Shown here in pieces: positions 1 through 64,000 of a DNA stretch of 64,000 bases; positions within the stretch are counted from its first letter, which is position 1; each line of letters begins with the position of its first letter. Both the position numbers and the translations under genes were made by a program. The stretch spans positions 81,977 through 145,976 of the forward strand of contig JAKLGJ010000002.1 of NCBI GenBank assembly GCA_022710715.1. The letters run 5' to 3'. The DNA comes from Candidatus Omnitrophota bacterium. Lineage in GTDB: Bacteria > Omnitrophota > Gorgyraeia > Gygaellales > Profunditerraquicolaceae. The notes beneath the pieces were generated by a model. That model saw nothing but the letters and a program-made list of their open reading frames with translations. It made no database searches and was not told the origin of the DNA.

Positions 1-1
1 C

Positions 2-1339
2 GAACGCATTGCCATTAACCTGGCCCCTTCTCAAGTCAAGAAACAGGGGGCGGCTTTTGACCTGGCCATCGCCCTGGGCATACTGGCGGCTTCCGGCCAG
101 ATCAATGCAGAATGGCTGAAGAACTACTGCGTGATGGGCGAGCTGGCTCTGGACGGAGCCTTGCGTCCCTGCAAAGGCGTGCTATCGGTAAGTATGGCCG
201 TGGCTAAATCGCATTGCCGTAATTTGATTGTCCCGGCCGAAAACGCCAAAGAAGCAAGCCTGGTTTCCGGAACACAGGTCTGGCCGGTCAAAACGTTGCA
301 ACAAGCCATTGCGTTCCTGCAGAATCCAGACGCATCTACGCCTTTCAAGATCGATCTGCGCGAACTATTCCTGCAACAAACGGTCTATCCGGTCGATTTC
401 AGCGAGATCAAAGGCCAGTACGCAGCCAAGCGGGCCATCGAAGTGGCGGTTTCCGGCGGCCATAATATAGCCATGGTCGGTCCGCCGGGCAGCGGAAAAA
501 CCATGCTCGCTCAACGCATCCCCTCCATTCTACCCGACCTGACCCTCGAAGAATCCCTGGAAGTGACCCGGATCCATTCTGCCCTGGGCTTGCTCCCGGC
601 CGGACAAGGCGTGGTTTCCGCGCATCCTTTTCGCGCGCCGCACCACGCCATTTCTCATGCCGGATTGACAGGCGGAGGACCGTTCCCCCAACCGGGAGAG
701 ATCAGCCTGGCGCATCAGGGCGTCCTGTTCCTGGATGAATTACCGGAGTTCCAGCGCGACTGCCTGGAAGCCCTGCGCCAGCCGCTGGAAGAGGGGCTGA
801 TCCACGTCTGCCGCGCCAGCAGTTCGTTCCTCTTTCCGGCTTCCTTCATGCTGGTAGCGGCAATGAACCCCTGCCCCTGCGGATTCCTGACCGATCCCCG
901 CAAAACATGCCGCTGCCGCCAGGCGCTCATTGAGCGCTACCGGGGGAAGATCTCCGGCCCCCTGAAGGACCGGATCGACATCCATATCGAAGTGCCTCCG
1001 GTGCACATCCGGGAATTGAACGATGCCGGCGACGGGGAACCTTCGGCTGCGATCAAGCAACGGGTGGAGAAAACGCGCGCCCGCCAGCGCCTGCGTTTCT
1101 CGACGGAAGGGATATTCTACAATGCCCAGATGAACGCCCGGATGATCAGGAAATTCTGCTCTTTAAGCCTGCCGGCCCGGGAATTGTTGAAACAGGCCAT
1201 GGAAGAATTGGGTTTGTCTGCGCGGGCATACACCAGAGTGTTAAAAGTGAGCCGCACTATCGCGGATATGGCCGGCGGGGAAACAGTGGAGGCGGAGCAT
1301 ATTGCGGAAGCGGTGCACTACCGCAGTCTGGATCGTTAG
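2..1339 (+). CDS. comM: Mg-chelatase-like AAA+ ATPase ComM/YifB (5'-partial, N-terminus lies outside the window)
   Basis: Reading frame is open from position 2. Translation gives the Lon-like N-domain (DLAIALGILAASGQI) followed by an AAA+ core with Walker A (GPPGSGKT), Walker B (VLFLDELPEF) and a C-terminal Mg-chelatase-type helical domain. Stop codon TAG at 1337-1339. Confidence 0.85.
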   Translation, partial: ERIAINLAPSQVKKQGAAFDLAIALGILAASGQINAEWLKNYCVMGELALDGALRPCKGVLSVSMAVAKSHCRNLIVPAENAKEASLVSGTQVWPVKTLQQAIAFLQNPDASTPFKIDLRELFLQQTVYPVDFSEIKGQYAAKRAIEVAVSGGHNIAMVGPPGSGKTMLAQRIPSILPDLTLEESLEVTRIHSALGLLPAGQGVVSAHPFRAPHHAISHAGLTGGGPFPQPGEISLAHQGVLFLDELPEFQRDCLEALRQPLEEGLIHVCRASSSFLFPASFMLVAAMNPCPCGFLTDPRKTCRCRQALIERYRGKISGPLKDRIDIHIEVPPVHIRELNDAGDGEPSAAIKQRVEKTRARQRLRFSTEGIFYNAQMNARMIRKFCSLSLPARELLKQAMEELGLSARAYTRVLKVSRTIADMAGGETVEAEHIAEAVHYRSLDR

Positions 1340-1962
1340 AACCGCATGATCTGGGTAATAACCTGATCATCGGCGCTATTAATTCCGTTGGGATAATAAA
1401 GATCTATCCCTTCCTGCTGAAGCTTGATCTGAAAACGGTCGGGAACGCTGGTGGCGTCAAGACTGCTGGGTGGACAACCGCAGGTTCCCCCTTTTTGCGT
1501 GGTGCCATAAAAAGGCCGGACACTGACATAGGTCCCTGCCGGCTGCAGCCAGGCGCCAAAAGGCCAGTACTCCCAGTCATAACTGCCCCCCCAGGGCGTG
1601 GCAGGGATTCGCTTCTCCAAATAAGGACCGTTCCAGGAGGCATTAATACTTGCCGCTTGCTGCGCCAGGGGATATGTCCAGGGGGCTCCCCAGGCGGTGG
1701 AAGGACAACAAGAATTGAGATAGGCCGCGCGATTCATGAAACCCGGGTCTTCATCAGGACAAACATCCGGCGGCCATAAGCTGGTATCGCTGTAATAAGC
1801 TAAAGCCGCGGTCTGAATGCTCTTCAAATCTGCCATTACTCGGGTAATTTTGGCTTTCTCGACCGCCCGGTAAGCGTTGGGAGCAATCACTGCGGAAAGA
1901 ATAGCGATAATGGCGATCACCACAATTAATTCCACCAGGGTAAACCCCAGCTGTTTCATCAT
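1336..1962 (-). CDS. prepilin-type N-terminal cleavage/methylation domain protein (type IV pilin / pseudopilin-like) with a Cys-rich C-terminal domain
   Basis: N-terminus MMKQLGFTLVELIVVIAIIAIL matches the class III signal peptide (G|FTLxE) and hydrophobic helix of type IV pilins. ATG at 1962 or 1959; the ORF track extends to a GTG at 1971. Convergent with comM and overlaps its stop by 4 nt. Confidence 0.8.
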   Translation of the reverse strand: MMKQLGFTLVELIVVIAIIAILSAVIAPNAYRAVEKAKITRVMADLKSIQTAALAYYSDTSLWPPDVCPDEDPGFMNRAAYLNSCCPSTAWGAPWTYPLAQQAASINASWNGPYLEKRIPATPWGGSYDWEYWPFGAWLQPAGTYVSVRPFYGTTQKGGTCGCPPSSLDATSVPDRFQIKLQQEGIDLYYPNGINSADDQVITQIMRF

Positions 1963-2057
1963 GGCCCCCACTTTGCCCCCATTAATCCACTACAAGTGTA
2001 GCACAATTTTACCATGAATACAAATCGCTAAATTGCAATCGGTTACGATCATTACGC

Positions 2058-2810
2058 TCAACAATTCTTCTTGGAAGTAAACAGGTTGCCGCGCACGATT
2101 CTGGCGCGATGCAGGAAATAAACCAGCAGGCACCCCAGAGTTTGCAGGCCATAGCGGACACTGGGGGTAAAACCGATGGAAGAAGCTTGCGGGAAATAAC
2201 GCACCGGCATGGGAATATCGCCGATGGTGAAACCGAAATGCACAGCCTGTACCAGCATCTGGGTATCGAAAACAAAACCGTCGTGATTTTTTTCAAAAGG
2301 AACGGTCTGAAGCACTGCGCGACGATAGGCCCGGAACCCGGAATGAAACTCGCCCAGATTCTGTCCCAGACAGATATTCTCCAGGCCGGTTAAGAAACGA
2401 TTGGCCAGGTATTTGTAAAGCGGCATGCCTGACGCCAGGCATTCCTTGCGCGATCTGACCCGGTTGCCCAGGACAACATCACATACGCCCAGACGCAGGA
2501 TATCCAGGGCGGCCGGAATCAGCCGGCTGTCATACTGGTAATCCGGATGCACCATCACGATAAACGCCGCGCCCTTTTCCAGCGCCAGCCGGTAACAGGT
2601 TTTTTGGTTGGCGCCGTATCCTTTATTGGCATGGTGCTCGTAAACCGTGAGGCGAAGCTGGCGGGCAATCGTTACGGTATCATCGGTACTGGCGTCATCG
2701 ACCAGGATAATCTCATCCACGCTCCCCGCAGGGATTGCCTGGATCGTCCGGGCCAGCGTCAACGCCGCATTATAGGCAGGCAGAACCGCTATAACTTTTT
2801 CTTTCATCAC
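2058..2810 (-). CDS. family 2 glycosyltransferase (DPM1/GtrB-like)
   Basis: [14 protein letters not shown]...[14 protein letters not shown] is the GT-A N-terminal nucleotide-binding signature (DxD-type); 250 aa. Confidence 0.8.
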
Positions 2811-2954
2811 CGTCTATCTTACCATGCCAACCGGGGTTTATCAATGAATTTAGCCGGCCGCGCGCAGCGATTTTGCTTGAGGAAATCAGCGGTAGCCGTA
2901 TAATAGAAAATACGACCCGTTCGGTCCAGCCACCTATCCCACAAAGGAGATGCT

Positions 2955-3506
2955 ATGCCGGCAAACATCAAAGCTATCGCTCAACGCATCAAAGAACTGC
3001 GCACGATCAACGGGCTCTCCCCCGAAGCCCTGGCTAAAGAATTCAAGATATCTCTGGAGACTTACAAGAAATACGAACAAGGGGATAAAGACATCCCGGT
3101 CGGCCTCCTCTATGAAGTCGCCCAGAAATTCAATGTCGAACTGACCACCCTGCTGACCGGAGACGAACCGCATCTGCACGCTTACAGTCTGGTGAAGAAA
3201 AACCTGGGACCGGCGGTAGACCGGCGCAAAGAATATAAATATAAAGATCTCGCGTATAACTTCGTCAACAAAAAGGCCGAGATTTTCATGGTCACGGTCA
3301 CGCCGGGGAAAAAATCGGATATTCACTATTATTCCCATCCCGGCCAGGAATTCAATTATATACTCGAAGGAAGCCTGCAGGTGCTGCTCGAGGGCCATGA
3401 AATCACCCTCGACCAGGGCGACGCATTTTATTTCAATTCCGGGCTCAAGCATGCCATGGTTGCATTACATGGAAAACCGGCGCGGTTTCTGGCGATCATT
3501 CTCTAG
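2955..3506 (+). CDS. XRE-family HTH transcriptional regulator with C-terminal cupin domain
   Basis: N-terminal HTH ([26 protein letters not shown]). C-terminal cupin beta-barrel signature ([18 protein letters not shown]...[12 protein letters not shown]). Confidence 0.8.
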
Positions 3507-3547
3507 AACAATACGTACCCACAAAGACACACAAGGAGTCTGCGACC

Positions 3548-5209
3548 ATGCTGAAGAAATTCCTTAAAACCAGTTCGTTCGATTCATATGAGGATTTTGC
3601 CAAACGCTTTAAGATGCTCGTCCCGAAAGGCTTCAACTTCGCCTGGGACGTAGTTGACGAGATCGCCGCGAAAACCCCGGATAAGCGGGCGCTGGTCTGG
3701 TGCAACGATAAAGGAGACCAGCGGACCTTTTCTTTCGGCGAGATAAAACGCTCTACCGACAAAACCGCCAATTTCCTGATCTCGCTGGGGATACAAAAAG
3801 GCGACCCGGTAATGCTTATCCTTAAACGGCATTTCGAATACTGGTTCTGCCTGCTGGCGCTGCATAAAATCGGCGCCATCGCCATTCCCGCGACGCACCT
3901 GCTCAAAGCAAAAGATATCATCTACCGCAACAACGCCGCAAGCATCAAAATGATCGTCTGCGTGGACGAAACGGAAATTCTCGATCAGATCGATATCGCG
4001 GCTAAAGAATCCTCCACCCTGGCGCATAAAGTCGTGATAGGAAAAGACCGCCCGGGATGGCAGTCGTTCTACCAGGGAATGGAAACAGCTTCCGAGCATA
4101 TCAGCCGGCCGACCGGCAGGCACGCCACCAGGAACGAGGATATTTCCCTGCTGTATTTTACCTCCGGGACGACCGGCATGCCCAAGATGGTCCAGCATAA
4201 CTTCGTCTATCCGCTCGGGCACATTCTCACGGCGAAATACTGGCAGAATGTGCAGGAGGACGGTTTGCATTTAACCGTTGCCGATACCGGTTGGGCCAAA
4301 GCCGCCTGGGGCAAGATCTACGGACAGTGGCTCTCCGGCACCGCAATCTTTGTTTACGACTATGACAAGTTCGTGCCCAAGAATATCCTGGAAGTGCTGG
4401 CTAAATACAAAGTGACCACGTTCTGCGCGCCGCCGACCATTTTCCGTTACCTGATCAAGGAGGATTTAAAGCAATACGATTTTTCGCAGTTGAAATACTG
4501 CGTGGTTGCCGGCGAACCCCTGAATCCGGAAGTATTCCATCAATTCAAGAAGATGACCGGCCTCAAACTGATGGAAGGATACGGCCAGACGGAAACCGTA
4601 GTGCAGATCGCCACTTATCCCTGGATGGAACCGAAGCCCGGTTCGATGGGTAAACCTACGCCGGGTTATGAGATCGACCTGGTTAACGACAAAGGCGCCT
4701 CCTGCGGCGTGGGCGAAGAAGGGCAGATCGTGATCCGCACCGACAAACACAAACCCGCGGGGATGTTTGACGGCTATTACCGAGACGCGAAACTCACTCA
4801 ATCCGTCTGGAGCGACGGGGTCTATTATACCGGCGATATGGCCTGGAGGGATGAAGACGGTTATTACTGGTTCGTGGGCAGGGCTGACGATCTGATCAAG
4901 AGTTCCGGATACCGCATCGGCCCGTTCGAGGTGGAAAGCGCGCTGCTGGAGCATCCGGCGGTACTGGAATGCGCCATCACCGCTGTGCCCGATCCCGACC
5001 GCGGGCAGATCGTAAAAGCGAGCGTGGTGCTGACCAAAAACTATAAAGCCAGCCAGGAGCTGGTGGTGGAATTACAGGAGCACGTCAAGAAAGTGACGGC
5101 TCCTTATAAATATCCGCGCATTATCGAGTTTGTGACTGAATTGCCCAAGACCATCAGCGGCAAAATCAGAAGAGTGCAGATCAGGGAAGCGGACAAGAAC
5201 AGGGAATAG
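3548..5209 (+). CDS. AMP-forming acyl-CoA synthetase (medium-chain acyl-CoA ligase-like)
   Basis: AMP-binding motif [20 protein letters not shown] / YGQTET core motifs, C-terminal [10 protein letters not shown] lysine motif; 553 aa. Confidence 0.85.
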
Positions 5210-5235
5210 CGCTCTCTGCGCAAACCTGCGTCGCG

Positions 5236-5487
5236 TTACCAGAGATTCTTCTTGATCCAGGCGTCGGCGTCCTCTATCCTGCCGGAAAAAGACCCGGGAG
5301 CTCGCGTGCCGGATACGCCACCGACATCTTCGTAATATTCCCCGCCGCCGGTGCCGGTTGAAGTCAAATAAGCCAGGTCGCTGGTCTTTATCTTACCCGT
5401 ACTGAAGGCAGCCATCGTTTCACACCCCGCAAGGCATGCCGCCATCGCCAGAAGACAAACAACTATCAGCATTCTGTACGCGTTCAT
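5236..5487 (-). CDS. small lipoprotein, function unknown
   Basis: Internal start MNAYRMLIVVCLLAMAACLAGC has a signal peptide plus a lipobox (LAGC). AAGGA RBS 8 nt upstream of ATG at 5487. Gly-rich mature part. Confidence 0.55.
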   Translation of the reverse strand: MNAYRMLIVVCLLAMAACLAGCETMAAFSTGKIKTSDLAYLTSTGTGGGEYYEDVGGVSGTRAPGSFSGRIEDADAWIKKNLW

Positions 5488-5629
5488 AGTACATCCTTTC
5501 CCGTGTCGGTTGCACACTAACGCCGGATCGCTCAACACGCTACAATAACTATAACCGATGGGATTGCGATTTTCAAATTTTAAAGTGCCGGAATGAAAGC
5601 GCTTTCAGCGCCCGAGGAGAGATGGGGAG

Positions 5630-6022
5630 TTACGTTGAGTTTTTTACAAAAGTATCAATTTCCCGGCTGTCGTTTTTCTCAATGGAGGTAAAAACGATGC
5701 CCAGGCGGTATTCATTGTTCGCCAGGATCTGGCGGTAGCGGACCGTCCCTTCTATTTCCATGGGACCATAAAAGCTGACGTCATCGCTATCGACCTTGAA
5801 GAGGGTGAATTTCATGGACAGGATCGAGTCTTCGGGGAGATCGTAATTGGTCAGGATGGCCAGGCCGCCTTCGCTCAAGTCGATCATGGTCGCGCGGATT
5901 TCCTTGTTCTCAACCACCATGCGCATCTTGGAAGCGTTGTTGATGCGAAAAACAATGGCCAGGTTGACCCGTAACCGTTTGAATTTCCTGCGTTCGCGCT
6001 GCGCGTCAAATGCCGCAACCAT
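5630..6022 (-). CDS. PilZ domain protein (c-di-GMP receptor)
   Basis: RxxxR motif (RERRKFKRLRV) and D-x-S-x-G-G motif (DLSEGGLAI), the two halves of the PilZ c-di-GMP binding site; 130 aa. Confidence 0.75.
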   Translation of the reverse strand: MVAAFDAQRERRKFKRLRVNLAIVFRINNASKMRMVVENKEIRATMIDLSEGGLAILTNYDLPEDSILSMKFTLFKVDSDDVSFYGPMEIEGTVRYRQILANNEYRLGIVFTSIEKNDSREIDTFVKNST

Positions 6023-6030
6023 GCTGCCTC

Positions 6031-6447
6031 CTACTTGGCTGTTTCCTGATTATCCTGCAAAAGCTCCTCCACCATTTTCTTGGAAGCGGTAGAGAGATTC
6101 TTTTCCAGTTGGTGAATGACGGTATCTCGTTTCGACAGTTCGTGCCGGGCAGTCCCCAGCGACTGCTCCGCAGTATCGAGTTTTTCCGAAAGCGCCTGCA
6201 GCTGACGACGCAGCGCCAGCGTATCTTTCCTGGCGTCAGCCGCGCCGCGATCCGCTTCGGTTTTGATCGCCACGACTGCAGCAATAAAACAAAAGAGCAG
6301 CGCGCCCAGCCAGATCGCCGTGGTCCGCCAGAAAGCCAGGGATTGCACCAGCTCGGCATACTTAGTACGGTATGCCAATACCAGCTGTTTATAATCCGCC
6401 AGCGCGTAGATAACGTCCGATCTTGGTTTTTCAGTCATAGTCTTCAT
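6031..6447 (-). CDS. small membrane protein with one TM helix and a coiled-coil tail, function unknown
   Basis: The track ORF (6031..6816) overlaps folE out of frame at its N-terminus. The plausible start is MKTMTEK at 6447. It contains the TM segment AIWLGALLFCFIAAVVAI followed by heptad-like LRRQLQALSEKLDTAEQSL. Confidence 0.5.
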   Translation of the reverse strand: MKTMTEKPRSDVIYALADYKQLVLAYRTKYAELVQSLAFWRTTAIWLGALLFCFIAAVVAIKTEADRGAADARKDTLALRRQLQALSEKLDTAEQSLGTARHELSKRDTVIHQLEKNLSTASKKMVEELLQDNQETAK

Positions 6448-6482
6448 CCGTATGCAGCGATGCTCATCTCTATTATAATACT

Positions 6483-7037
6483 TTATCGCATCAACGCAAG
6501 CGCTTCGGAACGCGTCTTCTCGTTCTTCTGAAAAATCCCCCGGACCACCGACGTGACGGTAAGCGTGCCCGGTTTCTTGACCCCGCGCATGGACATGCAT
6601 AAATGCTCCGCTTCGATCACTACCATGCATCCCTGCGGATCGAGCGTGGACATGATGATGTCGGCAATCTGCGTGGTCAACCGCTCCTGCACCTGCGGTC
6701 GCCTGGCCAGGATATCCACCACCCGGGCGATCTTGCTTAATCCGGTAACCTTGCCTTTTTTGGGAATATAGGCGACGTGCGCCCTGCCGGTGAAAGGAAG
6801 CAGGTGATGCTCGCAAATACTATACAGCGGGATGCCTTTGAGCAGAATGATCTCATCGTGCTTCTGTTCAAGGATCACTTCGAGTTCGGCGGCCGGGTCT
6901 TTGTTGATGCCGGCGAATATCTCGGCGTACATCTCCGCTACCCTGCGGGGCGTATCCAGCAAATCCTTGCGCCGCGGATCCTCTCCGATAGCCGACAGGA
7001 TATCCCTGACTGCTTTTTCGATCTTTTTCTGATCCAT
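6483..7037 (-). CDS. folE: GTP cyclohydrolase I
   Basis: Strong family match, including the conserved core ...[25 protein letters not shown]...; 184 aa. Confidence 0.92.
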
Positions 7038-7048
7038 AGAACCCTCTC

Positions 7049-8446
7049 TTATTTACCGATGCAAAATGAACCGAATATCCGATCAAGCATGTCCTCGGTG
7101 AACGTCGCCCCCAGCAGGATATCGAAACAAGCCAGCGCGTCTTTGAGAGACTGCGCGACATATTCTACCGATATATTATTATGCAGCGAATCGATGGATT
7201 CGGCAATGAGTTTTTCTGCCGCCTTGAGCTGATGAATATGCCGCAGGTTGCTCACCAGAATGCTTTCCGGGCTGCGCATATCGTCTGTACCCGCTGTCGC
7301 CGCAATGGCGTCTTCCAGCGCGCGGATATTGCGCATGGTGCGGGCAGACAATTCCACCGCGCACGGGAACGCCGGGGCAAGGCTGCCGGCGGTCAGACGT
7401 TTTTTTAGATCGATCTTATTGAGTACCGCTATCGTCTTTTTGCGGCGCAGACGGCGCATCAGTTGCCGGTCGACCGCGGACAAAGACTTGCTTGCGTCGA
7501 ACATCGCGATCACCACATCGGCGTCGGAAATACACGCTTTGGTCCGGGCTACCGCTTTTCGCTCCACCAGATCCCGCGGTTCCAGCAGGCCGGCGGTATC
7601 CATGATCCGCACCGGGATGCCGCGGATATCGATTATTTCTTCGATTACGTCCCGGGTTGTCCCGGCGATAGGAGTAACGATCGCGCGTTCCTGCTTTAAA
7701 AGCGCGTTTAACAGCGACGACTTACCCACATTGGGTTTGCCGCAAATAACCACGCGTATCCCTTCCCGCACGATCCTGCCCAGACGGGCTCTCTCAAGAA
7801 GGGCGCGCAACTGCTGCTGCGCCCGGGATAACGCCGCCAGGCTTATATCTCGCTGCATAGCAGGAATGCCGTCCTCCGGGAAATCAATAGCCGCTTCCAG
7901 CGGCGACAGAATATCGAGCAATTGAGAACGCACCTGCTGAATCTGACCGGATAATCCGCCGCGCAACTGCTCGAGCCCGACCCGCAGGGAGAAATCCGTT
8001 TTTGCCCTCACGATATCCAGAACAGCCTCTGCCTGGGACAAATCTATCCGGCCGTTCAAAAAAGCCCGTTTGGTGAATTCGCCCGGATCGGCCAGCCGGC
8101 ACCCCTGCTCCAATGCCAGTTCAAGCACTCGCCGCAAGGCGATCTGTCCGCCGTGGCAATTGATCTCGACACTATTTTCGCGGGTATAGGTCCGCGGCGC
8201 GCGCATCACCAGCAACAGAACTTCATCTATAATTTGCTTGGCTGCTCCGCAGGCGTGTACGATCCATCCGTAGCGCACCGTATGGCTGGACCAGGTTGAA
8301 GGCGGTTTACCGCTTTTGGACGTAAAGATGCGATCGGCAACCTTCAACGCGTCCTTTCCGCTGATCCTGACGATACCGATGCCAGCTTCGCCGGCAGAAG
8401 TGGCGATCGCGACTATTGTATCGGTAAGATCGTTTTTCTTAATCAA
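7049..8446 (-). CDS. mnmE: tRNA uridine-5-carboxymethylaminomethyl modification GTPase MnmE
   Basis: N-terminal [21 protein letters not shown], central G domain ([18 protein letters not shown]), C-terminal CIGK tetrapeptide typical of MnmE/TrmE. Confidence 0.93.
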
Positions 8447-8450
8447 TGCT

Positions 8451-9836
8451 CTACCCGGCCTTTCTCTTAAGCAATGCGCTCCTGGCTTCGCCCACCACGA
8501 AGAGCGAACCTGTCACCACGATCAGCGGCCGGCGATACATCCGGGACTGCCGCCGCGCCAGAGAAAGCGCCCGGCGTATCCCGTGAGTTATCGTTGCCTG
8601 CGTCCGGGAAAAAAGTGCGCGCTGCCGGGAATAGATCTCTTCGGACGCCGTTGCCCGCGGATTATCCGCCTGGGTAAGAACGACTGCGCGGCTTAACGGG
8701 ACCAGCTCCCGGCAAATGCCGGCGATATCTTTGTCCTGGGAAATGCCCAGCACCAGGATGATCTGTTTCTGCGCAAACTCCCTGTTCAGGGTCTGACGCA
8801 GCATTCGCGCTGACGCCGGATTATGCGCGCCGTCCAGTATGATCAGCGGCGCCCGGCTGACCGTTTCGCAGCGACCGGGCCAGCGCGTCTGCGCCAATCC
8901 CCTGCGCAGTGCCGCCGCGGAAGTCCGGGCCAGCCCTAACGAACACAGTCCTTTGACCAGGGAAACCGCGGCTGCGGCATTGACAATCTGGTGGCTGCCG
9001 GAGATACGCACAGCCAAACCCGGGACCGCGCCGAGACGACCGTTCAAACCAAACGACTGTCGGCCGCGGCCAGCGCCGGGGACGATCAGGATATCCTTGC
9101 CGATTTCGAACAACGCTGCCCGCTGCCTGCGACACTGCCGGCGAATCACCGCCAGCGCTTCCCGCGGCTGCGGCGCGCAGATCACCGGCACCCGGGCTTT
9201 AATGATCCCGGCTTTCTCCGCGGCGATCGCCGCGAGAGTAGAACCCAGCTTATTGGTATGGTCATAGCTGATCGGGGTAATACAACAGATCGCGGCGTCA
9301 ACCGCATTGGTGGCATCCAGCCTCCCCCCCATTCCGGTTTCCAGCACCGCATAATCAACGTTCCGCTGCCGAAAATACACCAGCGCCAGTGCAGTATACA
9401 CTTCAAAGAACGAGAGCGGCCCGTAGCGACAGGAGCGGGAATACGCATCTATCCCGGGCTTGAGCTGGGCAACCAGTTTCGCCAATCCGGACGCGGAGAT
9501 CATCCCTTCGAAATCCCGGGCGGTCCCGGAACGAGAAACCGCGCGCGCTGGCGCAAGTATGCGGATGCGCTCCCTGACCGAGCACAAATGCGGCGACGTG
9601 TACAAACCCACCCGGTATCCGCTGGCCCGCAATATATACGCCGTAAAAGCGCAGGTCGACCCCTTACCCTTGGTGCCGGCGACATGAATGCACTTCAACC
9701 CTGCCTGCGGATTACCCAGGAGGCGAAGAAAATTCCGGATGCGTTCCAGTTTGAACGATTGCTTATAGGCAAAAGCGGTTCTCTTTTCGTAATTGATGAA
9801 AGAGTCGAGATATGTGAGCGCGGTACGGTAGGTCAT
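8451..9836 (-). CDS. folC: bifunctional folylpolyglutamate synthase / dihydrofolate synthase
   Basis: Mur-ligase-type P-loop VAGTKGKGST and FolC family layout; located between mnmE/folE and purH. Confidence 0.85.
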   Translation of the reverse strand: MTYRTALTYLDSFINYEKRTAFAYKQSFKLERIRNFLRLLGNPQAGLKCIHVAGTKGKGSTCAFTAYILRASGYRVGLYTSPHLCSVRERIRILAPARAVSRSGTARDFEGMISASGLAKLVAQLKPGIDAYSRSCRYGPLSFFEVYTALALVYFRQRNVDYAVLETGMGGRLDATNAVDAAICCITPISYDHTNKLGSTLAAIAAEKAGIIKARVPVICAPQPREALAVIRRQCRRQRAALFEIGKDILIVPGAGRGRQSFGLNGRLGAVPGLAVRISGSHQIVNAAAAVSLVKGLCSLGLARTSAAALRRGLAQTRWPGRCETVSRAPLIILDGAHNPASARMLRQTLNREFAQKQIILVLGISQDKDIAGICRELVPLSRAVVLTQADNPRATASEEIYSRQRALFSRTQATITHGIRRALSLARRQSRMYRRPLIVVTGSLFVVGEARSALLKRKAG

Positions 9837-9860
9837 GCGACGTAGGACGGGGATCTCCGG

Positions 9861-11432
9861 TTAATGTTTAAAATGCCTGGTCCCGGTAAAGACCATGGCT
9901 AAGGCGTGTTTGTCGCAGGCGCGGATAATCTCTTCGTCGGCGATCGAACCGCCCGGCTGGATAATTGCTTTGACGCCCATCCTGGCCGCAACAGCGACAT
10001 TGTCGTCCTTGGGAAAGAACGCGTCCGACGCCAGGCATGAACCCGCGCTCAAGCTGCCGGCTTTGCGTTTGGTGATATACACCGAGTCCACCCGGGACAT
10101 CTGGCCGGCCCCCACGGCTATCGTCCGGGAGCCTTTGGCCAGCACGATGGCGTTGGATTTAACATGCTTGACCACTTTCCAGGCGAAGAGCAGCGATCCC
10201 ATCTGGGCTTTGGTGGGTTTTTTTCTGGTCACCACTTTCAATTTCGCCGGATCGAAAAGTATCGTATCCTCATCCTGGACCAGAATGCCGCCGTTGACCC
10301 GCTTGATATCCATTTGCGGCAGCGTCTTGAGCATGTCCGGAAAAGCCAGCAGGCGAAGATTCTTCTTCGCTTTGAGCGTCGCCAGCGCTTCGTCGGAAAA
10401 AGCCGGCGCGATGATACATTCCAGAAATCCGCTCCTGGCTATGCGCTGGGCAAGCCGGATGTCGACCGGCCGATTAATACTGACGATGCCGCCGAAAGCG
10501 GAGAGCTGGTCGCACTTCCAGGCAGAGGCGTACGCTTTCAGCACATCCCGGTCCTGGGCAACCCCGCAGGGATTATTGTGTTTGACAAAAGCCACTGCCG
10601 GTTTCTCAAACTCCCTGATCAACCCGACGGCAGCATTCAGATCGAATATATTATTGAAGGAAAGCTCCTTGCCCCAGAGTTGCTGCATGCCGGTGATCCC
10701 GCGGCGCGGACCGGCGTCGGCATAGAAAGCGGCGTGCTGATGCGGATTTTCTCCGTACCGCAAATCCTGGGCTTTGATGAACTGCAGCCGCAATTCCTGC
10801 GGCAGCGCCCCCCCCTGCGCAGCATCCGCCTTCGGCCCGGCGCCCTGCAGATAGGTAAAGATGGCGTTATCGTATTCCGCGGTCCGGCGGAACACTTCCA
10901 CCGCGCAGCGCTTCGCCGTATCCTCGCTTATCGCTCCCTTATGCTCCTGCAGTTCGGAGATGATCCGACCGTACTGCCCGGGATCGGAAATCACCACTAC
11001 GGACTGATGATTCTTGGCTGCCGAGCGCAACATGGACGGTCCGCCGATATCGATGTTTTCTATAGCTTCTTCGCGCGTTGTCCCCGGGCGGGCTACGGTC
11101 TTTTCGAAAGGGTAGAGGTTGACGATAACCATATCGATAAGCCCGATACGATGTTCGGCCAGCATACGCATATGTTCCGGGTCGGCGCGCAGAGCCAGCA
11201 GCCCGCCGTGTATAGCCGGATGCAGGGTTTTCACTCTGCCGTCGAGCATCTCGGGAAACCCGGTATAGTCCGCGACTTCCTTTACCGCGATGCCCTGCTG
11301 AAGCAGCAGCCTGGCTGTTCCGCCGGTAGAAAGGATCTCCACGCCGTATGTCTGCAAAACCTTACAGATATCGACAATGCCCGTTTTGTCCGACACGCTG
11401 ACTAACGCTCGCCTGATCCTGATCATGCTCAT
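9861..11432 (-). CDS. purH: bifunctional AICAR transformylase / IMP cyclohydrolase
   Basis: N-terminal MGS-like IMPCH domain (ALVSVSDKTGIVDICKVL...STGGTA) and C-terminal AICARFT domain; 523 aa. Confidence 0.93.
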   Translation of the reverse strand: MSMIRIRRALVSVSDKTGIVDICKVLQTYGVEILSTGGTARLLLQQGIAVKEVADYTGFPEMLDGRVKTLHPAIHGGLLALRADPEHMRMLAEHRIGLIDMVIVNLYPFEKTVARPGTTREEAIENIDIGGPSMLRSAAKNHQSVVVISDPGQYGRIISELQEHKGAISEDTAKRCAVEVFRRTAEYDNAIFTYLQGAGPKADAAQGGALPQELRLQFIKAQDLRYGENPHQHAAFYADAGPRRGITGMQQLWGKELSFNNIFDLNAAVGLIREFEKPAVAFVKHNNPCGVAQDRDVLKAYASAWKCDQLSAFGGIVSINRPVDIRLAQRIARSGFLECIIAPAFSDEALATLKAKKNLRLLAFPDMLKTLPQMDIKRVNGGILVQDEDTILFDPAKLKVVTRKKPTKAQMGSLLFAWKVVKHVKSNAIVLAKGSRTIAVGAGQMSRVDSVYITKRKAGSLSAGSCLASDAFFPKDDNVAVAARMGVKAIIQPGGSIADEEIIRACDKHALAMVFTGTRHFKH

Positions 11433-11438
11433 GGTCTC

Positions 11439-12266
11439 CTACTTATTCGTCCGGATCACCAGGTAATCACCGTCCTGAACGACATACTCCTTCATCTCCA
11501 GACGCAGATGATTATTCGCGCGCGCCTTGGAGAGACTGCCGTCCCCACTCAAATCCTGATAACTGATCACTTCGGCACGGATGAAACCGCGCTGGATATC
11601 GGTATGAATCGCGCCGGCCGCGTCCCATGCTGTCGCGCCCTTCTTGATCGACCAGGCGTGGCTGTCCTTGTCTCCCGCGGTGAAAAAGCTGATGAATCCG
11701 CTCTGGTAATAAGCTTTAAAAAGCAATGCGTCCTTGTTTTCCAGGTCCTGATCGCCGGCAAGACAGACCGGCCGGATAGTCAGAAGAGAGCCTCCGGCGA
11801 TAAGATTCTTTTCCGCGTCACTTAAAGTCAGCTCATTGAGCAACCCTTCTTTGTCCAGATGTTCCTTAAACCGGCCCAGGAGCTTCTTTTCCGTTTCGTC
11901 CGTACAGCGGCTTAACCGCGTTTCCACAAATTCCATATCCGTTACGATCAGGTCGAGCTTCGCGGCTGCCGGACAGAGAATGCCGTCAGCTTCGATCAAC
12001 TTTGCCTCGTCGGTAATCACCTCAATCTGGATATAGACCTCTTTGGCGGAATTGAACATCTGTTTAAGCGTCTTGACCCGGTTATCGACCAGATTGGCCT
12101 TGCCTTGAGAAAACGCATCTATCTTGACTACTCCTAATTTCACCGTCGCTGCTCCTTTCTGGAAAACCGGCTTTGGCCGTGGGCTACTCCTGGTCTTCTT
12201 TATGCTGTTGCTGCGCCTGATAAGCGCTGATGATCGGATTGGCGATCTTGCCGGGCACCTGCTCAT
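11439..12266 (-). CDS. YchF-like protein lacking the P-loop G domain (helical + TGS/YchF_C domains only). Start codon uncertain, possibly internal at 12059.
   Basis: C-terminal half aligns to E. coli YchF residues ~200-363 (FTAGDKDSHAWSIKKGATAWDAAGAIHTDIQRGFIRAEVISY...LRLEMKEYVVQDGDYLVIR vs [42 protein letters not shown]...MRAEGKDYIVKDGDVMNF). No GxxxxGKS motif anywhere. The first ~27 codons of the track ORF overlap the upstream EF-G-like gene. Confidence 0.6.
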   Translation of the reverse strand: MSRCPARSPIRSSALIRRSNSIKKTRSSPRPKPVFQKGAATVKLGVVKIDAFSQGKANLVDNRVKTLKQMFNSAKEVYIQIEVITDEAKLIEADGILCPAAAKLDLIVTDMEFVETRLSRCTDETEKKLLGRFKEHLDKEGLLNELTLSDAEKNLIAGGSLLTIRPVCLAGDQDLENKDALLFKAYYQSGFISFFTAGDKDSHAWSIKKGATAWDAAGAIHTDIQRGFIRAEVISYQDLSGDGSLSKARANNHLRLEMKEYVVQDGDYLVIRTNK

Positions 12267-14124
12267 AATGCGAGAATTTCATAGTGTAGTTGCCCTTTCC
12301 CTGCGTCATCGAGCGCAGGTCGTTGCCGTAGGTAAACATTTCCGAAAGCGGAACGCTGGCCTTAATCACCTGAAGCTTGCCTTTCGCCTCCATACCCAGC
12401 GTGCGCCCGCGGCGGGAATTCAGGTCGCCGGACACCGGTCCCAGAAATTCATCCGTCACCATCACATCCACTTCCATGATCGGCTCCAGCAAGGCCGGTC
12501 CGGCTTCGAGCGCGGCTTTGCGCAAAGCGATCCCTCCGGCGCGCTGGAACGCCATATCCGACGAATCGACGTCGTGATAAGACCCGTCAAAAAGCGTTAC
12601 CGCAACATCGACCATGGGGTATCCGGCAATAACGCCCCCCAGCATCGCAGCCTTTACGCCCTTCTCTACCGAGGGAATGAAGTTCCGCGGGATTGCCCCG
12701 CCGACAATCTTATCGATAAACTCGAAACCCTTGCCGTGCTCAAGCGGATGGATCTCGATCCAGCAATCGCCGTACTGCCCACGTCCGCCGGACTGCCGCT
12801 TGAACTTCCCCTGCACCCTGGCTGTTCTGGTAATCGTTTCCTTGTACGGCACCTTGGGTTTGCCTACTTCAACATCGACATTAAACCGTTTCTTCAACCT
12901 GCCCATCATCACATGCAGATGCAGATCTCCGATACCGGAAACGATCATTTCCTTCGTCTCGGGATCGACGTGCTCCCGGAACGTGGGATCCTCGGCCACC
13001 AGCTTGGCCAGAGCCTGGGAGATCTTTTCTTCATCCTGACGGGTCTTGGGTTTGACCGAAGCGGACATCATCCCTTCAGGAAATTCGATGGGTTTGAAAA
13101 TCACCGGATGCGCCTGATCAGTCAACGAATCGTTGGTTACCGTCTGCTTTAATTTGGGAATGGCGATAATATCGCCGCAGGTGGCCGACTCGATAGCGCG
13201 CTGCTCCTTGCCCTGGAGAATATATAATTGACTGAAACGCTCCGGCGCTTTCTGCGTGGCATTATAGAAAGTGGTATTGGTATTTAATTTACCGGAAAAA
13301 ACCCGGATAATGCTTAATTGCCCGACGTACGGATCAATGATACTCTTAAAAACCATTGCGGAAAACGGCGCCGTCTCCGAAACGGACACTTCTCCCAGGT
13401 CCACCTGCAGGTTGGACCGCTCTTCCGGGGAAGCGCACAGATCCTGCACCGCTTTCAACAGCTCGTCGATGCCGTTATCGGTCAGCGCGGACCCGAACAG
13501 GATGGGAAACACCTTTGCGTTATAGACCGCTTTATGCAGACCGCTGTTGATTTCTTCCAGGCTCAATTTGCCGTCTGCAAGATATTTCTCCAGCAGCGCA
13601 TCGTCGCTTTCCGCCACAGACTCCATCAACTCTTCCAGGGAAGTCGAGTTCAACACTACCGCATTCTTGGAAAGCGTGCTGCGGATATCGGAGATGATTT
13701 TCTCTTTGTCAACCCCTTCTTTGTCGCTTTTATTCACAAAGATCAGCCGCGGCAACCCCATCTCATCGATCAGCTGCCACACTTTCTCGGTGCCGACTTC
13801 CACGCCGGCCCCGGCATCGATAACCACGATGGCGTTATCTGCCGCTCGGACTCCGGCCAGAACATCGCCGTAAAAATCGGCATAACCGGGAGTATCGATG
13901 AGTTGAATGCGTATATCCTGGTAATCGCAGAAAAGGAAACTGGCATTGATGGACGATTTACGCTCGATCTCGTCCCAGTTGTAATCGCTGACCGTGTTTC
14001 CTTCTGTGACCGAGCCCTTGCGAGAGGTCGCTTTGCATCTGAAAAGAAGGCTTTCGGCGAGAGAGGTTTTGCCGGCTTGAGCGTGTCCTAAAAGGACAAC
14101 GCTGCGCTTATGTTTGGCATCCAT
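12184..14124 (-). CDS. elongation factor G-like GTPase (divergent EF-G paralog)
   Basis: G1 GHAQAGKTS, G3 DTPGYADF, G4 NKSD, followed by EF-G domains II-V; 646 aa. The G motifs differ from canonical EF-G (GHVDAGKTT/DTPGHVDF/NKMD). Confidence 0.8.
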   Translation of the reverse strand: MDAKHKRSVVLLGHAQAGKTSLAESLLFRCKATSRKGSVTEGNTVSDYNWDEIERKSSINASFLFCDYQDIRIQLIDTPGYADFYGDVLAGVRAADNAIVVIDAGAGVEVGTEKVWQLIDEMGLPRLIFVNKSDKEGVDKEKIISDIRSTLSKNAVVLNSTSLEELMESVAESDDALLEKYLADGKLSLEEINSGLHKAVYNAKVFPILFGSALTDNGIDELLKAVQDLCASPEERSNLQVDLGEVSVSETAPFSAMVFKSIIDPYVGQLSIIRVFSGKLNTNTTFYNATQKAPERFSQLYILQGKEQRAIESATCGDIIAIPKLKQTVTNDSLTDQAHPVIFKPIEFPEGMMSASVKPKTRQDEEKISQALAKLVAEDPTFREHVDPETKEMIVSGIGDLHLHVMMGRLKKRFNVDVEVGKPKVPYKETITRTARVQGKFKRQSGGRGQYGDCWIEIHPLEHGKGFEFIDKIVGGAIPRNFIPSVEKGVKAAMLGGVIAGYPMVDVAVTLFDGSYHDVDSSDMAFQRAGGIALRKAALEAGPALLEPIMEVDVMVTDEFLGPVSGDLNSRRGRTLGMEAKGKLQVIKASVPLSEMFTYGNDLRSMTQGKGNYTMKFSHYEQVPGKIANPIISAYQAQQQHKEDQE

Positions 14125-14296
14125 TCCTTGACTCCTTTTTTGGAAGTGAAAAGGACAATCACGTTATGCGGGCGTGAGTGGATAGAAAGCGATACCAAAG
14201 GATTTAAAAAACTATAAAGGTATTATAACGGGGATTAACTCCATGGTCAAGAGAAAATCAGGCGGGAATACTTAATCCTATATATATGAGGCGCTT

Positions 14297-15481
14297 TTAT
14301 TCCAGATAGGTATATACCGTTCCGGAAAAATTGCGCAACACATACTTACCTTTGGCTTCGGAAAGGATGTAATTGGGTCCGACCGGGATCTTCCCTCCGC
14401 CGCCAGGCGCATCAATGACATACGTGGGAACGGCGTAACCGGACGTATGACCGCGCAGTTTCTCGATAATGTTGATCCCGGTGCTGACCGGGGTGCGGAA
14501 ATGTTGCGTTCCCCGCACCGGATCGCACTGATAAATATAATACGGGCGCACCCTTATTTTAAGCAATTCATGCACCAGCTTGCGCATGATATGCGGCCGG
14601 TCGTTGATGCCCTTTAAAAGCACGGTCTGGCTGCCCAGGGGGATGCCGGCATCGGCCAGCATTTCGCAGGCATTCCTGGTGCGGCGGGTGATCTCTTTGG
14701 GATGGTTGAAATGTATGCTCATCCACAGCGGGCCGTACTTTTTGAGCGTGGCAATCAGGCTTTCGGTAATACGCTGCGGCAGGGTAACCGGCACGCGCGT
14801 TCCCAGCCGGACAAACTCGACATGCGGGATCGCCCGCAACCGCTTGAGCAATCCGCCGAGCACTTCTTCCTCCAGGATGAGCGGATCTCCGCCGGAAATC
14901 AACACATCCCTGATCTTCTTGTTGGATTGGATGTATTCGATCGCCTTATCCCAGCGTCCGGCGCCGGGATCTGCGTGTTCCTCCTGCCCGACAATCCTTC
15001 TGCGGGTACAATGCCGGCAATACATGGCGCAGGCTTCGGTAGACAGAAGCAGCACGCGGTCAGGATAACGATGGACCAGATGGGGCGCGGGCGAATCGCT
15101 GTCTTCGCCGCAGGGATCAGCCATCTCGTGAGGGCTGACATGGAATTCATCGGCCAGCGGGATGCACTGGCGGCGGATCGGACAATGCGGATCGTCCGGA
15201 TCGATAAGCGTTGCCCAGTACGGTGTAATAGCCATGGCCATCCTGCCTTTGGCGTTCCGGATGCCTTCCTCTTCGGAAGGAGTAAGGTTCACCACCTGGC
15301 TGATCTGATCCATCTTGGTGATGCGGTTGCGCATCTGCCAGCGCCAATCTTCCCAGTCCAGAGGATTGACATCCCGGTACAGGCTGATCTGCTGATAATC
15401 CCGCCCTCGCTTGCCCGGACGTATACCGACACCATTCTCTACGAGCGTTTTCTGCTGTTCGGTGGTCATGGTGTTAGCCAT
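14297..15481 (-). CDS. kamA: L-lysine 2,3-aminomutase (radical SAM, PLP-dependent)
   Basis: Near-collinear match to Clostridium KamA: DWEDWRWQMRNRI, CAMYCRHCTRRR (CxxxCxxC), ISGGDPLIL, HFRTPVSTGINIIEKLRGHTSGYAVPTYVIDAPGGGGKIPV. Confidence 0.92.
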   Translation of the reverse strand: MANTMTTEQQKTLVENGVGIRPGKRGRDYQQISLYRDVNPLDWEDWRWQMRNRITKMDQISQVVNLTPSEEEGIRNAKGRMAMAITPYWATLIDPDDPHCPIRRQCIPLADEFHVSPHEMADPCGEDSDSPAPHLVHRYPDRVLLLSTEACAMYCRHCTRRRIVGQEEHADPGAGRWDKAIEYIQSNKKIRDVLISGGDPLILEEEVLGGLLKRLRAIPHVEFVRLGTRVPVTLPQRITESLIATLKKYGPLWMSIHFNHPKEITRRTRNACEMLADAGIPLGSQTVLLKGINDRPHIMRKLVHELLKIRVRPYYIYQCDPVRGTQHFRTPVSTGINIIEKLRGHTSGYAVPTYVIDAPGGGGKIPVGPNYILSEAKGKYVLRNFSGTVYTYLE

Positions 15482-16481
15482 TTTTCATTTTCCTCCGTTG
15501 GAAGGCATTCATCAAAATGGAATTGATCAGGTCCTCGTATTTCATTCCGGCAGCGTACACCATCAATGGGAAATTCGACTCCTTGGGATTCAATCCCGGC
15601 AACGGATTGATCTCCAGAACGTACGGGATCCCGTGCTTGTTCAGGCGGATATCGGTCCGGGAGATATCGTAACAGCCGACGGCACGGTGGGTCTTCAATG
15701 CCGTTTCTTTAACCAGGGTTTCAGTAGCCTTATCCAGCCGGGCCGGACAATGGAATGTCGGGGTCAGCCCCTTGGCTTCATCGCCCTGGAATTCTTTCAT
15801 CCGCCAGGAATAAAAAAACTCTCCGCTCTTGGCGCAGGTAGAGAAATCGATCTCGAGTATCGGCAGGATCGTCGCGGTACCGTTCTCCAGAATACCCACG
15901 GTCAGCTCCGTCCCTTCGATGAATTCCTCCACGATCATCTCCTGGTGATAGCGGCCGATCAATTCCTTGAGCCGGCGATACAACGCGGTTGCATCGCTGA
16001 CAAAATTCTCTTTCATGATCCCCTTGGCCGACCCTTCCAGGTTAGGCTTGATGATCAGAGGAAAACACATCTGCGGATCAAGGGTTTCGGTTCCTTTGAC
16101 GAACACCTGGAACCGCGGGGTCGGAATGTTGTCGGCAATGAGGATTTTCTTGGTCATAGCCTTATTCAAAGCCAGCGCCAGAGAGAACGTATCCGAACCG
16201 GTATGGGGAATGTTGAGATATTCCAGGATCGCCGGGACCTGGGACTCGCGGAATTTGCCGCGGGTGCCCTCGGCGATGTTGAAGACCATGTCTACGGGGT
16301 TATTTTTAAAAAATGAGAGCAGGTTGGGATTGTCCGCTTCTACATGCGCCACGCTGTGACCGCGCGAGCGCAAAGCGCTGGAGATGGCGTTAATCGTTTC
16401 TTCGGAGTCAAACTCCGAGAAATAATCCGGAGGTTTGCTTTCGTCTTCTTTCTTGAGATTATAGGTAAGCGCTATCTTCAT
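15474..16481 (-). CDS. D-alanine--D-alanine ligase family ATP-grasp enzyme (paralog A)
   Basis: Ddl-family blocks: FNIAEGTRGKF...YLNIPHTGSD, IIKPNLEGSAKGI, RTDIRLNKHGIPYVLEINPLPGL; 335 aa. Start overlaps the paralog B stop and its own stop overlaps the kamA start (operon). Confidence 0.8.
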   Translation of the reverse strand: MKIALTYNLKKEDESKPPDYFSEFDSEETINAISSALRSRGHSVAHVEADNPNLLSFFKNNPVDMVFNIAEGTRGKFRESQVPAILEYLNIPHTGSDTFSLALALNKAMTKKILIADNIPTPRFQVFVKGTETLDPQMCFPLIIKPNLEGSAKGIMKENFVSDATALYRRLKELIGRYHQEMIVEEFIEGTELTVGILENGTATILPILEIDFSTCAKSGEFFYSWRMKEFQGDEAKGLTPTFHCPARLDKATETLVKETALKTHRAVGCYDISRTDIRLNKHGIPYVLEINPLPGLNPKESNFPLMVYAAGMKYEDLINSILMNAFQRRKMKNG

Positions 16482-17468
16482 TTACTGTATATTGTACCGT
16501 TTTAGCGCGGCCTGGAGGATCTTTCCGACGATATCCTCGTAGGTCATGCCGACCGCCTTAGCGAACAGCGGGAAAACATCTTCGGTGGACAAAGACGGTA
16601 ACGGGTTAATTTCCAGCACATAGGGATTCCCTTTTTCGTCCACCCGGAAATCTATTCTGCCGAAATCCAGGCATTCGATGGCCTGATAGGTCTTCAGCGC
16701 CAGAGTGGAAAGCTTATGCTGTAATTTCTCCGGTATCTGCGCCGGGCATACGTATTCCAGCGTATCGCTTTTGATGTGACCGAACGTGTAAAATTTATCC
16801 TTGAGCTTGAGCTTTCCGTCGATTTTAATCTGCACGATCGGCAAGACTTCCGGCGGATCGTTACCGACGACACCGACGGTAAACTCTTCCCCCCGGATGA
16901 ATTCTTCTACCAGCGCCGGCTGCTTATACGTATTAACGACAAATTCCACCTGTTTATACAGTTCTTCTTTATTTTCCACGCGGGACGCTTCACTCAACCC
17001 CTTGGAGGAACCTTCACAGCGCGGCTTGACAAAAAGCGGGAATTTCATATGATCCAGGCCGTGCAGAGATTCCATGTTTTTCACTTCGAGAAATCTCGGG
17101 GAAGGGATATCTTCGGAAAGGAACACTTTCTTGGCCATCACCTTATCCAGCGATAACGCCAGCGTCAGAGAGTCGGACCCGACATAGGGGATATTGGCCA
17201 TCTCAAGCAGGATGGGCACCTGGGACTCGCGATTGCGACCGACAAGACCTTCGGAAATATTAAAAACGATATCCACCTTGATCTTGTCCAGCGTCTCCAG
17301 AACTTTAGCGACATTGCCGATTTTATGGACTTCGAAACCGTTCGCCTTGATCGCTTTGGCGATGACATCGATAGTACTGGGATGATCGAATTCCGCATTT
17401 GCGTCCGGAGGATCGTTTTCTTTAAAACGGTAATCGGTTTTCAGGTCGTATGTCAGCCCGACTTTCAT
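16482..17468 (-). CDS. D-alanine--D-alanine ligase family ATP-grasp enzyme (paralog B)
   Basis: Same Ddl-family blocks (FNISEGLVGRNRESQ, FVKPRCEGSSKGL, RIDFRVDEKGNPYVLEINPLPSL); 328 aa. Tandem with paralog A. Confidence 0.8.
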   Translation of the reverse strand: MKVGLTYDLKTDYRFKENDPPDANAEFDHPSTIDVIAKAIKANGFEVHKIGNVAKVLETLDKIKVDIVFNISEGLVGRNRESQVPILLEMANIPYVGSDSLTLALSLDKVMAKKVFLSEDIPSPRFLEVKNMESLHGLDHMKFPLFVKPRCEGSSKGLSEASRVENKEELYKQVEFVVNTYKQPALVEEFIRGEEFTVGVVGNDPPEVLPIVQIKIDGKLKLKDKFYTFGHIKSDTLEYVCPAQIPEKLQHKLSTLALKTYQAIECLDFGRIDFRVDEKGNPYVLEINPLPSLSTEDVFPLFAKAVGMTYEDIVGKILQAALKRYNIQ

Positions 17469-17490
17469 TACTATCCTTTGGTTTTACTTA

Positions 17491-17524
17491 AAACAAAAAA
17501 AGGCTCTGCCAACTGAAAGAGCCA
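17491..17524 (-). terminator. Rho-independent terminator (minus strand)
   Basis: Minus strand reads GGCTCTTTCAGTTGGCAGAGCC followed by TTTTTTTGTTTT. Lies between the UPF0280 gene and the start of the ddl-like/kamA operon. Confidence 0.55.
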
Positions 17525-17675
17525 TTATGCACTGCCTACGTTTTTCAATTGACCTTTTACAACCTCCTCTGGCGTTCATCTACTTCATTACAACGTCATT
17601 TTTATCATACTGGCGGTTTTTGTCAAGCATTTTTTCTCGTCGAGAAATGCGGTTTTTTTTATAATTCTTTTCGGC

Positions 17676-18413
17676 TCATGCGAGCGTGATACCGCCCCAG
17701 GTCGCCATGCGGTCATCCTTTATGATCAGCACGCCTTTAACCCCGCGAATCGACCGCGCAAAGGCGATTGCCGTCGGAAAATCCGCCGCTGCTTGCACGC
17801 GGTTCCCCACCGCGGTGGCTACCGCATCCGCCAGCACCGCACCGGGACAGAGAATGCTTACCCCATCCGCCTGCCCGAAGCTCAACGAGTGGCCGACGGT
17901 CCCCGAAGAAGTGCACAGGCCGGCGGGAGTCTGGCGGGGATCGATGCGCAAGCGCAGTTTTCCCGACAATGCGGACGACCCCGCAAAAATGCCCACGGTC
18001 ACCGGCCGGGAAATTTTCAGGAAGATATCCCCTCCGTTCTCCACGATCACATCCCGATACCCCTTACGCAGCAAGGCTTTGCCCAGATACTGCGCGATGG
18101 CTCCGGCCACCGCAGCCATCGGCCCCACTCCGGCTCGAGCGGCTCCCCGGGCCATATCCCGGACAATCGCAGCGGCGCGCGCTTCCACGGGAATCGGCTT
18201 CAAGGAGGTAAGGAACCGCTTATCCTTACAGTGGATATAGCGCTCAATCGCGCCCCGGTAAGCGCGGATACGCGCTTCGGCAAACCGGCAGTCCAGCGGT
18301 TTGTCGGTCATGATCTGAACGTCGGTTTCTGCCACCATGATTTCCTGCGCAAATAACCGGCGGGAGTAACGCCATTTTCGGTAAAAACGCGGCTGGTATC
18401 CTGGCTGTTTCAT
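17676..18413 (-). CDS. UPF0280 / ApbE-like family protein
   Basis: 245 aa with a GPMAAVAGAIAQ glycine-rich segment and overall resemblance to the archaeal-type UPF0280 family; assignment is from memory of the family pattern. Confidence 0.4.
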   Translation of the reverse strand: MKQPGYQPRFYRKWRYSRRLFAQEIMVAETDVQIMTDKPLDCRFAEARIRAYRGAIERYIHCKDKRFLTSLKPIPVEARAAAIVRDMARGAARAGVGPMAAVAGAIAQYLGKALLRKGYRDVIVENGGDIFLKISRPVTVGIFAGSSALSGKLRLRIDPRQTPAGLCTSSGTVGHSLSFGQADGVSILCPGAVLADAVATAVGNRVQAAADFPTAIAFARSIRGVKGVLIIKDDRMATWGGITLA

Positions 18414-18437
18414 GTGTACGGCTGATTGGTTGAAGAG

Positions 18438-19064
18438 TTATCCTTCCGGCGCGACCCCGCAGGAAAGCAAGTCGCGTTGAAGCTGCTCTACCCCGGTATA
18501 TACAAAAGCGCGCAGGCCCAGCGCAGCGGCAGCGGCGATCAGCTCGGCCCGGTCATCGACATAGAACGTTTCCTGGGGAGCGCTGCCCATTGCGTCAAGC
18601 GCGGCGCGGTAAATGCGCGGATCTGGTTTAGTCATTCCCAGAGCGTACGAGGTAAAAATGCAGTCAAAAACGTCAAAAACGGGGAAGGCGGTGCGCAGAT
18701 ACTCGAAATGCAGTTTGTTCACATTGGAAAGCAATCCCACCCGATAACGGCCGCGCAGGCTCTTTGCCAGTTGATACACCCGCTTATTGTGATCATTCAT
18801 GAAGAATATACCGTTCCAGATGCGCACGAACTCGCGAAAACCGATATCGATCCCCGTCTGCCGTTTGATCTGCGCGAAAAACGCTTCCGGCGTAAGGGCG
18901 CCTTCTTCAAAACGCATCACGAGTGCGGAGTTAAAAAAGAAGTCGAACAGTTCCTGCGGGCTACGGGTACTGCGGGCGGCAATGGCACGGGCGGCGATTA
19001 GATGGTCGAAATCGATCAACACCCTGCCCAGGTCGAAGAGTACGCAACGGATGGGACTCGGCAC
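18438..19064 (-). CDS. HAD-superfamily hydrolase, subfamily IA
   Basis: Motif I CVLFDLGRVLIDFD (DxD-type nucleophile), motif II LLSN, motif IV YVDD; 208 aa. Confidence 0.75.
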   Translation of the reverse strand: MPSPIRCVLFDLGRVLIDFDHLIAARAIAARSTRSPQELFDFFFNSALVMRFEEGALTPEAFFAQIKRQTGIDIGFREFVRIWNGIFFMNDHNKRVYQLAKSLRGRYRVGLLSNVNKLHFEYLRTAFPVFDVFDCIFTSYALGMTKPDPRIYRAALDAMGSAPQETFYVDDRAELIAAAAALGLRAFVYTGVEQLQRDLLSCGVAPEG

Positions 19065-20029
19065 TAATTATTATTACCTTTTGATTTTTTAAACAGGTCC
19101 AGGAACCGATCTTCGTAATCCTTATAGACATTCCACTTATCCAGCTCGAATTTCAGTTCATTCGCCTTGGTGATATCATTCTTGGCCTGGAGAAAAAGCT
19201 TCTCGATCTTTTCCTTGATCGAAACAGGCAGTTTGGTAAGCTGACTCAGCGATTTCTTGATCTTTTCGATCTCATCTTCGCCGATAGGGCCGGGCGTGGG
19301 GCCGACCTTGAGATAATCCAGCAAGCCGTTGATCTGGCCTTCCATCGCATGCGCCTGTTCCGTGAGATCGGTAAAATCAAAACTCATCCCCAGCACGCCG
19401 GCAAGCACTTCCAGTACTGCCTGGGACGCTTTGGGATTTTCAATCTGAATAGTATAGAGCGGAATCTCGCCCAGCAGGCAAAACCCGTGGAATCCTTCCT
19501 GTTTGGCCATTCCCAGGAACAACCCGTTCAGCCCGCTGATATGACCTTCCTGCAACATCTGGGCGTTGCATTTTTTAAGCATGGCATTGAGATCTTTGGA
19601 GGTCGCGCTGTACCAAACCGCGGGATTCTGATTGTGGTCGATCGGCTGGGGCATGGCGGCGAAACTGACGACGGTCTTTACTTTGAAGCTCTTCGCCAGG
19701 CTCATAATCCGATTACAGTACTCCTCGGCCCGGATCAGATCCGGCTGGGCGTCGCTGATAAAGATGATCAGGTCGTTTTTTCCGGTTTTGCTCTTGTGGA
19801 AATAAAATTTGTTGAACGGCAATTCAGGCAGGTCGAGCACGCCCTCATGGATATAACTTTCTACCAGATAAAAGAAATCCTTGCTGGGGATTTCGGCAAA
19901 TTCCTCGGCTTTAAGCTTATCTACAAGATACGTTGCCGCCCTGAACGCGACTTCTCCCATCCCCGGCCAGGCTACCAGAAGATAGGGCGTCTTCAGACGC
20001 GGCCTTTTAGTGATTTTGATTCCTTCCAT
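19064..20029 (-). CDS. PAC2-family (proteasome assembly chaperone 2-like) protein
   Basis: N-terminal LLVAWPGMGEVAFRAATYLV resembles the conserved PAC2 G-P-G-x-G-x-V-G start; size (321 aa) fits bacterial PAC2 proteins. Confidence 0.45.
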   Translation of the reverse strand: MEGIKITKRPRLKTPYLLVAWPGMGEVAFRAATYLVDKLKAEEFAEIPSKDFFYLVESYIHEGVLDLPELPFNKFYFHKSKTGKNDLIIFISDAQPDLIRAEEYCNRIMSLAKSFKVKTVVSFAAMPQPIDHNQNPAVWYSATSKDLNAMLKKCNAQMLQEGHISGLNGLFLGMAKQEGFHGFCLLGEIPLYTIQIENPKASQAVLEVLAGVLGMSFDFTDLTEQAHAMEGQINGLLDYLKVGPTPGPIGEDEIEKIKKSLSQLTKLPVSIKEKIEKLFLQAKNDITKANELKFELDKWNVYKDYEDRFLDLFKKSKGNNN

Positions 20030-20079
20030 GAAACACGTTCTCCTTTCTCGATTATTCTATACCAAAGCTGCGGGATTGG

Positions 20080-21207
20080 CTAACTAAATTTAAAAGTTTT
20101 CAGGAATCGCTCTAAAACCCGGGCTCCTTTATACAGATTATCCAGCGTGATATACTCATTGGACAGGTGCGCGCAACCGCTGCAGCCGAACCCCGTCGCT
20201 ACGGCGGGAATGCCGTACTCCTGAAAGAAGGTGATGACCGTTGCCCCCTCGGAACCGGCGATATGCGGCCGGACGCCGCTGTCTCGCATCGCCCGGGACA
20301 GCGAAGCGACCAGCGGATGCGTGCGGTCAATCAGGTACGGTTGCTGCACGCCCTCGATCTCGATATCCCAGGAATGCGCGTGCGCGCGCACAATCCGCTT
20401 TATATCGCGCAACACTTTCTGATGCGACATCCCGGGCAGGAAGCGTACGTCGAGCTCGAACTCACACCACCCGGCCACCACATTGACCTTGTCCCCGCCG
20501 CGGATCGTGCCGATATTCATCGTGGGAGGCCGTAAGAAAGGATTCCGGCGAAAGCTGAACCGGTAACGCCGCAACTGCTGCAGAATATCCATCGCCTTCT
20601 CGATGGCGTTAACCCCCAGCCAGGGATATGCGCCATGGGCTTTCCTGCCCCGGATGGTCACCTTCAAATGCATCAATCCCTTTTGCGCCACCACGATCTC
20701 AAAATCATCGGCATCAAGCACCGCGACAGCGTCCGGCCGCAGCATGCCTTTTTGTATCAGCGGGATCAGCCCGTGCGTCGAACCGCTCTCTTCGTCGGCA
20801 GTGGCGGCGAATATCAACGTATACCCTAATCGATGCTTGTCTTCCGCCAGGCTGCGTAACACTTCCAGGGCCACGGCAAGATTGCCTTTGCAATCGGTCG
20901 AGCCCAGACCGAATAGCTTGCCGCCTTTGACCACGGCGGTAAAAGGATCTGTTTTCCAGCCCCCGCCGGCGGGAACGGTGTCCAGGTGCGGCGTGATCAA
21001 CAGCGACTTGCGGCACGCGGTGCCGGGCAACGTTGCGATCACGTTCGGCCGCCGATCATGGAATTCGTGCAGACGGACCGGAATGCGGCAGGCGCGGCAG
21101 AACTGTTTAACCCAGCGCGCAACGCGCACTTCATTGCCGGTGGGATTCTCGGAATTGATGCCGATCAATGCGGAGAGCGTCTGGACCAGGCGAGCGCGGT
21201 TAATCAT
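20080..21207 (-). CDS. M20-family metallopeptidase (ArgE/DapE-like deacylase)
   Basis: Metal-binding blocks TPHLDTVPAG, GSTDCKGN, ADEESG and a dimerisation domain; 375 aa. Confidence 0.8.
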   Translation of the reverse strand: MINRARLVQTLSALIGINSENPTGNEVRVARWVKQFCRACRIPVRLHEFHDRRPNVIATLPGTACRKSLLITPHLDTVPAGGGWKTDPFTAVVKGGKLFGLGSTDCKGNLAVALEVLRSLAEDKHRLGYTLIFAATADEESGSTHGLIPLIQKGMLRPDAVAVLDADDFEIVVAQKGLMHLKVTIRGRKAHGAYPWLGVNAIEKAMDILQQLRRYRFSFRRNPFLRPPTMNIGTIRGGDKVNVVAGWCEFELDVRFLPGMSHQKVLRDIKRIVRAHAHSWDIEIEGVQQPYLIDRTHPLVASLSRAMRDSGVRPHIAGSEGATVITFFQEYGIPAVATGFGCSGCAHLSNEYITLDNLYKGARVLERFLKTFKFS

Positions 21208-21228
21208 GGTTTATATCCTTTCCCGGGA

Positions 21229-21456
21229 TCAATGCGAGCAGCGCGAACAATCGCCTCCGGCGCAGCCGCTGCAGCCCGCGGCGGAACTCGCGGTGACGTT
21301 CCCGGAGCCATCCCGGGAAGTGAAAGCGAAGCTGGAAATCAGTTTTTTGAGCTTGCTGCTCTCGCAGTGCGGACAGACACATTGTTCTGCGCTGGACCGG
21401 ACCAGCAACTCGCACTTTTTTTTGCACTGCGCGCATTCGAATTCGTAAATGGGCAT
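21229..21456 (-). CDS. FmdB-family zinc-ribbon protein
   Basis: MPIYEFECAQCKK...CPHCES is the two-CxxC FmdB/regulatory zinc ribbon. Start taken at the internal Met of the track ORF. Confidence 0.65.
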   Translation of the reverse strand: MPIYEFECAQCKKKCELLVRSSAEQCVCPHCESSKLKKLISSFAFTSRDGSGNVTASSAAGCSGCAGGDCSRCSH

Positions 21457-21461
21457 GGGTT

Positions 21462-24305
21462 TTAGAAGTATTGGGTTATTCCCACCCACAGGCGGGTATC
21501 TTCTCGAGTCTCATGCAGCGCCCTGGCCGCATCCAGCCGAACCACCAGTTTTTCCAGAGGGCCGGCAAGGTCGAAATGGAAGCGCATGCCGAAACCGGCG
21601 TCTTTCTTGAACGCGGCGGCGGAAAAATCCGAGTACCAGGCTTTGCCGGCATCAAAAAAGAGCACTCCCTGTATTTTACTTAAACGCAGGATATTGTCCA
21701 GAAAATACCAACCCAGCTCATCGCGCAACGGGAAACGGTATTCCGCGCTTCCCAGCATCATGCGCGCACCGGGCAACGTCTTGCCGGCGTAACCGCGCAA
21801 TCCATCAGCGCCGCCGATCTCGAAAAGGTTTTTGTCCGCATGCGCTCCCCAGCCCGTTTTGCCGCGCACGGCAAGCACGTGCTGCTGCCGCTCGAGCACA
21901 ACGCAATAGCGCTGCAACTCCGCACTGGTCCGCCAGAACGCCTGGGTCCCTCCCAGGAAGTGACCGGCTGATTCCACGACGTGAATAAAACGCCAGCCGT
22001 ACTGCGGATCGCCGTACGGGCCAAAACGGCCCAGAGACCCGGCAAGCCCCAGGATCGCCTCGTCTTTCCTGCGGTAATGCTGGTTACGAATATCCTCTCT
22101 GCCGTTTAAACCCGGGCCGGTGTCGAATTTCTGATCGCGGATCAGGTAGAGGCTGATATGATCATTCACCCCGAACAAGCCGTAATTCGCCGGCCAGAGT
22201 TCTTTTCTGAAGTAAAGCTTGCCGCCGGCCACATCGTGACCGCGCTTGCTCGATTCGTAATCGAAAATCTCGAAACCCGCGGCTTGCTGTTTATTCCCCA
22301 GATGAGAAAGTTCATACCCCAGCACCGAATCCACGGCTTTGCCGTTAAAATCATACTGCGAGCTTATCCGCATCAGCGCATCAAACGGCTTCTGGACCGA
22401 AGCGGCTGCGCCCAGCGCAGCGCCTCCCACCGTCGGGCCGCATACCGCATTATATGAATCCCGGGGCAAAAGTACCGGCAATTCATAGGCAAAGAAATAC
22501 CAGGGCACCGGTTTGAAAGTTTTCCTGGCCGGCCAGTGATTATTGGTGCGGTCTATATCCAGCATGACGGCCTGTTCCGCGTCGACGTCCACGCGCACCA
22601 CTTTCTTCCCCGCGGCGACGGGAATAACGTGCACAGCCCCCCTGCCGTCCCAGTCATCGACCAGGCTCGACCCGTCGGCATAAGCGATCCGGGTCCGGAC
22701 CGGGATCTCCAGCGCCCCCTTGTTGCCGATCGCCACTTCTCCCGCCCCCACCCGCTTAACCACAAAATCACATTGTTTGCCGGTGCGCAGCCACTGATCA
22801 AAGAATGACGACAGGTCCTGACCGGCTTCCTCGCCGGCAATGCGGGCAAAGGTATCCACCGAAATGGTGCGAAAAGCGAATTCACGGGTATAACGCGCGA
22901 CGATACGGTCGAACACCTCGCGCCCCAGCTGTTTCTCAAGCATCCAGAGAATCGCAGCTCCCTTGCCGTAGGCCAGCGCAAAAATCGATGACGGTTCCCT
23001 GAAACTGGACAATTCGCCGATAACCGGACGGTCGTAGCCGCTTTTAGCCAGGTAGAGATACCGGGTGACCATGGAATCGCGAAAAGTAAAATTGGGAACC
23101 AGCCGACGCAGCAGGGGCGGCAGATCCATAACCCCGGCATTCTCGCCATACGTGTGCTCAAGGTATCGCAGAACCCAGTAGGAATTCATCCCTTCATCCA
23201 TGAACATCTCACGGTACTCGTCGGAACCGACGATGTTGTAAAACCACTGATGGCTGGTCTCATGAGAAACCAGGAAATCGAAATAGCGGTTCAGAAAATG
23301 CGGCAACCGGTAGAACCGGGTGTCGATAAAGATGAGCCCCGAAGACTGGTCTCCCCCGAATCCCAGGTAGCTGGGCACGACATGGAATTCTTTGTACGGA
23401 TAGGGGCCGAATCGCTGTTGATGGAACCGGATCAACCCGGCGGCGTGGCGAGCGGCGCGTCCGGCCGCTTCTTTGTTGCCGTCGACATAGTACGCGTTGA
23501 TCCGGATGCCGTCCTGTTCGAGAGAGACGGCCTCGAATGCACTGGAAATCCCCAGCCCCAGATCGCGCATGGGGGCCGCGCTTTCTAAAAACAATTCCTG
23601 CGTTCCGTCCGGCAGACGCTTCAGCGTTTTAAGTGCGCAGCCGGAAACCAGCGTGTATTCCTGCGGTAGACGGGCTTTCAGACGATACCGCGCCGCTTCG
23701 CTGAAGAAAGGCTGATGATAGATGTAGAACGGATAGCGGTGCCAGCCCTGCTTGTCCAGAACGCACAGCATGGGATACCAGCGGGTCAGCGTCGTGATCT
23801 GCCTGTGCCAGCCGAAACGGCCATAGCAATGAGGGATAGCAACCTGATAGGCAAGCGTGACCTCCGTGGCTTTGCCCGGCGCCAGCGCCGCGGGAAGAAT
23901 AATCTTGAGCAGCGTCTGATCCTGGCCTTCGATGCTATAATCGAGCGGATGCTGCGCCGCGCTCACTTGAAGAATCCGCAGATCTCCGCTCTGGAATCCT
24001 TCCGGATACGGATTGACTTTAAAGTAGCCGGCGTACCGGCTCATAAAGCGGATTTCCTGCGGCGAATAACGACGATGCGGATAGATATGAAAATAAAGCT
24101 CGCGGACAGGCTGATCGGAATTGTTGGTGAAGCTGACGCGCTGCTGCGCCTCGATACGGTGGCGGACGGGATCAAAAGAAGCCTCAATATCGTACTGCGG
24201 CTCTCCGGCAGCGAATGCCCCGGCAGGAAGCAGTACGGCGCAGCCGCAAAAAGCAGCCCATATGATACAAACGGACGGGATTATACGCGTGTAAAAGTTT
24301 CTCAC
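21462..24305 (-). CDS. secreted M1-family zinc metallopeptidase fused to a C-terminal Omp85/BamA-type outer-membrane beta-barrel (type Vd-like autotransporter architecture)
   Basis: Signal peptide (IIPSVCIIWAAFCGCAVLLPAGAFA). HEXXH-x18-E zincin site (HETSHQWFYNIVGSDEYREMFMDEGMNSYW). C-terminal ~330 aa carries Omp85-barrel motifs (GGADGLRGYAGKTL, AEYRFPL, FFDAGKAW, GFGMRFHFDLAGPLEKLVVRLDAA) and ends in aromatic ...GITQYF. Confidence 0.7.
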   Translation of the reverse strand: MRNFYTRIIPSVCIIWAAFCGCAVLLPAGAFAAGEPQYDIEASFDPVRHRIEAQQRVSFTNNSDQPVRELYFHIYPHRRYSPQEIRFMSRYAGYFKVNPYPEGFQSGDLRILQVSAAQHPLDYSIEGQDQTLLKIILPAALAPGKATEVTLAYQVAIPHCYGRFGWHRQITTLTRWYPMLCVLDKQGWHRYPFYIYHQPFFSEAARYRLKARLPQEYTLVSGCALKTLKRLPDGTQELFLESAAPMRDLGLGISSAFEAVSLEQDGIRINAYYVDGNKEAAGRAARHAAGLIRFHQQRFGPYPYKEFHVVPSYLGFGGDQSSGLIFIDTRFYRLPHFLNRYFDFLVSHETSHQWFYNIVGSDEYREMFMDEGMNSYWVLRYLEHTYGENAGVMDLPPLLRRLVPNFTFRDSMVTRYLYLAKSGYDRPVIGELSSFREPSSIFALAYGKGAAILWMLEKQLGREVFDRIVARYTREFAFRTISVDTFARIAGEEAGQDLSSFFDQWLRTGKQCDFVVKRVGAGEVAIGNKGALEIPVRTRIAYADGSSLVDDWDGRGAVHVIPVAAGKKVVRVDVDAEQAVMLDIDRTNNHWPARKTFKPVPWYFFAYELPVLLPRDSYNAVCGPTVGGAALGAAASVQKPFDALMRISSQYDFNGKAVDSVLGYELSHLGNKQQAAGFEIFDYESSKRGHDVAGGKLYFRKELWPANYGLFGVNDHISLYLIRDQKFDTGPGLNGREDIRNQHYRRKDEAILGLAGSLGRFGPYGDPQYGWRFIHVVESAGHFLGGTQAFWRTSAELQRYCVVLERQQHVLAVRGKTGWGAHADKNLFEIGGADGLRGYAGKTLPGARMMLGSAEYRFPLRDELGWYFLDNILRLSKIQGVLFFDAGKAWYSDFSAAAFKKDAGFGMRFHFDLAGPLEKLVVRLDAARALHETREDTRLWVGITQYF

Positions 24306-24943
24306 ATTATTCCTTTAAGAGGACAGCGAGCGCATCCGGGATTGCGCTTGCGGCAATAATCCTTGCCCAGGCGGACCAGCAGGGCATGATATTCGTTGAA
24401 CAGCTTCGCCTCGCGCGGCAAGCCGCGCATACAGAATGCCTGAATCCGGTCATACGCCGCATCCACGGCAATCAGGTCGTGGCGGGCAAATATCCTGCGG
24501 GTATAGCCATCGACCACAAATAGCGGCTTGTTCAGCGCAAACAATAGTATCGAATCGGCCGTCTCCGGACCGATGCCGTTGACGTTCAACAACTGCCGGC
24601 GCAGCGTCGATGTCGTGACCGCGGCAAGCGCGCGCAGGCCAGTTCCGCAATCCGGTCCGAGAAACGCCAGGAAATGCCGCAGGCGACGGGCCTTGACCGC
24701 ATAGCACCCTGCGGGGCGGATCACAGCCGCAAGCTTCTTGTCGCTGACTGCGAACATCCGGCGCGGCGTAAGCAGTCGGTATTCCCGCAGGCGACGGATG
24801 GCTTTCTCGACATTTACCCAGCTCGTATTCTGGGTCAGGATCGCGCCGACGCTGACCTCAAAAGGCGTTTCCGCCGGCCACCAGTGTTGCGGGCCGAAAT
24901 ACCGGTACAGCAATCGATAGATCTGCAAAACGCCAGCAGCCAT
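24302..24943 (-). CDS. HhH-GPD superfamily base-excision DNA glycosylase (endonuclease III-like)
   Basis: Helix-hairpin-helix LLNVNGIGPETADSILLFA, a catalytic Asp-containing loop, C-terminal Cys cluster (CRKRNPGCARCPL); 213 aa. Confidence 0.7.
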   Translation of the reverse strand: MAAGVLQIYRLLYRYFGPQHWWPAETPFEVSVGAILTQNTSWVNVEKAIRRLREYRLLTPRRMFAVSDKKLAAVIRPAGCYAVKARRLRHFLAFLGPDCGTGLRALAAVTTSTLRRQLLNVNGIGPETADSILLFALNKPLFVVDGYTRRIFARHDLIAVDAAYDRIQAFCMRGLPREAKLFNEYHALLVRLGKDYCRKRNPGCARCPLKGIM

Positions 24944-24959
24944 GCGCCATCGCTACCGT

Positions 24960-26912
24960 TTATTCTTTGAAAACCAGCGGGTTGTAATTATAGTAGGCAA
25001 AGATGGTATACGCCGTTCCGGAAACAGAACCGGTGCTCTTGCCTTGAGGCGTCATCCAGCCATGCCCGGTATCGACCACTTCCTGGCTGGCATACGGCAA
25101 ACATCCCTCTCCCTGGCCTGTCGGAGAAGGGCTGCTGATGATCATCGTGCACAAATCCGCCAGATACTCGTCTGCTTTCGACTCGTAGAGCCGGGCTTTT
25201 GACGTCATGTTCTGACGGTGATAGTATGCGGCCATGATGCGCAGCGACAGCACCATCTGCGCGGTCCATTCCGTAGAAATAATGCCCCCCCTGGCCACAT
25301 GCCGCTGCGGAGCGAAATCGAATCCCCTGATCGAAACTTTCTCTTTGCCGGACAGCGTCTGCTCTATGGTCACCGCGCAATTCTCTTCGGCGAATTCCAC
25401 GATTTTGTCGGGGTTCATGCCGAGTTCGTTCAGCTTCTCCGGGCCGAGAGCGGCGATAGACCAGGCATAGGTATCCGTGGCGATCGTCGAATCCCCTTTG
25501 CCGCGTTTGATCGGGATTTCAGACTCATCATACGAATGCCGCATCAACCAGTCCAGGACTTTGTTCCGGGCATCAAGATAAACCGGCTTGCCGGTCAACT
25601 TATAAAGCATATGGAAGAACGCATAGGCATCCAGATTGTGCTCGGTAGCAAACCAGTTCACGTCCGGTCCTCCCCGCACTCCGCCTTCCGGATCCTGCGC
25701 CTGCAGATCCATGATTTTCCGGGCTATCTCTTCGGCCAGCACAAGGTATTTTGCGTCCTGCGCCTTGCGCACGTAGTGAACCAGAGCCATGCCGACCCAG
25801 AGATTCGGACCGCTGTGCACGATATATTCGGCGGGGGCGCCGTCATTGACATAATAGGCGTTCACGAACAGACCGTTGGACCGCTTGGCTTTCTTGACGA
25901 AGAAATCCAGTATTTTCCTGGCTCGCTCGAAATCCGAGAAGAATATGTGCGCTTGCGCCACCAGCGCCTGATCGTAAATGAACGCCCAGCCCTTAACATC
26001 CTTATCCCCCTCAAAGCTCATCACCAGGCCGGTGCGCGGATTCTGATGCACGGTCAGCCACTTATACATCCTGTCGAAGTTCGCCTGTTCCAGCACGGTC
26101 TTTTTCTGATCCAGCCGCAGCAGTTCTTCGGTTACCACGCTCTCTTTATGCTGCAGAGCGATCAATTGCTCCTGGAACGCCGCCTTGTCCCGGGTCAGCG
26201 CATCGATCATGCCGTTGAGTTCGCTTACCCGGCCTGCGGCGCGCACTTCTTCCTGCTTGACCTTTTCCGCCAGAAGCTTTTTCTCATCCTCGATGGTCTG
26301 TATGCGCAACTGCAACGCCTGAATATTTAACTGCAGATCGTCTTTTTCCCTGTTGATCTGTTTGATCTTGTTCTTCGCGGTATTGGATTCCCGTAATATC
26401 TGCAACAGTTGTTTGACCAGCTGCCGGTTGCCTTCCACCAGCTTCATGTTCACATACCCGTTGAATCCGATACCGGCCGCCAGGATCAGGATAAGACTTA
26501 TGATCGCCGGCACGAACAACCGTTTGGTCCAGGCATAGCGGATGATCCGCTGCTGGCCTCTGGGATCGACCATCTCGTAGGTCAAGCCGACGGAAAATGT
26601 TTCTTCTTCCTGCGCAGCGGCACGCGTCCAGGCGATCTTGGCGCTGGCGCTGACCGCCGGACGGTTCAGGGGCATGGTGATCTTCAGCGCGATCACTGCC
26701 TGACGCGATTCGATCAAGCTGACAATCTCCGGCTTGAGCTGATGCACATCCAGCAGAATCCCGCCGTTACCCACGTTATGGGTGAATCCCTGGATCCAAT
26801 CGGACAGCGGATGCGCGCCATCGGGACTCATCAACCTGAAGAGCACCGGGAACACTGAATCCAACCTGATATACTGCCTGCGTTCGTCCGGACGTTGGTT
26901 GTTATGGATCAT
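24960..26912 (-). CDS. PilZ domain / transmembrane / coiled-coil protein with C-terminal (alpha/alpha)6 glycoside-hydrolase-like domain
   Basis: N-terminal PilZ motifs (RRQYIRL ... NVGNGGILL), one TM segment (VPAIISLILILAAGIGF), ~120 aa of heptad-rich coiled coil, then a ~380-aa domain with a six-hairpin-glycosidase-like pattern of aromatic/acidic residues. Confidence 0.55.
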   Translation of the reverse strand: MIHNNQRPDERRQYIRLDSVFPVLFRLMSPDGAHPLSDWIQGFTHNVGNGGILLDVHQLKPEIVSLIESRQAVIALKITMPLNRPAVSASAKIAWTRAAAQEEETFSVGLTYEMVDPRGQQRIIRYAWTKRLFVPAIISLILILAAGIGFNGYVNMKLVEGNRQLVKQLLQILRESNTAKNKIKQINREKDDLQLNIQALQLRIQTIEDEKKLLAEKVKQEEVRAAGRVSELNGMIDALTRDKAAFQEQLIALQHKESVVTEELLRLDQKKTVLEQANFDRMYKWLTVHQNPRTGLVMSFEGDKDVKGWAFIYDQALVAQAHIFFSDFERARKILDFFVKKAKRSNGLFVNAYYVNDGAPAEYIVHSGPNLWVGMALVHYVRKAQDAKYLVLAEEIARKIMDLQAQDPEGGVRGGPDVNWFATEHNLDAYAFFHMLYKLTGKPVYLDARNKVLDWLMRHSYDESEIPIKRGKGDSTIATDTYAWSIAALGPEKLNELGMNPDKIVEFAEENCAVTIEQTLSGKEKVSIRGFDFAPQRHVARGGIISTEWTAQMVLSLRIMAAYYHRQNMTSKARLYESKADEYLADLCTMIISSPSPTGQGEGCLPYASQEVVDTGHGWMTPQGKSTGSVSGTAYTIFAYYNYNPLVFKE

Positions 26913-29272
26913 CGCCGCGTCCTTTCTAAGATAATCCGCTGTTTGTTCTTCTTGGCCAGCGATTCAAAAAAACGTTTGAATTCCGCATATTCGGCCCGCA
27001 TGACCTTGTCTTTTTTCATTTCGACCGTCTGTTTAAAGCGAATCCGGCTGCCCGTGTGGTCGCAGGTGGCGGTAAACTTCATCCAGGGCGAATCTTCATA
27101 AACCGGCTCGGGCAGGAAAAATGGTTTGTATCCCGCCGGAAGCGCAATGGTATACTCGATCAGCCGTTGTTCGAGGAAACCAAAATCGATGGGATACCGA
27201 CGCAGATCCTTGGCTACCAACGTTTTATCCAGCACTGCCAGCTGCGGCGCGATGCGGAACGCGCCGGAAGCGATCAGGAATTCCGGTCCGCTGAAATCGT
27301 AACGCAGTACAACCGGCTTCTGCAACAACTCCAGGTTTAAAGCATCGTACCGGCTCGCGCGCGCGCCGATGGAAAGATCCTGCAGGTTGGAATTGATGGT
27401 ATCCTGGACTTCTTCGGGCATGGAATAGAGCAGCCAGTAACGTTGCGATTGATCGAAGATACCCTTGGTGATCACGGTTTTCTCCCCCGTGATCGTCTCA
27501 TCGGGTTGCATGCGGATGGTTACTGCCACAGAGGCCTGATTGTGTTCAGGCGGGAAGAGCGGCGTTGTCTCGATGGCAAAACCGTTCTCCTTGATCACCA
27601 GCACATGGCGATTCTGATCTCCGTCGGGTAGATCGCCGAACGCGCAGGTTTCCGCGGTCGGATCCACGAATACCGGTTTGCCGTCAAGCTCAACCGCGGC
27701 GATGGCGTGGTTGAACATCATCGAGGGAAAATCCGGCTGGAGATCGAAAATGTCCCTCGTGGGAATGAGCACCGGCCAGGCGGTGAGTCCTGCTTCGCGC
27801 ATCATGGTTACCAGGAGAATAGCCTGATCTTTACAATCGCCGTATTTGTTCTTAAAAATATCTGCCGCCTGATGCGGCTCATAGCCGGCCTGGCCGTATT
27901 CTACGGCGACATAGCGGATCTTCTGGGCGCAGAAAGCATGGACCGCCTGGGCTTTGGCCAGCGGCGTAGCCGCCGCTGCGGTCAACTCTCTGACTTTCGA
28001 CTTGATCGCCGCGTCCGCGGCGATCTTCTCCCTGGCCAACGGCCACCACCAATCGTAGATGGACTGCCAGTCTTTAAAAGACGAAACGCTGAATGCCGGA
28101 TTGATCTCAACCACCGGCGGCATCTTGGATTCGGGAACAATCTGCGGAACATCCCTGAATTCCCACTGGTAAAGGCGGGCAGCGGGCTCTTCGGTGACCC
28201 GGGCCTGAAGGTTGGCGCCGAAATCATTATAGTCCGGGTTATACTTCTTGATATTCACCTGCCTGTCCCGGGGAGTCTGGAGGGTAAACCGCTGATAGAT
28301 CACCGGTTCCGAAGATTGCACGGTATACGGGATGACAAAATCATTTTTGTTGACCAGCTGGTAATGATGAATCCGCGCTTTGTATTCGATGGTGGCGCCT
28401 TCGACGATTTCCGGGAAAGAAATCAGCAGGACCCTGGCGTTGCTGTAGAGAGGAAAGTTGAGATACTTGGAAACGTCCCGGATATGGCGGCTGCCGACAT
28501 CCACGACCGTTCCATCCGGCTTGATCGTCCGGGCATACTCGACTTCCACTTTCTCGTCGGTGGAATCGTACTCGATCGGCATCTCGGCAAATCGCTCTTT
28601 CCCGCGCTCGTTAAGGATCTGGATCACAAAATGCATGGTCGTCAACGCTTTATTATCCGCGGTGATCTCTTCTTTCTCGTCCGCGAATAAAACCAGCGCG
28701 CCTGCCTGGGGATACCGGCTGGCCGGCGGTGCGGCGGCCAGGATTGCGGCAACCTGCGGGTCGATATCCCTGATCTGTACCGGAGTATGTTCTTTCCGGA
28801 TCTCCTGCTCCCGTTCGCGGGCAAGCCGGGCATAGTCTCCGGAACGGATCAATGCGTACTGTTGAAGCGCCTGATCAAAAAGATTGAGCTTCTCCTCGGT
28901 CAACCCGCGATAATACCGATAATCCGCGTTCTGCGATTCCCCGCCTTTGAACACTTCCAGCGCATCGGTATACCTGCCCAGGTGGAACAACGAGATACCC
29001 TGCAGCGTGCGCGCTTCCGGCAGGGCCGACTTGCCGAATTCCTCGACCGCACGCGCATATTCTCCTTTATCGAATAAAAGCTTGCCCAGCTCCAGGCGCA
29101 CCGAAGCGGAATCCCCGCCGCTGCGCAGAACGTTCTCATAGTCCCTGACTGCCGCGGCATAGTAATCGGCTGATTTTGCCGCGGCGGTGCGGGCCTGCTC
29201 AAGCGCATCCTTCTGCTGACATCCGGATAAACAGGCGCAGACGCACAGCGCCACTGCCGCGATCTTTCTCAT
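26909..29272 (-). CDS. TPR-repeat lipoprotein with DUF3857-like and transglutaminase-like cysteine-protease domains
   Basis: Lipobox (ACLSGC), N-terminal TPR-like helical repeats, transglutaminase core YGDCKDQAILLVTMMREAGL with downstream His/Asp; 787 aa. Confidence 0.65.
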   Translation of the reverse strand: MRKIAAVALCVCACLSGCQQKDALEQARTAAAKSADYYAAAVRDYENVLRSGGDSASVRLELGKLLFDKGEYARAVEEFGKSALPEARTLQGISLFHLGRYTDALEVFKGGESQNADYRYYRGLTEEKLNLFDQALQQYALIRSGDYARLAREREQEIRKEHTPVQIRDIDPQVAAILAAAPPASRYPQAGALVLFADEKEEITADNKALTTMHFVIQILNERGKERFAEMPIEYDSTDEKVEVEYARTIKPDGTVVDVGSRHIRDVSKYLNFPLYSNARVLLISFPEIVEGATIEYKARIHHYQLVNKNDFVIPYTVQSSEPVIYQRFTLQTPRDRQVNIKKYNPDYNDFGANLQARVTEEPAARLYQWEFRDVPQIVPESKMPPVVEINPAFSVSSFKDWQSIYDWWWPLAREKIAADAAIKSKVRELTAAAATPLAKAQAVHAFCAQKIRYVAVEYGQAGYEPHQAADIFKNKYGDCKDQAILLVTMMREAGLTAWPVLIPTRDIFDLQPDFPSMMFNHAIAAVELDGKPVFVDPTAETCAFGDLPDGDQNRHVLVIKENGFAIETTPLFPPEHNQASVAVTIRMQPDETITGEKTVITKGIFDQSQRYWLLYSMPEEVQDTINSNLQDLSIGARASRYDALNLELLQKPVVLRYDFSGPEFLIASGAFRIAPQLAVLDKTLVAKDLRRYPIDFGFLEQRLIEYTIALPAGYKPFFLPEPVYEDSPWMKFTATCDHTGSRIRFKQTVEMKKDKVMRAEYAEFKRFFESLAKKNKQRIILERTRR

Positions 29273-30090
29273 AAAGCCTCCAGTTCAACAATATGGTCGA
29301 TTTTGAACGTGCGTTCTTCATTGCGCAGACAACAGAACCCTACCAGATAGACTCCCCTGTCCTGGCGTCTGATCTCGCGGGGAATTACTTCTCGCCGGGT
29401 CATCTGGGCATCGGTTGTCGAAAGATATTTTATCCTAAGTCTGGCGCCCAAGTCAATCGCTTCCTGGATCTCTGCTATTTTCTGATTCTGGACATCCTCA
29501 AGAGCGCTGAAGTTCAGGCTGAATAAACGCAGGAAGGTTTTAAAATCATGTATCCCTTTTTCCCGCAGCATGCCGGCCAACCGCATAAAAACCGCCCAGG
29601 TCAACTCAACATCGGAAAGCGCGCGGTGCTTTTGCTCGGCGGAAAAACCCAGATGCTGCGCCACAAACCATAAGGCGTGCCGGGGAAGCCCGGGGAGCAA
29701 TCGACGGGACATGGTGAGAATATCCACTGCCGGACGATCGGCAAGCGGCTGTTTGCCGATAAGGCGCAGTTCGCTGTTAAGAAACCCCAGGTCAAAGGGC
29801 ATATTATAGGAACAGATACAACTCTCTTTCACAAAATCGAGGAACCCCGGCATCGCCTCTTCTATCGGCGGCGCGTCGCGCAGCATCTCCTGCGATATCC
29901 GGTTTACCGCGAATGCGCCGGGAGAAACTTCGCGCCGGGGATTGACCAGCGTCTGAAAAGTGGCGAGTTTCTGCGTGCCCCGGCACTTCAAAGCCGCCAG
30001 TTCGATCACCCGGTCCCCGCAGGCCGGATTCAAACCGGTGGTCTCGGTATCCACAATGGCGAACTCGACATCCTCAATGGCGCGGTGCAT
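29269..30090 (-). CDS. DEDD-family 3'-5' exonuclease (DnaQ/epsilon-like) with C-terminal WYL-like domain
   Basis: Exo I FAIVDTETTGL, Exo II/III with HxAxxD (HRALSDVE). C-terminal ...RREVIPREIRRQDRGVYLVGFCCLRNEERTFKIDHI fits the WYL-domain pattern (R...P..l...g.WYL.g.c....e.R.FrldRI). Start taken at the internal Met; the track ORF's 5' end overlaps the next gene. Confidence 0.7.
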   Translation of the reverse strand: MHRAIEDVEFAIVDTETTGLNPACGDRVIELAALKCRGTQKLATFQTLVNPRREVSPGAFAVNRISQEMLRDAPPIEEAMPGFLDFVKESCICSYNMPFDLGFLNSELRLIGKQPLADRPAVDILTMSRRLLPGLPRHALWFVAQHLGFSAEQKHRALSDVELTWAVFMRLAGMLREKGIHDFKTFLRLFSLNFSALEDVQNQKIAEIQEAIDLGARLRIKYLSTTDAQMTRREVIPREIRRQDRGVYLVGFCCLRNEERTFKIDHIVELEAL

Positions 30091-31000
30091 CACTGCTATC
30101 CTTTCTTCTCTGGACGATATAACTGGGAACCAGCCGTACCGGACGGTAGGAAAGTTTGACCTTCTTAAGGTTCTCCAGGCCCGAATCATCCATGGCATTG
30201 ATGAAAGCGTGCTCGCCGAGATCCCGGCTGAACCGCTGAAAGATAAACTGGCTTAAGCCTTTGACCGACAGATCGGCGACCTCATACAGTATACAGAATA
30301 TGTCCGGATTAAGTTTGTATCCGCAGGTAAAGGCTTTGACCTGCCGATCCACGGTAACCACGCGGCCCTCTATATCCAGGGCGTCGTAATGCGCGAATAC
30401 CGTTTCCAGCGTCTTGAGCGTATCCTGCAGCATCCCGCAATACACATGGTCCGGCGTCTGCCGGCTGCGTTGATCCATCCAGGAGCGGTAAAGCGCCAGG
30501 CAGGCGGCGGCCTGCTGACGGCGCAGCCGCTGATAAACAAAACGATACTGCCGGGTAAAGTAATTAACGCTGGCGCGTTTGGATTTAAAAGCATCTCCTT
30601 TTAGCTGCGCCAGTGAGGAGCGGGTATACAGATAATCATACGATTTAAAAACCGACTCCAGCCCGAAGCTGCGCAACCGTTCAAGGGCGGGCTCTTCTAC
30701 ATTCTCGATGCGGGACACGGTTTTATTCCGGTTGAAACGGTCCATGATCGAGAACGCCTTCTCCACGATGCGCGGAGTCGCTTCCCGGCCCAGAGGAGGA
30801 AGATAGAGAAAACACCCCAGGGAATCTTTAAAAAAGACACACAGGCTGCCGTCAATGAGCGTCCAGCGAATATCGTAGAGCGGCGTCCAGTTGTAGATGG
30901 AGGCAAAGGAATAAACCGCCAGTTCATGTTCCCGGCAGCGCAGGAATCGCTCGAACAGTTTTTTATCGGCCAGCTGCAGAGGATTAAGGTCGGCTCTCAT
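30074..31000 (-). CDS. DUF2156-like protein (aminoacyl-phosphatidylglycerol synthase C-domain-like / GNAT-fold)
   Basis: 308 aa soluble protein; the resemblance to the MprF C-terminal DUF2156 family is from memory only, so low confidence. Confidence 0.35.
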   Translation of the reverse strand: MRADLNPLQLADKKLFERFLRCREHELAVYSFASIYNWTPLYDIRWTLIDGSLCVFFKDSLGCFLYLPPLGREATPRIVEKAFSIMDRFNRNKTVSRIENVEEPALERLRSFGLESVFKSYDYLYTRSSLAQLKGDAFKSKRASVNYFTRQYRFVYQRLRRQQAAACLALYRSWMDQRSRQTPDHVYCGMLQDTLKTLETVFAHYDALDIEGRVVTVDRQVKAFTCGYKLNPDIFCILYEVADLSVKGLSQFIFQRFSRDLGEHAFINAMDDSGLENLKKVKLSYRPVRLVPSYIVQRRKDSSDAPRH

Positions 31001-31017
31001 GGGCGGGCTTTCTTTAT

Positions 31018-31506
31018 TTAAAACGCGAGTTCCCGCAGATTGGTGACGCCTTCGTAGGTCTGGATCATCTGCGGGTTATCCTTTATTTGCTGACGGACCA
31101 GCGGTTGCTCCAGATACTGTTGCAGAGCATCCAGATATTCGGCCAGGGAACCGCTCTGCTGATGCCGGTGGGCATACGGACAGTGCAGATCAAGGCTCAA
31201 GAAAACGCTCTTGCCGCAGCGATTGAGCAGAAACGGATAGAGTTGACATTCGAAAGGACGCTGGCCGTATATCCGGCAGGCGGTATCCGCAACCCGCAGA
31301 TACCGGCAATACCATATGTCCGCCGCATCATCCCGCACCAGCGGGATCTTCGATCCGATGATACCCAGACGGTCCTGTTCCGCCGCCAGAAGCGCTGGCG
31401 ACCAGGGAGAATCCTGCGCCTGGAAACGGCAACACCCCTGACACTGCATGCAGACGCCGGCCGGGATCAATTGTTTGAGCGATACTGATGCGCCGGGGCC
31501 TGTCAT
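31018..31506 (-). CDS. YkgJ-family Fe-S/zinc cluster protein (CxxCxxCC)
   Basis: CMQCQGCCR motif near the N-terminus plus downstream Cys residues typical of the UPF0153/YkgJ family; 162 aa. Confidence 0.6.
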   Translation of the reverse strand: MTGPGASVSLKQLIPAGVCMQCQGCCRFQAQDSPWSPALLAAEQDRLGIIGSKIPLVRDDAADIWYCRYLRVADTACRIYGQRPFECQLYPFLLNRCGKSVFLSLDLHCPYAHRHQQSGSLAEYLDALQQYLEQPLVRQQIKDNPQMIQTYEGVTNLRELAF

Positions 31507-31823
31507 TTGACGATGCTGCCGGTCTTAACCTGCTTGTCCGGAGACAGAACCGCCAGCGCCAGATCGTCTTGAGACGCCAGCAGCATCCCCTGGCTTTCTA
31601 CTCCCCGCAGCAGGGCGGGAGTGAGATTATCCACTATCACGATCAATTTCCCTACCAGCTCTTCTTTGGCATACGCCCGCTTGATCCCGGCAACGATCTG
31701 TTTGGTCGTTTCCCCTACTTCGACCTGCAGCACATACAGCTTATCGGCATTGGGATGGTCATTGACCTCCTTGATCCGGGCGATCTTCAATTCCACTTTC
31801 TTAAAATCCTCTATGGTAATCAT
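31503..31823 (-). CDS. tRNA-binding protein (Trbp111/CsaA family, OB-fold)
   Basis: MITIEDFKKVELKIARIKEVNDHPNADKLYVLQVEVGE...GIKRAY...LIVIVDNLTPALLRGVESQGMLLAS aligns to the MetRS C-terminal / Trbp111 tRNA-binding domain. AGGAG SD 5 nt upstream of the ATG lies within the repeat element. Confidence 0.8.
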   Translation of the reverse strand: MITIEDFKKVELKIARIKEVNDHPNADKLYVLQVEVGETTKQIVAGIKRAYAKEELVGKLIVIVDNLTPALLRGVESQGMLLASQDDLALAVLSPDKQVKTGSIVK

Positions 31824-31828
31824 ACGTT

Positions 31829-31992
31829 CTCCTTGCCTACAGAGGCAATACCCGCGCAATTCCGATCTGCGCGGGGTATACACGCAGAGGCAATACCCGC
31901 GCAATTCTCCCCGACAAAGGGGATGCCGGCCTCTTCCGATCAGGGCCGGGCACGATCTGCGCGGGGTATACACGCAGAGGCAATACCCGCGC
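31829..31992. repeat. tandem palindromic leader repeat (copy B, about 2.5 units); the same 77-nt element occurs at 41200..41276
   Basis: 31829..31905 is a near-perfect copy of 41200..41276 (TCCTTGCCTACAGAGGCAATACCCGCGCAATTCCGATCTGCGCGGGGTATACACGCAGAGGCAATACCCGCGCAATT). An extra partial unit lies at 31953..31992. Each unit contains the inverted repeat ATACCCGCGCA...TGCGCGGGGTAT. Confidence 0.85.
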
Positions 31993-32079
31993 GCTTTGAC
32001 CACGCAAGTATACCTGCGGATGAAAAAAGCGCCCTAAGCCGCTGGCGCGTCCGGTACCGCACTAACCGCACATCAACCT

Positions 32080-33018
32080 CTAATCCTTCCTTCTATCCTT
32101 TACATAAACGCTTCCGCCGAGGCTCTTGGCGTAATGTTTGAGCTCTGCGGCGATCTGCCCGATCTGGCCCACATGGGAAAACATCCGTAACTCGTTGGAT
32201 AATACGGCGATGGAAACGCCCAGAAGCGGCGTTTTGCTTATTTCTCCCTGGCGGTTTTTCGCTACAATGAAACCGCGCTGGATATCCTCCGGCGAGTAAA
32301 AAACCTGCTTGCCCTTTTCGAAATCATCGACGATCTGCTTGGAGACGTCTTCCCACCGGTCGACCGTGGTAATAAAAATAAAATCGTCGCCGCCGATATG
32401 CCCGAGAAAATCGTTGGGCTCGCCCTGTTCTTTCAACGCCTTCATGATCACCTCGGCGGTGAACACAATCACTTTATCCCCCATCTCGAAGCCGTGCAGG
32501 TCGTTGAACTCCTTGAATTTATTCAGATCAACATATCCCACGGCAAACAGACTCTGGGATTTTAAACGCACTTCCATCTCTTTAAACAGAGAAATGTTTC
32601 CGGGCAGCTTGGTCAGGGGGTTAGCGTCGAGATCCCGGGTCATGCGCACGAAAGAAGCTTTCACGCGGGCCAGGAATTCCGCGGGGTCAAAGGGCCGCTC
32701 CACATAATCATCCGCGCCGGCGTAAATACCCTTGATCTTGGCCATGGAATCCTTGGTATCCATGAGCAGAATAATGCTGGTATGGCGCAGCTTGAAATTT
32801 CCGCGGATATGTTTGCAGATCTCGATACCGCTGATGCCCGGGCAGGAGAAATCGGTAATCACCAGCTCAAAACCCACCCTTTCCATGATCGCAAAAGCCT
32901 CGGTCTGGGAATGGCAGGGCGTGACCTGGTACCCCTCCCCCATCAGCAGAGCGGTAATGAATTCTTCCGACTGCGTGTCGCCTATAATCAAGAGAATATT
33001 ATTTTCAGTCGAGCTCAT
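32080..33018 (-). CDS. response regulator with GGDEF (diguanylate cyclase-like) output domain; degenerate GGDDF motif
   Basis: REC domain (phospho-acceptor region [13 protein letters not shown], conserved K-P region) followed by a GGDEF domain with RxGGDDF ([12 protein letters not shown]) and conserved upstream D/N residues. Confidence 0.8.
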
Positions 33019-33027
33019 CGTTGATCT

Positions 33028-33639
33028 TTATTTCAGGGAATCCAGGATGTTCTTGCAGGATTCCTTGACTTTAACCATGGCCTGGTCATTAAGGATCAGG
33101 AAAAACTTTCCATTGATCTTCTCCGTGGGCTCCTTGAATTCCGCCTCCACCAGGAGAATATAAGCCTCGCGGTTGTAGGTGGAGACCACCATGGCCAGGA
33201 CTTGCTGCAGCGACCCGCTGACCAGCGTCGGGATGGAGGGGATAACGATCGTCTTGAGGATCATGCTTAGCGCCCCGACATAGGAAGAAATGATGATGTT
33301 GCCGACTTCTTTGATAATCGACAGCCCCATCTCGGTGAAGAGTCCGCTTTTGCGTTCATCGGGATGGTCCCGGTAACACATATCGATCAGCTTGAAAGCG
33401 CTCTTTTCGTCGAGAACAAAGATGATCTCGCCTTTAAGACCGCTTAAGATATTACAGGTGACGCTCAAAACAATCTGACTGGTTTCAATCTCACTCAAGG
33501 CTTGCTGGGCAGGAACGATGCTCAAGGCAGGAAGTTCAAGGTTCAGCTTGCGTCCCAGCATTTCGGATAACGCCATGCTTCCGTGACCGGCGGCGATACT
33601 GCTGACTTCACGCAGGATATCCATCTCGTCTCTCATCAT
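33028..33639 (-). CDS. CheC/CheX-family chemotaxis phosphatase-like protein
   Basis: Two CheC-type segments (LREVSSIAAGHGSMALSEMLGRKLNLELP and IKEVGNIIISSYVGALSMIL) matching the E-x2-N-x22-P consensus; 203 aa. Immediately upstream of the REC-GGDEF gene. Confidence 0.6.
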   Translation of the reverse strand: MMRDEMDILREVSSIAAGHGSMALSEMLGRKLNLELPALSIVPAQQALSEIETSQIVLSVTCNILSGLKGEIIFVLDEKSAFKLIDMCYRDHPDERKSGLFTEMGLSIIKEVGNIIISSYVGALSMILKTIVIPSIPTLVSGSLQQVLAMVVSTYNREAYILLVEAEFKEPTEKINGKFFLILNDQAMVKVKESCKNILDSLK

Positions 33640-33792
33640 CGCTCCTTGTTAAACTCGGGTTAACAGCCCCGGATCGAGACTGCCAAAACGCCATGGTACC
33701 GTTTGCAAGTGCCTGTTATACGTATATTAAGGTAACACAAGAGGAAAGCGAAGGCAAGAGATTTATGGACTGATTTTCCGGGTGGGAATTAA

Positions 33793-33868
33793 CGGGGTCG
33801 ACGAGATTTGAACTCGCGATCTTCGCCGTGACAGGGCGACGTGTTGAACCAGGCTACACTACGACCCC
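33793..33868 (-). tRNA. tRNA-Asp (anticodon GTC)
   Basis: Minus strand folds as GGGGTCG/TA/D-arm/anticodon stem TCGCC-loop CTGTCAC-GGCGA/T-arm GTTCAAATC/CGACCCC+G. No encoded CCA. Confidence 0.85.
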
Positions 33869-33952
33869 ACGATAAGAGGTATAATTGTAAGTCAAAAATG
33901 GCTTTGTGGCAATATATTTTTTCCCCGCTCCGCCTGCGGGGAGAAAATTCAA

Positions 33953-34026
33953 TGGGCGCTAGAGGACTTGAACCCCTGACCCTCTGCGTGTAAAGCAGAT
34001 GCTCTAACCAGCTGAGCTAAGCGCCC
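33953..34026 (-). tRNA. tRNA-Val (anticodon TAC)
   Basis: Minus strand: GGGCGCT TA GCTCAGCTGGTTAGAGC A TCTGC TTTACAC GCAGA GGGTC AGGGGTTCAAGTCCTCT AGCGCCC A. Canonical cloverleaf with T-loop TTCAAGT. Confidence 0.85.
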
Positions 34027-34084
34027 GAGGATTCCTTGGCGTAGGACAAACTATAGCATAAAACGTCGGGGTTTTCAACCTCGG

Positions 34085-34543
34085 CTACGCGCCGGCGAGT
34101 TTACCCAGGATGCCCAGGGTAAAGGCCATCACGAACAGGGCCACGGTCTCGGTCATGCCCAGCACAACGATATAGTTGCCGAACCCTTTGCCGGTCTCTC
34201 CCATCGCGTCGCAGGCCGAAGCCGCGCATTTTCCCTGCCAGTACGCGGATAAACCGATGGCCGCGCCGGCAAAAGCGCCGATGCCCCAGAGATACTGCCC
34301 CCTGGCTGCCAACTCGTACATCTTGTTCATCACGATCATGCCGTAAATGGTCTGGGTCAGCGGCGCGCCCACAAAAGCCACCAGCATGAATGACGCGGCT
34401 TTGTTTTGCGCGAAACTCTTCTTCCAGGCGCCGATAGCGGCCATGCCGGCAATGCCTGCTCCGGAAGCCGACCCCAGCGCAGCCAGAGCCAGCACCATCC
34501 CTATGCCCAGATCTTTGAACTGCATCAATACTCCCGATTCCAT
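34085..34543 (-). CDS. atpK: V-type ATP synthase subunit K (proteolipid c-ring subunit)
   Basis: Start at internal Met (MESGVLMQ...) with AAGGAGG SD 5 nt upstream. Gly/Ala-rich double-hairpin TM protein with the conserved carboxylate (Glu in ...GMTETVALF); 152 aa. Confidence 0.85.
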   Translation of the reverse strand: MESGVLMQFKDLGIGMVLALAALGSASGAGIAGMAAIGAWKKSFAQNKAASFMLVAFVGAPLTQTIYGMIVMNKMYELAARGQYLWGIGAFAGAAIGLSAYWQGKCAASACDAMGETGKGFGNYIVVLGMTETVALFVMAFTLGILGKLAGA

Positions 34544-34553
34544 GCCTGCCTCC

Positions 34554-36323
34554 TTATGATTGCGATTTAAACGGCTGATACTCCGTGCCGCTCCAGGAAA
34601 CTCCGGCATGACCGGAAAATTCCAGGACGTTGAGCCTGACGCCATGCACCAGCACGGACATCGGGCCCAGGACGATGTTCAATCCGTGGCCGATCAACAC
34701 GATCATCATGCTGGCTGCGCCGAACAGAACCCCGTTGAGACCGGCAGCCATGCTGTTGGTGGTTTCGGCGATGGCCACGCCGGCCATGCCCACGGCGAAC
34801 AAGCGCACATATGAAACCACATCGGTAAAATTATTCATCAGGCTCAAAGCGATCGTACCCAGGCCCTCAAGCACGGTTTTGAGCAGATTACGCTGCGGAT
34901 GGGTAAAGAAGATCACCAATCCTATCCCCGTCACAATCAACCATTGTACATACCCAGGAAGAATTTCCCCCAGCAGAAGCATCCGGGCAAGGAAGAAAGC
35001 CGCCCATAGAACGCAGATCCAGCCCAGATCGGCCAGCGCGGACAACGCCGGCAGTTTCAGTATCGTCCGCCAGGCATGCGCGAGGGATAAATGAACCGCG
35101 CCCAGGAAGAAACAGAATGTCTGCATGTTCTTCGCATCGTTCAGCTGGGGCACCAGCGGATGAAGCCCGTACTTGAGCAGCCATTCCTGGCCGAAGAACG
35201 AACCGGTCAAGATGCCCCAGAGAATAGCGCAGGAGCTTAATAGATAGAGCAGGGGGAAGATCTGTGCAGTCGACGGATTCATTCTGGTTTTCTTCTGCGC
35301 CCCGAAGGTCAGGAGCAAATATACTGCGCCATACCCGGCGTCCCCGATGAGTATCCCGAAGAAAATGCTGAAAAACACCAGGAACACTGCGCTCACGTCC
35401 AGCTCATGGTACCCCGGGACAATGCCTAATAACGCCATGACCGGTTTGATCTTCTGCGCCCAGCGGGGAATACGCAGGAATGTCGGGACCGCGTCTTCTT
35501 CAGACGGCGCCTGAATAGATATGCCCCATTGCTGCGCCTGCGCTGCCCGCATTACCCCGGCCACCGCATCGTGCGGCAGATAACCGGCCAGATACAGTAA
35601 TTGCCCCTGCCGCCCCATTCCGGCCAGCGCCTGTTGAAACTCCAGTTTTTTCTCCAGCACCTGTTTCTGCTGCGCGATGCTGTCGCGATGCGCGCTTTGC
35701 TTCGCCAGGTCTTTCTTGAGCTCGTTTTCCAAAGCAGCATCCTGCTCCAGCCTGCGGCGCATCGCGCTTAATGAATTTTTAGGCAAACCCACTTCTTTAT
35801 AGGCCAGATCCCGGCGTGAGCGCGAGATTACCAGACAGCGGGCGATCCCTTCATGCACGCTGATTACCCGGCCGATGCAATCCTGCGGCAACGAACCGAC
35901 TTCTTTTTCCGGGATCTCGAAAAGGCGGACAACAATGCCTTTGCGTTCCAAAGCACGCACATCCTCGGGATCGAAATCCCCCCAGCGTTCCCATTCGTCG
36001 ATCCGCAGCGCGAGAATGCGCGAATATTCCTGCAACTGGTCCAGGCGTTTCTCCAGATCGATGATATGCCGGCTGGCGATACGCCAGTCCGTTTCCCGGT
36101 GACCGGAGTCGTACGCCGTTTTTTGATCGCTGCGGCGGCGCGAGAGTATCTCCAGCGCGGAAGCGGCGAGGCCGATCTCTTCCTGTACTGCGGCGACCGG
36201 CTGGCTGTGCGGAGGCTGTTGGTGCTCGAGATGAATCACCCCCAGCTCGCCGAGACGGGTAATGGTCGCGACGCCGTCATGAGCCAGGCAGACAATGTAC
36301 GCTTTTTTCATGGGCACGATCAT
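34554..36323 (-). CDS. atpI: V-type ATP synthase subunit I (a-subunit)
   Basis: ~300-aa hydrophilic coiled-coil N-half followed by a multi-TM C-half with the conserved Arg helix (YVRLFAVGMAG); 589 aa. Position in the operon between D and K. Confidence 0.85.
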   Translation of the reverse strand: MIVPMKKAYIVCLAHDGVATITRLGELGVIHLEHQQPPHSQPVAAVQEEIGLAASALEILSRRRSDQKTAYDSGHRETDWRIASRHIIDLEKRLDQLQEYSRILALRIDEWERWGDFDPEDVRALERKGIVVRLFEIPEKEVGSLPQDCIGRVISVHEGIARCLVISRSRRDLAYKEVGLPKNSLSAMRRRLEQDAALENELKKDLAKQSAHRDSIAQQKQVLEKKLEFQQALAGMGRQGQLLYLAGYLPHDAVAGVMRAAQAQQWGISIQAPSEEDAVPTFLRIPRWAQKIKPVMALLGIVPGYHELDVSAVFLVFFSIFFGILIGDAGYGAVYLLLTFGAQKKTRMNPSTAQIFPLLYLLSSCAILWGILTGSFFGQEWLLKYGLHPLVPQLNDAKNMQTFCFFLGAVHLSLAHAWRTILKLPALSALADLGWICVLWAAFFLARMLLLGEILPGYVQWLIVTGIGLVIFFTHPQRNLLKTVLEGLGTIALSLMNNFTDVVSYVRLFAVGMAGVAIAETTNSMAAGLNGVLFGAASMMIVLIGHGLNIVLGPMSVLVHGVRLNVLEFSGHAGVSWSGTEYQPFKSQS

Positions 36324-36940
36324 GCCGCCACCTCGAGCGCTTCCAGAGCTTCGATCTTCCGCTTGGCGATTTTGCTGCGGCCGACGGCATTAGCCATCTG
36401 GTCGCCGATATAGATCTTGATCCTGCGGATCGCGTCCTGGGCTTCGGGGATCTTGACTTTCTCGAACAGATTCACCCGCTGCGTCGTGATGCGTAATTCG
36501 CGTTTAAGCGTTTCGATCGCTTGAACCATCACCCGGATCTCTTCGCGCAAGACCACCTGTTCGCGCAGGAATTCCAGCGCGCCGTCCACCCACGCCGGCG
36601 TCAGGAAAAGGTCGTATGCGGCGTCGGTAAAGCGCGCCCGCTCAAAAACCGGCAGGTCTACCCCGGCGACATTCCTGACGCCGGCGATGATTTCTGCGGG
36701 GACCAGCCACGGTTTGAATGCGGGCAGATCGATCTCGGTCAGCAATCCCGCCCAGACCATGGCCGCGGCTTTCTTCACCTCAAGCTGACGCTGTTTTTCC
36801 AGCGCCGCCGCGTTCAAGTGCAGGATCTCTATCTGAAGCTGCTGCTTTTTAAGCTGCAGCGTCGGCAGGTAACGCTCGAACTGCTTGAGCGCATCCCGCT
36901 GCTTCTTCAATTCTCCCTTGGTCAGCTTTATCTTTGCCAT
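36320..36940 (-). CDS. atpD: V-type ATP synthase subunit D
   Basis: Start at internal Met (MAKIKLTKGELKKQRDALKQ...). Long coiled-coil rotor-stalk protein of ~206 aa, located downstream of subunit B. Confidence 0.8.
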   Translation of the reverse strand: MAKIKLTKGELKKQRDALKQFERYLPTLQLKKQQLQIEILHLNAAALEKQRQLEVKKAAAMVWAGLLTEIDLPAFKPWLVPAEIIAGVRNVAGVDLPVFERARFTDAAYDLFLTPAWVDGALEFLREQVVLREEIRVMVQAIETLKRELRITTQRVNLFEKVKIPEAQDAIRRIKIYIGDQMANAVGRSKIAKRKIEALEALEVAA

Positions 36941-36991
36941 ACTAAACCCGTTCGCGCCGGCTTCTCCCGGTTCTCGCAGCACCGGCAATCT

Positions 36992-38284
36992 TTATTTCGG
37001 CCAGTACTGCTCGATCAGCGCAGGCTTGATCCCGGTCTCTTCCGGGCTGAAGCACGCATGCAGAATCTCCCAGCCTTTATCCAGCGCCTTCTCCAGCGAA
37101 ACATTGACTTTCAGCGACATCATCTCGCGCTCGAACAAACCGCCGTAGTTGAGCAACTTCTTGTCCCAGGCGCTCATCTGAAATCCCATCGCCTGCTTTT
37201 CCAGGGTCTCGCGATAACTGGCGAAGAGCTGGATCATGGTGTCCATGATGGTACGATGGTCCGGCCGGGTTTTGCCGTTCACCTGCTGTTTCAACCGGCT
37301 TAAGGAACCGAACGGCTCGATCACCCCTCCCTTGAGATAAAACTGCCCTTCGGTAATATACCCGGTATTATCGGGCACCGGATGGGTCACGTCGTCGCCG
37401 GGCATGGTGGTCACCGCCAGGATGGTAATAGAACCCGCGGTATCAAAATCAACCGCTTTTTCGTACCGCGCAGCCAGCTGGCTGTAGAGGTCGCCGGGAT
37501 AGCCGCGGTTCGACGGCACCTGCTCCATGGTAATCGAGATTTCCTTGAGCGCGTCGGCAAAATTGGTCATATCCGTCAGCAGCACCAGGACCCGTTTTCC
37601 GTTCAAAGCGAAATGCTCGGCCACCGCCAGGCTGATATCCGGCACCAGCAGGCATTCCACGGTGGGATCCGCCGCGGTATGCATAAAGAATATCGAGCGC
37701 GCCAGCGCGCCGTGCTGGTCAAGCGTATCCCGGAAGAATAAATAATCGTCATGCTTCAATCCCATGCCGCCGAGTATGATGATGTCCACTTCGGCTTGAA
37801 TGGCGATACGCGCCAGCAGTTCGTTATACGGCTCTCCGGCGATGGAAAAGATCGGGAGCTTCTGCGATTCCACCAGCGAATTGAACACGTCGATCATGGG
37901 GATGCCGGTGCGGATCATCTTGTTGGGGATCACCCGTTTGACCGGATTCACCGGAGGCCCGCCGCTCTCCACCAGGTTGTCCGCCAGGACCGGCCCTTTA
38001 TCCAGCGGTATCCCGCTGCCGTTGAAGATCCGTCCCAGCAGGTCATCGCCGCTGGCCACGCGCATGGGATGGCCGAGAAACCTGACTTTGTCTCCGGTAG
38101 AAACGCCTTTGCTGCCGGCGAAAACCTGCAGCGACACCCGGCGACCGTCCAGACGAATGACCTGGGCCAGCGACGTTCCGCGCGAAGCGGAAATCTCCGC
38201 GATCTCGTTGTAGCCGACGCCGTCCGCCTCAACGGTGATCACGTCTCCGGCGATCTGAACAATATGCGTGTAGATTTTATGCAT
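36992..38284 (-). CDS. atpB: V-type ATP synthase subunit B (regulatory)
   Basis: Non-catalytic nucleotide-site sequence [11 protein letters not shown] (no intact P-loop), overall A/B-family fold; 430 aa. Overlaps the subunit A stop. Confidence 0.9.
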
Positions 38285-40037
38285 TGCTGGTCTCTTTGTT
38301 TGTGCTGCGTTTCTGCTCCAGCAGCAGCGCGATCTCCTGTTCTATTTTTGAGAATTCCGGGGATTTGAACACGCTGGAGTTCCATCCCCTGGTCAGCTGA
38401 CGCAGTTGCTGAAAGAAGCGCAACGCTTCTTCCTTGCTTTGAAAGCGGAATTCCTCTTCCATAATATCGTAGATGAACGCAAACACGTACTGCTGCCGTT
38501 CGGCGGAACAGGATTCATCCACGGGGTCGAAAGCATTCTGCTGCAGATAGACGAAATCGAAATACTCGCCCTTAAGATAATCCACATAATCCGCCAGAGA
38601 AGTGCCTTCTTCACCGATAACTTTCATCATCTGTGAAACGTCGCGGCTCTTTTTGAGCATCGCATGTCCGCGCACGCGATAGCGTTCCGGGATTACGCTG
38701 GGATATTTGCTCCAGCTGATCAACGGATCTATCGCCGGATACCTGCGGGCGTCCGAACGTTCGCGCGAAAGGCCGTGGAATGCGCCGACCACCTTTAACG
38801 TCGCCTGGGTGACCGGTTCTTCAAAGTTGCCTCCGGCAGGACTGACCGTGCCGCCGATAGTCACGGAACCGGTTGAGCCGTCATTAAGCCGCACCGCTCC
38901 GGCGCGCTCGTAGAAAGAAGCGATGCGCGATTCCAGATACGCGGGAAAAGCTTCTTCGCCGGGAATTTCCTCGAGCCGGCCGGACATCTCCCGCATCGCC
39001 TGCGCCCAGCGGGATGTGGAATCGGCCAGAAGCAGAACCTGTAAGCCCATCTGCCGGTAATATTCGGCAATGGTAACCGCGGTATACACGCTGGATTCGC
39101 GCGCGGCCACCGGCATGGAGCTGGTATTACAGATGATCACGGTCCGGTCGCTCAACGGTTTATGCGTACGCGGATCAATCAACTCGGGAAACGTTTTAAG
39201 CGTTTCGACCACTTCGCCGGCCCGCTCTCCGCAGGCGGCAATGATCACCACATCCGCATCGGCGTGCCGGCTGATCAACTGTTGAAGCACGGTTTTGCCC
39301 GCGCCGAACGGTCCGGGCACGCAATAGGTGCCGCCCAGGGCTACCGGGAAAAGCGAATCGATCAGACGCATTTTGGTTACCAGCGGTTGATGCGGTTTAA
39401 GTTTTTCTGCGTACGCCCGGATGGCGATTTTCACCGGCCAGTTCTGTTTTAAATACACATCTTCCTCTTTACCGGAAGAATCCCGCAGCCGGGCAATCGG
39501 TTTTTTGAGATTATAGCGTCCCAGGCCGGCAATGCTGACCACTTCCCGGATTCCCTGCAGACCGAAGGGCACCATAATGCAGTGTTTGAAGATTTTCTCC
39601 GGCACGGAACCCAGAATGTCGCCGGCGCGGACCGTATCGCCTTTTTTTGCCAGCGGAGTGAATTCCCATTCAACGTCCTGCGCCAGCGCGGTCAGATATG
39701 CTCCGCGCTTCAGGAAAAAACCGTGCTGCGCGGCGAGCGGCGGCAAAGGATTCTGCAAACCGTCGAAAATCTGGCCGAGCATTCCCGGTCCCAGCTCAAC
39801 CGACAAAAGCTCGCCGGTAAATACAACTTCGTCGCCGATCTGCAGGCCGCTGGTATTCTCATACACCTGCATCTCCGCCTTATCCGCCCGGACGCGGATG
39901 ACCTCGGCCTTGAGCGCTTCGGCGCCGTGTTGTACAAAAGCGACTTCATTCTGAATGATTACCCCGTCAACGTGAGCGGTAACCATGTTACCGGTGATCT
40001 TGACAACCCTTCCTGTTCTGTCTTTCGGCATGCTCAT
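38277..40037 (-). CDS. atpA: V-type ATP synthase subunit A (catalytic)
   Basis: P-loop [12 protein letters not shown], Walker B and the non-homologous insert typical of V/A-type A subunits; 586 aa. Confidence 0.92.
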
Positions 40038-40058
40038 TCCTTTGATCTCTACCCGTGT

Positions 40059-40586
40059 TTAATCGGCGGCCAGGGCCTGCTCCAGCGCCGCGTTCTTATC
40101 CGCGGCGGCAATATGTTCCCAGCGCCAGAGAATACGCAGTTGCAACGCATATACCAGCAGCGCTTCCAGATCGAAAAAATGCCCCGCGGCGAGCTCGTCC
40201 AGCTTCCGCCAGCGCTCCTGGTCGAGGAATAGCTCGGATTCGATCAATGACGGGATGCGGTGACTGTTCATGGCGCTGTGATACACCGCGATATCCCCGC
40301 TTCCGTCGGGCCGTAGATAGCTGGCCGGATCGAGTTTCTTGCGGCTGGCGCGGATCTTAACCAGCTCATTGCGCAGCTCTATTTCAAAAGCCAGCCACTG
40401 CCGCAACAATGCGTGCTCCGGGGGCTGGCCCGCGAGGATATCCCGGGCGCAGACACGCACCGCCTGCAGATCTTTTTCGCCAACGGCATCCTGACATGTC
40501 TGGAGGAACCGTTGAAAAGAAAACGGCGGCTTTGCGCCGAAATGCAGCATCGGCAGGCTCGCCATGAGAAAATAATACGCGGACAT
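40059..40586 (-). CDS. V-ATPase-operon associated hypothetical protein (DUF2764-like)
   Basis: 175-aa soluble helical protein located between subunits E and A. In Chlamydia/spirochaete-type V-ATPase operons a conserved hypothetical occupies exactly this slot. Assignment is by context. Confidence 0.4.
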   Translation of the reverse strand: MSAYYFLMASLPMLHFGAKPPFSFQRFLQTCQDAVGEKDLQAVRVCARDILAGQPPEHALLRQWLAFEIELRNELVKIRASRKKLDPASYLRPDGSGDIAVYHSAMNSHRIPSLIESELFLDQERWRKLDELAAGHFFDLEALLVYALQLRILWRWEHIAAADKNAALEQALAAD

Positions 40587-40590
40587 CGTC

Positions 40591-41193
40591 CTAAATCCCC
40601 TTTAGCAATTCGGCGACTTTGGGCTTCAAGCTCGTTCCGATATACTCCGCCAGGGCCGTATCGGTAAAATCAAAATGGGATTTACCGTCATCGAAGCTGA
40701 TCCGGAATCCCGCCCGGATATCGGCCTGGGAACGGATTTCAAGCCCTTTCTTCAGTTCATGCTTGAGCGCGTTCAGAAAATGACCTTCCAGCCGGCTTTT
40801 ATCCTGCTCCGACAGATAAATCACCGCGCTGCTCGCTCCTTGAGCGCAATAGCCGGAGATCAGCGCGCCGATGATTTTCGACAATTCTTCGACGGACAGA
40901 ACCGCGGCGGTCTCGGCGGCAACCAGCTTCTGCAACAACGCCAGCACGTCCTGACGCAGCGTCAATAGCATATCCCTGCCCGCCTGCTGCAATGCTGCCC
41001 GGGAACTGGCCTGCATGCTGTCGATTTTCTCTTCAGCTTCATCGATCATTTTCTTAGCCTGCGCCGCAGCCTTCTGCAGGATCACCTCTGCTTTCTGCTG
41101 CGCCTGCTGCTCGATATCCCGCGCTTTCACTTCAGCAGCCTGCACGCCTTCCTGATTGATTTTTTCGATCAATTCTTTAATCTGGTCCGCCAT
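40591..41193 (-). CDS. atpE: V-type ATP synthase subunit E
   Basis: Start at internal Met (MADQIKELIEKINQEG...) with GGAG SD. N-terminal long helix plus C-terminal globular domain; 200 aa. First gene of the V-ATPase operon. Confidence 0.75.
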   Translation of the reverse strand: MADQIKELIEKINQEGVQAAEVKARDIEQQAQQKAEVILQKAAAQAKKMIDEAEEKIDSMQASSRAALQQAGRDMLLTLRQDVLALLQKLVAAETAAVLSVEELSKIIGALISGYCAQGASSAVIYLSEQDKSRLEGHFLNALKHELKKGLEIRSQADIRAGFRISFDDGKSHFDFTDTALAEYIGTSLKPKVAELLKGI

Positions 41194-41199
41194 GTTGAC

Positions 41200-41276
41200 T
41201 CCTTGCCTACAGAGGCAATACCCGCGCAATTCCGATCTGCGCGGGGTATACACGCAGAGGCAATACCCGCGCAATT
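41200..41276. repeat. palindromic leader repeat (copy A), immediately 5' of the atpE start codon
   Basis: Identical to 31829..31905 except for 1-2 positions. Contains the inverted repeat ATACCCGCGCA/TGCGCGGGGTAT twice and supplies the SD (reverse complement of TCC...). Confidence 0.85.
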
Positions 41277-41339
41277 TGGCCACAGGGCCACACTAACGCA
41301 ATTCCTTATTAGCGTTAGGTGCGATCTGCGCCGGGAGTA

Positions 41340-42026
41340 TCATTTCATCAGTCTTTTAACCGCTTCAAGCGGATTGGCCGCTTCCAGTATGGGGCGACCT
41401 ACAACGATATACTGTGCCCCGGCGGCAAATGCCGTCGCTGCCGTTGCCACCCGCTTCTGGTCGCCGGTATCCGCGCCTTGCGGCCGTATGCCCGGCGTGA
41501 CGATCACGAACGCTTTCCCGCAGGCTTTTCGCACTGCTGCCGCCTCGTGCACGGAACAAACAACCCCGTCCAGACCGGCCTTCCTGGCCAGCCGGGCGCG
41601 CTGCACTACGGTCCGGCGCGTATCTGCGCCGGCTTTATCGCTGGTCAGCACCGTGATTCCCAACAACAAAGGCTTCTTGACTTTCGCCGCCGCAGCTTCT
41701 TCTTTCGCTGCCTGCGCCGCCCGTACCAGCATTTCTTCGCCCCCGGCAGTATGCAGCGAGACCATCGCTACGTTCAACCGGGTGGCCTGACGCACAGCGC
41801 CGGCTACGGTATTGGGAATATCGTGAAATTTAAGGTCCAGAAACACCCGGCTTCCTTTTTCGCGCACCAGATCAACGATCTTCGGCCCATAAGCGGTAAA
41901 GAGCACCGGCCCGATCTTAACCATCCCAATCGCTGAAGCAAGCATATTCATAAAGCGCCGGGCTTGCCTGATATCCTTGACATCCAGGGCGAGAATAAGT
42001 CGTTTGCGCAGAGAACGCTGGTTCAT
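41340..42026 (-). CDS. pyrF: orotidine 5'-phosphate decarboxylase
   Basis: LILALDV...DLKFHDIPNTV...GITVLTS blocks with the catalytic Asp/Lys of OMPdecase; 228 aa. Confidence 0.9.
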   Translation of the reverse strand: MNQRSLRKRLILALDVKDIRQARRFMNMLASAIGMVKIGPVLFTAYGPKIVDLVREKGSRVFLDLKFHDIPNTVAGAVRQATRLNVAMVSLHTAGGEEMLVRAAQAAKEEAAAAKVKKPLLLGITVLTSDKAGADTRRTVVQRARLARKAGLDGVVCSVHEAAAVRKACGKAFVIVTPGIRPQGADTGDQKRVATAATAFAAGAQYIVVGRPILEAANPLEAVKRLMK

Positions 42027-42955
42027 AGTTCTAGACTCCCGATCATGCTTTGAATCGTAACCGCGCGGCTGCGTTTCAGGTAAGAGACCAACCCCGCGAC
42101 AATCTCATTGCTTACCGAAGGATTCACGAAATTCGCCGTGCCCACGCTGACCGCGGTCGCTCCGGCGATGATGAATTCCAGCGCGCTGGCAGTATCCATG
42201 ATCCCGCCCATCCCGATGATCGGAATGCGCGTTTTCCGGTAAACTTCCCAGACCATGCGCACGGCTATCGGCCGCACCGCCGGACCGCTTAACCCGCCCA
42301 CACCCATGGCGATCTTCGGCCGGCGGGTTGCGCTATCAATGCTCATTCCCTGAAGCGTATTGATCAAAGCCAGCGCGTCGCTTCCCGCGGCCTGCGCGGC
42401 CAAAGCGATCTCGCAGATATCGGTGACATTGGGGGAAAGCTTGGTGATCAAGGTTTTGCGCGTGGCTTTGCGCACGGCCCTGACCGCAGCATGCGTGGCT
42501 TCGGGGTCTTGCGCGATCAATCCGGCCCTCAAACCTCTGGCTGCATGTTTCACATTGGGACAGGAGATGTTCAGCTCAAGCGCGGCAACGCTCTTCTCCT
42601 TATCCAGCCTGCGGGCTACTGTCACGAATTCCTCCGGGTCGTGTTCTGAAGCGATGCTGACAATCACCGGCACGCCCAGTTGAGCCACAGGAGGCAATTT
42701 CTCGTCGATGAACGCATCCAGCCCGGGATTCTCCAGGCCGATGGAATTGAGCATCCCGGAAGGGGTTTCGCAGGTACGCGGTCCGGGATTGCCCTGGCGC
42801 GGCTTGAGAGTAATGGTCTTGGTGACAATCGCCCCGAGCTTACGCACGTCGACAAAATCGCGGAATTCCGCGGCGTAACCGAACGTTCCGGAGGCGACCA
42901 TCACCGGATTCTTGAGGACCAGTTTTCCCAGGCGAACAGACAGATCGGGTTGCAT
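42023..42955 (-). CDS. pyrD: dihydroorotate dehydrogenase, class 1B catalytic subunit
   Basis: NPVMVASGTFG, ELNISCPN (active-site Cys), GGI...GA FMN-binding blocks. Start at internal Met MQPDLSV. Partnered with pyrK. Confidence 0.9.
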   Translation of the reverse strand: MQPDLSVRLGKLVLKNPVMVASGTFGYAAEFRDFVDVRKLGAIVTKTITLKPRQGNPGPRTCETPSGMLNSIGLENPGLDAFIDEKLPPVAQLGVPVIVSIASEHDPEEFVTVARRLDKEKSVAALELNISCPNVKHAARGLRAGLIAQDPEATHAAVRAVRKATRKTLITKLSPNVTDICEIALAAQAAGSDALALINTLQGMSIDSATRRPKIAMGVGGLSGPAVRPIAVRMVWEVYRKTRIPIIGMGGIMDTASALEFIIAGATAVSVGTANFVNPSVSNEIVAGLVSYLKRSRAVTIQSMIGSLEL

Positions 42956-42956
42956 A

Positions 42957-44105
42957 TTAGAAGCTCGGTTCAATACAGAGCACTTTGTATTTGGCAAACT
43001 CTTTTAATCCGCCCTGGATAAAACTCAAGTTAGTCTGGTATTTTATCTTGCACCAGAACCAGAATGCCGATTTGGGTTCCATGTCGAAATTCCAGCGAAC
43101 GAACTGATAGGCGTATTTCCAGGTCAGCAAAAAGAATATCAGGGTAAACACCCACCAGCCGAAACTGGCTCGCAGCAGGCTGATCAGTAACCCGAACAGC
43201 GTCGCGAGAGCGCAGAGATGCATGAGATGGAAATTGCCGATGTAGACAAAACCGCGAAGCGGAAAGGGAATCTTGATGCCGGGCCCGCCTTTGAGGTTCT
43301 GGAAAATGATCTCCAGCTGTTTTTTCTTGCAGTATTTATCGATCAACGGCAAATGCGCCTGGCCGTATGTCACCCAGACCCTGCGCAGAGCTTTGATGTC
43401 CGCGCGATGCATGTGGTCGACCTTGGCCAGAGGAGCGAAATAGAATTTCCACCCTTTGCTGCGGTGCTGATAACTTAAATCCATATCTTCGCCGGTCGGT
43501 CTCTCCCAGAATTTCGCGCCGATCTCTTTCATCGCCGACCTGCGGTAGGCGACGTTGCAGGTGCCGAAAAAGAATCCGCGATGTCCGCCGATATCGCAGG
43601 GCGTCGGCTCTTTGGGGAAATCGGGATAATAGCCTTCTTTGATCCAGCCGTACCGCGGAGCGACCATGTTGAACCGGAAATGCTGACACCAGCCTTCCAC
43701 CAGATTGTTGGGATCGACTTTCAGGGTGAACACTTCTCCACCCACGGCCGCGATCTTGGGATCACGGTCAAAATGCTTGAGCATTTCGTTGATCCAGCTC
43801 TTATCCGGCGCGCAATCGCCGTCGGTGAAAAAGAGGTAGTCTCCCTTGACGGCTTCCAGCGCTTTGTTGCGGGCAAAACCGGGCGAGGGGCAATGAGGAA
43901 CTTCCACCAGTTTGATAAAAGGATATTTCCGCTGCCAGTCCTTGATGATCGGGATGGTCTTATCGGTCGAGCCGCCATCCACGACAACCCATTCCCAATT
44001 CTCGCGGGGATAGTCCACGTTCATCAGGTATTCAAACGTCTTTTCGATTGTCCGCTCAAAGTTTTTCACCGGGATGATAATGGAGACAAACGGTTTCTGC
44101 GCCAT
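42957..44105 (-). CDS. family 2 glycosyltransferase with C-terminal transmembrane region, inserted between pyrK and pyrD
   Basis: FVSIIIPVKNFE...VVVDGGSTDKT and ...FFTDGDC (DxD) GT-A signatures. C-terminal hydrophobic helices (LCALATLFGLLISLL, VFTLIFFLLTW); 382 aa. Confidence 0.8.
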   Translation of the reverse strand: MAQKPFVSIIIPVKNFERTIEKTFEYLMNVDYPRENWEWVVVDGGSTDKTIPIIKDWQRKYPFIKLVEVPHCPSPGFARNKALEAVKGDYLFFTDGDCAPDKSWINEMLKHFDRDPKIAAVGGEVFTLKVDPNNLVEGWCQHFRFNMVAPRYGWIKEGYYPDFPKEPTPCDIGGHRGFFFGTCNVAYRRSAMKEIGAKFWERPTGEDMDLSYQHRSKGWKFYFAPLAKVDHMHRADIKALRRVWVTYGQAHLPLIDKYCKKKQLEIIFQNLKGGPGIKIPFPLRGFVYIGNFHLMHLCALATLFGLLISLLRASFGWWVFTLIFFLLTWKYAYQFVRWNFDMEPKSAFWFWCKIKYQTNLSFIQGGLKEFAKYKVLCIEPSF

Positions 44106-44127
44106 CAGTTCCTCCTCTGGTTGAGCT

Positions 44128-44937
44128 TCACCACGCTATTTCCTGTGCTTCAAAGACCGGCCCATCTTTACAAACGCGCTTGAACCCCTCTACGGTCTTG
44201 ACCACGCAGCCAAGGCAGGCGCCGATACCGCAAGCCATATGCGCTTCCAGAGAGATTTGCGCCCGAATATGTCTTTCTGTCGCGATGCGACTGATCTGCC
44301 GCAGCATCGGTTTGGGGCCGCAAGCATAGAGACGCACGCTCGCCCCCTCCTTGCCGGCAAAACGCTTGACGTTTATTTCCCGGTCGAGAAATTTTTCCAG
44401 AAGCTCCGGGACCCTGCACCGCACCCCGCAGGTCCCGTCATCAGTAGCCAGATGCACCGCGCATCCCAGCCGCTGGAATTCCGCTGCGCACACTATCTGT
44501 CCCCGGGTCCGCGCGCCGATCAAAACCAGCGGCTTGATCCCGGCCCGCCGGACCAGCTGCTGCGCCAGGAAGAGCAACGGCGCAACCCCGATGCCCCCGG
44601 CCACGATCACCGGGCTGCTCGAACGGGGAATGCGCAGATTGAACCCGCTGCCCAGAGGACCCAGAATATCCAGGCTGTCGCCCGGGCGCCGTTGCGCCAG
44701 CAATGCGGTTGCCGGACCGACAATGTCATACATGATGGCGATCGTTTTTTTCTCCACGGCATGTATACTTAACGGCCGACGGATAAGCGGATCTGTGCCG
44801 GAACTCACTTTTACCATGACGAACTGGCCGGGCACCGCGCCGGCGGCAATGTCCGGAGCGCGCAAAGAAAGCCGATAGGTCAGCGCTGCCACCTGTTTTT
44901 GAGACACGATATCCGCCCGTCTATTCAGCATCTTCAT
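44128..44937 (-). CDS. pyrK: dihydroorotate dehydrogenase electron-transfer subunit (FAD/[2Fe-2S])
   Basis: FNR-like FAD/NAD module (RPLSIH, GGIGVAPL) and C-terminal Cys cluster (CGIGACLGCVV); 269 aa. Confidence 0.88.
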   Translation of the reverse strand: MKMLNRRADIVSQKQVAALTYRLSLRAPDIAAGAVPGQFVMVKVSSGTDPLIRRPLSIHAVEKKTIAIMYDIVGPATALLAQRRPGDSLDILGPLGSGFNLRIPRSSSPVIVAGGIGVAPLLFLAQQLVRRAGIKPLVLIGARTRGQIVCAAEFQRLGCAVHLATDDGTCGVRCRVPELLEKFLDREINVKRFAGKEGASVRLYACGPKPMLRQISRIATERHIRAQISLEAHMACGIGACLGCVVKTVEGFKRVCKDGPVFEAQEIAW

Positions 44938-44967
44938 AAAGCGGCTTTCTCTGGAAGAAATTGTTCC

Positions 44968-45768
44968 CTAGCGCTGGCAGCTGGGGCAAAAATAGGTCCC
45001 GCGCCCGCCTAAAGCCACGCGTTTGATAGGTGTTTTGCAGATAAAACACGGCTTATGTTCACGGCCATACACCTTGTGCTGACTGACGTATTCGCCGGGT
45101 TTTCCCGTAAGCCGGACATAATCATCAACGGACGACCCGCCGTAGTTGACGGCGTCATTGAGCACATCGCGCAGCGCCAGATAAAGTTTCTCTTGTTCCG
45201 CAGCTGTCAGGCTCTGCGCCGGCCGCTCTGGATATATTTTAGCACGAAATAAACATTCTGCAGCATAAAGATTTCCAACACCGGAAATCACGGTTTGATC
45301 CATCAAAAGAGGCTTAATCCGGGTTTTCCTGGTTGCCAGAAGAGCTTTAAATTCTTCCAGGGATAACTGTCCCGGTTCCGGGCCGAGCCCCTGGATAAAA
45401 GGCAAACTGCGCCAATCCTCCATCAGGCGCAGTTCGGCAAAGAGACGCTGATCATTGAAATCCATGGCCGTGCCATCGCTGAATATGAAGCGCACCCGGC
45501 TTTTTGCCCCGTTGCCGGGATAGAGCAGTTGTCCGGTCATTTTCAAATGGATGACCAGGGATTTTCCGCTGGATAAACCGATAATCAGCACTTTGGCTTT
45601 ACGCTGAACGCCGGTGATCGTGGTCGCCTCCAGCCCTTTTTTGAACGCCGCCGGCGCAGGCTGACGGATTACCCGCGGATGGGCAATACGCACTTCCACG
45701 ATGGTCTTGCCTTTCACCGCCCGCTCCAGCTCGCGCTTGAGCGTTTCGACTTCCGGTAATTCAGGCAT
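44968..45768 (-). CDS. mutM: formamidopyrimidine-DNA glycosylase
   Basis: N-terminal MPELPEVE (catalytic Pro2/Glu3), H2TH domain, C-terminal zinc finger CxxC...CxxC (CFICKTP...YFCPSCQ). Confidence 0.93.
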   Translation of the reverse strand: MPELPEVETLKRELERAVKGKTIVEVRIAHPRVIRQPAPAAFKKGLEATTITGVQRKAKVLIIGLSSGKSLVIHLKMTGQLLYPGNGAKSRVRFIFSDGTAMDFNDQRLFAELRLMEDWRSLPFIQGLGPEPGQLSLEEFKALLATRKTRIKPLLMDQTVISGVGNLYAAECLFRAKIYPERPAQSLTAAEQEKLYLALRDVLNDAVNYGGSSVDDYVRLTGKPGEYVSQHKVYGREHKPCFICKTPIKRVALGGRGTYFCPSCQR

Positions 45769-45770
45769 GT

Positions 45771-46166
45771 CTATTTTCCTATGATGGTGATCCAGACCTG
45801 CCGCGAACGCGGCCCGTCGTTCTCGCAGAAATAAATCCCCTGCCAGGTCCCCAGCATAAGCTTGCCGCCTTCCAGTATCACCGATAGAGACGGACCGAAC
45901 AGGGAAGCTTTGATATGGCTGTCGGAATTGCCTTCACTGTGGGTATACCCGGCGTCGGGAGGGATCAGCTTGGAAAGGGAGGTCGTAATATCTTTGCGCA
46001 CTGCGGGATCGGCATTTTCATTGATAGTCAAGCCGGCAGTGGTATGCGGGCAGAAAAGACAACAGATCCCGTCCTGCGTTTTCTGTCGGGAAAGCGCATC
46101 CTGGATCTGATCGGTAATGTCGATCAGGTCCACGCGCCTGGTGGATGTGATACTGATACGCTCCAT
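45771..46166 (-). CDS. yjbQ: YjbQ/UPF0047-family protein (secondary thiamine-phosphate synthase-like)
   Basis: ~130-aa protein with the conserved HTTAGLTINEN and H.K.SL..PSL blocks of the YjbQ family. Confidence 0.75.
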   Translation of the reverse strand: MERISITSTRRVDLIDITDQIQDALSRQKTQDGICCLFCPHTTAGLTINENADPAVRKDITTSLSKLIPPDAGYTHSEGNSDSHIKASLFGPSLSVILEGGKLMLGTWQGIYFCENDGPRSRQVWITIIGK

Positions 46167-46178
46167 GACAACCCCAGC

Positions 46179-49100
46179 CTATGCTTTTGCCTTTGAGCTC
46201 TTGTATTTCGCCTTTTTGTGGTACTCCTGCAAAGACTGCACTTCCAGGTCTTTTTTTACCAGCGCTTCGATGCCGCTGACTGTCGCCTGGGCGCCGGAAA
46301 TCGTGGTCGTATAAGGAATAGTGTACAGGATCACATGGGAACGGATCTTGATCTCATCCTGGCGCGGTATGCGGCCGGAAGGGGTATTGATCACCATCTG
46401 TATCTTGCCGTCTTTCATCAGGTCGATCACATTGGGGCGGCCTTCGGCTACCTTGGGTAATACTTTGACCGGAATATCGTTTTTCTCCAGAGCAGCCGCG
46501 GTGCCGGCAGTGGCCAGCAGATGGAACCCCAGGTCGTGCAGCTTTTTGGCAATAAACACAATGGCGCGCTTATCCCGGTCCCTGACCGAGATGAAAACAT
46601 TCCCCTTTTTGGGAAGATTTTGTCCGGCAGCCAACTGGCTTTTGATAAAAGCCCGGGCAAAATCCTTGTCCAGCCCCATGACTTCGCCGGTGGATTTCAT
46701 TTCCGGTCCGAGGATCACATCGACTCCCGGGAAACGATTGAAAGGGAATACCGACTCCTTGACCGCGACATGCTCGGGAATAATTTCTTCGGTAAATCCC
46801 AGGTCTTTGAGCTTTTTCCCCAGCATGATCTTGGTGGCCAGTTTAGCCAGCTGCACGCCGATCACTTTCGAAACAAAGGGGACGGTCCGCGAAGCGCGGG
46901 GATTCACTTCCAGCACATACACCCGGTCATCCTTGATCGCGAACTGGATATTCATCAATCCCAGTATGTTGAGCTCTTTGGCCATTTTGTAAGCGGCATC
47001 GCGGATCTTGGCCAGCAGCTCCTGCGACAGCGTGAAGGTCGGCAGCACCATGGCCGAATCCCCGGAATGGATCCCGGCTTCTTCGATATGCTCAAGTATG
47101 CCGCCGATACAAAAAGTGGTCCCGTCGCCGATCAAATCCACATCCACTTCAATCGCGTCTTCCAGGAATTTATCGATCAGCACCGGATGCTCGCCCGATA
47201 CTTTCGCCGCTTCCGCCACGAATTTCTCCAGGCTGCTTTCGTCATACACGATCTCCATCGCCCGGCCGCCCAGGACATACGAAGGCCGCACCAGCACCGG
47301 ATACCCGATGCGCTGCGCGACTTTCTTGGCCTCTTCATACTCGAAGGCGGTGCCGTTCTCCGGCTGCAGCAGATTCAGCTTATGCAGCATCTGCTGGAAC
47401 CGCTTGCGGTCTTCGGCGACATCGATACTGTCCGCGCTGGTTCCCAGGATATTCACCCCGGCCTTGCGCAACGCCACTGCCAGGTTCAGGGGCGTCTGCC
47501 CCCCGAATTGCACGATCACGCCCATGGGCTTTTCCAGCTCGATGATATTCAGGATATCCTCGATAGTCAGCGGCTCGAAATACAATCTGTCGGAAGTATC
47601 GTAATCCGTGGAAACCGTCTCCGGGTTGCAATTGATCATCACGCTCTCCACGCCTTCTTCTTTCAGCGCGTACGCGGCATGGCAGCAGCAATAATCGAAT
47701 TCGATCCCCTGACCGATGCGATTGGGCCCGCCGCCGAGAATGATCACTTTCTTGTTCTTGCTCGGACGGCCCTCCTCCTGCGTCTCGAAAGTGGAATAGA
47801 AATAGGGGCGCTGCGCGTTGAATTCTCCGGCGCAGGTATCCACCGGCTTGTACACGGCTTTCACTGTTTGTTTCTTGCGGTGTTCTCTCACTTTATCCTC
47901 ACTCACATTGAGCAGATACGCGATCTGCCGGTCGGAAAACCCGTCTTTTTTTGCCTGCGACAACAGCTCCGCAGGGAGGCGGATCTCTCCATGCGCGTCT
48001 TCGAGGCGATACGTCTTGATCCTGTCCTCCGTCTCCACCAGTTGCTGCATGTTGTCCAGGAACCAGCGATCCACCCGGGACAATTCATAGATATCGTTAA
48101 TGGTCAACCCGATCTTCAAAGCATAGCGCAGATAGAAAATGCGCTCGTCGTTGGGAACGCTGATTTTATCTTTAATCAGCTTGATCAACTCCGCCGTCGG
48201 GTTCTTAAGCATTTCATCCGTGATCTTGTCTTTCCCGTCCGCGCCGAAACCATAGCGGGAGATCTCGGTGGAACGGATCCCTTTTTGCAGGGCTTCTTTG
48301 AAATTCCTGCCGATGGACATCGCTTCTCCCACCGCTTTCATCGACGTGTTCAGCGTCCGGTCGGCCAGAGCGAATTTCTCGAAGGTAAACCGGCAGATTT
48401 TGAATACGCAATAATCGACCGTCGGCTCGAAAAATGCCGTGGTCTTTCCGGTCACCTGGTTAATGACCTCCGGAAGGGTATAGCCGACCGCCAGCTTGGT
48501 CGAAACCCGGGCGATGGGAAACCCGGTGGCCTTTGAGGCGAGCGCGGATGAGCGCGACAGGCGCGGGTTAACCTCGATGATCACGATATGGCCGTCGACG
48601 GGATTCTGTCCGAACTGGATATTCACGCCTCCGCCGGTAACCCCGACGCGGCGGATGATCCTGTGGCAGAGGTTCACGAAATTCCTGTATTCCTCGGCGG
48701 TTAATGTCTGCGCCGGCGCTACCACCATGCTGTCCCCCGTATGCACGCCCATGGGATCGACATTTTCCATCGAGGTAACAATGATCACATTGTCCGCGCA
48801 ATCGCGGATCACTTCGAACTCGATCTCCTTCCAGCCCAGGACCGATTGTTCCACCAGCACCTGATGCACCGGGCTGGTCTCCAGTCCTTTATATAAGAAT
48901 TTCTCCAGCTCTTCCTTGTTATACACGATGGAACCGCCCGCGCCGCCCAGACAATACGCCGGACGCAGGATCAGCGGAAAGCCGATGCCCAGGCCGATCT
49001 TCATGCCTGCTTCCACGGAATTGGCAATGCCGCTTTTGGGCACATCCACGCCGATTTCCTGCATCGCTTTCTTGAAAAGCAGCCGGTCCTCCGCGCAGGA

Positions 49101-49469
49101 GATCGCGGTAACCGAAGCGCCGATGGATTCCACCCCGTATTTTTTCAATACGCCCTGCTTCATCAGAAAAAATGCCAGGTTCAGACCCGTTTGTCCGCCG
49201 AGGGTCGGCAGAATGGCGTCCGGCCGCTCTTTGGCGATGATTTGAGTGACGATGTCGATGCTCAACGGTTCGATATAGGTGACATTGGCCATGTTGGGAT
49301 CGGTCATGATCGTGGCGGGGTTGGAGTTGACCAGAATGGTATAATATCCCTCTTCGCGCAGGGCCTTGCAGGCTTGAGAACCGGAATAATCGAATTCGCA
49401 CGCCTGACCGATCACGATCGGCCCCGAGCCGATCATAAGAATTTTCTTCAAATCTCTGCGACGAGGCAT
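46179..49469 (-). CDS. carB: carbamoyl-phosphate synthase large subunit
   Basis: Two tandem ATP-grasp carboxyphosphate/carbamate domains, oligomerisation domain and MGS-like C-terminal domain; 1096 aa. Confidence 0.95.
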   Translation of the reverse strand: MPRRRDLKKILMIGSGPIVIGQACEFDYSGSQACKALREEGYYTILVNSNPATIMTDPNMANVTYIEPLSIDIVTQIIAKERPDAILPTLGGQTGLNLAFFLMKQGVLKKYGVESIGASVTAISCAEDRLLFKKAMQEIGVDVPKSGIANSVEAGMKIGLGIGFPLILRPAYCLGGAGGSIVYNKEELEKFLYKGLETSPVHQVLVEQSVLGWKEIEFEVIRDCADNVIIVTSMENVDPMGVHTGDSMVVAPAQTLTAEEYRNFVNLCHRIIRRVGVTGGGVNIQFGQNPVDGHIVIIEVNPRLSRSSALASKATGFPIARVSTKLAVGYTLPEVINQVTGKTTAFFEPTVDYCVFKICRFTFEKFALADRTLNTSMKAVGEAMSIGRNFKEALQKGIRSTEISRYGFGADGKDKITDEMLKNPTAELIKLIKDKISVPNDERIFYLRYALKIGLTINDIYELSRVDRWFLDNMQQLVETEDRIKTYRLEDAHGEIRLPAELLSQAKKDGFSDRQIAYLLNVSEDKVREHRKKQTVKAVYKPVDTCAGEFNAQRPYFYSTFETQEEGRPSKNKKVIILGGGPNRIGQGIEFDYCCCHAAYALKEEGVESVMINCNPETVSTDYDTSDRLYFEPLTIEDILNIIELEKPMGVIVQFGGQTPLNLAVALRKAGVNILGTSADSIDVAEDRKRFQQMLHKLNLLQPENGTAFEYEEAKKVAQRIGYPVLVRPSYVLGGRAMEIVYDESSLEKFVAEAAKVSGEHPVLIDKFLEDAIEVDVDLIGDGTTFCIGGILEHIEEAGIHSGDSAMVLPTFTLSQELLAKIRDAAYKMAKELNILGLMNIQFAIKDDRVYVLEVNPRASRTVPFVSKVIGVQLAKLATKIMLGKKLKDLGFTEEIIPEHVAVKESVFPFNRFPGVDVILGPEMKSTGEVMGLDKDFARAFIKSQLAAGQNLPKKGNVFISVRDRDKRAIVFIAKKLHDLGFHLLATAGTAAALEKNDIPVKVLPKVAEGRPNVIDLMKDGKIQMVINTPSGRIPRQDEIKIRSHVILYTIPYTTTISGAQATVSGIEALVKKDLEVQSLQEYHKKAKYKSSKAKA

Positions 49470-50560
49470 CAGCGACTCCTTTCCATCATGTTCTTAAATG
49501 CGGCGAATACGGGATGAACCTCATCGAACCCCGGGCTGGCCGGATCGAACTGCACCCCCAGGCATTGTAAATTCTTACTCTCGATTTTCTCGACCGTCCG
49601 GTCATTCAGGTTGTAGCCGGTAATCTTGAGCCCTTTGACTTTAGCCAGCGAATCCGCATCCACCGTCAGAGAATGATTCTGGACGGTGATCTCGCTTTTC
49701 AGAGACGGCGGCAGACTCATGGGATAATTCACCCCGTGATGGCCAAGGCGCATTTTGACGACTTTCCCTCCCAGGGCGCGGCAAAGAACCTGATGCCCTG
49801 CGGCAATACCCAGAAGCGGGAGCTTGCCGATAAGCGGCTTGATGTTCTCCGCCACCACGCCCATACCCACATCCTCTTCCGGACCGCTTGAAAGAATCAA
49901 CCCCTGCGGTTTGGTTTTGAGGATTTCCGCCGCTGAAACATCGTAGGGGAAAAGCGTTATACCGAACCCGCTGGCCGTCAATTGTCGTAACAGGCTGCGG
50001 GTAATGCCGAGATCCAAAACGGCGACTTTCTTTTTCGCCCGGGCTTTCTTTTCCATCGCGGTCACGGTCTTAACCGAAATCTCCGGTAGCATGCTGATGG
50101 CCGGCTTGTTCCTGAAAGCGTCGAGCTTGGCCTGCAGCTCCTTGACCTGGCCGCAGTCCGAGGAAATGATCCCCAGCATCTCGCCTTTGGAACGCAGATG
50201 CACTGCCAGCGTACGCGTATCCACGTCCGACAAAACCATCAGGTTCTGCGCTTTGACAAACGCTTCCAGGCTGCCGGTAGCCTGCCAGTTGGAATAGATC
50301 CGTGAATGCTCTTTAATGATCAGGCCGGATGTCCAGATTGTATCGCTTTCATTGAACTTGTCGGCAACGCCGTAATTACCGATCAAAGGATAGGTCAACA
50401 CCAGGATTTTTCCTGCGTTGGCCGGATCGGTCAACATTTCCTGATAACCGACCACAGCGGTATTCAAAGCAAGCTTTCCGATGCGCTCCCCGACAGCTCC
50501 AAAAGCCTGCCCGCTGAAAGAGTGGCCGTCCTCCAGCATAATCATTGCCTTCATTATCAC
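49469..50560 (-). CDS. carA: carbamoyl-phosphate synthase small subunit (glutamine amidotransferase)
   Basis: N-terminal CPSase-sm domain (LEDGHSFSG) and class I GATase triad (GIAAGHQ...). The true start may be the third Met (MKAMIMLEDG). Confidence 0.93.
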   Translation of the reverse strand: MIMKAMIMLEDGHSFSGQAFGAVGERIGKLALNTAVVGYQEMLTDPANAGKILVLTYPLIGNYGVADKFNESDTIWTSGLIIKEHSRIYSNWQATGSLEAFVKAQNLMVLSDVDTRTLAVHLRSKGEMLGIISSDCGQVKELQAKLDAFRNKPAISMLPEISVKTVTAMEKKARAKKKVAVLDLGITRSLLRQLTASGFGITLFPYDVSAAEILKTKPQGLILSSGPEEDVGMGVVAENIKPLIGKLPLLGIAAGHQVLCRALGGKVVKMRLGHHGVNYPMSLPPSLKSEITVQNHSLTVDADSLAKVKGLKITGYNLNDRTVEKIESKNLQCLGVQFDPASPGFDEVHPVFAAFKNMMERSR

Positions 50561-51036
50561 TCCTTTGTGATGTGTGCGCGTAAAGATACCATGATCCGCT
50601 TAACCCTGGCTACCGCCTCTTCAACCGTTCGCACCTGAATAACGCCTGGAATTTTCCAGGATTGCAAACTGATCACAGGAATACCGAACTGCAAGCAATA
50701 AGCGATCTCGGAAAGGGTGCCGGCCTGGCCGGGAAGAGCGACTACAACATCCGCTGTTTTAACCACCAGCACATTTCTCGCCAGCCCCATCCCGGTAGGA
50801 ATAACGATATCAACATACTGATTGGCTTCTTTTTTGTCATAACCGGGAAGAATACCAATTGTCGTTCCGCCCCCTTGTTTGAAACCCTGACTAACCGCCT
50901 TCATGGCTCCACTTAATCCGCCACAAACCATATAATCAACCACTTTTGCCAAACTTTTGGCTAATTTTATGGCTTGTTCCTCCACTTTTGTCTCAACGAC
51001 TCTCCCACCTATAATTCCTACTACTGTTTTGCGCAT
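50557..51036 (-). CDS. TIGR00725/LOG-like Rossmann-fold protein
   Basis: GIIGG...VVCGGLSGAMKAVSQG...PGQAGTLSE pattern of the LOG/SLOG (lysine-decarboxylase-like) fold; 159 aa. Confidence 0.6.
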   Translation of the reverse strand: MRKTVVGIIGGRVVETKVEEQAIKLAKSLAKVVDYMVCGGLSGAMKAVSQGFKQGGGTTIGILPGYDKKEANQYVDIVIPTGMGLARNVLVVKTADVVVALPGQAGTLSEIAYCLQFGIPVISLQSWKIPGVIQVRTVEEAVARVKRIMVSLRAHITKE

Positions 51037-51095
51037 GGAATTGGTAAGATACTGCGGAATAAGCGGTTAGATTAAACGGAATTGCTTAAATTAAA

Positions 51096-51167
51096 TGCGC
51101 CTGACAGGAGTCGAACCTGTACCACCAGCTCCGGAGGCTAGTGCGCTATCCATTGCGCTACAGGCGC
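51096..51167 (-). tRNA. tRNA-Arg (anticodon CCG)
   Basis: Minus strand: GCGCCTG TA GCGC AATGGATA GCGC A CTAGC CTCCGGA GCTGG TGGT ACAGG TTCGACT CCTGT CAGGCGC A. Confidence 0.85.
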
Positions 51168-51265
51168 GTAATTTACTTAGTGCGGCAGTGTCCCCGATGG
51201 TTTGATTTGCCGAACACAGTGAGGCAAATCAGTCGGGGGCAGGCGCGTAATTTACTTAGTGCGGC
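51161..51265. repeat. 26-nt direct repeat (51161..51186 and 51240..51265) duplicating the 5' end of tRNA-Arg plus its 18-nt upstream leader
   Basis: CAGGCGCGTAATTTACTTAGTGCGGC occurs twice, 79 nt apart. The first copy includes the first 7 nt of the tRNA. A small hairpin (GATTTGCC...GGCAAATC) sits between the copies. Confidence 0.7.
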
Positions 51266-51278
51266 CGTATCCCGATCG

Positions 51279-52517
51279 CTAAAACAAGCTTAGTTGCTCT
51301 TCTGCGGCCTTATCCTTTTCTTCTTTGCCAAAGACCGAAATCACCCCATATTCACCGTCATACCCGGCTTTAGCCGTCACCTTGCCTTCGCGCATGCGCA
51401 AGACCCCTTCGGCGATCTTAGCCGGCAATCCTTTGTGCAGCTCTTCGCGCGAAGCGCGGATAAGAATATCGAATTCCGTCCCAAACTTTGCCACCTGGCT
51501 GAAATATTCTTTTTCCACTGCCACCGAATCCTTCTTTACGCCTTTTGCCTCTGCGATAATTTCCGGGAGAGGAACAAGATTTTTGAAGGGTATTGCATTT
51601 GCGGGCGTAAAGCCTTCCGGCCGGTCTGCCAGTTGTTCTACCCTGTTCATGACGCCGATGGTCAGCGGCTTCTTGCATTGCGGACAGATACCATTATACT
51701 TCTTTGTCTCCTGCGGCGCAAGACTTACTCCACACAGCCGGTGGCCGTCATAATGGTACTTCCCCTCTTCGGGAAAGAACTCTATGGTGTATAAGAACCG
51801 CCGCGTGTCTCTGGTCTTAAGCACATCGCGGATCGCCGCATAGCTTAACTCGCAGTCAAACACATTGGCTTCGCGGCCGATCTTGGCCGGACTATGACTG
51901 TCGGAATTGCTGATCAGGGTAAAGCGGTCCAGAGCCGAAAGCCGCCAGTTCATCGCCGGATCGCTGCTTAGCCCGGTTTCCAGGGCAAAGATCTTGCCGG
52001 TGTGTTTTTCAAAACAATCCTCGATCCGGTCAAACCCGGACATCGAGCCGAACAGGGAAAACCACGGCGTCCAGATATGCCCGGGGATAAGCATGCAATT
52101 CTCGTCAACGTCAAAGACGATCCGGGCCAGCTCGCTGGCATCCAGCCCCAGAACCGGTCGCCCGTCGCTGGCCAGGTTGCCGCGTCGACCCAGCGCATCA
52201 TTGATCGCGTCCACCGCTTTGAACGACGGGGCCACCAGCACATTATGGATGCGATAGGTCCGGTTGTTCTTGGAATAGATACTGCTCACCTCTGCGGTCA
52301 GGATAAAATGAACGTCTTTATGCTTGAAGAGGCCGTTGCCGGTATCCTGAAGATTCTTTTTGAGCTCCTCCAGCCAGAGATGGTGGGTAAAATCGCCCGT
52401 TCCCATCAGGGTAATGCCTTTAATCTTGGCCCAATGCGCAAGATGCGGCACATCCATATCGCGGGACGTCGCCCGCGAATATTTGGAATGGATATGAAAA
52501 TCGGCGATAAATTCCAC
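51279..52517 (-). CDS. endonuclease Q-like PHP-domain protein with C-terminal zinc ribbon
   Basis: Collinear with archaeal EndoQ: FIADFHIHSKYSRATS (vs DLHIHSHYSKAVS), TGDFTHHLWLEELKK, GRPVLGLDASELARI, NSDSHSPAKIGREANVF, CxxC...CPQC zinc finger; 412 aa. Confidence 0.7.
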   Translation of the reverse strand: MEFIADFHIHSKYSRATSRDMDVPHLAHWAKIKGITLMGTGDFTHHLWLEELKKNLQDTGNGLFKHKDVHFILTAEVSSIYSKNNRTYRIHNVLVAPSFKAVDAINDALGRRGNLASDGRPVLGLDASELARIVFDVDENCMLIPGHIWTPWFSLFGSMSGFDRIEDCFEKHTGKIFALETGLSSDPAMNWRLSALDRFTLISNSDSHSPAKIGREANVFDCELSYAAIRDVLKTRDTRRFLYTIEFFPEEGKYHYDGHRLCGVSLAPQETKKYNGICPQCKKPLTIGVMNRVEQLADRPEGFTPANAIPFKNLVPLPEIIAEAKGVKKDSVAVEKEYFSQVAKFGTEFDILIRASREELHKGLPAKIAEGVLRMREGKVTAKAGYDGEYGVISVFGKEEKDKAAEEQLSLF

Positions 52518-52538
52518 GGCTTCTCTCCCGCGTTCTTT

Positions 52539-52994
52539 TCAGTCCCCGGCTAATGCCCGGATCGCTGCGGCTACCGCGCCCCAGTGCGTGCCGCGCCAGT
52601 ACAGCCGGCCGCAAACCGGACAGGTAAAAAACGCTTCCTGCGTGCGCACTACGTAGTCCGGCACCCGGCTCTCGATAGTTTCTTTATCGATCCGCTGCAA
52701 AGCGACGTTGCAGAGGACGCATCGGCTGAACACCTGCTCGAGCGAAAGCTTGATTCCCAGCGCAGCGACGGTTTCCGAAAGCTGCTCTTGCACCCGCTCG
52801 CTCTTAAGCACCACGATGCGCACTCCCCGGCCGCAGGACAGATGGCGGTTGCGGGTGATCACGATGCGGTCAGCGCGTAATGCCTGGATGATAATCGCGC
52901 CGCGAGCTTCTTCGCAACTGTACAGTGCGTCGAATCCAAGGATGCGCAACCACGTGGCCAGTTTTCCCACTTCCCTGGTGAGCAGAAAACGCAT
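52539..52994 (-). CDS. Mut7-C RNase-domain (PIN-like, DUF82) protein with C-terminal zinc ribbon
   Basis: Start at internal Met MRFLLTRE; the upstream part of the track ORF overlaps pyrC out of frame. ~150 aa with FLLT..G.L...LR.LG.D and CxxC...CxxC (CVLCNV...CPVCG) typical of Mut7-C. Confidence 0.6.
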   Translation of the reverse strand: MRFLLTREVGKLATWLRILGFDALYSCEEARGAIIIQALRADRIVITRNRHLSCGRGVRIVVLKSERVQEQLSETVAALGIKLSLEQVFSRCVLCNVALQRIDKETIESRVPDYVVRTQEAFFTCPVCGRLYWRGTHWGAVAAAIRALAGD

Positions 52995-52998
52995 TCTC

Positions 52999-54273
52999 TT
53001 ACTGCCGGTACGCCACCTTGCCGTCGACAACGGTGTACATAACCCGGCCCTGCAGCCTCCACCCCACAAACGGGGTATTCCTGGATTTAGAGACACACTC
53101 TTCCTTGCGCACCACCCATTCCGCAGCAGGGTCGACGATGGTAATGTCCGCAGCCTTGCCCGGCCCCAGCGTTCCTTTGTCAATGCCCAGGATGCGCGCA
53201 GGATGCAGCGAAAGTTTTTTGACCAGATCGGACCATGACAGGTGGCCCGGCCGCACCAGCCAGGTAGCGGCAACGGCCAGTTCGGTTTCCAGACCGATGA
53301 TGCCGAATTCCGCGCGGTCAAATTCGATCTCTTTTTCGTTAATGGTATGCGGAGCGTGATCCGAAGCGATAGTATCGATCGTTCCTTTGATCAACCCCTG
53401 AATAACCGCATGCACGTCGCTTGCCCCGCGCAGTGGCGGATTCATCTTCATGTCCGCGTCATAATCCCGGACCGCTTCTTCGGTAAGAGTAAAATAGTGC
53501 GGCGCGGTTTCCGCAGTCACCCGCACGCCTTTTTTCTTGGCCCGGGCGATGATTTCCACCGATTCCGCGCAGCTCACATGACAGATATGCACCGGGCAGC
53601 GCGCTTTTTCCGCCAGCTGGATATCCCGCTGAATTCTTTTATATTCCGATTCCGCCGAGATGCCCCGCAGCCCCAGGCGGGTGGACATGGCGCCTAAATG
53701 CATCACCCCGCCGGCGCTTACATTCCTGTCTTCGCAATGCAGCAAAACGGCGAGTTTCTGCTCTTTGGCTTTACGCAATGCCCGGTCGAGAAGCGGCGCC
53801 GAATCCACCGCAGCGCCGTCATCGCTGATCGCCACAATCCCGGCGCGTTTAAGCCTGGCCAGATCCGTCAACTCCCGACCCTGCCTGGACCGGGAAATGC
53901 ATCCGGCGATAAGCACATGCGCCTGCGCGCTTTCCTTGATCCGCGCCTGCAGCAGCTGCACGCTTTCCGGCGTATCCATGGCGGGGTTGGTGTTGGGCAT
54001 AGCGACCAGCGTGGTTATTCCGCCCTTGACCGCCGCGCGGGTGCCGCTTTCCACGGTCTCTTTATCCTCCCGGCCCGGCTCGCGCAAATGCACATGCATA
54101 TCGATCAACCCGGGAAGCACCAGCCACCGCGCCGCGTCGATGATCTGATCTGCGCCACCGTTCAGATTCCTGCCGACCTTAACGATACGCCCCTGATCAA
54201 CCAGGACATCCCGCTCTTCATCCAGATTGTTCGCCGGATCGACCACCCGGCCGTTCTTAATCAGCAGTTTCAT
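52999..54273 (-). CDS. pyrC: dihydroorotase (class I, multifunctional-complex type)
   Basis: Start [13 protein letters not shown]. Metal-ligand HxH (DMHVHLREPG), carboxylated-Lys region and DHAPH block; 424 aa. Overlaps the pyrB stop. Confidence 0.92.
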   Translation of the reverse strand: MKLLIKNGRVVDPANNLDEERDVLVDQGRIVKVGRNLNGGADQIIDAARWLVLPGLIDMHVHLREPGREDKETVESGTRAAVKGGITTLVAMPNTNPAMDTPESVQLLQARIKESAQAHVLIAGCISRSRQGRELTDLARLKRAGIVAISDDGAAVDSAPLLDRALRKAKEQKLAVLLHCEDRNVSAGGVMHLGAMSTRLGLRGISAESEYKRIQRDIQLAEKARCPVHICHVSCAESVEIIARAKKKGVRVTAETAPHYFTLTEEAVRDYDADMKMNPPLRGASDVHAVIQGLIKGTIDTIASDHAPHTINEKEIEFDRAEFGIIGLETELAVAATWLVRPGHLSWSDLVKKLSLHPARILGIDKGTLGPGKAADITIVDPAAEWVVRKEECVSKSRNTPFVGWRLQGRVMYTVVDGKVAYRQ

Positions 54274-55216
54274 CTTTTTTCCTGTCATGCGCCTGGGTAA
54301 CCAGGAACAACGCCGCCATGCGCACCGCGATACCATTGGTGACCTGTTCGAGTATGACCGATTGCGGGCAATCCGCGACTTCGCTGGATATTTCTATGCC
54401 CCGGTTGATCGGCCCGGGATGCATCACGATCATGTTCTTCTTGGCCTTGCTTAACCGCTCCTCGGTGATCCCGAACTTTTTGTAATATTCCATCTGCTGC
54501 GGGAAAGCGCTCTGTTCGTCGCGCTCGAACTGCATGCGCAGGACGTTCACCGCGTCCGCGTTCTTCAGCGCCTCCTCGATATTGCAGGTTGCGCGCGCGC
54601 CCATTTCTTCTATGCCCGGAGGAATGAGCATCTTGGGAGCGCATACCGTGACCCTGGCCCCCAGCTTGGTCAATCCCCAGATGTTCGAACGGGCGACCCG
54701 CGAATGAGCGATATCTCCGACAATGCTCACGTTGAGCCCTTCGATCTTTCCCAGCTTTTCTCTCAACGTAAATATGTCCAGCAGCGCCTGCGTGGGGTGC
54801 TCGTGCCAGCCGTCGCCGGCATTCACCACGCTGATGCCCAGATGTCGGGCCAGTATTGCCGCCGCCCCGGAATAATTGTGGCGCATCACGATGATATCGG
54901 CTTTAAGCGCTTCGATATTCCTGCCCGTATCGATGAGGGTTTCGCCTTTTTTCACGCTGGAGGTTTCGGAGGCGATGTTGATCACGTCGGCGGATAAGCG
55001 TTTGGCGGCCAGTTCGAACGAAACCCTGGTGCGCGTGGACGGTTCGTAGAAAAGATTTACCACGGTTTTGCCGCGCAGGACGGGCACTTTCTTGATCTCG
55101 CGGGAAGTCACCTCTTTGAAAGAATCGGCCGTATCTAAAATGAGCAGGATCTCTTCTTTGCTCAAATATTCCAGACCCAGCAGGTCTTTTTTATTCCAGG
55201 CCGTTGTTTCGCTCAT
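54257..55216 (-). CDS. pyrB: aspartate carbamoyltransferase catalytic subunit
   Basis: STRTR carbamoyl-phosphate motif ([11 protein letters not shown]), HPTQ and HPGP blocks; 319 aa. Confidence 0.95.
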
Positions 55217-55751
55217 CTTTCTCCACTAAAACCACTTCATCTTTGCCGTCGATCTCCAGCAACCGCACCTCGATCATTTCCTGTTTCGCCGTGGGGATGT
55301 TCTTGCCCACATAATCCGGCCGGATGGGCAGCTCGCGATGGCCGCGGTCGATCAACACCGCCAGCTGTATGGTCTTAGGCCGGCCCAGATCGATCAACGC
55401 ATCAAGCGCCGCGCGGATGGTGCGCCCCGAATAGAGCACGTCGTCGACCAGGATCACGTTTTTGTCGGTAATGTCGAAGCCGATCTCGGTTTTATGCACT
55501 ACCGGCTGATAGGCGATAAGGGTAAGGTCGTCGCGGTAAAGGGTGATGTCGAGAATGCCCACGGAGATTTCCCTGGATTCGATCTGCTTGATGCTGGCGG
55601 CGAGCCGATTGGCCAGATGCACTCCGCGGGTACGAATACCCACGATACAAACGTCCCCGACGCCTTTATTCTTCTCCACGATCTCGTGGGCAATGCGCGT
55701 CAGACTGCGCTGTATGGTTTCCTGATCCAGTATTTTGGCTTTCTCTAGCAT
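55191..55751 (-). CDS. pyrR: bifunctional pyrimidine operon regulatory protein / uracil phosphoribosyltransferase PyrR
   Basis: PRTase type I motif [13 protein letters not shown] and PyrR N-terminal region. First gene of the pyr operon, with an attenuator upstream. Confidence 0.92.
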
Positions 55752-55760
55752 AGGTCGGGC

Positions 55761-55912
55761 AAAAAAAAACCAACCGGTTAAGGTTGGTTACTGTGGTTCG
55801 CCTGAGATTGGTCCATTCTTTTTGTGCATGTATCCGCCTTGCCTGCCTCGCGGGGCAGGCTTAAAGGTTATCTCGATTTGTAATAGTGTAGCACAAAAAA
55901 GAGTTTTGTCAA
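55761..55912 (-). promoter_or_regulatory. pyr operon leader: sigma70-like promoter, putative PyrR-binding stem-loop and Rho-independent attenuator terminator
   Basis: On the minus strand: TTGACA (55912..55907), 16-nt spacer, TACACT (55890..55885). Stem-loop GCCTGCCCCGCGAGGCAGGCAAGG (about 55860..55837) resembles the PyrR binding loop (..GAGGC.GGCAAGG). Terminator AACCAACCTTAACCGGTTGGTT + T9 (55789..55761) ends 10 nt before the pyrR ATG. Confidence 0.5.
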
Positions 55913-58900
55913 GCCGGAATCTGCGTTTCCAGCCAGATCAGCGTTTCTTTCAGGGATGTATCTGTAGCAATCCCCTGGGTTTCCTCCATTTTCAACTCCT
56001 GGGCCAACAACGCTAAAATCTCCTGCCGGGCCTGCGCAATACGCCCCTGCTGATAACACTGCTGCACATAACAGATGATCTCCTGCGGCTTAAGCAACCT
56101 GCCCTGCGCCAGGATAACCTGCAAATCCTGCGCCTGTAGCGCTGCCGCCGGATTCAAGGCCACAGGAGCCGCGATCCAGGCAGGCGCCGGTGAGGAACCG
56201 GAAACCGGCAGGCTGCGCAGATCGATACCGCCGGTTTCATCCGGCTTATGCTCGCGCGCCGCCGGCTCGAGCGGCCGGGATTGCGCGGCCTGCTGCGCTT
56301 CGTACTCCCGCACCATGGCTTCAATCCCCCGTTCCTGCTCTTCGACATTCATCTGGATGGCTTTCATTCGTTCGCGGATAACCGCCAGGAGAGGAAGGAC
56401 CTGCTCCTGAAAAGCGGTTAACGATTCGGCGATCCGGCCGCTGTTTTTCACGTCCTGCGCGTCGCGATCCCAGAACGCCTTGAACAACAAGTGTTCCTGG
56501 CTGAAAGTAAGCTTTTGATTAAGGCATACTTCGCTTAAAAGCTTCAGGGCTTGCAGCCGTGTCAGCGGGCCTGCCGTTTCCAATAAAACAGCGAGTACCG
56601 ATAACGATTGGTCGATGATCATATTGTCCCAGCTTTTCAAGCCGGCGGCAAGATCAGACATCTGTTCAGCGGCGGCGGACAACTCGATTCCCGGCTTATC
56701 TTTCAAAGCGGTGATGATCAGGCTGCGCGCTTCCTGCGCCACCTCGCGCGAATTGATATACTCCAACCCCAGCGCTATAAGCATCTCCCTGGGCAGTTCT
56801 ATGCGCTGTTTCGTTTCCACCAGCTGCGCTTTCTCCCGTATTTCATGCAGGGCGATCGCTTTGTCTAAAGCCCGGCCCGGCCGTTCAAGATCATGCAATG
56901 CGGCTTTCAATTTCATCGCCTCGACCGTTCCCGAGACCTCCCGGCCGAAATTGTCGATGATCTCGATCAACCGCTGTGCTGTGCCGCCGTCGCCGGCGAT
57001 CACTTCCGCTTTGAATGACGGGATATCCTTCACCGCAGTCGCATCTCCTTCCTTGAGATCGAGCTCGCCGCCCAGGGAATCCAGGTAACGGGTCACCCGG
57101 CTGGGCGGGACTTTCAAATGGAACGATTCTCCTTTGGCCGCTCTGGCCAGGACCCTCACCCCCAGCGCGGCGGAAACTTCCCGGGTCATCGCGTTCGCTG
57201 CGGCATCCTGCACTTCTTTTAATTCATCGGTGTTAGTATAGACTTTTTCTTTCACATACACGAATTCCCCGCTTTCCGTAAACACTCCGTGCAGCAGAAC
57301 GAACCCGATCACGTTCTCTTCCCCGTCCCGCAGCAGGATGATCAATTCCTGGGCGTCGGAGATAAAACTCATCAGGCTGTGTTTGTAGTTGCCGGAATAA
57401 TCGCTTCTCTGGCAATTCCCCGAGCCGCTGGCGCCGTACCGGCCGATCTTCAGGGTGTCTTTAAGATCGAAGCTGATCTCCGCGGATACTTTTGCCGGGA
57501 CTGCCGCGGTCAGCGATTCGTCGGTCAAAGCTTTTTGCGCGGCAGCCAGCAATGATTTAAGCATTCCGCGGGACTCGTTAATGAAATTGCGCGGTTTTTC
57601 CCGCGCGGCGAATTCCTGATCCAGGACAGCCAGATCGTCGATCATCCGCGATACGGTCAATTCTTTTTGCACGGCAGGATCTCTTTCGTAGGATTCGTAG
57701 AGCCGGATGATCTCCTGCCACTGCTCCCCGCGATCCATAGAAGCCAGGTTCTCGATCCGGCCGGCGATCTCCAGGACTTTTTGCACCAATATCCCATGAT
57801 CCTGCGCCTGCTGCCTGATCCGCTGCAGTTCCCGCAAGCGCCGCAGGGCTTCCCCCCGCGCCCGGTTCTCCCGTTTAGACAGCTTTTTCAGTCCCATTAA
57901 AACCTGGATATCCTTCTGATCGAGCGCCGCTTTCAACGCAGGACTTAATCCTGCCGGATCGGTTTTCTGCCCGGCCAGGAATTCGTCCGTTTCCTGCTCC
58001 AGCACCGCGATCCTGGCCTGATACGCTTTATCCGCTTCCGAAATCACCATTTCGCGCTCCGCGGAATGCTGCTGGTAATTTTGCATTGTGGTCTCGAAAT
58101 ATTGCCGGTACGCAGCGCGGTTGCTGAAATCTTCCTCGGCTTCGGCAGTCAATGATTCCAGATTCTCATAGGCGTCGCGCACCGCCTGCGGCGCCTGCGA
58201 CGCGGCATTGGCCTGGCTGCGCTTATAGTCCCGCACTCCCTGCCTGCCTCCGGTAAAATAAGCGATCACCAGGTCCCGCAGGATGGCGTAAGCCGCGGAT
58301 CTGCGGGGATAGTTCTGCTGGAAATTAAACATATCCATCATGAACTCGGTGTCCGCCAGAGCGGCCCGGGCGTCGGGATGAACCGGCCCCATCTCGAAAT
58401 CGAAGAACTTTTTATCCCCGATCCTGCTCTCCAGCCGGGAGATGAGCGCCGCGGAAAAATCGCCGGATTGCGCCGCGGCGTTGATTTCCTCGGCGGACAA
58501 TACTTTTTTCTGCTGCATCGCCGCAGCCGTAGCCAGGAAATTCAATCCGTCGACCAGGGCCTGGCCCTGCCCGGAAGATCTGCGGATGATCGTTTCCGCG
58601 GTTTCCCGGTATCGACTGTTGTCTTTCAACCAGTTCAGGGCCCGGAACAGGGCTACCCGGCGCTGATCATTGCCCCCCCTGATGGTTTCGACGATTTTAT
58701 CGGTGACCGCGGCATCGCTGAATCCCGCTCTCGAAAGGATATAGGCTTCGAAAACAGTCAGCCCCTGCACCGGCTCCTGGGACAAAAAGCCCTCGATCGG
58801 CTCCTTGAAGGTCGGGCTCATTGCGCCCAGAAGCCGCAATGACAAAGATTTTTCCCGGGCATTGATCTTCCCGGTCAGCCAGGCCAGCTCCACCAGGTCC

Positions 58901-61900
58901 TCCTTGCGCATTGACCAGCTCCAGGTGATTATTTCCAGCAAACGGCTTAAAGCTTCTCCTGCGGAAGCGCCGGGACGCAGCGAAGAGATCACCGCATTTG
59001 CCGCGGGCATATGTTCCGGGCTTACTGCCAGCCATTTCAAACTCTTATCGTAAAACTGCTTGCGCTCGACATCGTTGAGCGGCCGCAAAACCTCTCTCAA
59101 TACGGATTGGGCCTGCCCGGAAAATCCCAGGCTTAAAACGAATTCCAGGGCAAATCCCAGCTCGCGATTGGCAAAATCGAATTCCAGGATTTGATGCGCA
59201 AATTTGTTTGCCGGCGGGGAATAACGGAACACGTCGGTGTTGTCCGGGAGAGTCTTACTGGAAGCAATATCCGCGAGAATCGCCGCGACCTGCTCCTGCT
59301 CGTTTTCTTCGATCCGGCCTAATAAGAAAAGCAGCTCGCTCAAATAATTTTTCTTGAACCGGACAAGACAATCTCCCAGCGTGTCAAAAGCATTGGCCAG
59401 ATCCGCTTCCGGACGCAATTGAGTGATCAATGCGTTGAATATTTCGGCTTGTTCCGGATGCTGCCCGATTGCCAGGAATGCGACCCAGCATAAACCAGCC
59501 TGGTGATACGGCGATGATTTAGAACGCAAAGCTTGCCGGGCTTTGGCCCGGACCGCATCGGACAAAGGCAGATGAGCAAGCGTGAATTCCAGCCAGAATT
59601 GAAATTCCCGCTCTTGCGGCTGGAAAGTAAGAATTTCGCGCACCAGACGCTGGCGGTCGGCAACGGATTCCCTGCGGATGACCCGGATAATTTGCCCGAA
59701 CACCAGACTATCCCCGTATTCATATCGTTGCGCATCCTCGTCGGGCATTTCTCCCAACAGAATGAGCATGCGGAACCAGGATTCATGATGATCCGCGTCC
59801 ATTTCCAGCAAATCCTCATAATCAACAGACAGGCCGTCAACAATGTTGCCCAGGTCCCGCGTTGATTGCCGGCCCAATATATTGACGATCTCCAGGGCCG
59901 GCGGATTACGCTGAAGCCAGATCAGGCTCTGGATCAATTCTTTTCTTTGCTGGCGGTTCCTGGCCTGGATCGACCGGACCAGATTGTCCCGGGCTTGCGC
60001 TTCAAGATCGATCGAGGACAACAAATAGGCTTCGACCAGGCTCACGCCTTGCGCGGTGACGCGCGCGGCCAGAACTGCGCCGCTTAACGGCGCGGGGAAC
60101 CAACGATCGTCTTTATACCCTTTGAATACAGCCAGCTGGCTCAACGTAAGCTTGATCTGCGTTTCCGGCATCCCGCGTCCGCGCAATGCCGCGGTCCAGG
60201 CTTCCCGGTCATAAAAAACCAGCCCCTGGATAAAATCCGGCTTATCCGCGGACAAACGCACCAGCGAATCTATCCCGCACTCCGCGATAAAAGGCTTAAG
60301 CCAGTCCATCCACCGCGCCAGCTCCTGCATTGAAGAGCTTCCTTTTAATTGCACAGCTTCGATAAAACCTGTTTGCATAAACAGCCGCTGGTATTCTTCG
60401 GCGGTTTTCATGATTGTATCGGAATAGCGATCGAAGTCGTTAAACTGCAGGGACCCGCCGTTTTCCAGAAGAACCAGCTGCCGGCTTTTCACCAGGATCC
60501 TGCCCGCAAATAGGATCGCGGTTGGCAGATTGTTCGCGGGAAGCGGCATACGGACCATTTCGTCGCCTGCCGCCATCCGCTCTTCCTGCGGCACATCCAG
60601 CAATGCCTGGATCAACGCATAGAGGAAACGCACATCGTAATCCTCTTTGCGGTTGTCCAGGAATTCGTACAACGCCGGCTCTATGCCCATGGCTTGAAGC
60701 TGCCGTAAAAATTCTTCGTTCGATTTCAACAGATCCGTGCCGGTCAGCCTGGGCAAAGCGGCTGTCGTCTGCCCCGCGGCGGGCATGGTCGTGGGTAACG
60801 AAAATCCTCCGGTCGTCCCGAAAGGCGCGGCGCCGCCGTCCGGACCGTCGCCGCTCATTACATCCGCAGTGGCAGTGGATACGCGGCGGGACTCTTCGCC
60901 TTTGATCGTACGCAGCAATGCTTCCAGAATGCCGCGCAATCTTCCTTTATTTACCGCCGCCTCGGACAAGGACAACTCGAATATTCCCGGCGCGGGAATA
61001 AATTTCGCCGGAGCTATTTCCATATCCGGAAGAATATGTTTTCCTGCGGATAGCTCTTCGGGCAGGGTGAAATCGGTTCTGGCGAGCAGCGCGGTTAACC
61101 CCGACAGATCGGAAGCGTGCGGATTTTTAAGCTGGATCAGTCGCGTATCAAGCAGCGCTCCCGTGTCGGGGAATGCCGCCCCGAAAAACGCCGTATCGAA
61201 AAATATCTTATCCGCCGATCCGATCCCGCTAAAAACAGGCAACGCTTCCTGCGACCACAGCGTCCAGCCCGGAGCGGTTTCTTGCGGCGCAGCCAGCACG
61301 CTAAAATCAATACCCTGGACGTTATTATCGGTAACCCCGAAGCTGCCGCCTTCGGCAAATCCGGAAGTGCCGCCGGCGGAGAATCCGCTTGACCCCTTTG
61401 CGCCCTGATTGCCTGCCGGGAGCTCCGGAGCATCGGGCAATTCGTCGAGCATTTCATCCGCGATCGCCGCCAGAATTTTTTTATAGAGCAGCCGGTTGAC
61501 AAAATATTCCGTCAGCAGTCGGGGATCCTGCTTCATCCGGCGGTTGCCCACGCTGATTTCCTGATTTCTATCCGCCCATTCCCGGCCGGCCCGTATTTTT
61601 TGCTCACCCAGCTGAATCCGGGCGAATTGAAATGTGCTCACGGGAACATCGGCATCCCGGTGCTGATGTTCCAGGTAAAATATAGGATATTCCTCAAAAC
61701 CCCCTTTAGTCGGGTCGAACAAAGGCGAGGTCGATCCCTGCTTGATCGAATCCAGTTGAGTATGCTTATCGAAAAGCTCGCGGTCAGGCGTTTCCCGGAA
61801 AAGATAGATATCCGCACCGGCAACCGTACCGTCGACCGAATCCGGAGAGAGACGCATCCCGCCGTATTTCGCGACCAGGATGATCGTACCCAGCAGCGAA

Positions 61901-64000
61901 CGCAGGAACCCGGCAGGGCCGGCGAATATTCCCTCTTCTCGATACTCTTTCATGTCCGGATCGATCACAAAATACCAGGCATCTTCATAGAGCTCGGTTC
62001 CTTCGCGCTGACCGTGAATGGCGAATCGGGGCAAAGCCCGCAAATCTTTTTGCGCCAGCTGCGCTTCCAGCTCGGCAATTTCTTTTTCCAGGGCAGGCAG
62101 ATCCGGAATCGGTTCGTCTCCGCCGTCCGGGTCTTCGTCTTCGACAGCCAGAGTTGTCTGGTCGGGCGCGGGCAATGTTTGCCTGGCCCTGGCAATGGAT
62201 CTATCGAGGCCGGCAAAGAAATTCCTCCGGTAACCCGGATTGGACAGGTAGTTTTTCGGGGTCCCGAGGGATTTCGCATACTCGTTATTCTTGATCCCGT
62301 TAAGCGCCAGAAAGTCGTCCATCTGCTTGCCGCGTTCTTCGGTCAGACCCTGGAGTTTTACTTTACCCCGGTCATCCGCGATCACCGCTTTATAGATGAC
62401 CCGCGGCCTGCTTTCGCCGGTAAGCTCTTTTGCCGGCGTGCCCAGAATAACGACATACGCGGTCAAGACATGGGGAACATCCAGCGCAACGATCTCCCCG
62501 ACTTCTTGCGGATCAAGCTGCCGGTCAGGATTACGGGTGGCCAGTTCCAGTTTTACCATATTCTGGATCAATCCGGGATCCCGCGCCAATTCCTCGTCGG
62601 TCAAGCGGGTATATACGTAGACCAGCCCTGCGGGCAATCCGCCTTTTGCTTCTTTCTCGCCTTTCGGCACGGCAGGCGTCTGGAACGAGCGAGTCATGGC
62701 CAGGGAATCGGTGTCCCCCGTTTTTCCCTGCTCATAGATCACGCGCATCAAATCCCCGCGCATCTCGGACTTGATCTGGCCGATAATCCTGCCGCCATCC
62801 TGCCCTTCGCCCACCGAAGCAGGGTTCGCGGCAGCCGCCAAAGGAACAAGGGCGCCCGCATAAGGAAGGTTATCGGCTGATAAACCCCGGGGCGCCCTTG
62901 CAATTTTCTGTCTTTCGTACTCCTGCCGGACTTGTTCCAGAAGCGCCGGATCGCCTTGCTTCAATCGTTCTATCAATTTGTTCCTCGCCTGTCGAACGCT
63001 GCCGTAGCTGGCGCGAGAAACCCGCATTTTCAAAAACAGCATCGCCGGTCTTATCGCGGGGAAGGTCATGTTTTTAAGATGCTCGCCGATCCAGTCGACG
63101 TCGCTGACAGTTCTGCCGCCATTCAACATGTCCCGGGCCAGCAACCGAACGATCAAATTGCCCAATAAAATGGCTTCTTCCGGCCCGGGAGGCGCTTTTT
63201 CCAAAGCGATGCGCGTATTTTCGGATACCGGCGGCACGGATACCGGCGTTTCTTCCGCGCCTGCCGCCGCGGAGGGCGCGGCGATCAGCTCTTCCTGTAT
63301 AATCTCCGCGACTGCCTGCTGCGCCTGCCTGGCTTCTTCCCGAAGGCGCAACGACTGCAGCGCTTGCTGCATGGCCTCTCGGGTCTTCGGCTGCGCCTGG
63401 GCATTCACGAATTCCTCCAGATACTTTTTTTCCGCCGCAGGCATTAAATCGTATGATTCTTCCACGCGCGCGCGGATCTCCCGGGAGCGCTGGAGCAAAG
63501 CCAGAACAAATTGAGTTTTTTCCCGGCCGGAGAGCGCCGAAAATTTCCCGAGCGATCCCGCGGCGGAACGCGAGCCGGTCAACAGATCATACGCGGAATC
63601 GAACAGTTCCCGGTCAAAAAAGCGCTTACCTCCGTCGATCTCCGCGCCGTTTTCTTTTCCGCCGGGGCTTTTTAATTCATCCTCAAGCTGCTTGATCCGC
63701 TTTTCCAGCGCCGCGATCCTGCGATTATTCTCTTCGAGCAATCCTCTCTGCATGGAAAAAGCCGCGCCCGCTTCGCTGCGCGCCATCATCCGGTCCAGCA
63801 AACGGTTATGATTCTCCAGCCGCAGCTTTTCCTGACGCAGGCGGAAAATTTCTTCCTGCGCTGCCGTTTCCTTCCCGCCGTCGCCGGAAGCCGCATCCAT
63901 AAAATCGCGGTAATTTTTAAAGCTGTCTTTCCCGGCCGGATCGGAAACCAGCGAGAGAAATGACCGGGCCAGAGCGTCAAAATCGCCATGATGCGATTCC
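55909..64000 (-). CDS. giant coiled-coil / helical-repeat protein of more than 2,690 aa; 5' end (N-terminus) extends beyond the window
   Basis: Single uninterrupted minus-strand ORF from stop at 55909 to the window edge; the frame stays open upstream of the Met at 63900. No recognisable catalytic motif (no P-loop, no HExxH). Features: long heptad coiled coils, Gly/Ser-rich linker (GNQGAKGSSGFSAGGTSGFAEGGSFG), Ala/Pro/Gly-rich segments, and at least four degenerate ~90-aa helical repeats sharing R..AL.....WL spacing. Confidence 0.7.
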   Translation of the reverse strand, partial: ESHHGDFDALARSFLSLVSDPAGKDSFKNYRDFMDAASGDGGKETAAQEEIFRLRQEKLRLENHNRLLDRMMARSEAGAAFSMQRGLLEENNRRIAALEKRIKQLEDELKSPGGKENGAEIDGGKRFFDRELFDSAYDLLTGSRSAAGSLGKFSALSGREKTQFVLALLQRSREIRARVEESYDLMPAAEKKYLEEFVNAQAQPKTREAMQQALQSLRLREEARQAQQAVAEIIQEELIAAPSAAAGAEETPVSVPPVSENTRIALEKAPPGPEEAILLGNLIVRLLARDMLNGGRTVSDVDWIGEHLKNMTFPAIRPAMLFLKMRVSRASYGSVRQARNKLIERLKQGDPALLEQVRQEYERQKIARAPRGLSADNLPYAGALVPLAAAANPASVGEGQDGGRIIGQIKSEMRGDLMRVIYEQGKTGDTDSLAMTRSFQTPAVPKGEKEAKGGLPAGLVYVYTRLTDEELARDPGLIQNMVKLELATRNPDRQLDPQEVGEIVALDVPHVLTAYVVILGTPAKELTGESRPRVIYKAVIADDRGKVKLQGLTEERGKQMDDFLALNGIKNNEYAKSLGTPKNYLSNPGYRRNFFAGLDRSIARARQTLPAPDQTTLAVEDEDPDGGDEPIPDLPALEKEIAELEAQLAQKDLRALPRFAIHGQREGTELYEDAWYFVIDPDMKEYREEGIFAGPAGFLRSLLGTIILVAKYGGMRLSPDSVDGTVAGADIYLFRETPDRELFDKHTQLDSIKQGSTSPLFDPTKGGFEEYPIFYLEHQHRDADVPVSTFQFARIQLGEQKIRAGREWADRNQEISVGNRRMKQDPRLLTEYFVNRLLYKKILAAIADEMLDELPDAPELPAGNQGAKGSSGFSAGGTSGFAEGGSFGVTDNNVQGIDFSVLAAPQETAPGWTLWSQEALPVFSGIGSADKIFFDTAFFGAAFPDTGALLDTRLIQLKNPHASDLSGLTALLARTDFTLPEELSAGKHILPDMEIAPAKFIPAPGIFELSLSEAAVNKGRLRGILEALLRTIKGEESRRVSTATADVMSGDGPDGGAAPFGTTGGFSLPTTMPAAGQTTAALPRLTGTDLLKSNEEFLRQLQAMGIEPALYEFLDNRKEDYDVRFLYALIQALLDVPQEERMAAGDEMVRMPLPANNLPTAILFAGRILVKSRQLVLLENGGSLQFNDFDRYSDTIMKTAEEYQRLFMQTGFIEAVQLKGSSSMQELARWMDWLKPFIAECGIDSLVRLSADKPDFIQGLVFYDREAWTAALRGRGMPETQIKLTLSQLAVFKGYKDDRWFPAPLSGAVLAARVTAQGVSLVEAYLLSSIDLEAQARDNLVRSIQARNRQQRKELIQSLIWLQRNPPALEIVNILGRQSTRDLGNIVDGLSVDYEDLLEMDADHHESWFRMLILLGEMPDEDAQRYEYGDSLVFGQIIRVIRRESVADRQRLVREILTFQPQEREFQFWLEFTLAHLPLSDAVRAKARQALRSKSSPYHQAGLCWVAFLAIGQHPEQAEIFNALITQLRPEADLANAFDTLGDCLVRFKKNYLSELLFLLGRIEENEQEQVAAILADIASSKTLPDNTDVFRYSPPANKFAHQILEFDFANRELGFALEFVLSLGFSGQAQSVLREVLRPLNDVERKQFYDKSLKWLAVSPEHMPAANAVISSLRPGASAGEALSRLLEIITWSWSMRKEDLVELAWLTGKINAREKSLSLRLLGAMSPTFKEPIEGFLSQEPVQGLTVFEAYILSRAGFSDAAVTDKIVETIRGGNDQRRVALFRALNWLKDNSRYRETAETIIRRSSGQGQALVDGLNFLATAAAMQQKKVLSAEEINAAAQSGDFSAALISRLESRIGDKKFFDFEMGPVHPDARAALADTEFMMDMFNFQQNYPRRSAAYAILRDLVIAYFTGGRQGVRDYKRSQANAASQAPQAVRDAYENLESLTAEAEEDFSNRAAYRQYFETTMQNYQQHSAEREMVISEADKAYQARIAVLEQETDEFLAGQKTDPAGLSPALKAALDQKDIQVLMGLKKLSKRENRARGEALRRLRELQRIRQQAQDHGILVQKVLEIAGRIENLASMDRGEQWQEIIRLYESYERDPAVQKELTVSRMIDDLAVLDQEFAAREKPRNFINESRGMLKSLLAAAQKALTDESLTAAVPAKVSAEISFDLKDTLKIGRYGASGSGNCQRSDYSGNYKHSLMSFISDAQELIILLRDGEENVIGFVLLHGVFTESGEFVYVKEKVYTNTDELKEVQDAAANAMTREVSAALGVRVLARAAKGESFHLKVPPSRVTRYLDSLGGELDLKEGDATAVKDIPSFKAEVIAGDGGTAQRLIEIIDNFGREVSGTVEAMKLKAALHDLERPGRALDKAIALHEIREKAQLVETKQRIELPREMLIALGLEYINSREVAQEARSLIITALKDKPGIELSAAAEQMSDLAAGLKSWDNMIIDQSLSVLAVLLETAGPLTRLQALKLLSEVCLNQKLTFSQEHLLFKAFWDRDAQDVKNSGRIAESLTAFQEQVLPLLAVIRERMKAIQMNVEEQERGIEAMVREYEAQQAAQSRPLEPAAREHKPDETGGIDLRSLPVSGSSPAPAWIAAPVALNPAAALQAQDLQVILAQGRLLKPQEIICYVQQCYQQGRIAQARQEILALLAQELKMEETQGIATDTSLKETLIWLETQIPA

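What the first reader, a model, noticed from the sequence alone, without database searches (positions are those of the whole stretch)
31829..31992. Near-identical 77-nt palindromic 5'-leader shared by two unrelated genes (atpE of the V-ATPase operon and a CsaA/Trbp111-like tRNA-binding gene)
The segments 41200..41276 and 31829..31905 are essentially identical; an extra partial unit lies at 31953..31992. Both end 4-5 nt before the ATG of a minus-strand gene, so the repeat itself provides the Shine-Dalgarno (..GGCAAGGAG). Each unit has two copies of a hairpin-forming inverted repeat (GCGCGGGTAT / ATACCCCGCGC) plus a small stem TTGCC-TCTGTA-GGCAA just before the SD. This looks like a shared cis-regulatory RNA (translational control, sRNA/protein target, thermosensor) or a REP/MITE-like element that is tolerated only in leaders. 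It explains the shared spurious peptide RGYCLCVYTPRRSELRGYCLC in two track ORFs.
Basis: seen in the sequence. Interest (0 to 1): 0.58.

Follow-up and report, generated by a model that had tools for sequence, protein, structure and literature searches.

The report
Gene leader recently copied to second gene
A 78-base stretch with hairpins and a ribosome-binding site sits letter-for-letter in front of two unrelated genes because the leader of one gene was very recently copied in front of the other; this is a clear but ordinary case of regulatory DNA being reused.

Summary
Window 31829-31906 and 41199-41276 are 100% identical over 78 nt, and a further 40-nt exact partial unit lies at 31953-31992. 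Each copy ends in AAGGAG, 5 nt before the ATG of a minus-strand gene (a PF01588 tRNA-binding protein; V-ATPase subunit E). The organism is an uncultured Candidatus Omnitrophota bacterium from anaerobic digesters.

Comparison with relatives settles the origin:
- A 97.5%-identical strain (L041) carries the window's whole atpE-type leader (121 nt, one mismatch) in front of its tRNA-binding gene.
- Two assemblies of a 94-96% relative and two outgroups have no spacer at pyrF|atpE (overlap, 9 nt or 30 nt).

So the atpE leader is a recent copy of the tRNA-binding gene's leader, placed 9.4 kb away at a formerly tight operon junction.

The proximal two-hairpin-plus-SD architecture persists in an ~80% relative (L031) through compensatory changes. 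The SD is predicted to be accessible, and no Rfam family matches. No further copy was found in 71 kb of this genome, and none in GTDB representatives, a JGI subset or IMG/VR.

Best reading: a structured 5' leader (probably promoter plus hairpins plus RBS) that has been propagated, i.e. a "putative mobile promoter" event. It is not an ancient shared riboswitch. A high-copy REP family is not excluded, because a genome-wide count was impossible.

The parts
31829..31906 (-). Shared 78-nt cassette, copy in front of the tRNA-binding-protein gene. Sense order: A1 (TTGCGCGGGTATTGCCTCTG), B1 (GTATACCCCGCGCAGATCG), GAATT, A2, small hairpin UUGCCU-CUGU-AGGCAA, SD AAGGAG (31829-31834).
41199..41276 (-). 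Shared 78-nt cassette, copy in front of atpE (V-ATPase subunit E). It is 100% identical to 31829-31906; SD at 41199-41204.
31824..31828 (-). 5-nt SD-to-ATG spacer AACGT (AACGA in sister strain L041/L042).
41194..41198 (-). 5-nt SD-to-ATG spacer TCAAC. It differs both from the donor (AACGT/AACGA) and from the element-free relatives (CATATT, CGTATT, GACGCT).
31953..31996 (-). Distal A0-B0 unit of the tRNA_bind leader. 31953-31992 is a 40-nt exact copy of A1-B1.
31907..31952 (-). 46-nt 'type 1' spacer between B0 and A1 of the tRNA_bind leader. It contains a degenerate B-like string (31937-31950) and small hairpins. It has no counterpart in L041 or at atpE.
41277..41319 (-). 'Type 2' spacer of the atpE leader (hairpin CTAACGC...GCGTTAG, then GGCC..GGCC). 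It is identical to the spacer in the tRNA_bind leader of sister strain L041.
41320..41339 (-). Degenerate B0' module (CCCGGCGCAGATCG at 41322-41335) directly after the pyrF stop codon (41340-41342). This is the 5' end of the ~141 nt that the element-free relative L030 lacks.
32023..32048 (-). Terminator-like hairpin GCGCC...GGCGC plus U6, downstream of the response-regulator/GGDEF gene and upstream of the leader. It is conserved in L031, and L038 has a stronger one. It implies that the leader must contain the promoter of the tRNA_bind operon (inference).
31503..31823 (-). Gene for a 106-aa PF01588 tRNA-binding-domain protein, annotated by sources as methionine--tRNA ligase subunit beta. It is the first gene of a tightly packed run of genes.
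40591..41193 (-). atpE, first gene of the V-type ATPase operon (E, DUF2764, A, B, D, I, K).

Best explanation
What it is: the repeat is the structured 5' leader of the tRNA-binding-protein operon of an uncultured Omnitrophota bacterium. It is built from two mutually complementary modules, A and B, that have been reiterated with a 45-nt period. It ends in a small hairpin and a strong Shine-Dalgarno sequence.

What happened: very recently, within strain-level divergence, about 141 nt of this leader (B0, spacer, A1-B1-A2, SD) were copied 9.4 kb away. They landed at the junction between pyrF and atpE, where these genes overlap or lie at most 30 nt apart in relatives. The copy replaced the native ribosome-binding region of atpE. 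The copying mechanism (illegitimate or microhomology-mediated recombination, or template switching) is inferred, not shown.

How it probably works: the cassette supplies an exposed AAGGAG SD at optimal spacing. It also supplies 5' hairpins, probably for mRNA stabilisation or for presenting the SD. At its home locus it follows a terminator, so it most likely carries a promoter as well. The V-ATPase operon would thereby gain expression signals independent of the pyrimidine operon. Operationally this is a 'putative mobile promoter' / leader-propagation event.
For: Shown:
- Exact 78-nt identity, in the same orientation and with the same 5-nt register to the ATG.
- L041, 97.5% identical to the window over 1523 nt of the tRNA_bind region, has in front of its tRNA_bind gene a leader that matches the window's atpE leader at 120 of 121 positions, 'type 2' spacer included. 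It matches the window's own tRNA_bind leader only over the proximal 78 nt.
- Empty site at atpE: in L030 (94-96% nt identity) pyrF overlaps atpE. An independent JGI protein, P0245, translates the same overlap.
- The outgroups L034/L035 and L037 have 30-nt and 9-nt spacers without the element.
- At the tRNA_bind locus the spacer grows along the lineage: 15 nt (L033), 83 nt (L038), 170 nt (L031, with B- and A-like modules), 256 nt (window).
- In L031, 15 of the 16 base pairs of the B1:A2 hairpin and the pre-SD hairpin are kept, 5 of them through changes on both sides. Pairing is 98% of cells, against 31-53% when the partners are slid.
- SD accessibility (0.39 and 0.62) lies within the range of 24 other genes, 0.18-0.85.
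- AAGGAG plus 5-7 nt is the usual RBS in this genome, and almost all other gene junctions are 30 nt or shorter.
- The case meets the published operational definition of putative mobile promoters (PMC3488235).

Inferred: promoter content, from the terminator-like hairpin plus U-run just upstream of the leader in the window, L031 and L038.
Against: - No sigma-70-like promoter is detectable inside the cassette: the best candidate, TTGCGC-N18-TATACC, scores only 7/12 and was not reported by the scan. Omnitrophota promoter consensus is unknown.
- There are no transcript data.
- The exact breakpoints, the origin of the TCAAC spacer and the origin of the 'type 1' spacer now present in the window's own tRNA_bind leader are unexplained. 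They may point to further family members.
- Structure conservation rests on a single diverged sequence, and part of it is a GC-only stretch that can pair in several registers.
- Only 71 kb of the genome could be searched.
Confidence: 0.65

Rival explanations
1. A shared riboregulator. The leader would be an RNA operator (for a protein, an sRNA, temperature or tRNA status), and the identity of the two copies would be maintained because the two operons are co-regulated through it.
For: - Same orientation and register to the ATG at both loci.
- Two near-isoenergetic, mutually exclusive hairpins, A1:B1 and B1:A2.
- Hairpins conserved with compensatory changes in L031.
- The proximal 67 nt fold better than shuffles, z about -2.
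Against: - The atpE copy is absent in a 94-96% relative and in the outgroups, so co-regulation is at most a few percent divergence old.
- 100% identity fits recency rather than constraint. L041 versus the window shows 1 mismatch in 121 nt, against about 3 expected from the flanks.
- The SD is not sequestered.
- The whole 78-mer is not exceptionally stable, z = -0.95.
- No Rfam hit.
- No hairpin is followed by a U-run, which rules out a terminator/antiterminator switch.
Confidence: 0.15
2. A member of a dispersed REP/REPIN- or MITE-like repeat family, mobilised in trans, that happens to sit in these two spacers. The SD at its end would be incidental or selected after insertion.
For: - Palindromic about 34-nt unit, extragenic.
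- Inverted B and A modules separated by about 45-nt spacers of unrelated sequence (type 1 versus type 2), as described for REPINs (PMC8049555).
- Local reiteration of units.
- Short-read contigs break inside it.
- The origin of the type 1 spacer and of TCAAC is unexplained.
Against: - Only two loci in 71 kb by exact, fuzzy, blastn-short and covariance-model searches.
- About ten other spacers of 80 nt or more in the window lack it.
- Both copies have the same orientation and register to an ATG.
- The donor of the atpE copy is identified as the tRNA_bind leader.
- No terminal inverted repeats or target-site duplication at the insertion.
- No transposase or RAYT-type Pfam hit in any window ORF scanned.
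- No ORF anywhere in 5.8 billion proteins carries its translation.
- The 18-mer core gives only chance hits in 185,579 species genomes, a JGI subset and IMG/VR.
Confidence: 0.12
3. A DNA-level operator/promoter array. The A boxes, direct repeats 45 bp apart, and the A/B palindromes would be binding sites for a transcription factor, and the apparent RNA structure would be a by-product of palindromic operators.
For: - Repeated 20-nt boxes at fixed spacing.
- A promoter is needed downstream of the terminator.
- Palindromes that change in concert between the window and L031 could reflect co-evolving half-sites.
Against: - Arms of 11 bp and a 6-bp stem that changes at 4 of 6 positions between close relatives are unusual for operator half-sites and typical of RNA stems.
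- No candidate regulator gene is adjacent to either locus apart from a response-regulator/GGDEF protein that lacks a DNA-binding domain.
- This cannot be tested with these tools.
Confidence: 0.1
4. An assembly or chimera artefact that duplicated a segment.
For: Short-read contigs end inside the repeat.
Against: Both copies are identical in ENA, JGI, NCBI and two Logan assemblies. Single contigs of 914 kb and 235 kb span both loci.
Confidence: 0.01

Closest known systems
Putative mobile promoters / promoter propagation (Matus-Garcia, Nijveen & van Passel 2012, PMC3488235)
   Same: - A non-coding segment of 50 nt or more, at 80% identity or more, lies within about 100-150 nt upstream of the start codons of non-homologous genes.
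- The upstream neighbours are also non-homologous.
- It is interpreted as recent mobilisation of regulatory DNA.
- Family size 2 is the commonest case there.
   Different: - Here donor, recipient and empty site can all be identified from strains 95-98% identical.
- The copy runs right up to the ATG and replaces the RBS at an operon-internal junction.
- Promoter activity is inferred only.
REP / BIME / REPIN elements (RAYT-associated repetitive extragenic palindromes; PMC8049555 and my own knowledge)
   Same: - Short GC-rich imperfect palindromes between genes.
- Inverted modules separated by a variable spacer.
- Local amplification of units.
- Known REP effects on mRNA stability would fit the hairpins.
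   Different: - REPs occur in tens to hundreds of copies, typically at 3' ends or between convergent genes, in both orientations, and with a RAYT gene.
- Here there are two loci in 71 kb, both 5' of genes and ending in an SD. No RAYT was seen in the window.
MITEs that carry expression signals, e.g. Neisseria Correia/CREE elements (my own knowledge; CREE is mentioned in PMC3488235)
   Same: A small non-autonomous sequence that can place promoter and processing signals in front of genes.
   Different: No terminal inverted repeats and no target-site duplication. The copy has a defined chromosomal donor 9.4 kb away.
Structured 5'-UTR cis-regulators (riboswitches, ribosomal-protein or aaRS leaders, RNA thermometers)
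   Same: Conserved stems immediately 5' of the SD of a translation-related gene, and alternative pairings.
   Different: - No Rfam match.
- The SD is predicted to be open.
- No terminator stem.
- Conservation is limited to one narrow clade.
- The second copy is a recent duplicate.

Membership tests
Putative mobile promoter (PMP) family, sensu PMC3488235 | Alignment of more than 50 nt at 80% identity or more between regions within about 100-150 nt upstream of two translation starts | tested here: met
   78 nt, 100% identity, ending 5 nt before each ATG
Putative mobile promoter (PMP) family, sensu PMC3488235 | Downstream CDSs and upstream CDSs of the two copies do not align (no whole-gene duplication) | tested here: met
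   Downstream genes are PF01588 versus PF01991; upstream genes are Response_reg+GGDEF versus OMPdecase. blastn of the loci against the window finds only the 78-mer as a second hit.
Putative mobile promoter (PMP) family, sensu PMC3488235 | The segment actually contains a promoter | not testable with these tools
   This is inferred only, from the terminator-like site upstream. No sigma-70 consensus match lies inside the cassette.
REP / REPIN | Short imperfect palindrome, extragenic; REPIN = two inverted REPs with a variable spacer | tested here: met
   A:B arms of 11 bp with one bulge. The arrangement is B0, a spacer of about 45 nt, then A1, and the spacer sequences are unrelated at the two loci.
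REP / REPIN | Tens to hundreds of copies dispersed through the genome | tested here: inconclusive
   Only two loci in 71 kb of this genome. The rest of the genome could not be reached, and the public scans returned chance hits only.
REP / REPIN | Associated RAYT (IS200/IS605-like Y1) transposase gene | tested here: inconclusive
   No such Pfam hit among the window ORFs scanned or the precomputed hits. The gene could lie elsewhere in the genome.
MITE | Terminal inverted repeats and a target-site duplication flanking the insertion | tested here: not met
   The ends of the insertion, relative to the empty site in L030, are CCCGGCGCAGATCG... and ...GGCAAGGAGTCAAC. They are not inverted copies of each other and no duplication is seen; about 11 native nt are replaced.
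Known cis-regulatory RNA family (Rfam 15) | Covariance-model match at or near the gathering score | tested here: not met
   Only tRNAs pass the gathering score in the window. The best leader hits have E = 0.26-8 to unrelated families.
Conserved structured 5' leader (generic) | Presence in orthologous leaders of relatives, with covariation | tested here: inconclusive
   tRNA_bind locus: present in L041 and L031, with 5 double-sided changes in 16 pairs, but absent in L033, L038 and L032. atpE locus: absent in all 4 relatives. There is only one diverged sequence, and part of it is GC-only.
SD-sequestering translational switch / thermometer | SD paired in the dominant structure | tested here: not met
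   Mean unpaired probability of positions -14..-4 is 0.62 (tRNA_bind) and 0.39 (atpE), within the 0.18-0.85 range of 24 other genes.
Intrinsic terminator / attenuator | GC-rich hairpin followed by a U-run inside the element | tested here: not met
   No U-run follows A1:B1, B1:A2 or the small hairpin. The only such site lies upstream, at 32023-32048.

The most novel reading that the evidence does not exclude
The cassette could be a trans-recognised RNA operator, for example bound by the tRNA-binding protein it precedes or by another factor that senses translation status. Its capture by the V-ATPase operon would then have wired proton/sodium pumping to that signal. Alternatively, it could be a self-propagating RBS/promoter cassette that inserts preferentially right at start codons. 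For the second idea: the 14 nt 5' of the atpE copy resemble the native pre-ATG sequence of the empty site at 10 of 14 positions, and GGGGAG precedes the tRNA_bind copy.
Probability: 0.08. Interest if true: 0.65.

Novelty: new member of a known kind. Interest (0 to 1): 0.33.

Why it matters
This is an unusually clean natural snapshot of regulatory rewiring. Donor, recipient and empty site can all be recovered from strains 95-98% identical. The event split a tight operon junction (pyrF|atpE) and gave the V-ATPase operon a new RBS and probably its own promoter. The organism belongs to an uncultured phylum (Omnitrophota) whose expression signals are essentially unknown.

In practice, the leader gives a candidate promoter/5'-UTR module for this phylum. 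It also explains why short-read assemblies of this organism break at these two points. It does not reveal a new class of element.

Tried and rejected
1. Genome-wide count. All were single, in unrelated taxa, with about 25% flank identity, so they are chance hits. The host genome is evidently not in those collections, although JGI 3300009776 holds it.

2. Finding hidden copies through spurious ORFs. A concatenate of all six reading frames of the cassette, searched against 5.8 billion proteins, gave no hit. The in-frame 60-aa leader translation, searched against 1.84 billion representatives, gave one unrelated tandem-repeat protein.

3. Extending the window. The look-up with the 2663-aa ORF failed because that ORF runs off the window. 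The left end was extended by 7 kb and holds no copy.

4. Covariance model of the proximal leader. With filters off, over the window and 61 kb of related loci, only the training loci and their own distal modules match.

5. Other searches that found nothing.
- Tandem Repeats Finder reports nothing, because there are only 1.7 copies of the 45-nt unit.
- The sigma-70 promoter scan gives one hit, whose -10 hexamer overlaps the ATG; I rejected it.
- I inspected sigma-54 and integron attC motifs by eye and rejected them (own reading of the sequence).
- Rfam at E up to 10 gives only noise.

6. The idea that a third, unseen copy donated the atpE leader was dropped once L041 showed that the donor type is the tRNA_bind leader itself.

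Full report
**Observation**

Window 31829-31906 and 41199-41276 are identical over 78 nt. A third, 40-nt exact partial unit lies at 31953-31992. Nothing comparable occurs in shuffled sequence.

Read on the minus (gene) strand, the cassette runs in this order:
- A1 (TTGCGCGGGTATTGCCTCTG)
- B1 (GTATACCCCGCGCAGATCG)
- GAATT
- A2
- a small hairpin, UUGCCU-CUGU-AGGCAA
- GGAG, then 5 nt, then ATG

A and B are mutually complementary. B1 can therefore pair with either A1 (-19.5 kcal/mol) or A2 (-17.0 kcal/mol), but not with both.

The downstream genes are a 106-aa PF01588 tRNA-binding protein and V-ATPase subunit E. The upstream genes are a response-regulator/GGDEF protein and pyrF. The sequence is identical in five independent assemblies, two of which span both copies on one contig. 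It is therefore real.

**Organism and context**

Homologues of both proteins are from Candidatus Omnitrophota. The same strain recurs in anaerobic-digester metagenomes.

The region is a long co-directional run of very tightly packed genes: a pyrimidine cluster, then pyrF, then V-ATPase E-DUF2764-A-B-D-I-K, two tRNAs, CheC, RR-GGDEF, then tRNA_bind and its followers. Nearly all junctions are 30 nt or shorter. The 146-nt and 256-nt spacers that hold the repeat are the exceptions, apart from a spacer that holds two tRNAs. AAGGAG at 5-7 nt is the normal RBS in this genome. No transposase, integrase or RAYT-type domain was found in any window ORF.

**Anatomy beyond the 78-mer**

- tRNA_bind locus: terminator-like hairpin plus U6 (32023-32048), A0-B0, a 46-nt 'type 1' spacer, then the cassette.
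- atpE locus: pyrF stop codon, a degenerate B0', a ~43-nt 'type 2' spacer, then the cassette.

**Comparative evidence (the decisive part)**

(a) atpE side.
- L030 is 94-96% identical in nucleotides. Its pyrF overlaps atpE, and the ~141-nt leader is missing.
- An independent JGI gene call, P0245, translates the same overlap.
- The more distant syntenic relatives have 30-nt (L034/L035) and 9-nt (L037) spacers with ordinary SDs.
- The ancestral state is therefore no leader, and the window's atpE leader is an insertion younger than about 5% divergence.

(b) tRNA_bind side.
- Spacers are 15 nt (L033, syntenic) and 83 nt (L038, terminator plus SD).
- L031 (87% aa identity) has 170 nt, with a terminator and B- and A-like modules.
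- The window has 256 nt.

(c) Sister strain L041.
- It is 97.5% identical over 1523 nt.
- In front of its tRNA_bind gene it carries a leader that matches the window's atpE leader at 120 of 121 positions, type 2 spacer included.
- It matches the window's own tRNA_bind leader only over the proximal 78 nt.
- The atpE leader is therefore a copy of the tRNA_bind leader as it existed in the recent common ancestor.
- The window's tRNA_bind leader has since exchanged its spacer (type 1), or lost a unit.

**Structure**

- The whole 78-mer is not unusually stable (z = -0.95).
- The proximal 67 nt fold into B1:A2 plus the pre-SD hairpin, with z about -2.
- On a MAFFT alignment that was not fitted to structure, L031 keeps 15 of these 16 pairs, 5 of them through double-sided changes. 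The pre-SD hairpin becomes UCCGCC-CGGC-GGCGGG. Pairing is 98% of cells, against 31-53% for slid partners.
- This suggests a functional RNA (or single-stranded DNA) structure. It rests on one diverged sequence, part of which is GC-only and can pair in other registers.
- The SD is predicted to be as accessible as in other genes.
- No hairpin is followed by a U-run.
- Rfam has no match.

**Distribution**

Exact, fuzzy, blastn-short and covariance-model searches (filters off) find no other copy in the window or in 7 kb beyond its left end. They find none in the relatives' loci other than the orthologous leaders. About ten other spacers of 80 nt or more in the window lack the element.

The 18-mer core gives only chance hits in 185,579 species-representative genomes, a JGI metagenome subset and IMG/VR. 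No predicted protein in two very large collections carries its translation. The true genome-wide count could not be obtained.

**Interpretation**

Shown:
- A lineage-restricted leader of the tRNA_bind operon, built of reiterated A/B modules, was recently duplicated onto the start of atpE.
- The copy replaced the native RBS region there and split a formerly overlapping junction.

Inferred:
- At its home locus the leader follows a terminator-like site that is conserved in L031 and L038, and it heads a long run of translationally coupled genes. It therefore probably contains their promoter.
- The copy would then give the V-ATPase operon its own promoter, 5' hairpins and a strong SD.

This meets the published operational criteria for a putative mobile promoter (PMC3488235).

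It does not hold as an explanation for why two unrelated genes share the sequence. The REP/MITE idea is not excluded but is disfavoured, for four reasons:
- the copy number is low;
- orientation and register to the ATG are fixed;
- the donor is identified;
- there are no terminal inverted repeats, target-site duplication or transposase.

**Unexplained**

- The source of the type 1 spacer.
- The TCAAC spacer at atpE.
- The higher divergence of the distal B0'.
- A 10/14 resemblance between the 14 nt 5' of the atpE cassette and the native pre-ATG sequence of the empty site. I estimate p at about 0.1 if any position in the 141 nt is allowed.

**Verdict**

It is a new member of a known kind (promoter/leader propagation) and of modest interest.

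Noticed in passing
window 51161-51197 and 51240-51276 (minus strand), next to tRNA-Arg 51096-51167: A ~37-nt near-exact duplication (ATCGGG..GCCGCACTAAGTAAATTACGCGCCTG). The proximal copy includes the first 7 nt of tRNA-Arg. This could be a duplicated tRNA promoter or an att-like scar of an integration event, i.e. a second example of duplicated upstream DNA in this window.
   Followed up: partly
window 55909-64000 (minus strand): A giant ORF that runs off the window end: there is no stop between 63900 and 63999, so it exceeds 2696 aa. It has no Pfam hit. The ORF listing shows it as starting at ATG 63900, which is why the contig look-up with that start failed.
   Followed up: partly
window 39822-39888 vs L030 2602/2603: The 94-96% relative L030 lacks 67 nt inside the N-terminal part of atpA, and its gene call starts later. 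This is either a frameshifting deletion (pseudogene) or an assembly error in that metagenome contig.
   Followed up: no
window 32023-32048; L031 591-618; L038 1159-1185: A terminator-like hairpin plus U-run lies between the RR-GGDEF gene and the tRNA-binding gene in three relatives, but not in L033 (15-nt spacer). In L038 it sits only 11 nt before the SD, which leaves no obvious room for a promoter.
   Followed up: partly
L042 position 1 (Logan SRR12684589 contig start) and L014/L015/L020/L021/L016 contig starts: Short-read contigs begin inside the cassette. L042 starts at CAGATCGG.., a point that would branch only if a B-A-B arrangement with an extra full 45-nt unit exists in that sample. This hints at unit-number variation between strains.
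   Followed up: no
window 15474-17465 and 14297-15478 (minus strand): Two adjacent paralogous D-Ala-D-Ala-ligase-like ATP-grasp genes lie next to a lysine-2,3-aminomutase-like radical SAM gene. This may be a small beta-lysine/peptide-ligation cluster, unrelated to the finding.
   Followed up: no
whole window: 45 of about 50 long ORFs are on the minus strand, and cumulative GC skew falls monotonically. The window lies within one replichore, with strong co-orientation of genes.
   Followed up: no

Follow-up and report, generated by a model that had tools for sequence, protein, structure and literature searches.

The right-hand end of the window (the whole stretch of 64,000 nucleotides analysed here) is occupied on the minus strand by a single reading frame of 2,696 sense codons, which reads from position 63999 without a stop down to its terminal TGA and, as the initial annotation had stated, runs on past the window edge. 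The ORF is real: it encodes the C-terminal 79% of P0001, a protein of 3,428 aa recorded at NCBI as HRZ13982.1 from a Candidatus Omnitrophota MAG. Two independent assemblies of different samples (ENA k141_570614 and JGI Ga0116154_10000041; L001 and L002) carry it complete at 3,428 aa, with 0 mismatches between them across 8,092 nt of the ORF; P0001 is recorded on 9 contigs, and the GC3 of the ORF is 0.67 vs. 0.63-0.74 for adjoining genes. The N-terminus missing from the window has thereby been recovered from other assemblies, the first 732 residues comprising a classical signal peptide, a conserved N-terminal domain (N-domain) and ~400 aa more. The protein has a high content of Leu, Ala, Glu and Arg and no transmembrane (TM) segment past the signal peptide. 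In agreement with the initial description of a very large protein outside curated families, no significant match to P0001 was obtained in Pfam, NCBIfam, PADLOC or PDB sequences (the sole Pfam rows are sub-threshold, with E of at least 0.005 and under curated cut-offs), and a motif scan likewise revealed neither a P-loop ([AG]xxxxGK[ST]) nor an HExxH motif.

The gene is flanked by housekeeping genes (rsmI upstream, pyrR downstream), with no conserved secretion or partner gene nearby, and the neighbours at loci L003-L005 are unrelated. Its stop codon indeed overlaps the -35 element of the pyrR promoter, TTGACA at 55912-55907 sharing positions with TGA at 55911-55909. By sequence motif, this sigma-70-like promoter (55912-55885) has a TG-extended TACACT 16 nt downstream of the -35 element; the region also contains a putative PyrR-binding leader (55871-55761; a full-length match to Rfam RF00515 at 42.4 bits vs. 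a gathering score of 54, E 9e-5) and a terminator-like hairpin (55789-55768) before the pyrR ATG.

Table 1. Features of the P0001 gene and its downstream region, in window coordinates.
Feature	Position	Strand	P0001 residues and remarks
In-window part of gene	55909..63999	-	733-3428, plus TGA at 55911-55909; stop-free translation, 100% match to P0001
Two short coiled-coil-like helices	63667..63867	-	777-806 and 811-843, flanked by DGG at 772 and 854; crude heptad scan
Region X	61462..62100	-	1366-1578; tblastn E 1e-11 and 2e-10
Gly/Ser-rich low-complexity linker	61321..61428	-	~1590-1625; composition scan
Four degenerate repeats, 135-160 aa	58366..60090	-	2036-2610 (window aa 1304-1878); Smith-Waterman
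Repeat units	u1 59671-60090, u2 59191-59670, u3 58786-59190, u4 58366-58785	-	
Module M, 570 aa	57061..58770	-	2476-3045; helical N-part, then ~145-aa C-part
DGG motif just past module M	56983..56991	-	3069
Other DGG motifs	63874-63882, 63628-63636, 62791-62799, 62119-62127, 60832-60840	-	
Long single helix before C-module	56281..56421	-	3259-3305 (47 residues); AlphaFold2 pLDDT 86-96
Signature GGIDLRSLP	56206..56232	-	3322-3330; flexible Ala/Pro-rich linker, pLDDT 58-71
C-terminal four-helix bundle, ~70 aa	55924..56133	-	3355-3424; cysteines C3375 and C3380
Regulatory region, outside protein	55761..55912	-	promoter, PyrR leader, hairpin; pyrR ATG at 55751

On sequence comparison, P0001 is a member of a large Omnitrophota-specific multigene family with constant head and tail domains and a long middle that is swapped. 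Its features are a Sec signal peptide, an N-terminal domain of ~310 aa, a hypervariable middle, and a C-terminal GGID[FL]R.LP signature with a four-helix bundle (C-module). This N310 / GGIDFR-C-module family, as we have defined it in the present analysis, is absent from Pfam-A 2025 and NCBIfam 20, a full-text literature search for its motif strings returned nothing relevant, and it is apparently undescribed. The N-domain is found in 343 database proteins (48-66% identity to P0001 among the 120 matches listed) and at 405 loci among GTDB species genomes, with several copies per genome (3-5 per MAG among the best 80 of these loci alone). Inspection of the best 80 of 405 GTDB loci yielded 79 whose labels read Omnitrophota or Omnitrophica or, in the case of ENA bins, "uncultured Planctomycetales bacterium" or "bacterium"; the source of P0001 is itself named Candidatus Omnitrophota bacterium by NCBI. 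Uninterrupted ORFs headed by the N-domain range from 640 to >3,700 aa, and in other assemblies frame changes interrupt some members of the family, including members from assemblies where many other genes are split too. Between pairs of members, N-domain identity is correlated with C-module identity (r = 0.72, reached by 0 of 2,000 permutations); where two N-domains are 83-89% identical, the middles have only 4-26% in common. As judged from these comparisons, the ends co-vary and the middles are exchanged between members.

Both constant ends are well delineated. Residues 1-22 of P0001, outside the window, read MLRKICSLILIVSFICEQSGFA and are followed by Q, with a predicted Sec-type cleavage site at this junction. 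The corresponding family motif is (E/Q)Q.GFA before the cleavage point and Q after it (ending [GSTA]F[AS]Q in 65 of 72 members), a small-x-small site (G-F-A) being conserved directly before an invariant Gln; in family members the n-region carries 2-5 K/R and the h-region 12-13 uncharged residues. Since the recovered N-terminus has a classical signal peptide, an extracytoplasmic location is favoured and P0001 is probably exported across the inner membrane, in line with the initial suggestion of a surface, scaffolding or host-interaction role, a role that P0001 may have. The strongly conserved N-domain (residues 24-335, also outside the window) keeps the invariant columns, with the motifs FWVNLRPD, TRPWIVP, YKATLKV, LRQVYYS..WFK and a closing R.YFSGG. 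Residues 1-732 have no Pfam match, and an AlphaFold2 model of the domain (pLDDT 88.7, pTM 0.86), composed of helices and three beta-hairpins, has no fold match in the PDB; weak matches to NheA, a diphtheria-toxin homologue and BPI-like folds lie far below significance, and the model suggests a fold without precedent in the PDB. At the opposite end, the pattern GG[IV]D[FLM]R.LP, located ~105-135 aa from the terminus and succeeded by a helical bundle, is present in P0001 as elsewhere in the family: G-G-x-D is invariant across 39 aligned members, 40 of the 41 complete members carry the C-module, with the signature inside their final 160 aa, and a phmmer search with the module gave matches in 26 members. 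An AlphaFold2 model of the last 170 residues (pLDDT 85.6 overall, ~95 in the four-helix bundle) yielded a bundle that, in structure comparison, matches generic helical bundles only.

The payload middle of P0001 (~2,950 aa) is almost all lineage-specific sequence. An exhaustive HMMER search with residues 1674-2872 against 1.84 billion representative proteins recovered 7 relatives, all within ~2435-2872; besides module M, only region X of the middle finds a counterpart among family loci, at 26% identity in the large ORF that follows the N-domain ORF in L003. The helical repeats reported initially are real, but they comprise four units, each of 135-160 aa and not of ~90 aa, the anchors originally chosen lying 134-160 aa apart. 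Smith-Waterman repeat scores of 102 and 104 compare with a shuffle maximum of ~52 (z 14.7 and 15.4), and the most alike pairs are u1~u4 and u2~u3; u4 forms the start of module M, and u1-u3 have no relative in the above HMMER search. BLASTP of P0001 vs. itself found nothing, and no DNA-level tandem repeat was found at the 135-160-aa period, the sole nucleotide tandem repeat of the ORF (24 nt x 2, by TRF) lying inside the Gly/Ser-rich linker. No HEAT or ARM match was found in P0001, and the period of 135-160 aa contrasts with ~40-47 aa for the two-helix HEAT/ARM units; the repeat region may be a solenoid of larger units.

A composition scan bore out the linkers described from the first reading, with one Gly/Ser-rich (P0001 1592-1623) and several Ala/Pro-rich examples. 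Linkers are also marked by the tripeptide DGG, observed 6 times in P0001 vs. 0.9 expected and 71 times across 11 members of its subfamily vs. 7.9 expected (z = 22), which makes it the most over-represented tripeptide in that subfamily, the only one showing the enrichment. It often occurs as K/R-DGG, and DGG lies 10-25 aa ahead of Pfam domains and directly after module M in P0001 and in the family paralogue P0122. The "long heptad coiled coils" of the initial annotation were not upheld: a crude heptad scan of P0001 marked only ~235 residues, in pieces of 28-41 aa, a coverage 2.5 sd over composition shuffles (mean 95, sd 55) and slightly more than the highest shuffle value of 214. From composition and the one model of the last 170 residues, we infer a helical character for most of the middle.

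The earlier statement that no catalytic domain is recognisable holds for known families, but has to be qualified by a conserved 570-aa module (module M). Its C-part contains GRYGxSGxGNCQ (with Cys2928 at nt 57412-57414), Asp2947, His2969 and Y-T-N, of which the Gly-rich loop/Cys, Asp and His are invariant across 33 bacterial and archaeal sequences. A profile search with module M gave no Pfam or PDB match; its function is probably, though still putatively, catalytic or ligand-binding. The module is rare; it recurs in P0122, in the TM-rich 3,654-aa protein P0123, and in hot-spring archaea, where it constitutes the C-terminal part of 780-1,080-aa proteins without a signal peptide. Other paralogue middles contain cytoplasm-type enzymes (PGK, enolase, kinases, GNAT, methyltransferases) or HEAT repeats, the cargo found within single ORFs including guanylate kinase, HD, PEP-utilizers, GNAT, HEAT with methyltransferase, PGK, enolase and PGM; in L086, glycolytic enzymes carried as cargo adjoin the ATP synthase operon. 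A periplasmic or surface location fits these observations awkwardly, because much of the cargo (kinases, SAM methyltransferases, GNATs, glycolytic enzymes) needs cytoplasmic cofactors and because the archaeal module M proteins lack signal peptides.

A side-by-side comparison with known systems revealed partial likeness in each case. Very long modular proteins of Omnitrophota have been described as "Archaeovorins", Dockerin-type and "multi-enzyme metabolic cluster" (West-Roberts et al. 2023, bioRxiv 10.1101/2023.11.21.568195; Nielsen & Lui 2026, bioRxiv 10.64898/2026.06.07.730766). They have in common with P0001 the phylum, an N-terminal signal peptide and a long, mostly unannotated sequence, with its paralogues HEAT, GNAT, HAD, HD, HATPase_c, PGM, methyltransferase and PPDK_N; a further likeness is that most sequences are singletons. 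However, those sets are defined there by a length of at least 10,000 aa and by Pfam content, whereas P0001, with 3,428 aa and no Pfam domain, stays well under that "giant" class. An Archaeovorin or Dockerin-type giant was rejected, given this length and the lack of dockerin, TSP3, C39 or SecA-like domains or multiple TM segments in P0001; neither the constant ~310-aa N-domain nor the GGIDFR.LP signature with a four-helix C-module was found in the parts of these preprints consulted. TpsA proteins (FHA, CdiA) resemble the family in having a signal peptide, a shared N-terminal domain of ~250-300 aa and a very long variable passenger, with swappable cargo in CdiA; yet the TPS domain is a Pfam-detected beta-helix, unlike the mixed helix/hairpin model of the N-domain with no Pfam or PDB match, and TpsA proteins have no constant C-terminal helical module. 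TpsA membership was rejected (no Pfam match on residues 1-732, a helix and three-hairpin model, no TpsB-like neighbour). MARTX and polymorphic effectors likewise keep constant N- and C-terminal regions around exchangeable internal modules, with near-identical ends and unrelated middles; MARTX membership was rejected, since Pfam and NCBIfam revealed no glycine-rich A/B/C repeats, C80 cysteine protease domain or T1SS signal, and export of the P0001 family would, unlike that of MARTX, begin with Sec, with DGG processing as a hypothesis. Finally, the T9SS CTD, dockerin and LPXTG/PEP-CTERM exemplify a short conserved C-terminal module on otherwise unrelated exported proteins, and in sorting or docking signals, as here, a flexible linker with a short invariant motif precedes the module. 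The C-module is instead modelled as a soluble four-helix bundle (pLDDT ~95), and not as a beta-sandwich CTD, a Ca-binding dockerin, or a motif with a TM helix and basic tail; T9SS cargo or dockerin membership was rejected on this model and on the lack of a Pfam match (Por_Secre_tail, dockerin), and the other families of this group gave no Pfam match either.

Overall, we consider P0001 most likely to be an exported passenger protein on a constant export/anchoring chassis with a swappable payload, with an estimated probability of about 50%. The chassis would consist of the cleavable Sec-type signal peptide, the ~310-aa N-domain, the GGID[FL]R.LP linker and the ~70-aa four-helix bundle. The signal peptide would carry the protein across the inner membrane, machinery or partners that all paralogues share would recognise the constant ends for export, sorting or anchoring, and the middle would supply a copy-specific function. 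In P0001, this payload, made up of mostly lineage-specific sequence, DGG-marked and low-complexity linkers, a ~140-aa unit amplified fourfold, and module M, would represent an extended modular scaffold that includes one module probably serving catalysis or ligand binding.

An unlikely alternative, the strongest of those considered, is a delivered effector or polyprotein (AB-toxin- or MARTX-like), in which the ends would serve secretion and translocation, the middle would be cargo acting in the cytoplasm of a target cell, and [KR]DGG would be module-releasing processing sites; the producers would be host-dependent or predatory bacteria. It would accommodate cargo that needs ATP, SAM, acetyl-CoA or glycolytic intermediates behind a signal peptide, and polymorphic effector families typically combine constant ends with exchanged middles; for Omnitrophota, a life as episymbionts or predators has been proposed (PMC10066038), and C39 double-glycine peptidase domains are reported to be common in their giant proteins (bioRxiv 10.1101/2023.11.21.568195). 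The over-representation of DGG and its placement next to Pfam domains and module M point the same way, but are confined to one subfamily, and the toxin-like matches of the N-domain stay far below significance; moreover, no protease, pore-forming or translocation domain and no adjacent secretion-system or immunity gene was found, and P0001 has no recognisable toxic or enzymatic cargo except the uncharacterised module M.

Somewhat more doubtful is an intracellular role, in which the N-terminal hydrophobic segment would not direct export and members of the family would arrange metabolic enzymes and long scaffolds within the cell, much as reported for the very long "multi-enzyme metabolic cluster" proteins of Omnitrophota. 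The h-region is too short for a membrane anchor, the positive charges on its N-terminal side predict an N-in, C-out orientation, and the conserved G-F-A site before the invariant Gln and the lack of a further TM segment in P0001 also argue against it; on its side are the signal-less archaeal module M proteins, the glycolytic cargo beside the ATP synthase operon in L086, and a paralogue Pfam set (HEAT, HATPase_c, GNAT, HAD, HD, PGM, methyltransferase) equal to that reported for Omnitrophota proteins of at least 10 kaa (bioRxiv 10.64898/2026.06.07.730766). Quite improbable is a coiled-coil or cytoskeletal protein acting inside the cell (SMC-like or filament-forming): beyond a few short heptad-like helices, the 47-residue helix before the C-module and the Leu-, Ala-, Glu- and Arg-rich composition, the marginal heptad coverage with no piece above 41 aa, the signal peptide, and the lack of a Walker A motif or of any SMC (Pfam), hinge or filament family match largely refute it. 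An assembly artefact or decaying, non-functional gene, to which the lack of orthologues of the P0001 middle in our searches and the split family members (partly from assemblies where many other genes also split) might point, is least probable of all, as 10.3 kb stop-free at 56% GC is impossible by chance, the same sequence recurs in independent assemblies, codon-position GC is native, and the end modules and module M remain intact, none of their invariant residues being lost.

The significance of the finding lies in the membership of P0001 in a phylum-specific family with constant ends and a swappable middle. Beyond the preferred reading of an exported passenger on a shared chassis, a tentative and rather unlikely extension is that this chassis represents a phylum-specific system exporting cytoplasm-type proteins from ultra-small host-dependent Omnitrophota, possibly into host or prey cells. 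If delivery were true, glycolytic enzymes, kinases, acetyl- and methyltransferases and long scaffolds such as P0001 would be its cargo, [KR]DGG would mark processing sites, and the N-domain would represent a new translocation/anchoring fold.

The minus-strand frame that terminates with TGA at 55911–55909 comprises 2,696 sense codons without a stop and is open to the window edge, as the initial annotation had described. A search of the protein database with its translation yielded a single match at 100% identity, the 3,428-aa protein P0001 (HRZ13982.1, NCBI name [quoted passage not shown] recorded on 9 contigs); the 2,696-aa query flooded the word prefilter with unrelated large proteins, which is why P0001 itself was the sole return. 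This protein provides the missing N-terminus, the 732 residues beyond the window edge being all that the window part lacks. Two loci of different sources, ENA k141_570614 (914 kb) and JGI Ga0116154_10000041 (235 kb), show no mismatch to the window along the entire 8,092 nt, and the codon-position GC of the ORF agrees with that of the adjacent genes. Because the frame is free of stops, identical in these two loci and native in its codon-position GC, the ORF is real and intact. Its gene is located between housekeeping genes in the order dnaA-dnaN-x-gyrB-gyrA-glmS-rsmI-[P0001 gene]-pyrR-pyrB-pyrC. The proposed overlap of the stop codon with the -35 element of the pyrR promoter was also observed, in the form of a sigma-70-like TTGACA, and this promoter, together with the leader and the hairpin that follow it, resembles a classical PyrR attenuator, here of an Omnitrophota bacterium. 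Three tRNA genes recognized by Rfam within window positions 33793–34026 and 51096–51167 (minus strand) are unrelated to P0001.

Coordinates of the elements downstream of the P0001 gene and of the DGG tripeptides in P0001
Feature	P0001 residue	Window position (nt)	Strand	Remark
Sigma-70-like promoter, TTGACA		within 55761-55912	-	overlaps P0001 stop codon
PyrR-binding leader		within 55761-55912	-	RF00515 full-length, sub-threshold (42.4 bits vs gathering score 54, E 9e-5)
Terminator-like hairpin		55789-55768	-	just before pyrR ATG at 55751
DGG	772	63874-63882
DGG	854	63628-63636
DGG	1133	62791-62799
DGG	1357	62119-62127
DGG	1786	60832-60840
DGG	3069	56983-56991

The reported absence of a P-loop and of an HExxH motif is borne out. 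Nothing significant was matched in Pfam, NCBIfam, PADLOC or the PDB sequences, whether with the window part or with the full protein. A first scan of genome contigs with window-part peptides likewise revealed no relative. One Gly/Ser-rich and several Ala/Pro-rich linkers were found as expected, and the entire protein contains just 9 Cys residues. The long heptad coiled coils that had been reported did not hold up, as a crude heptad scan marked ~235 residues, with no single piece longer than 41 aa, compared with 95 ± 55 residues (maximum 214) in shuffled sequences.

The recovered N-terminus places P0001 in a large family. Residues 1–22 are MLRKICSLILIVSFICEQSGFA, followed by Gln, and the same signal recurs uniformly (2–5 K/R, 12–13 uncharged residues and (E/Q)Q.GFA↓Q) in 65 of 72 family members. 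By these features, the N-terminus resembles a cleavable Sec signal peptide rather than a membrane anchor; no TM-like segments were found elsewhere in P0001. The adjoining N-domain (residues 24–335) matched 343 database proteins, with 48–66% identity among the matches listed, and 405 loci in GTDB species-representative genomes; the best 80 of these 405 loci are labeled Omnitrophota or come from unclassified bins and, counting these 80 alone, correspond to 3–5 copies per MAG. The N-domain model, built from a 121-sequence alignment, is confident (pLDDT 88.7, pTM 0.86) and contains three beta-hairpins, seven helices of 14–28 residues and one five-residue helix. A Foldseek search of PDB with this model gave a best E-value of 0.59 (TM ~0.13), and we treat the predicted fold as unrepresented in PDB; weak fold matches to latherin/SPLUNC1, NheA and a diphtheria-toxin homologue were discounted as evidence.

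In GTDB genomes, the N-domain starts uninterrupted ORFs of 640 to >3,700 aa. The word-indexed protein search with short queries listed short proteins only (P0001 was missing from its own N-domain search), and length distributions derived from such lists are therefore biased. Short stand-alone N-domain proteins and stand-alone C-module proteins were rejected as a family feature, being contig-end fragments or frame-split genes, some of them from assemblies where numerous further genes are broken as well. At several loci (L003:9916-16363, L004/L029:10001-15326, L005:10001-12486 and L028:10001-17781), the N-domain ORF ends soon past ...YFSGG and a large ORF resumes in another frame, the shift being +1 in L003 and L004; the downstream ORF encodes PPDK-type domains in L004 and Peptidase_M48 in L003. 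Frameshift errors or pseudogenes are the probable cause of these broken ORFs, and programmed +1 frameshifting at the N-domain boundary of L003 and L004 is a less likely alternative. The other GTDB loci have no such frame change at this boundary.

The opposite end of the protein is also characteristic of the family. A C-module terminates 40 of 41 complete members and consists of GG[IV]D[FLM]R.LP at ~105–135 residues from the end, a variable linker and a conserved helical domain. In P0001 the motif is GGIDLRSLP (residues 3322–3330), and the last ~110 residues align with 26 members by phmmer. A likewise confident model of the last 170 residues (40 sequences, pLDDT 85.6) presents, in this order, a 47-residue helix, a low-confidence linker with GGIDL and a compact four-helix bundle (pLDDT ~95), for which a fold search returned generic and designed helical bundles only. 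The bundle carries two or three conserved cysteines (C3375 and C3380 in P0001). Many members (e.g., L050, L036, P0129–P0166) also display an SSP[VIL] or ASSAL mini-motif 5–20 residues upstream of GGIDFR, which is degenerate in P0001 (SRPLE).

Between these constant ends the sequence is freely exchanged. Across 40 complete members, pairwise identities of the N-domain and of the C-module are correlated (r = 0.72, a value reached in 0 of 2,000 permutations), and members whose N-domains are 83–89% identical share only 4–26% in their middles. Compared with 80 family loci, P0001 has nothing in common outside both ends except for residues 1366–1578, which are 26% identical to the ORF downstream of the N-domain ORF in L003. 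The middles of single-ORF paralogues include guanylate kinase, HD, PEP-utilizers, GNAT and HEAT plus methyltransferase (GTDB Omnitrophota MAG loci L036, L050, L018, L043, L049; alignment A3), to which a scan of 20 members added PGK, enolase, PGM, HAD, HATPase_c, FHA and metallophosphoesterase; triosephosphate isomerase occurs on one C-module fragment. In family paralogues, these domains of a cytoplasmic type stand behind a textbook signal peptide. Two loci come from ENA ERZ1286166, whose assembly contains many frame-split genes: the frameshift-ridden L086:1-10564 encodes enolase-PPDK-...-C-module and then N-domain-iPGM-C-module, with the ATP synthase operon immediately downstream, and the family member at L085:7624-10504 is flanked by phosphotransacetylase and acetate kinase. 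The same domain vocabulary has been reported for Omnitrophota proteins of at least 10 kaa (10.64898/2026.06.07.730766, section "Three architectural classes"; 10.1101/2023.11.21.568195, legend to Supplementary Fig. S1). The constant end modules were not found in the available portions of either source, and a full-text literature search for the motif strings gave nothing relevant.

The middle of P0001 itself contains degenerate helical repeats, as initially proposed, although with a different period: rather than units of ~90 aa, there are four units of 135–160 aa within residues 2036–2610. Smith-Waterman scores of 102 (units 1 and 4) and 104 (units 2 and 3) against shuffle maxima of ~52 (z ~15) establish that the repeats are real; they were not detected by self-BLASTP, so that Smith-Waterman with shuffles was required, and no tandem signal at the repeat period was found at the DNA level. 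An exhaustive HMMER search of 1.84 billion representative proteins with residues 1674–2872 returned only seven relatives, all within ~2435–2872, and no detectable relative of units 1–3 or of any part of 1674 to ~2430. The conserved piece is module M (residues 2476–3045), which begins with unit 4, so that the fourfold repeat represents an amplification, specific to this lineage, of the first ~140 residues of the module.

Module M is also present in P0122 (a 4,294-aa family paralogue), in P0123 (3,654 aa, TM-rich and devoid of the N-domain), in smaller proteins and in 32 metagenome loci (L087–L118). Many of these loci lie on low-GC contigs (0.35–0.40), where the module forms the C-terminal part of 780–1,080-aa proteins without a signal peptide. 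At least one of them, L102 (module M gene at 7080-9503), appears archaeal and has genes for aEF-1alpha, endonuclease dU and ribosomal protein L11 in its vicinity, and a relative of the protein P0127 bears the name Candidatus Micrarchaeales archaeon. The neighbors of the archaeal module M genes are housekeeping genes and offer no functional hint. In the C-part of the module, 33 sequences share the invariant residues G2918, R2919, G2921, S2923, G2924, G2926, C2928, L2941, M2942, D2947, G2964, H2969, Y2986, A2999 and S3032, a pattern that suggests a catalytic or ligand-binding site. A search of Pfam and PDB with the module profile gave nothing credible. Motifs considered for comparison were caspase QACxG, LMW-PTP CxGNxCRS and ART R-S-E; assignment of GNCQ.S as a papain-like, caspase, LMW-PTP or ART motif was rejected, since either the residue order or the conserved positions disagree.

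The linkers of the variable region have a signature of their own. The tripeptide DGG occurs 6 times in P0001 (0.9 expected). In 11 members of its subfamily, no other tripeptide outside the N-domain comes close to DGG in over-representation (71 vs. 7.9 expected, z = 22), with KDG and RDG ranking next. The form [KR]DGG is a subfamily-specific linker signature, also present in L006, L007, L008, L009, L018, L019, L039, L064 and P0122. DGG is located in linkers 10–25 residues ahead of Pfam domains in L064, L007 and P0122, and just past module M in both P0001 and P0122. Taken with the SGG terminating the N-domain and with the GG in GGIDFR, it may represent either flexible hinges or double-glycine processing sites.

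Overall, we favor a model, with a probability of roughly 0.5, in which the putative signal peptide would export the protein, the constant ends would serve export, sorting or anchoring via partners common to all paralogues, and the middle would represent a copy-specific passenger, in P0001 possibly an extended scaffold that includes a single probable active module. The main difficulty for this export model is that much of the family cargo seems to be of a cytoplasmic type, and so do the archaeal relatives of module M. The same observation feeds two other explanations, of which delivery into another cell appears unlikely and an intracellular tethered scaffold, quite improbable. An SMC-like or coiled-coil role and an assembly artefact are essentially excluded. 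Among known systems, P0001 would work most like the exported families that combine constant handling modules with swappable passengers, namely TpsA/CdiA, MARTX and other polymorphic effectors, and T9SS-CTD or dockerin cargo. The features that define each of these systems are absent from P0001. Compared with the published Omnitrophota giants, it is far shorter and has none of their domains. Long modular Omnitrophota proteins with a signal peptide are already known. The libraries and literature searched appear to contain no description of the two-ended chassis, the N-domain fold or module M.

Omnitrophota are abundant, uncultivated and probably host-dependent nanobacteria, known for extremely long proteins of obscure organization and function. 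At least one large class of these proteins, with hundreds of loci and several copies in a genome, shares one constant chassis, made up of signal peptide, N-domain and C-module, with a freely exchanged middle. The conserved end modules provide tractable experimental handles (structures, binding partners, localization), and the presence of enzymes needing cytoplasmic cofactors on proteins with a textbook export signal constitutes a testable puzzle. Module M adds a second uncharacterized module, with invariant Cys, Asp and His, that is common to Omnitrophota and hot-spring archaea.
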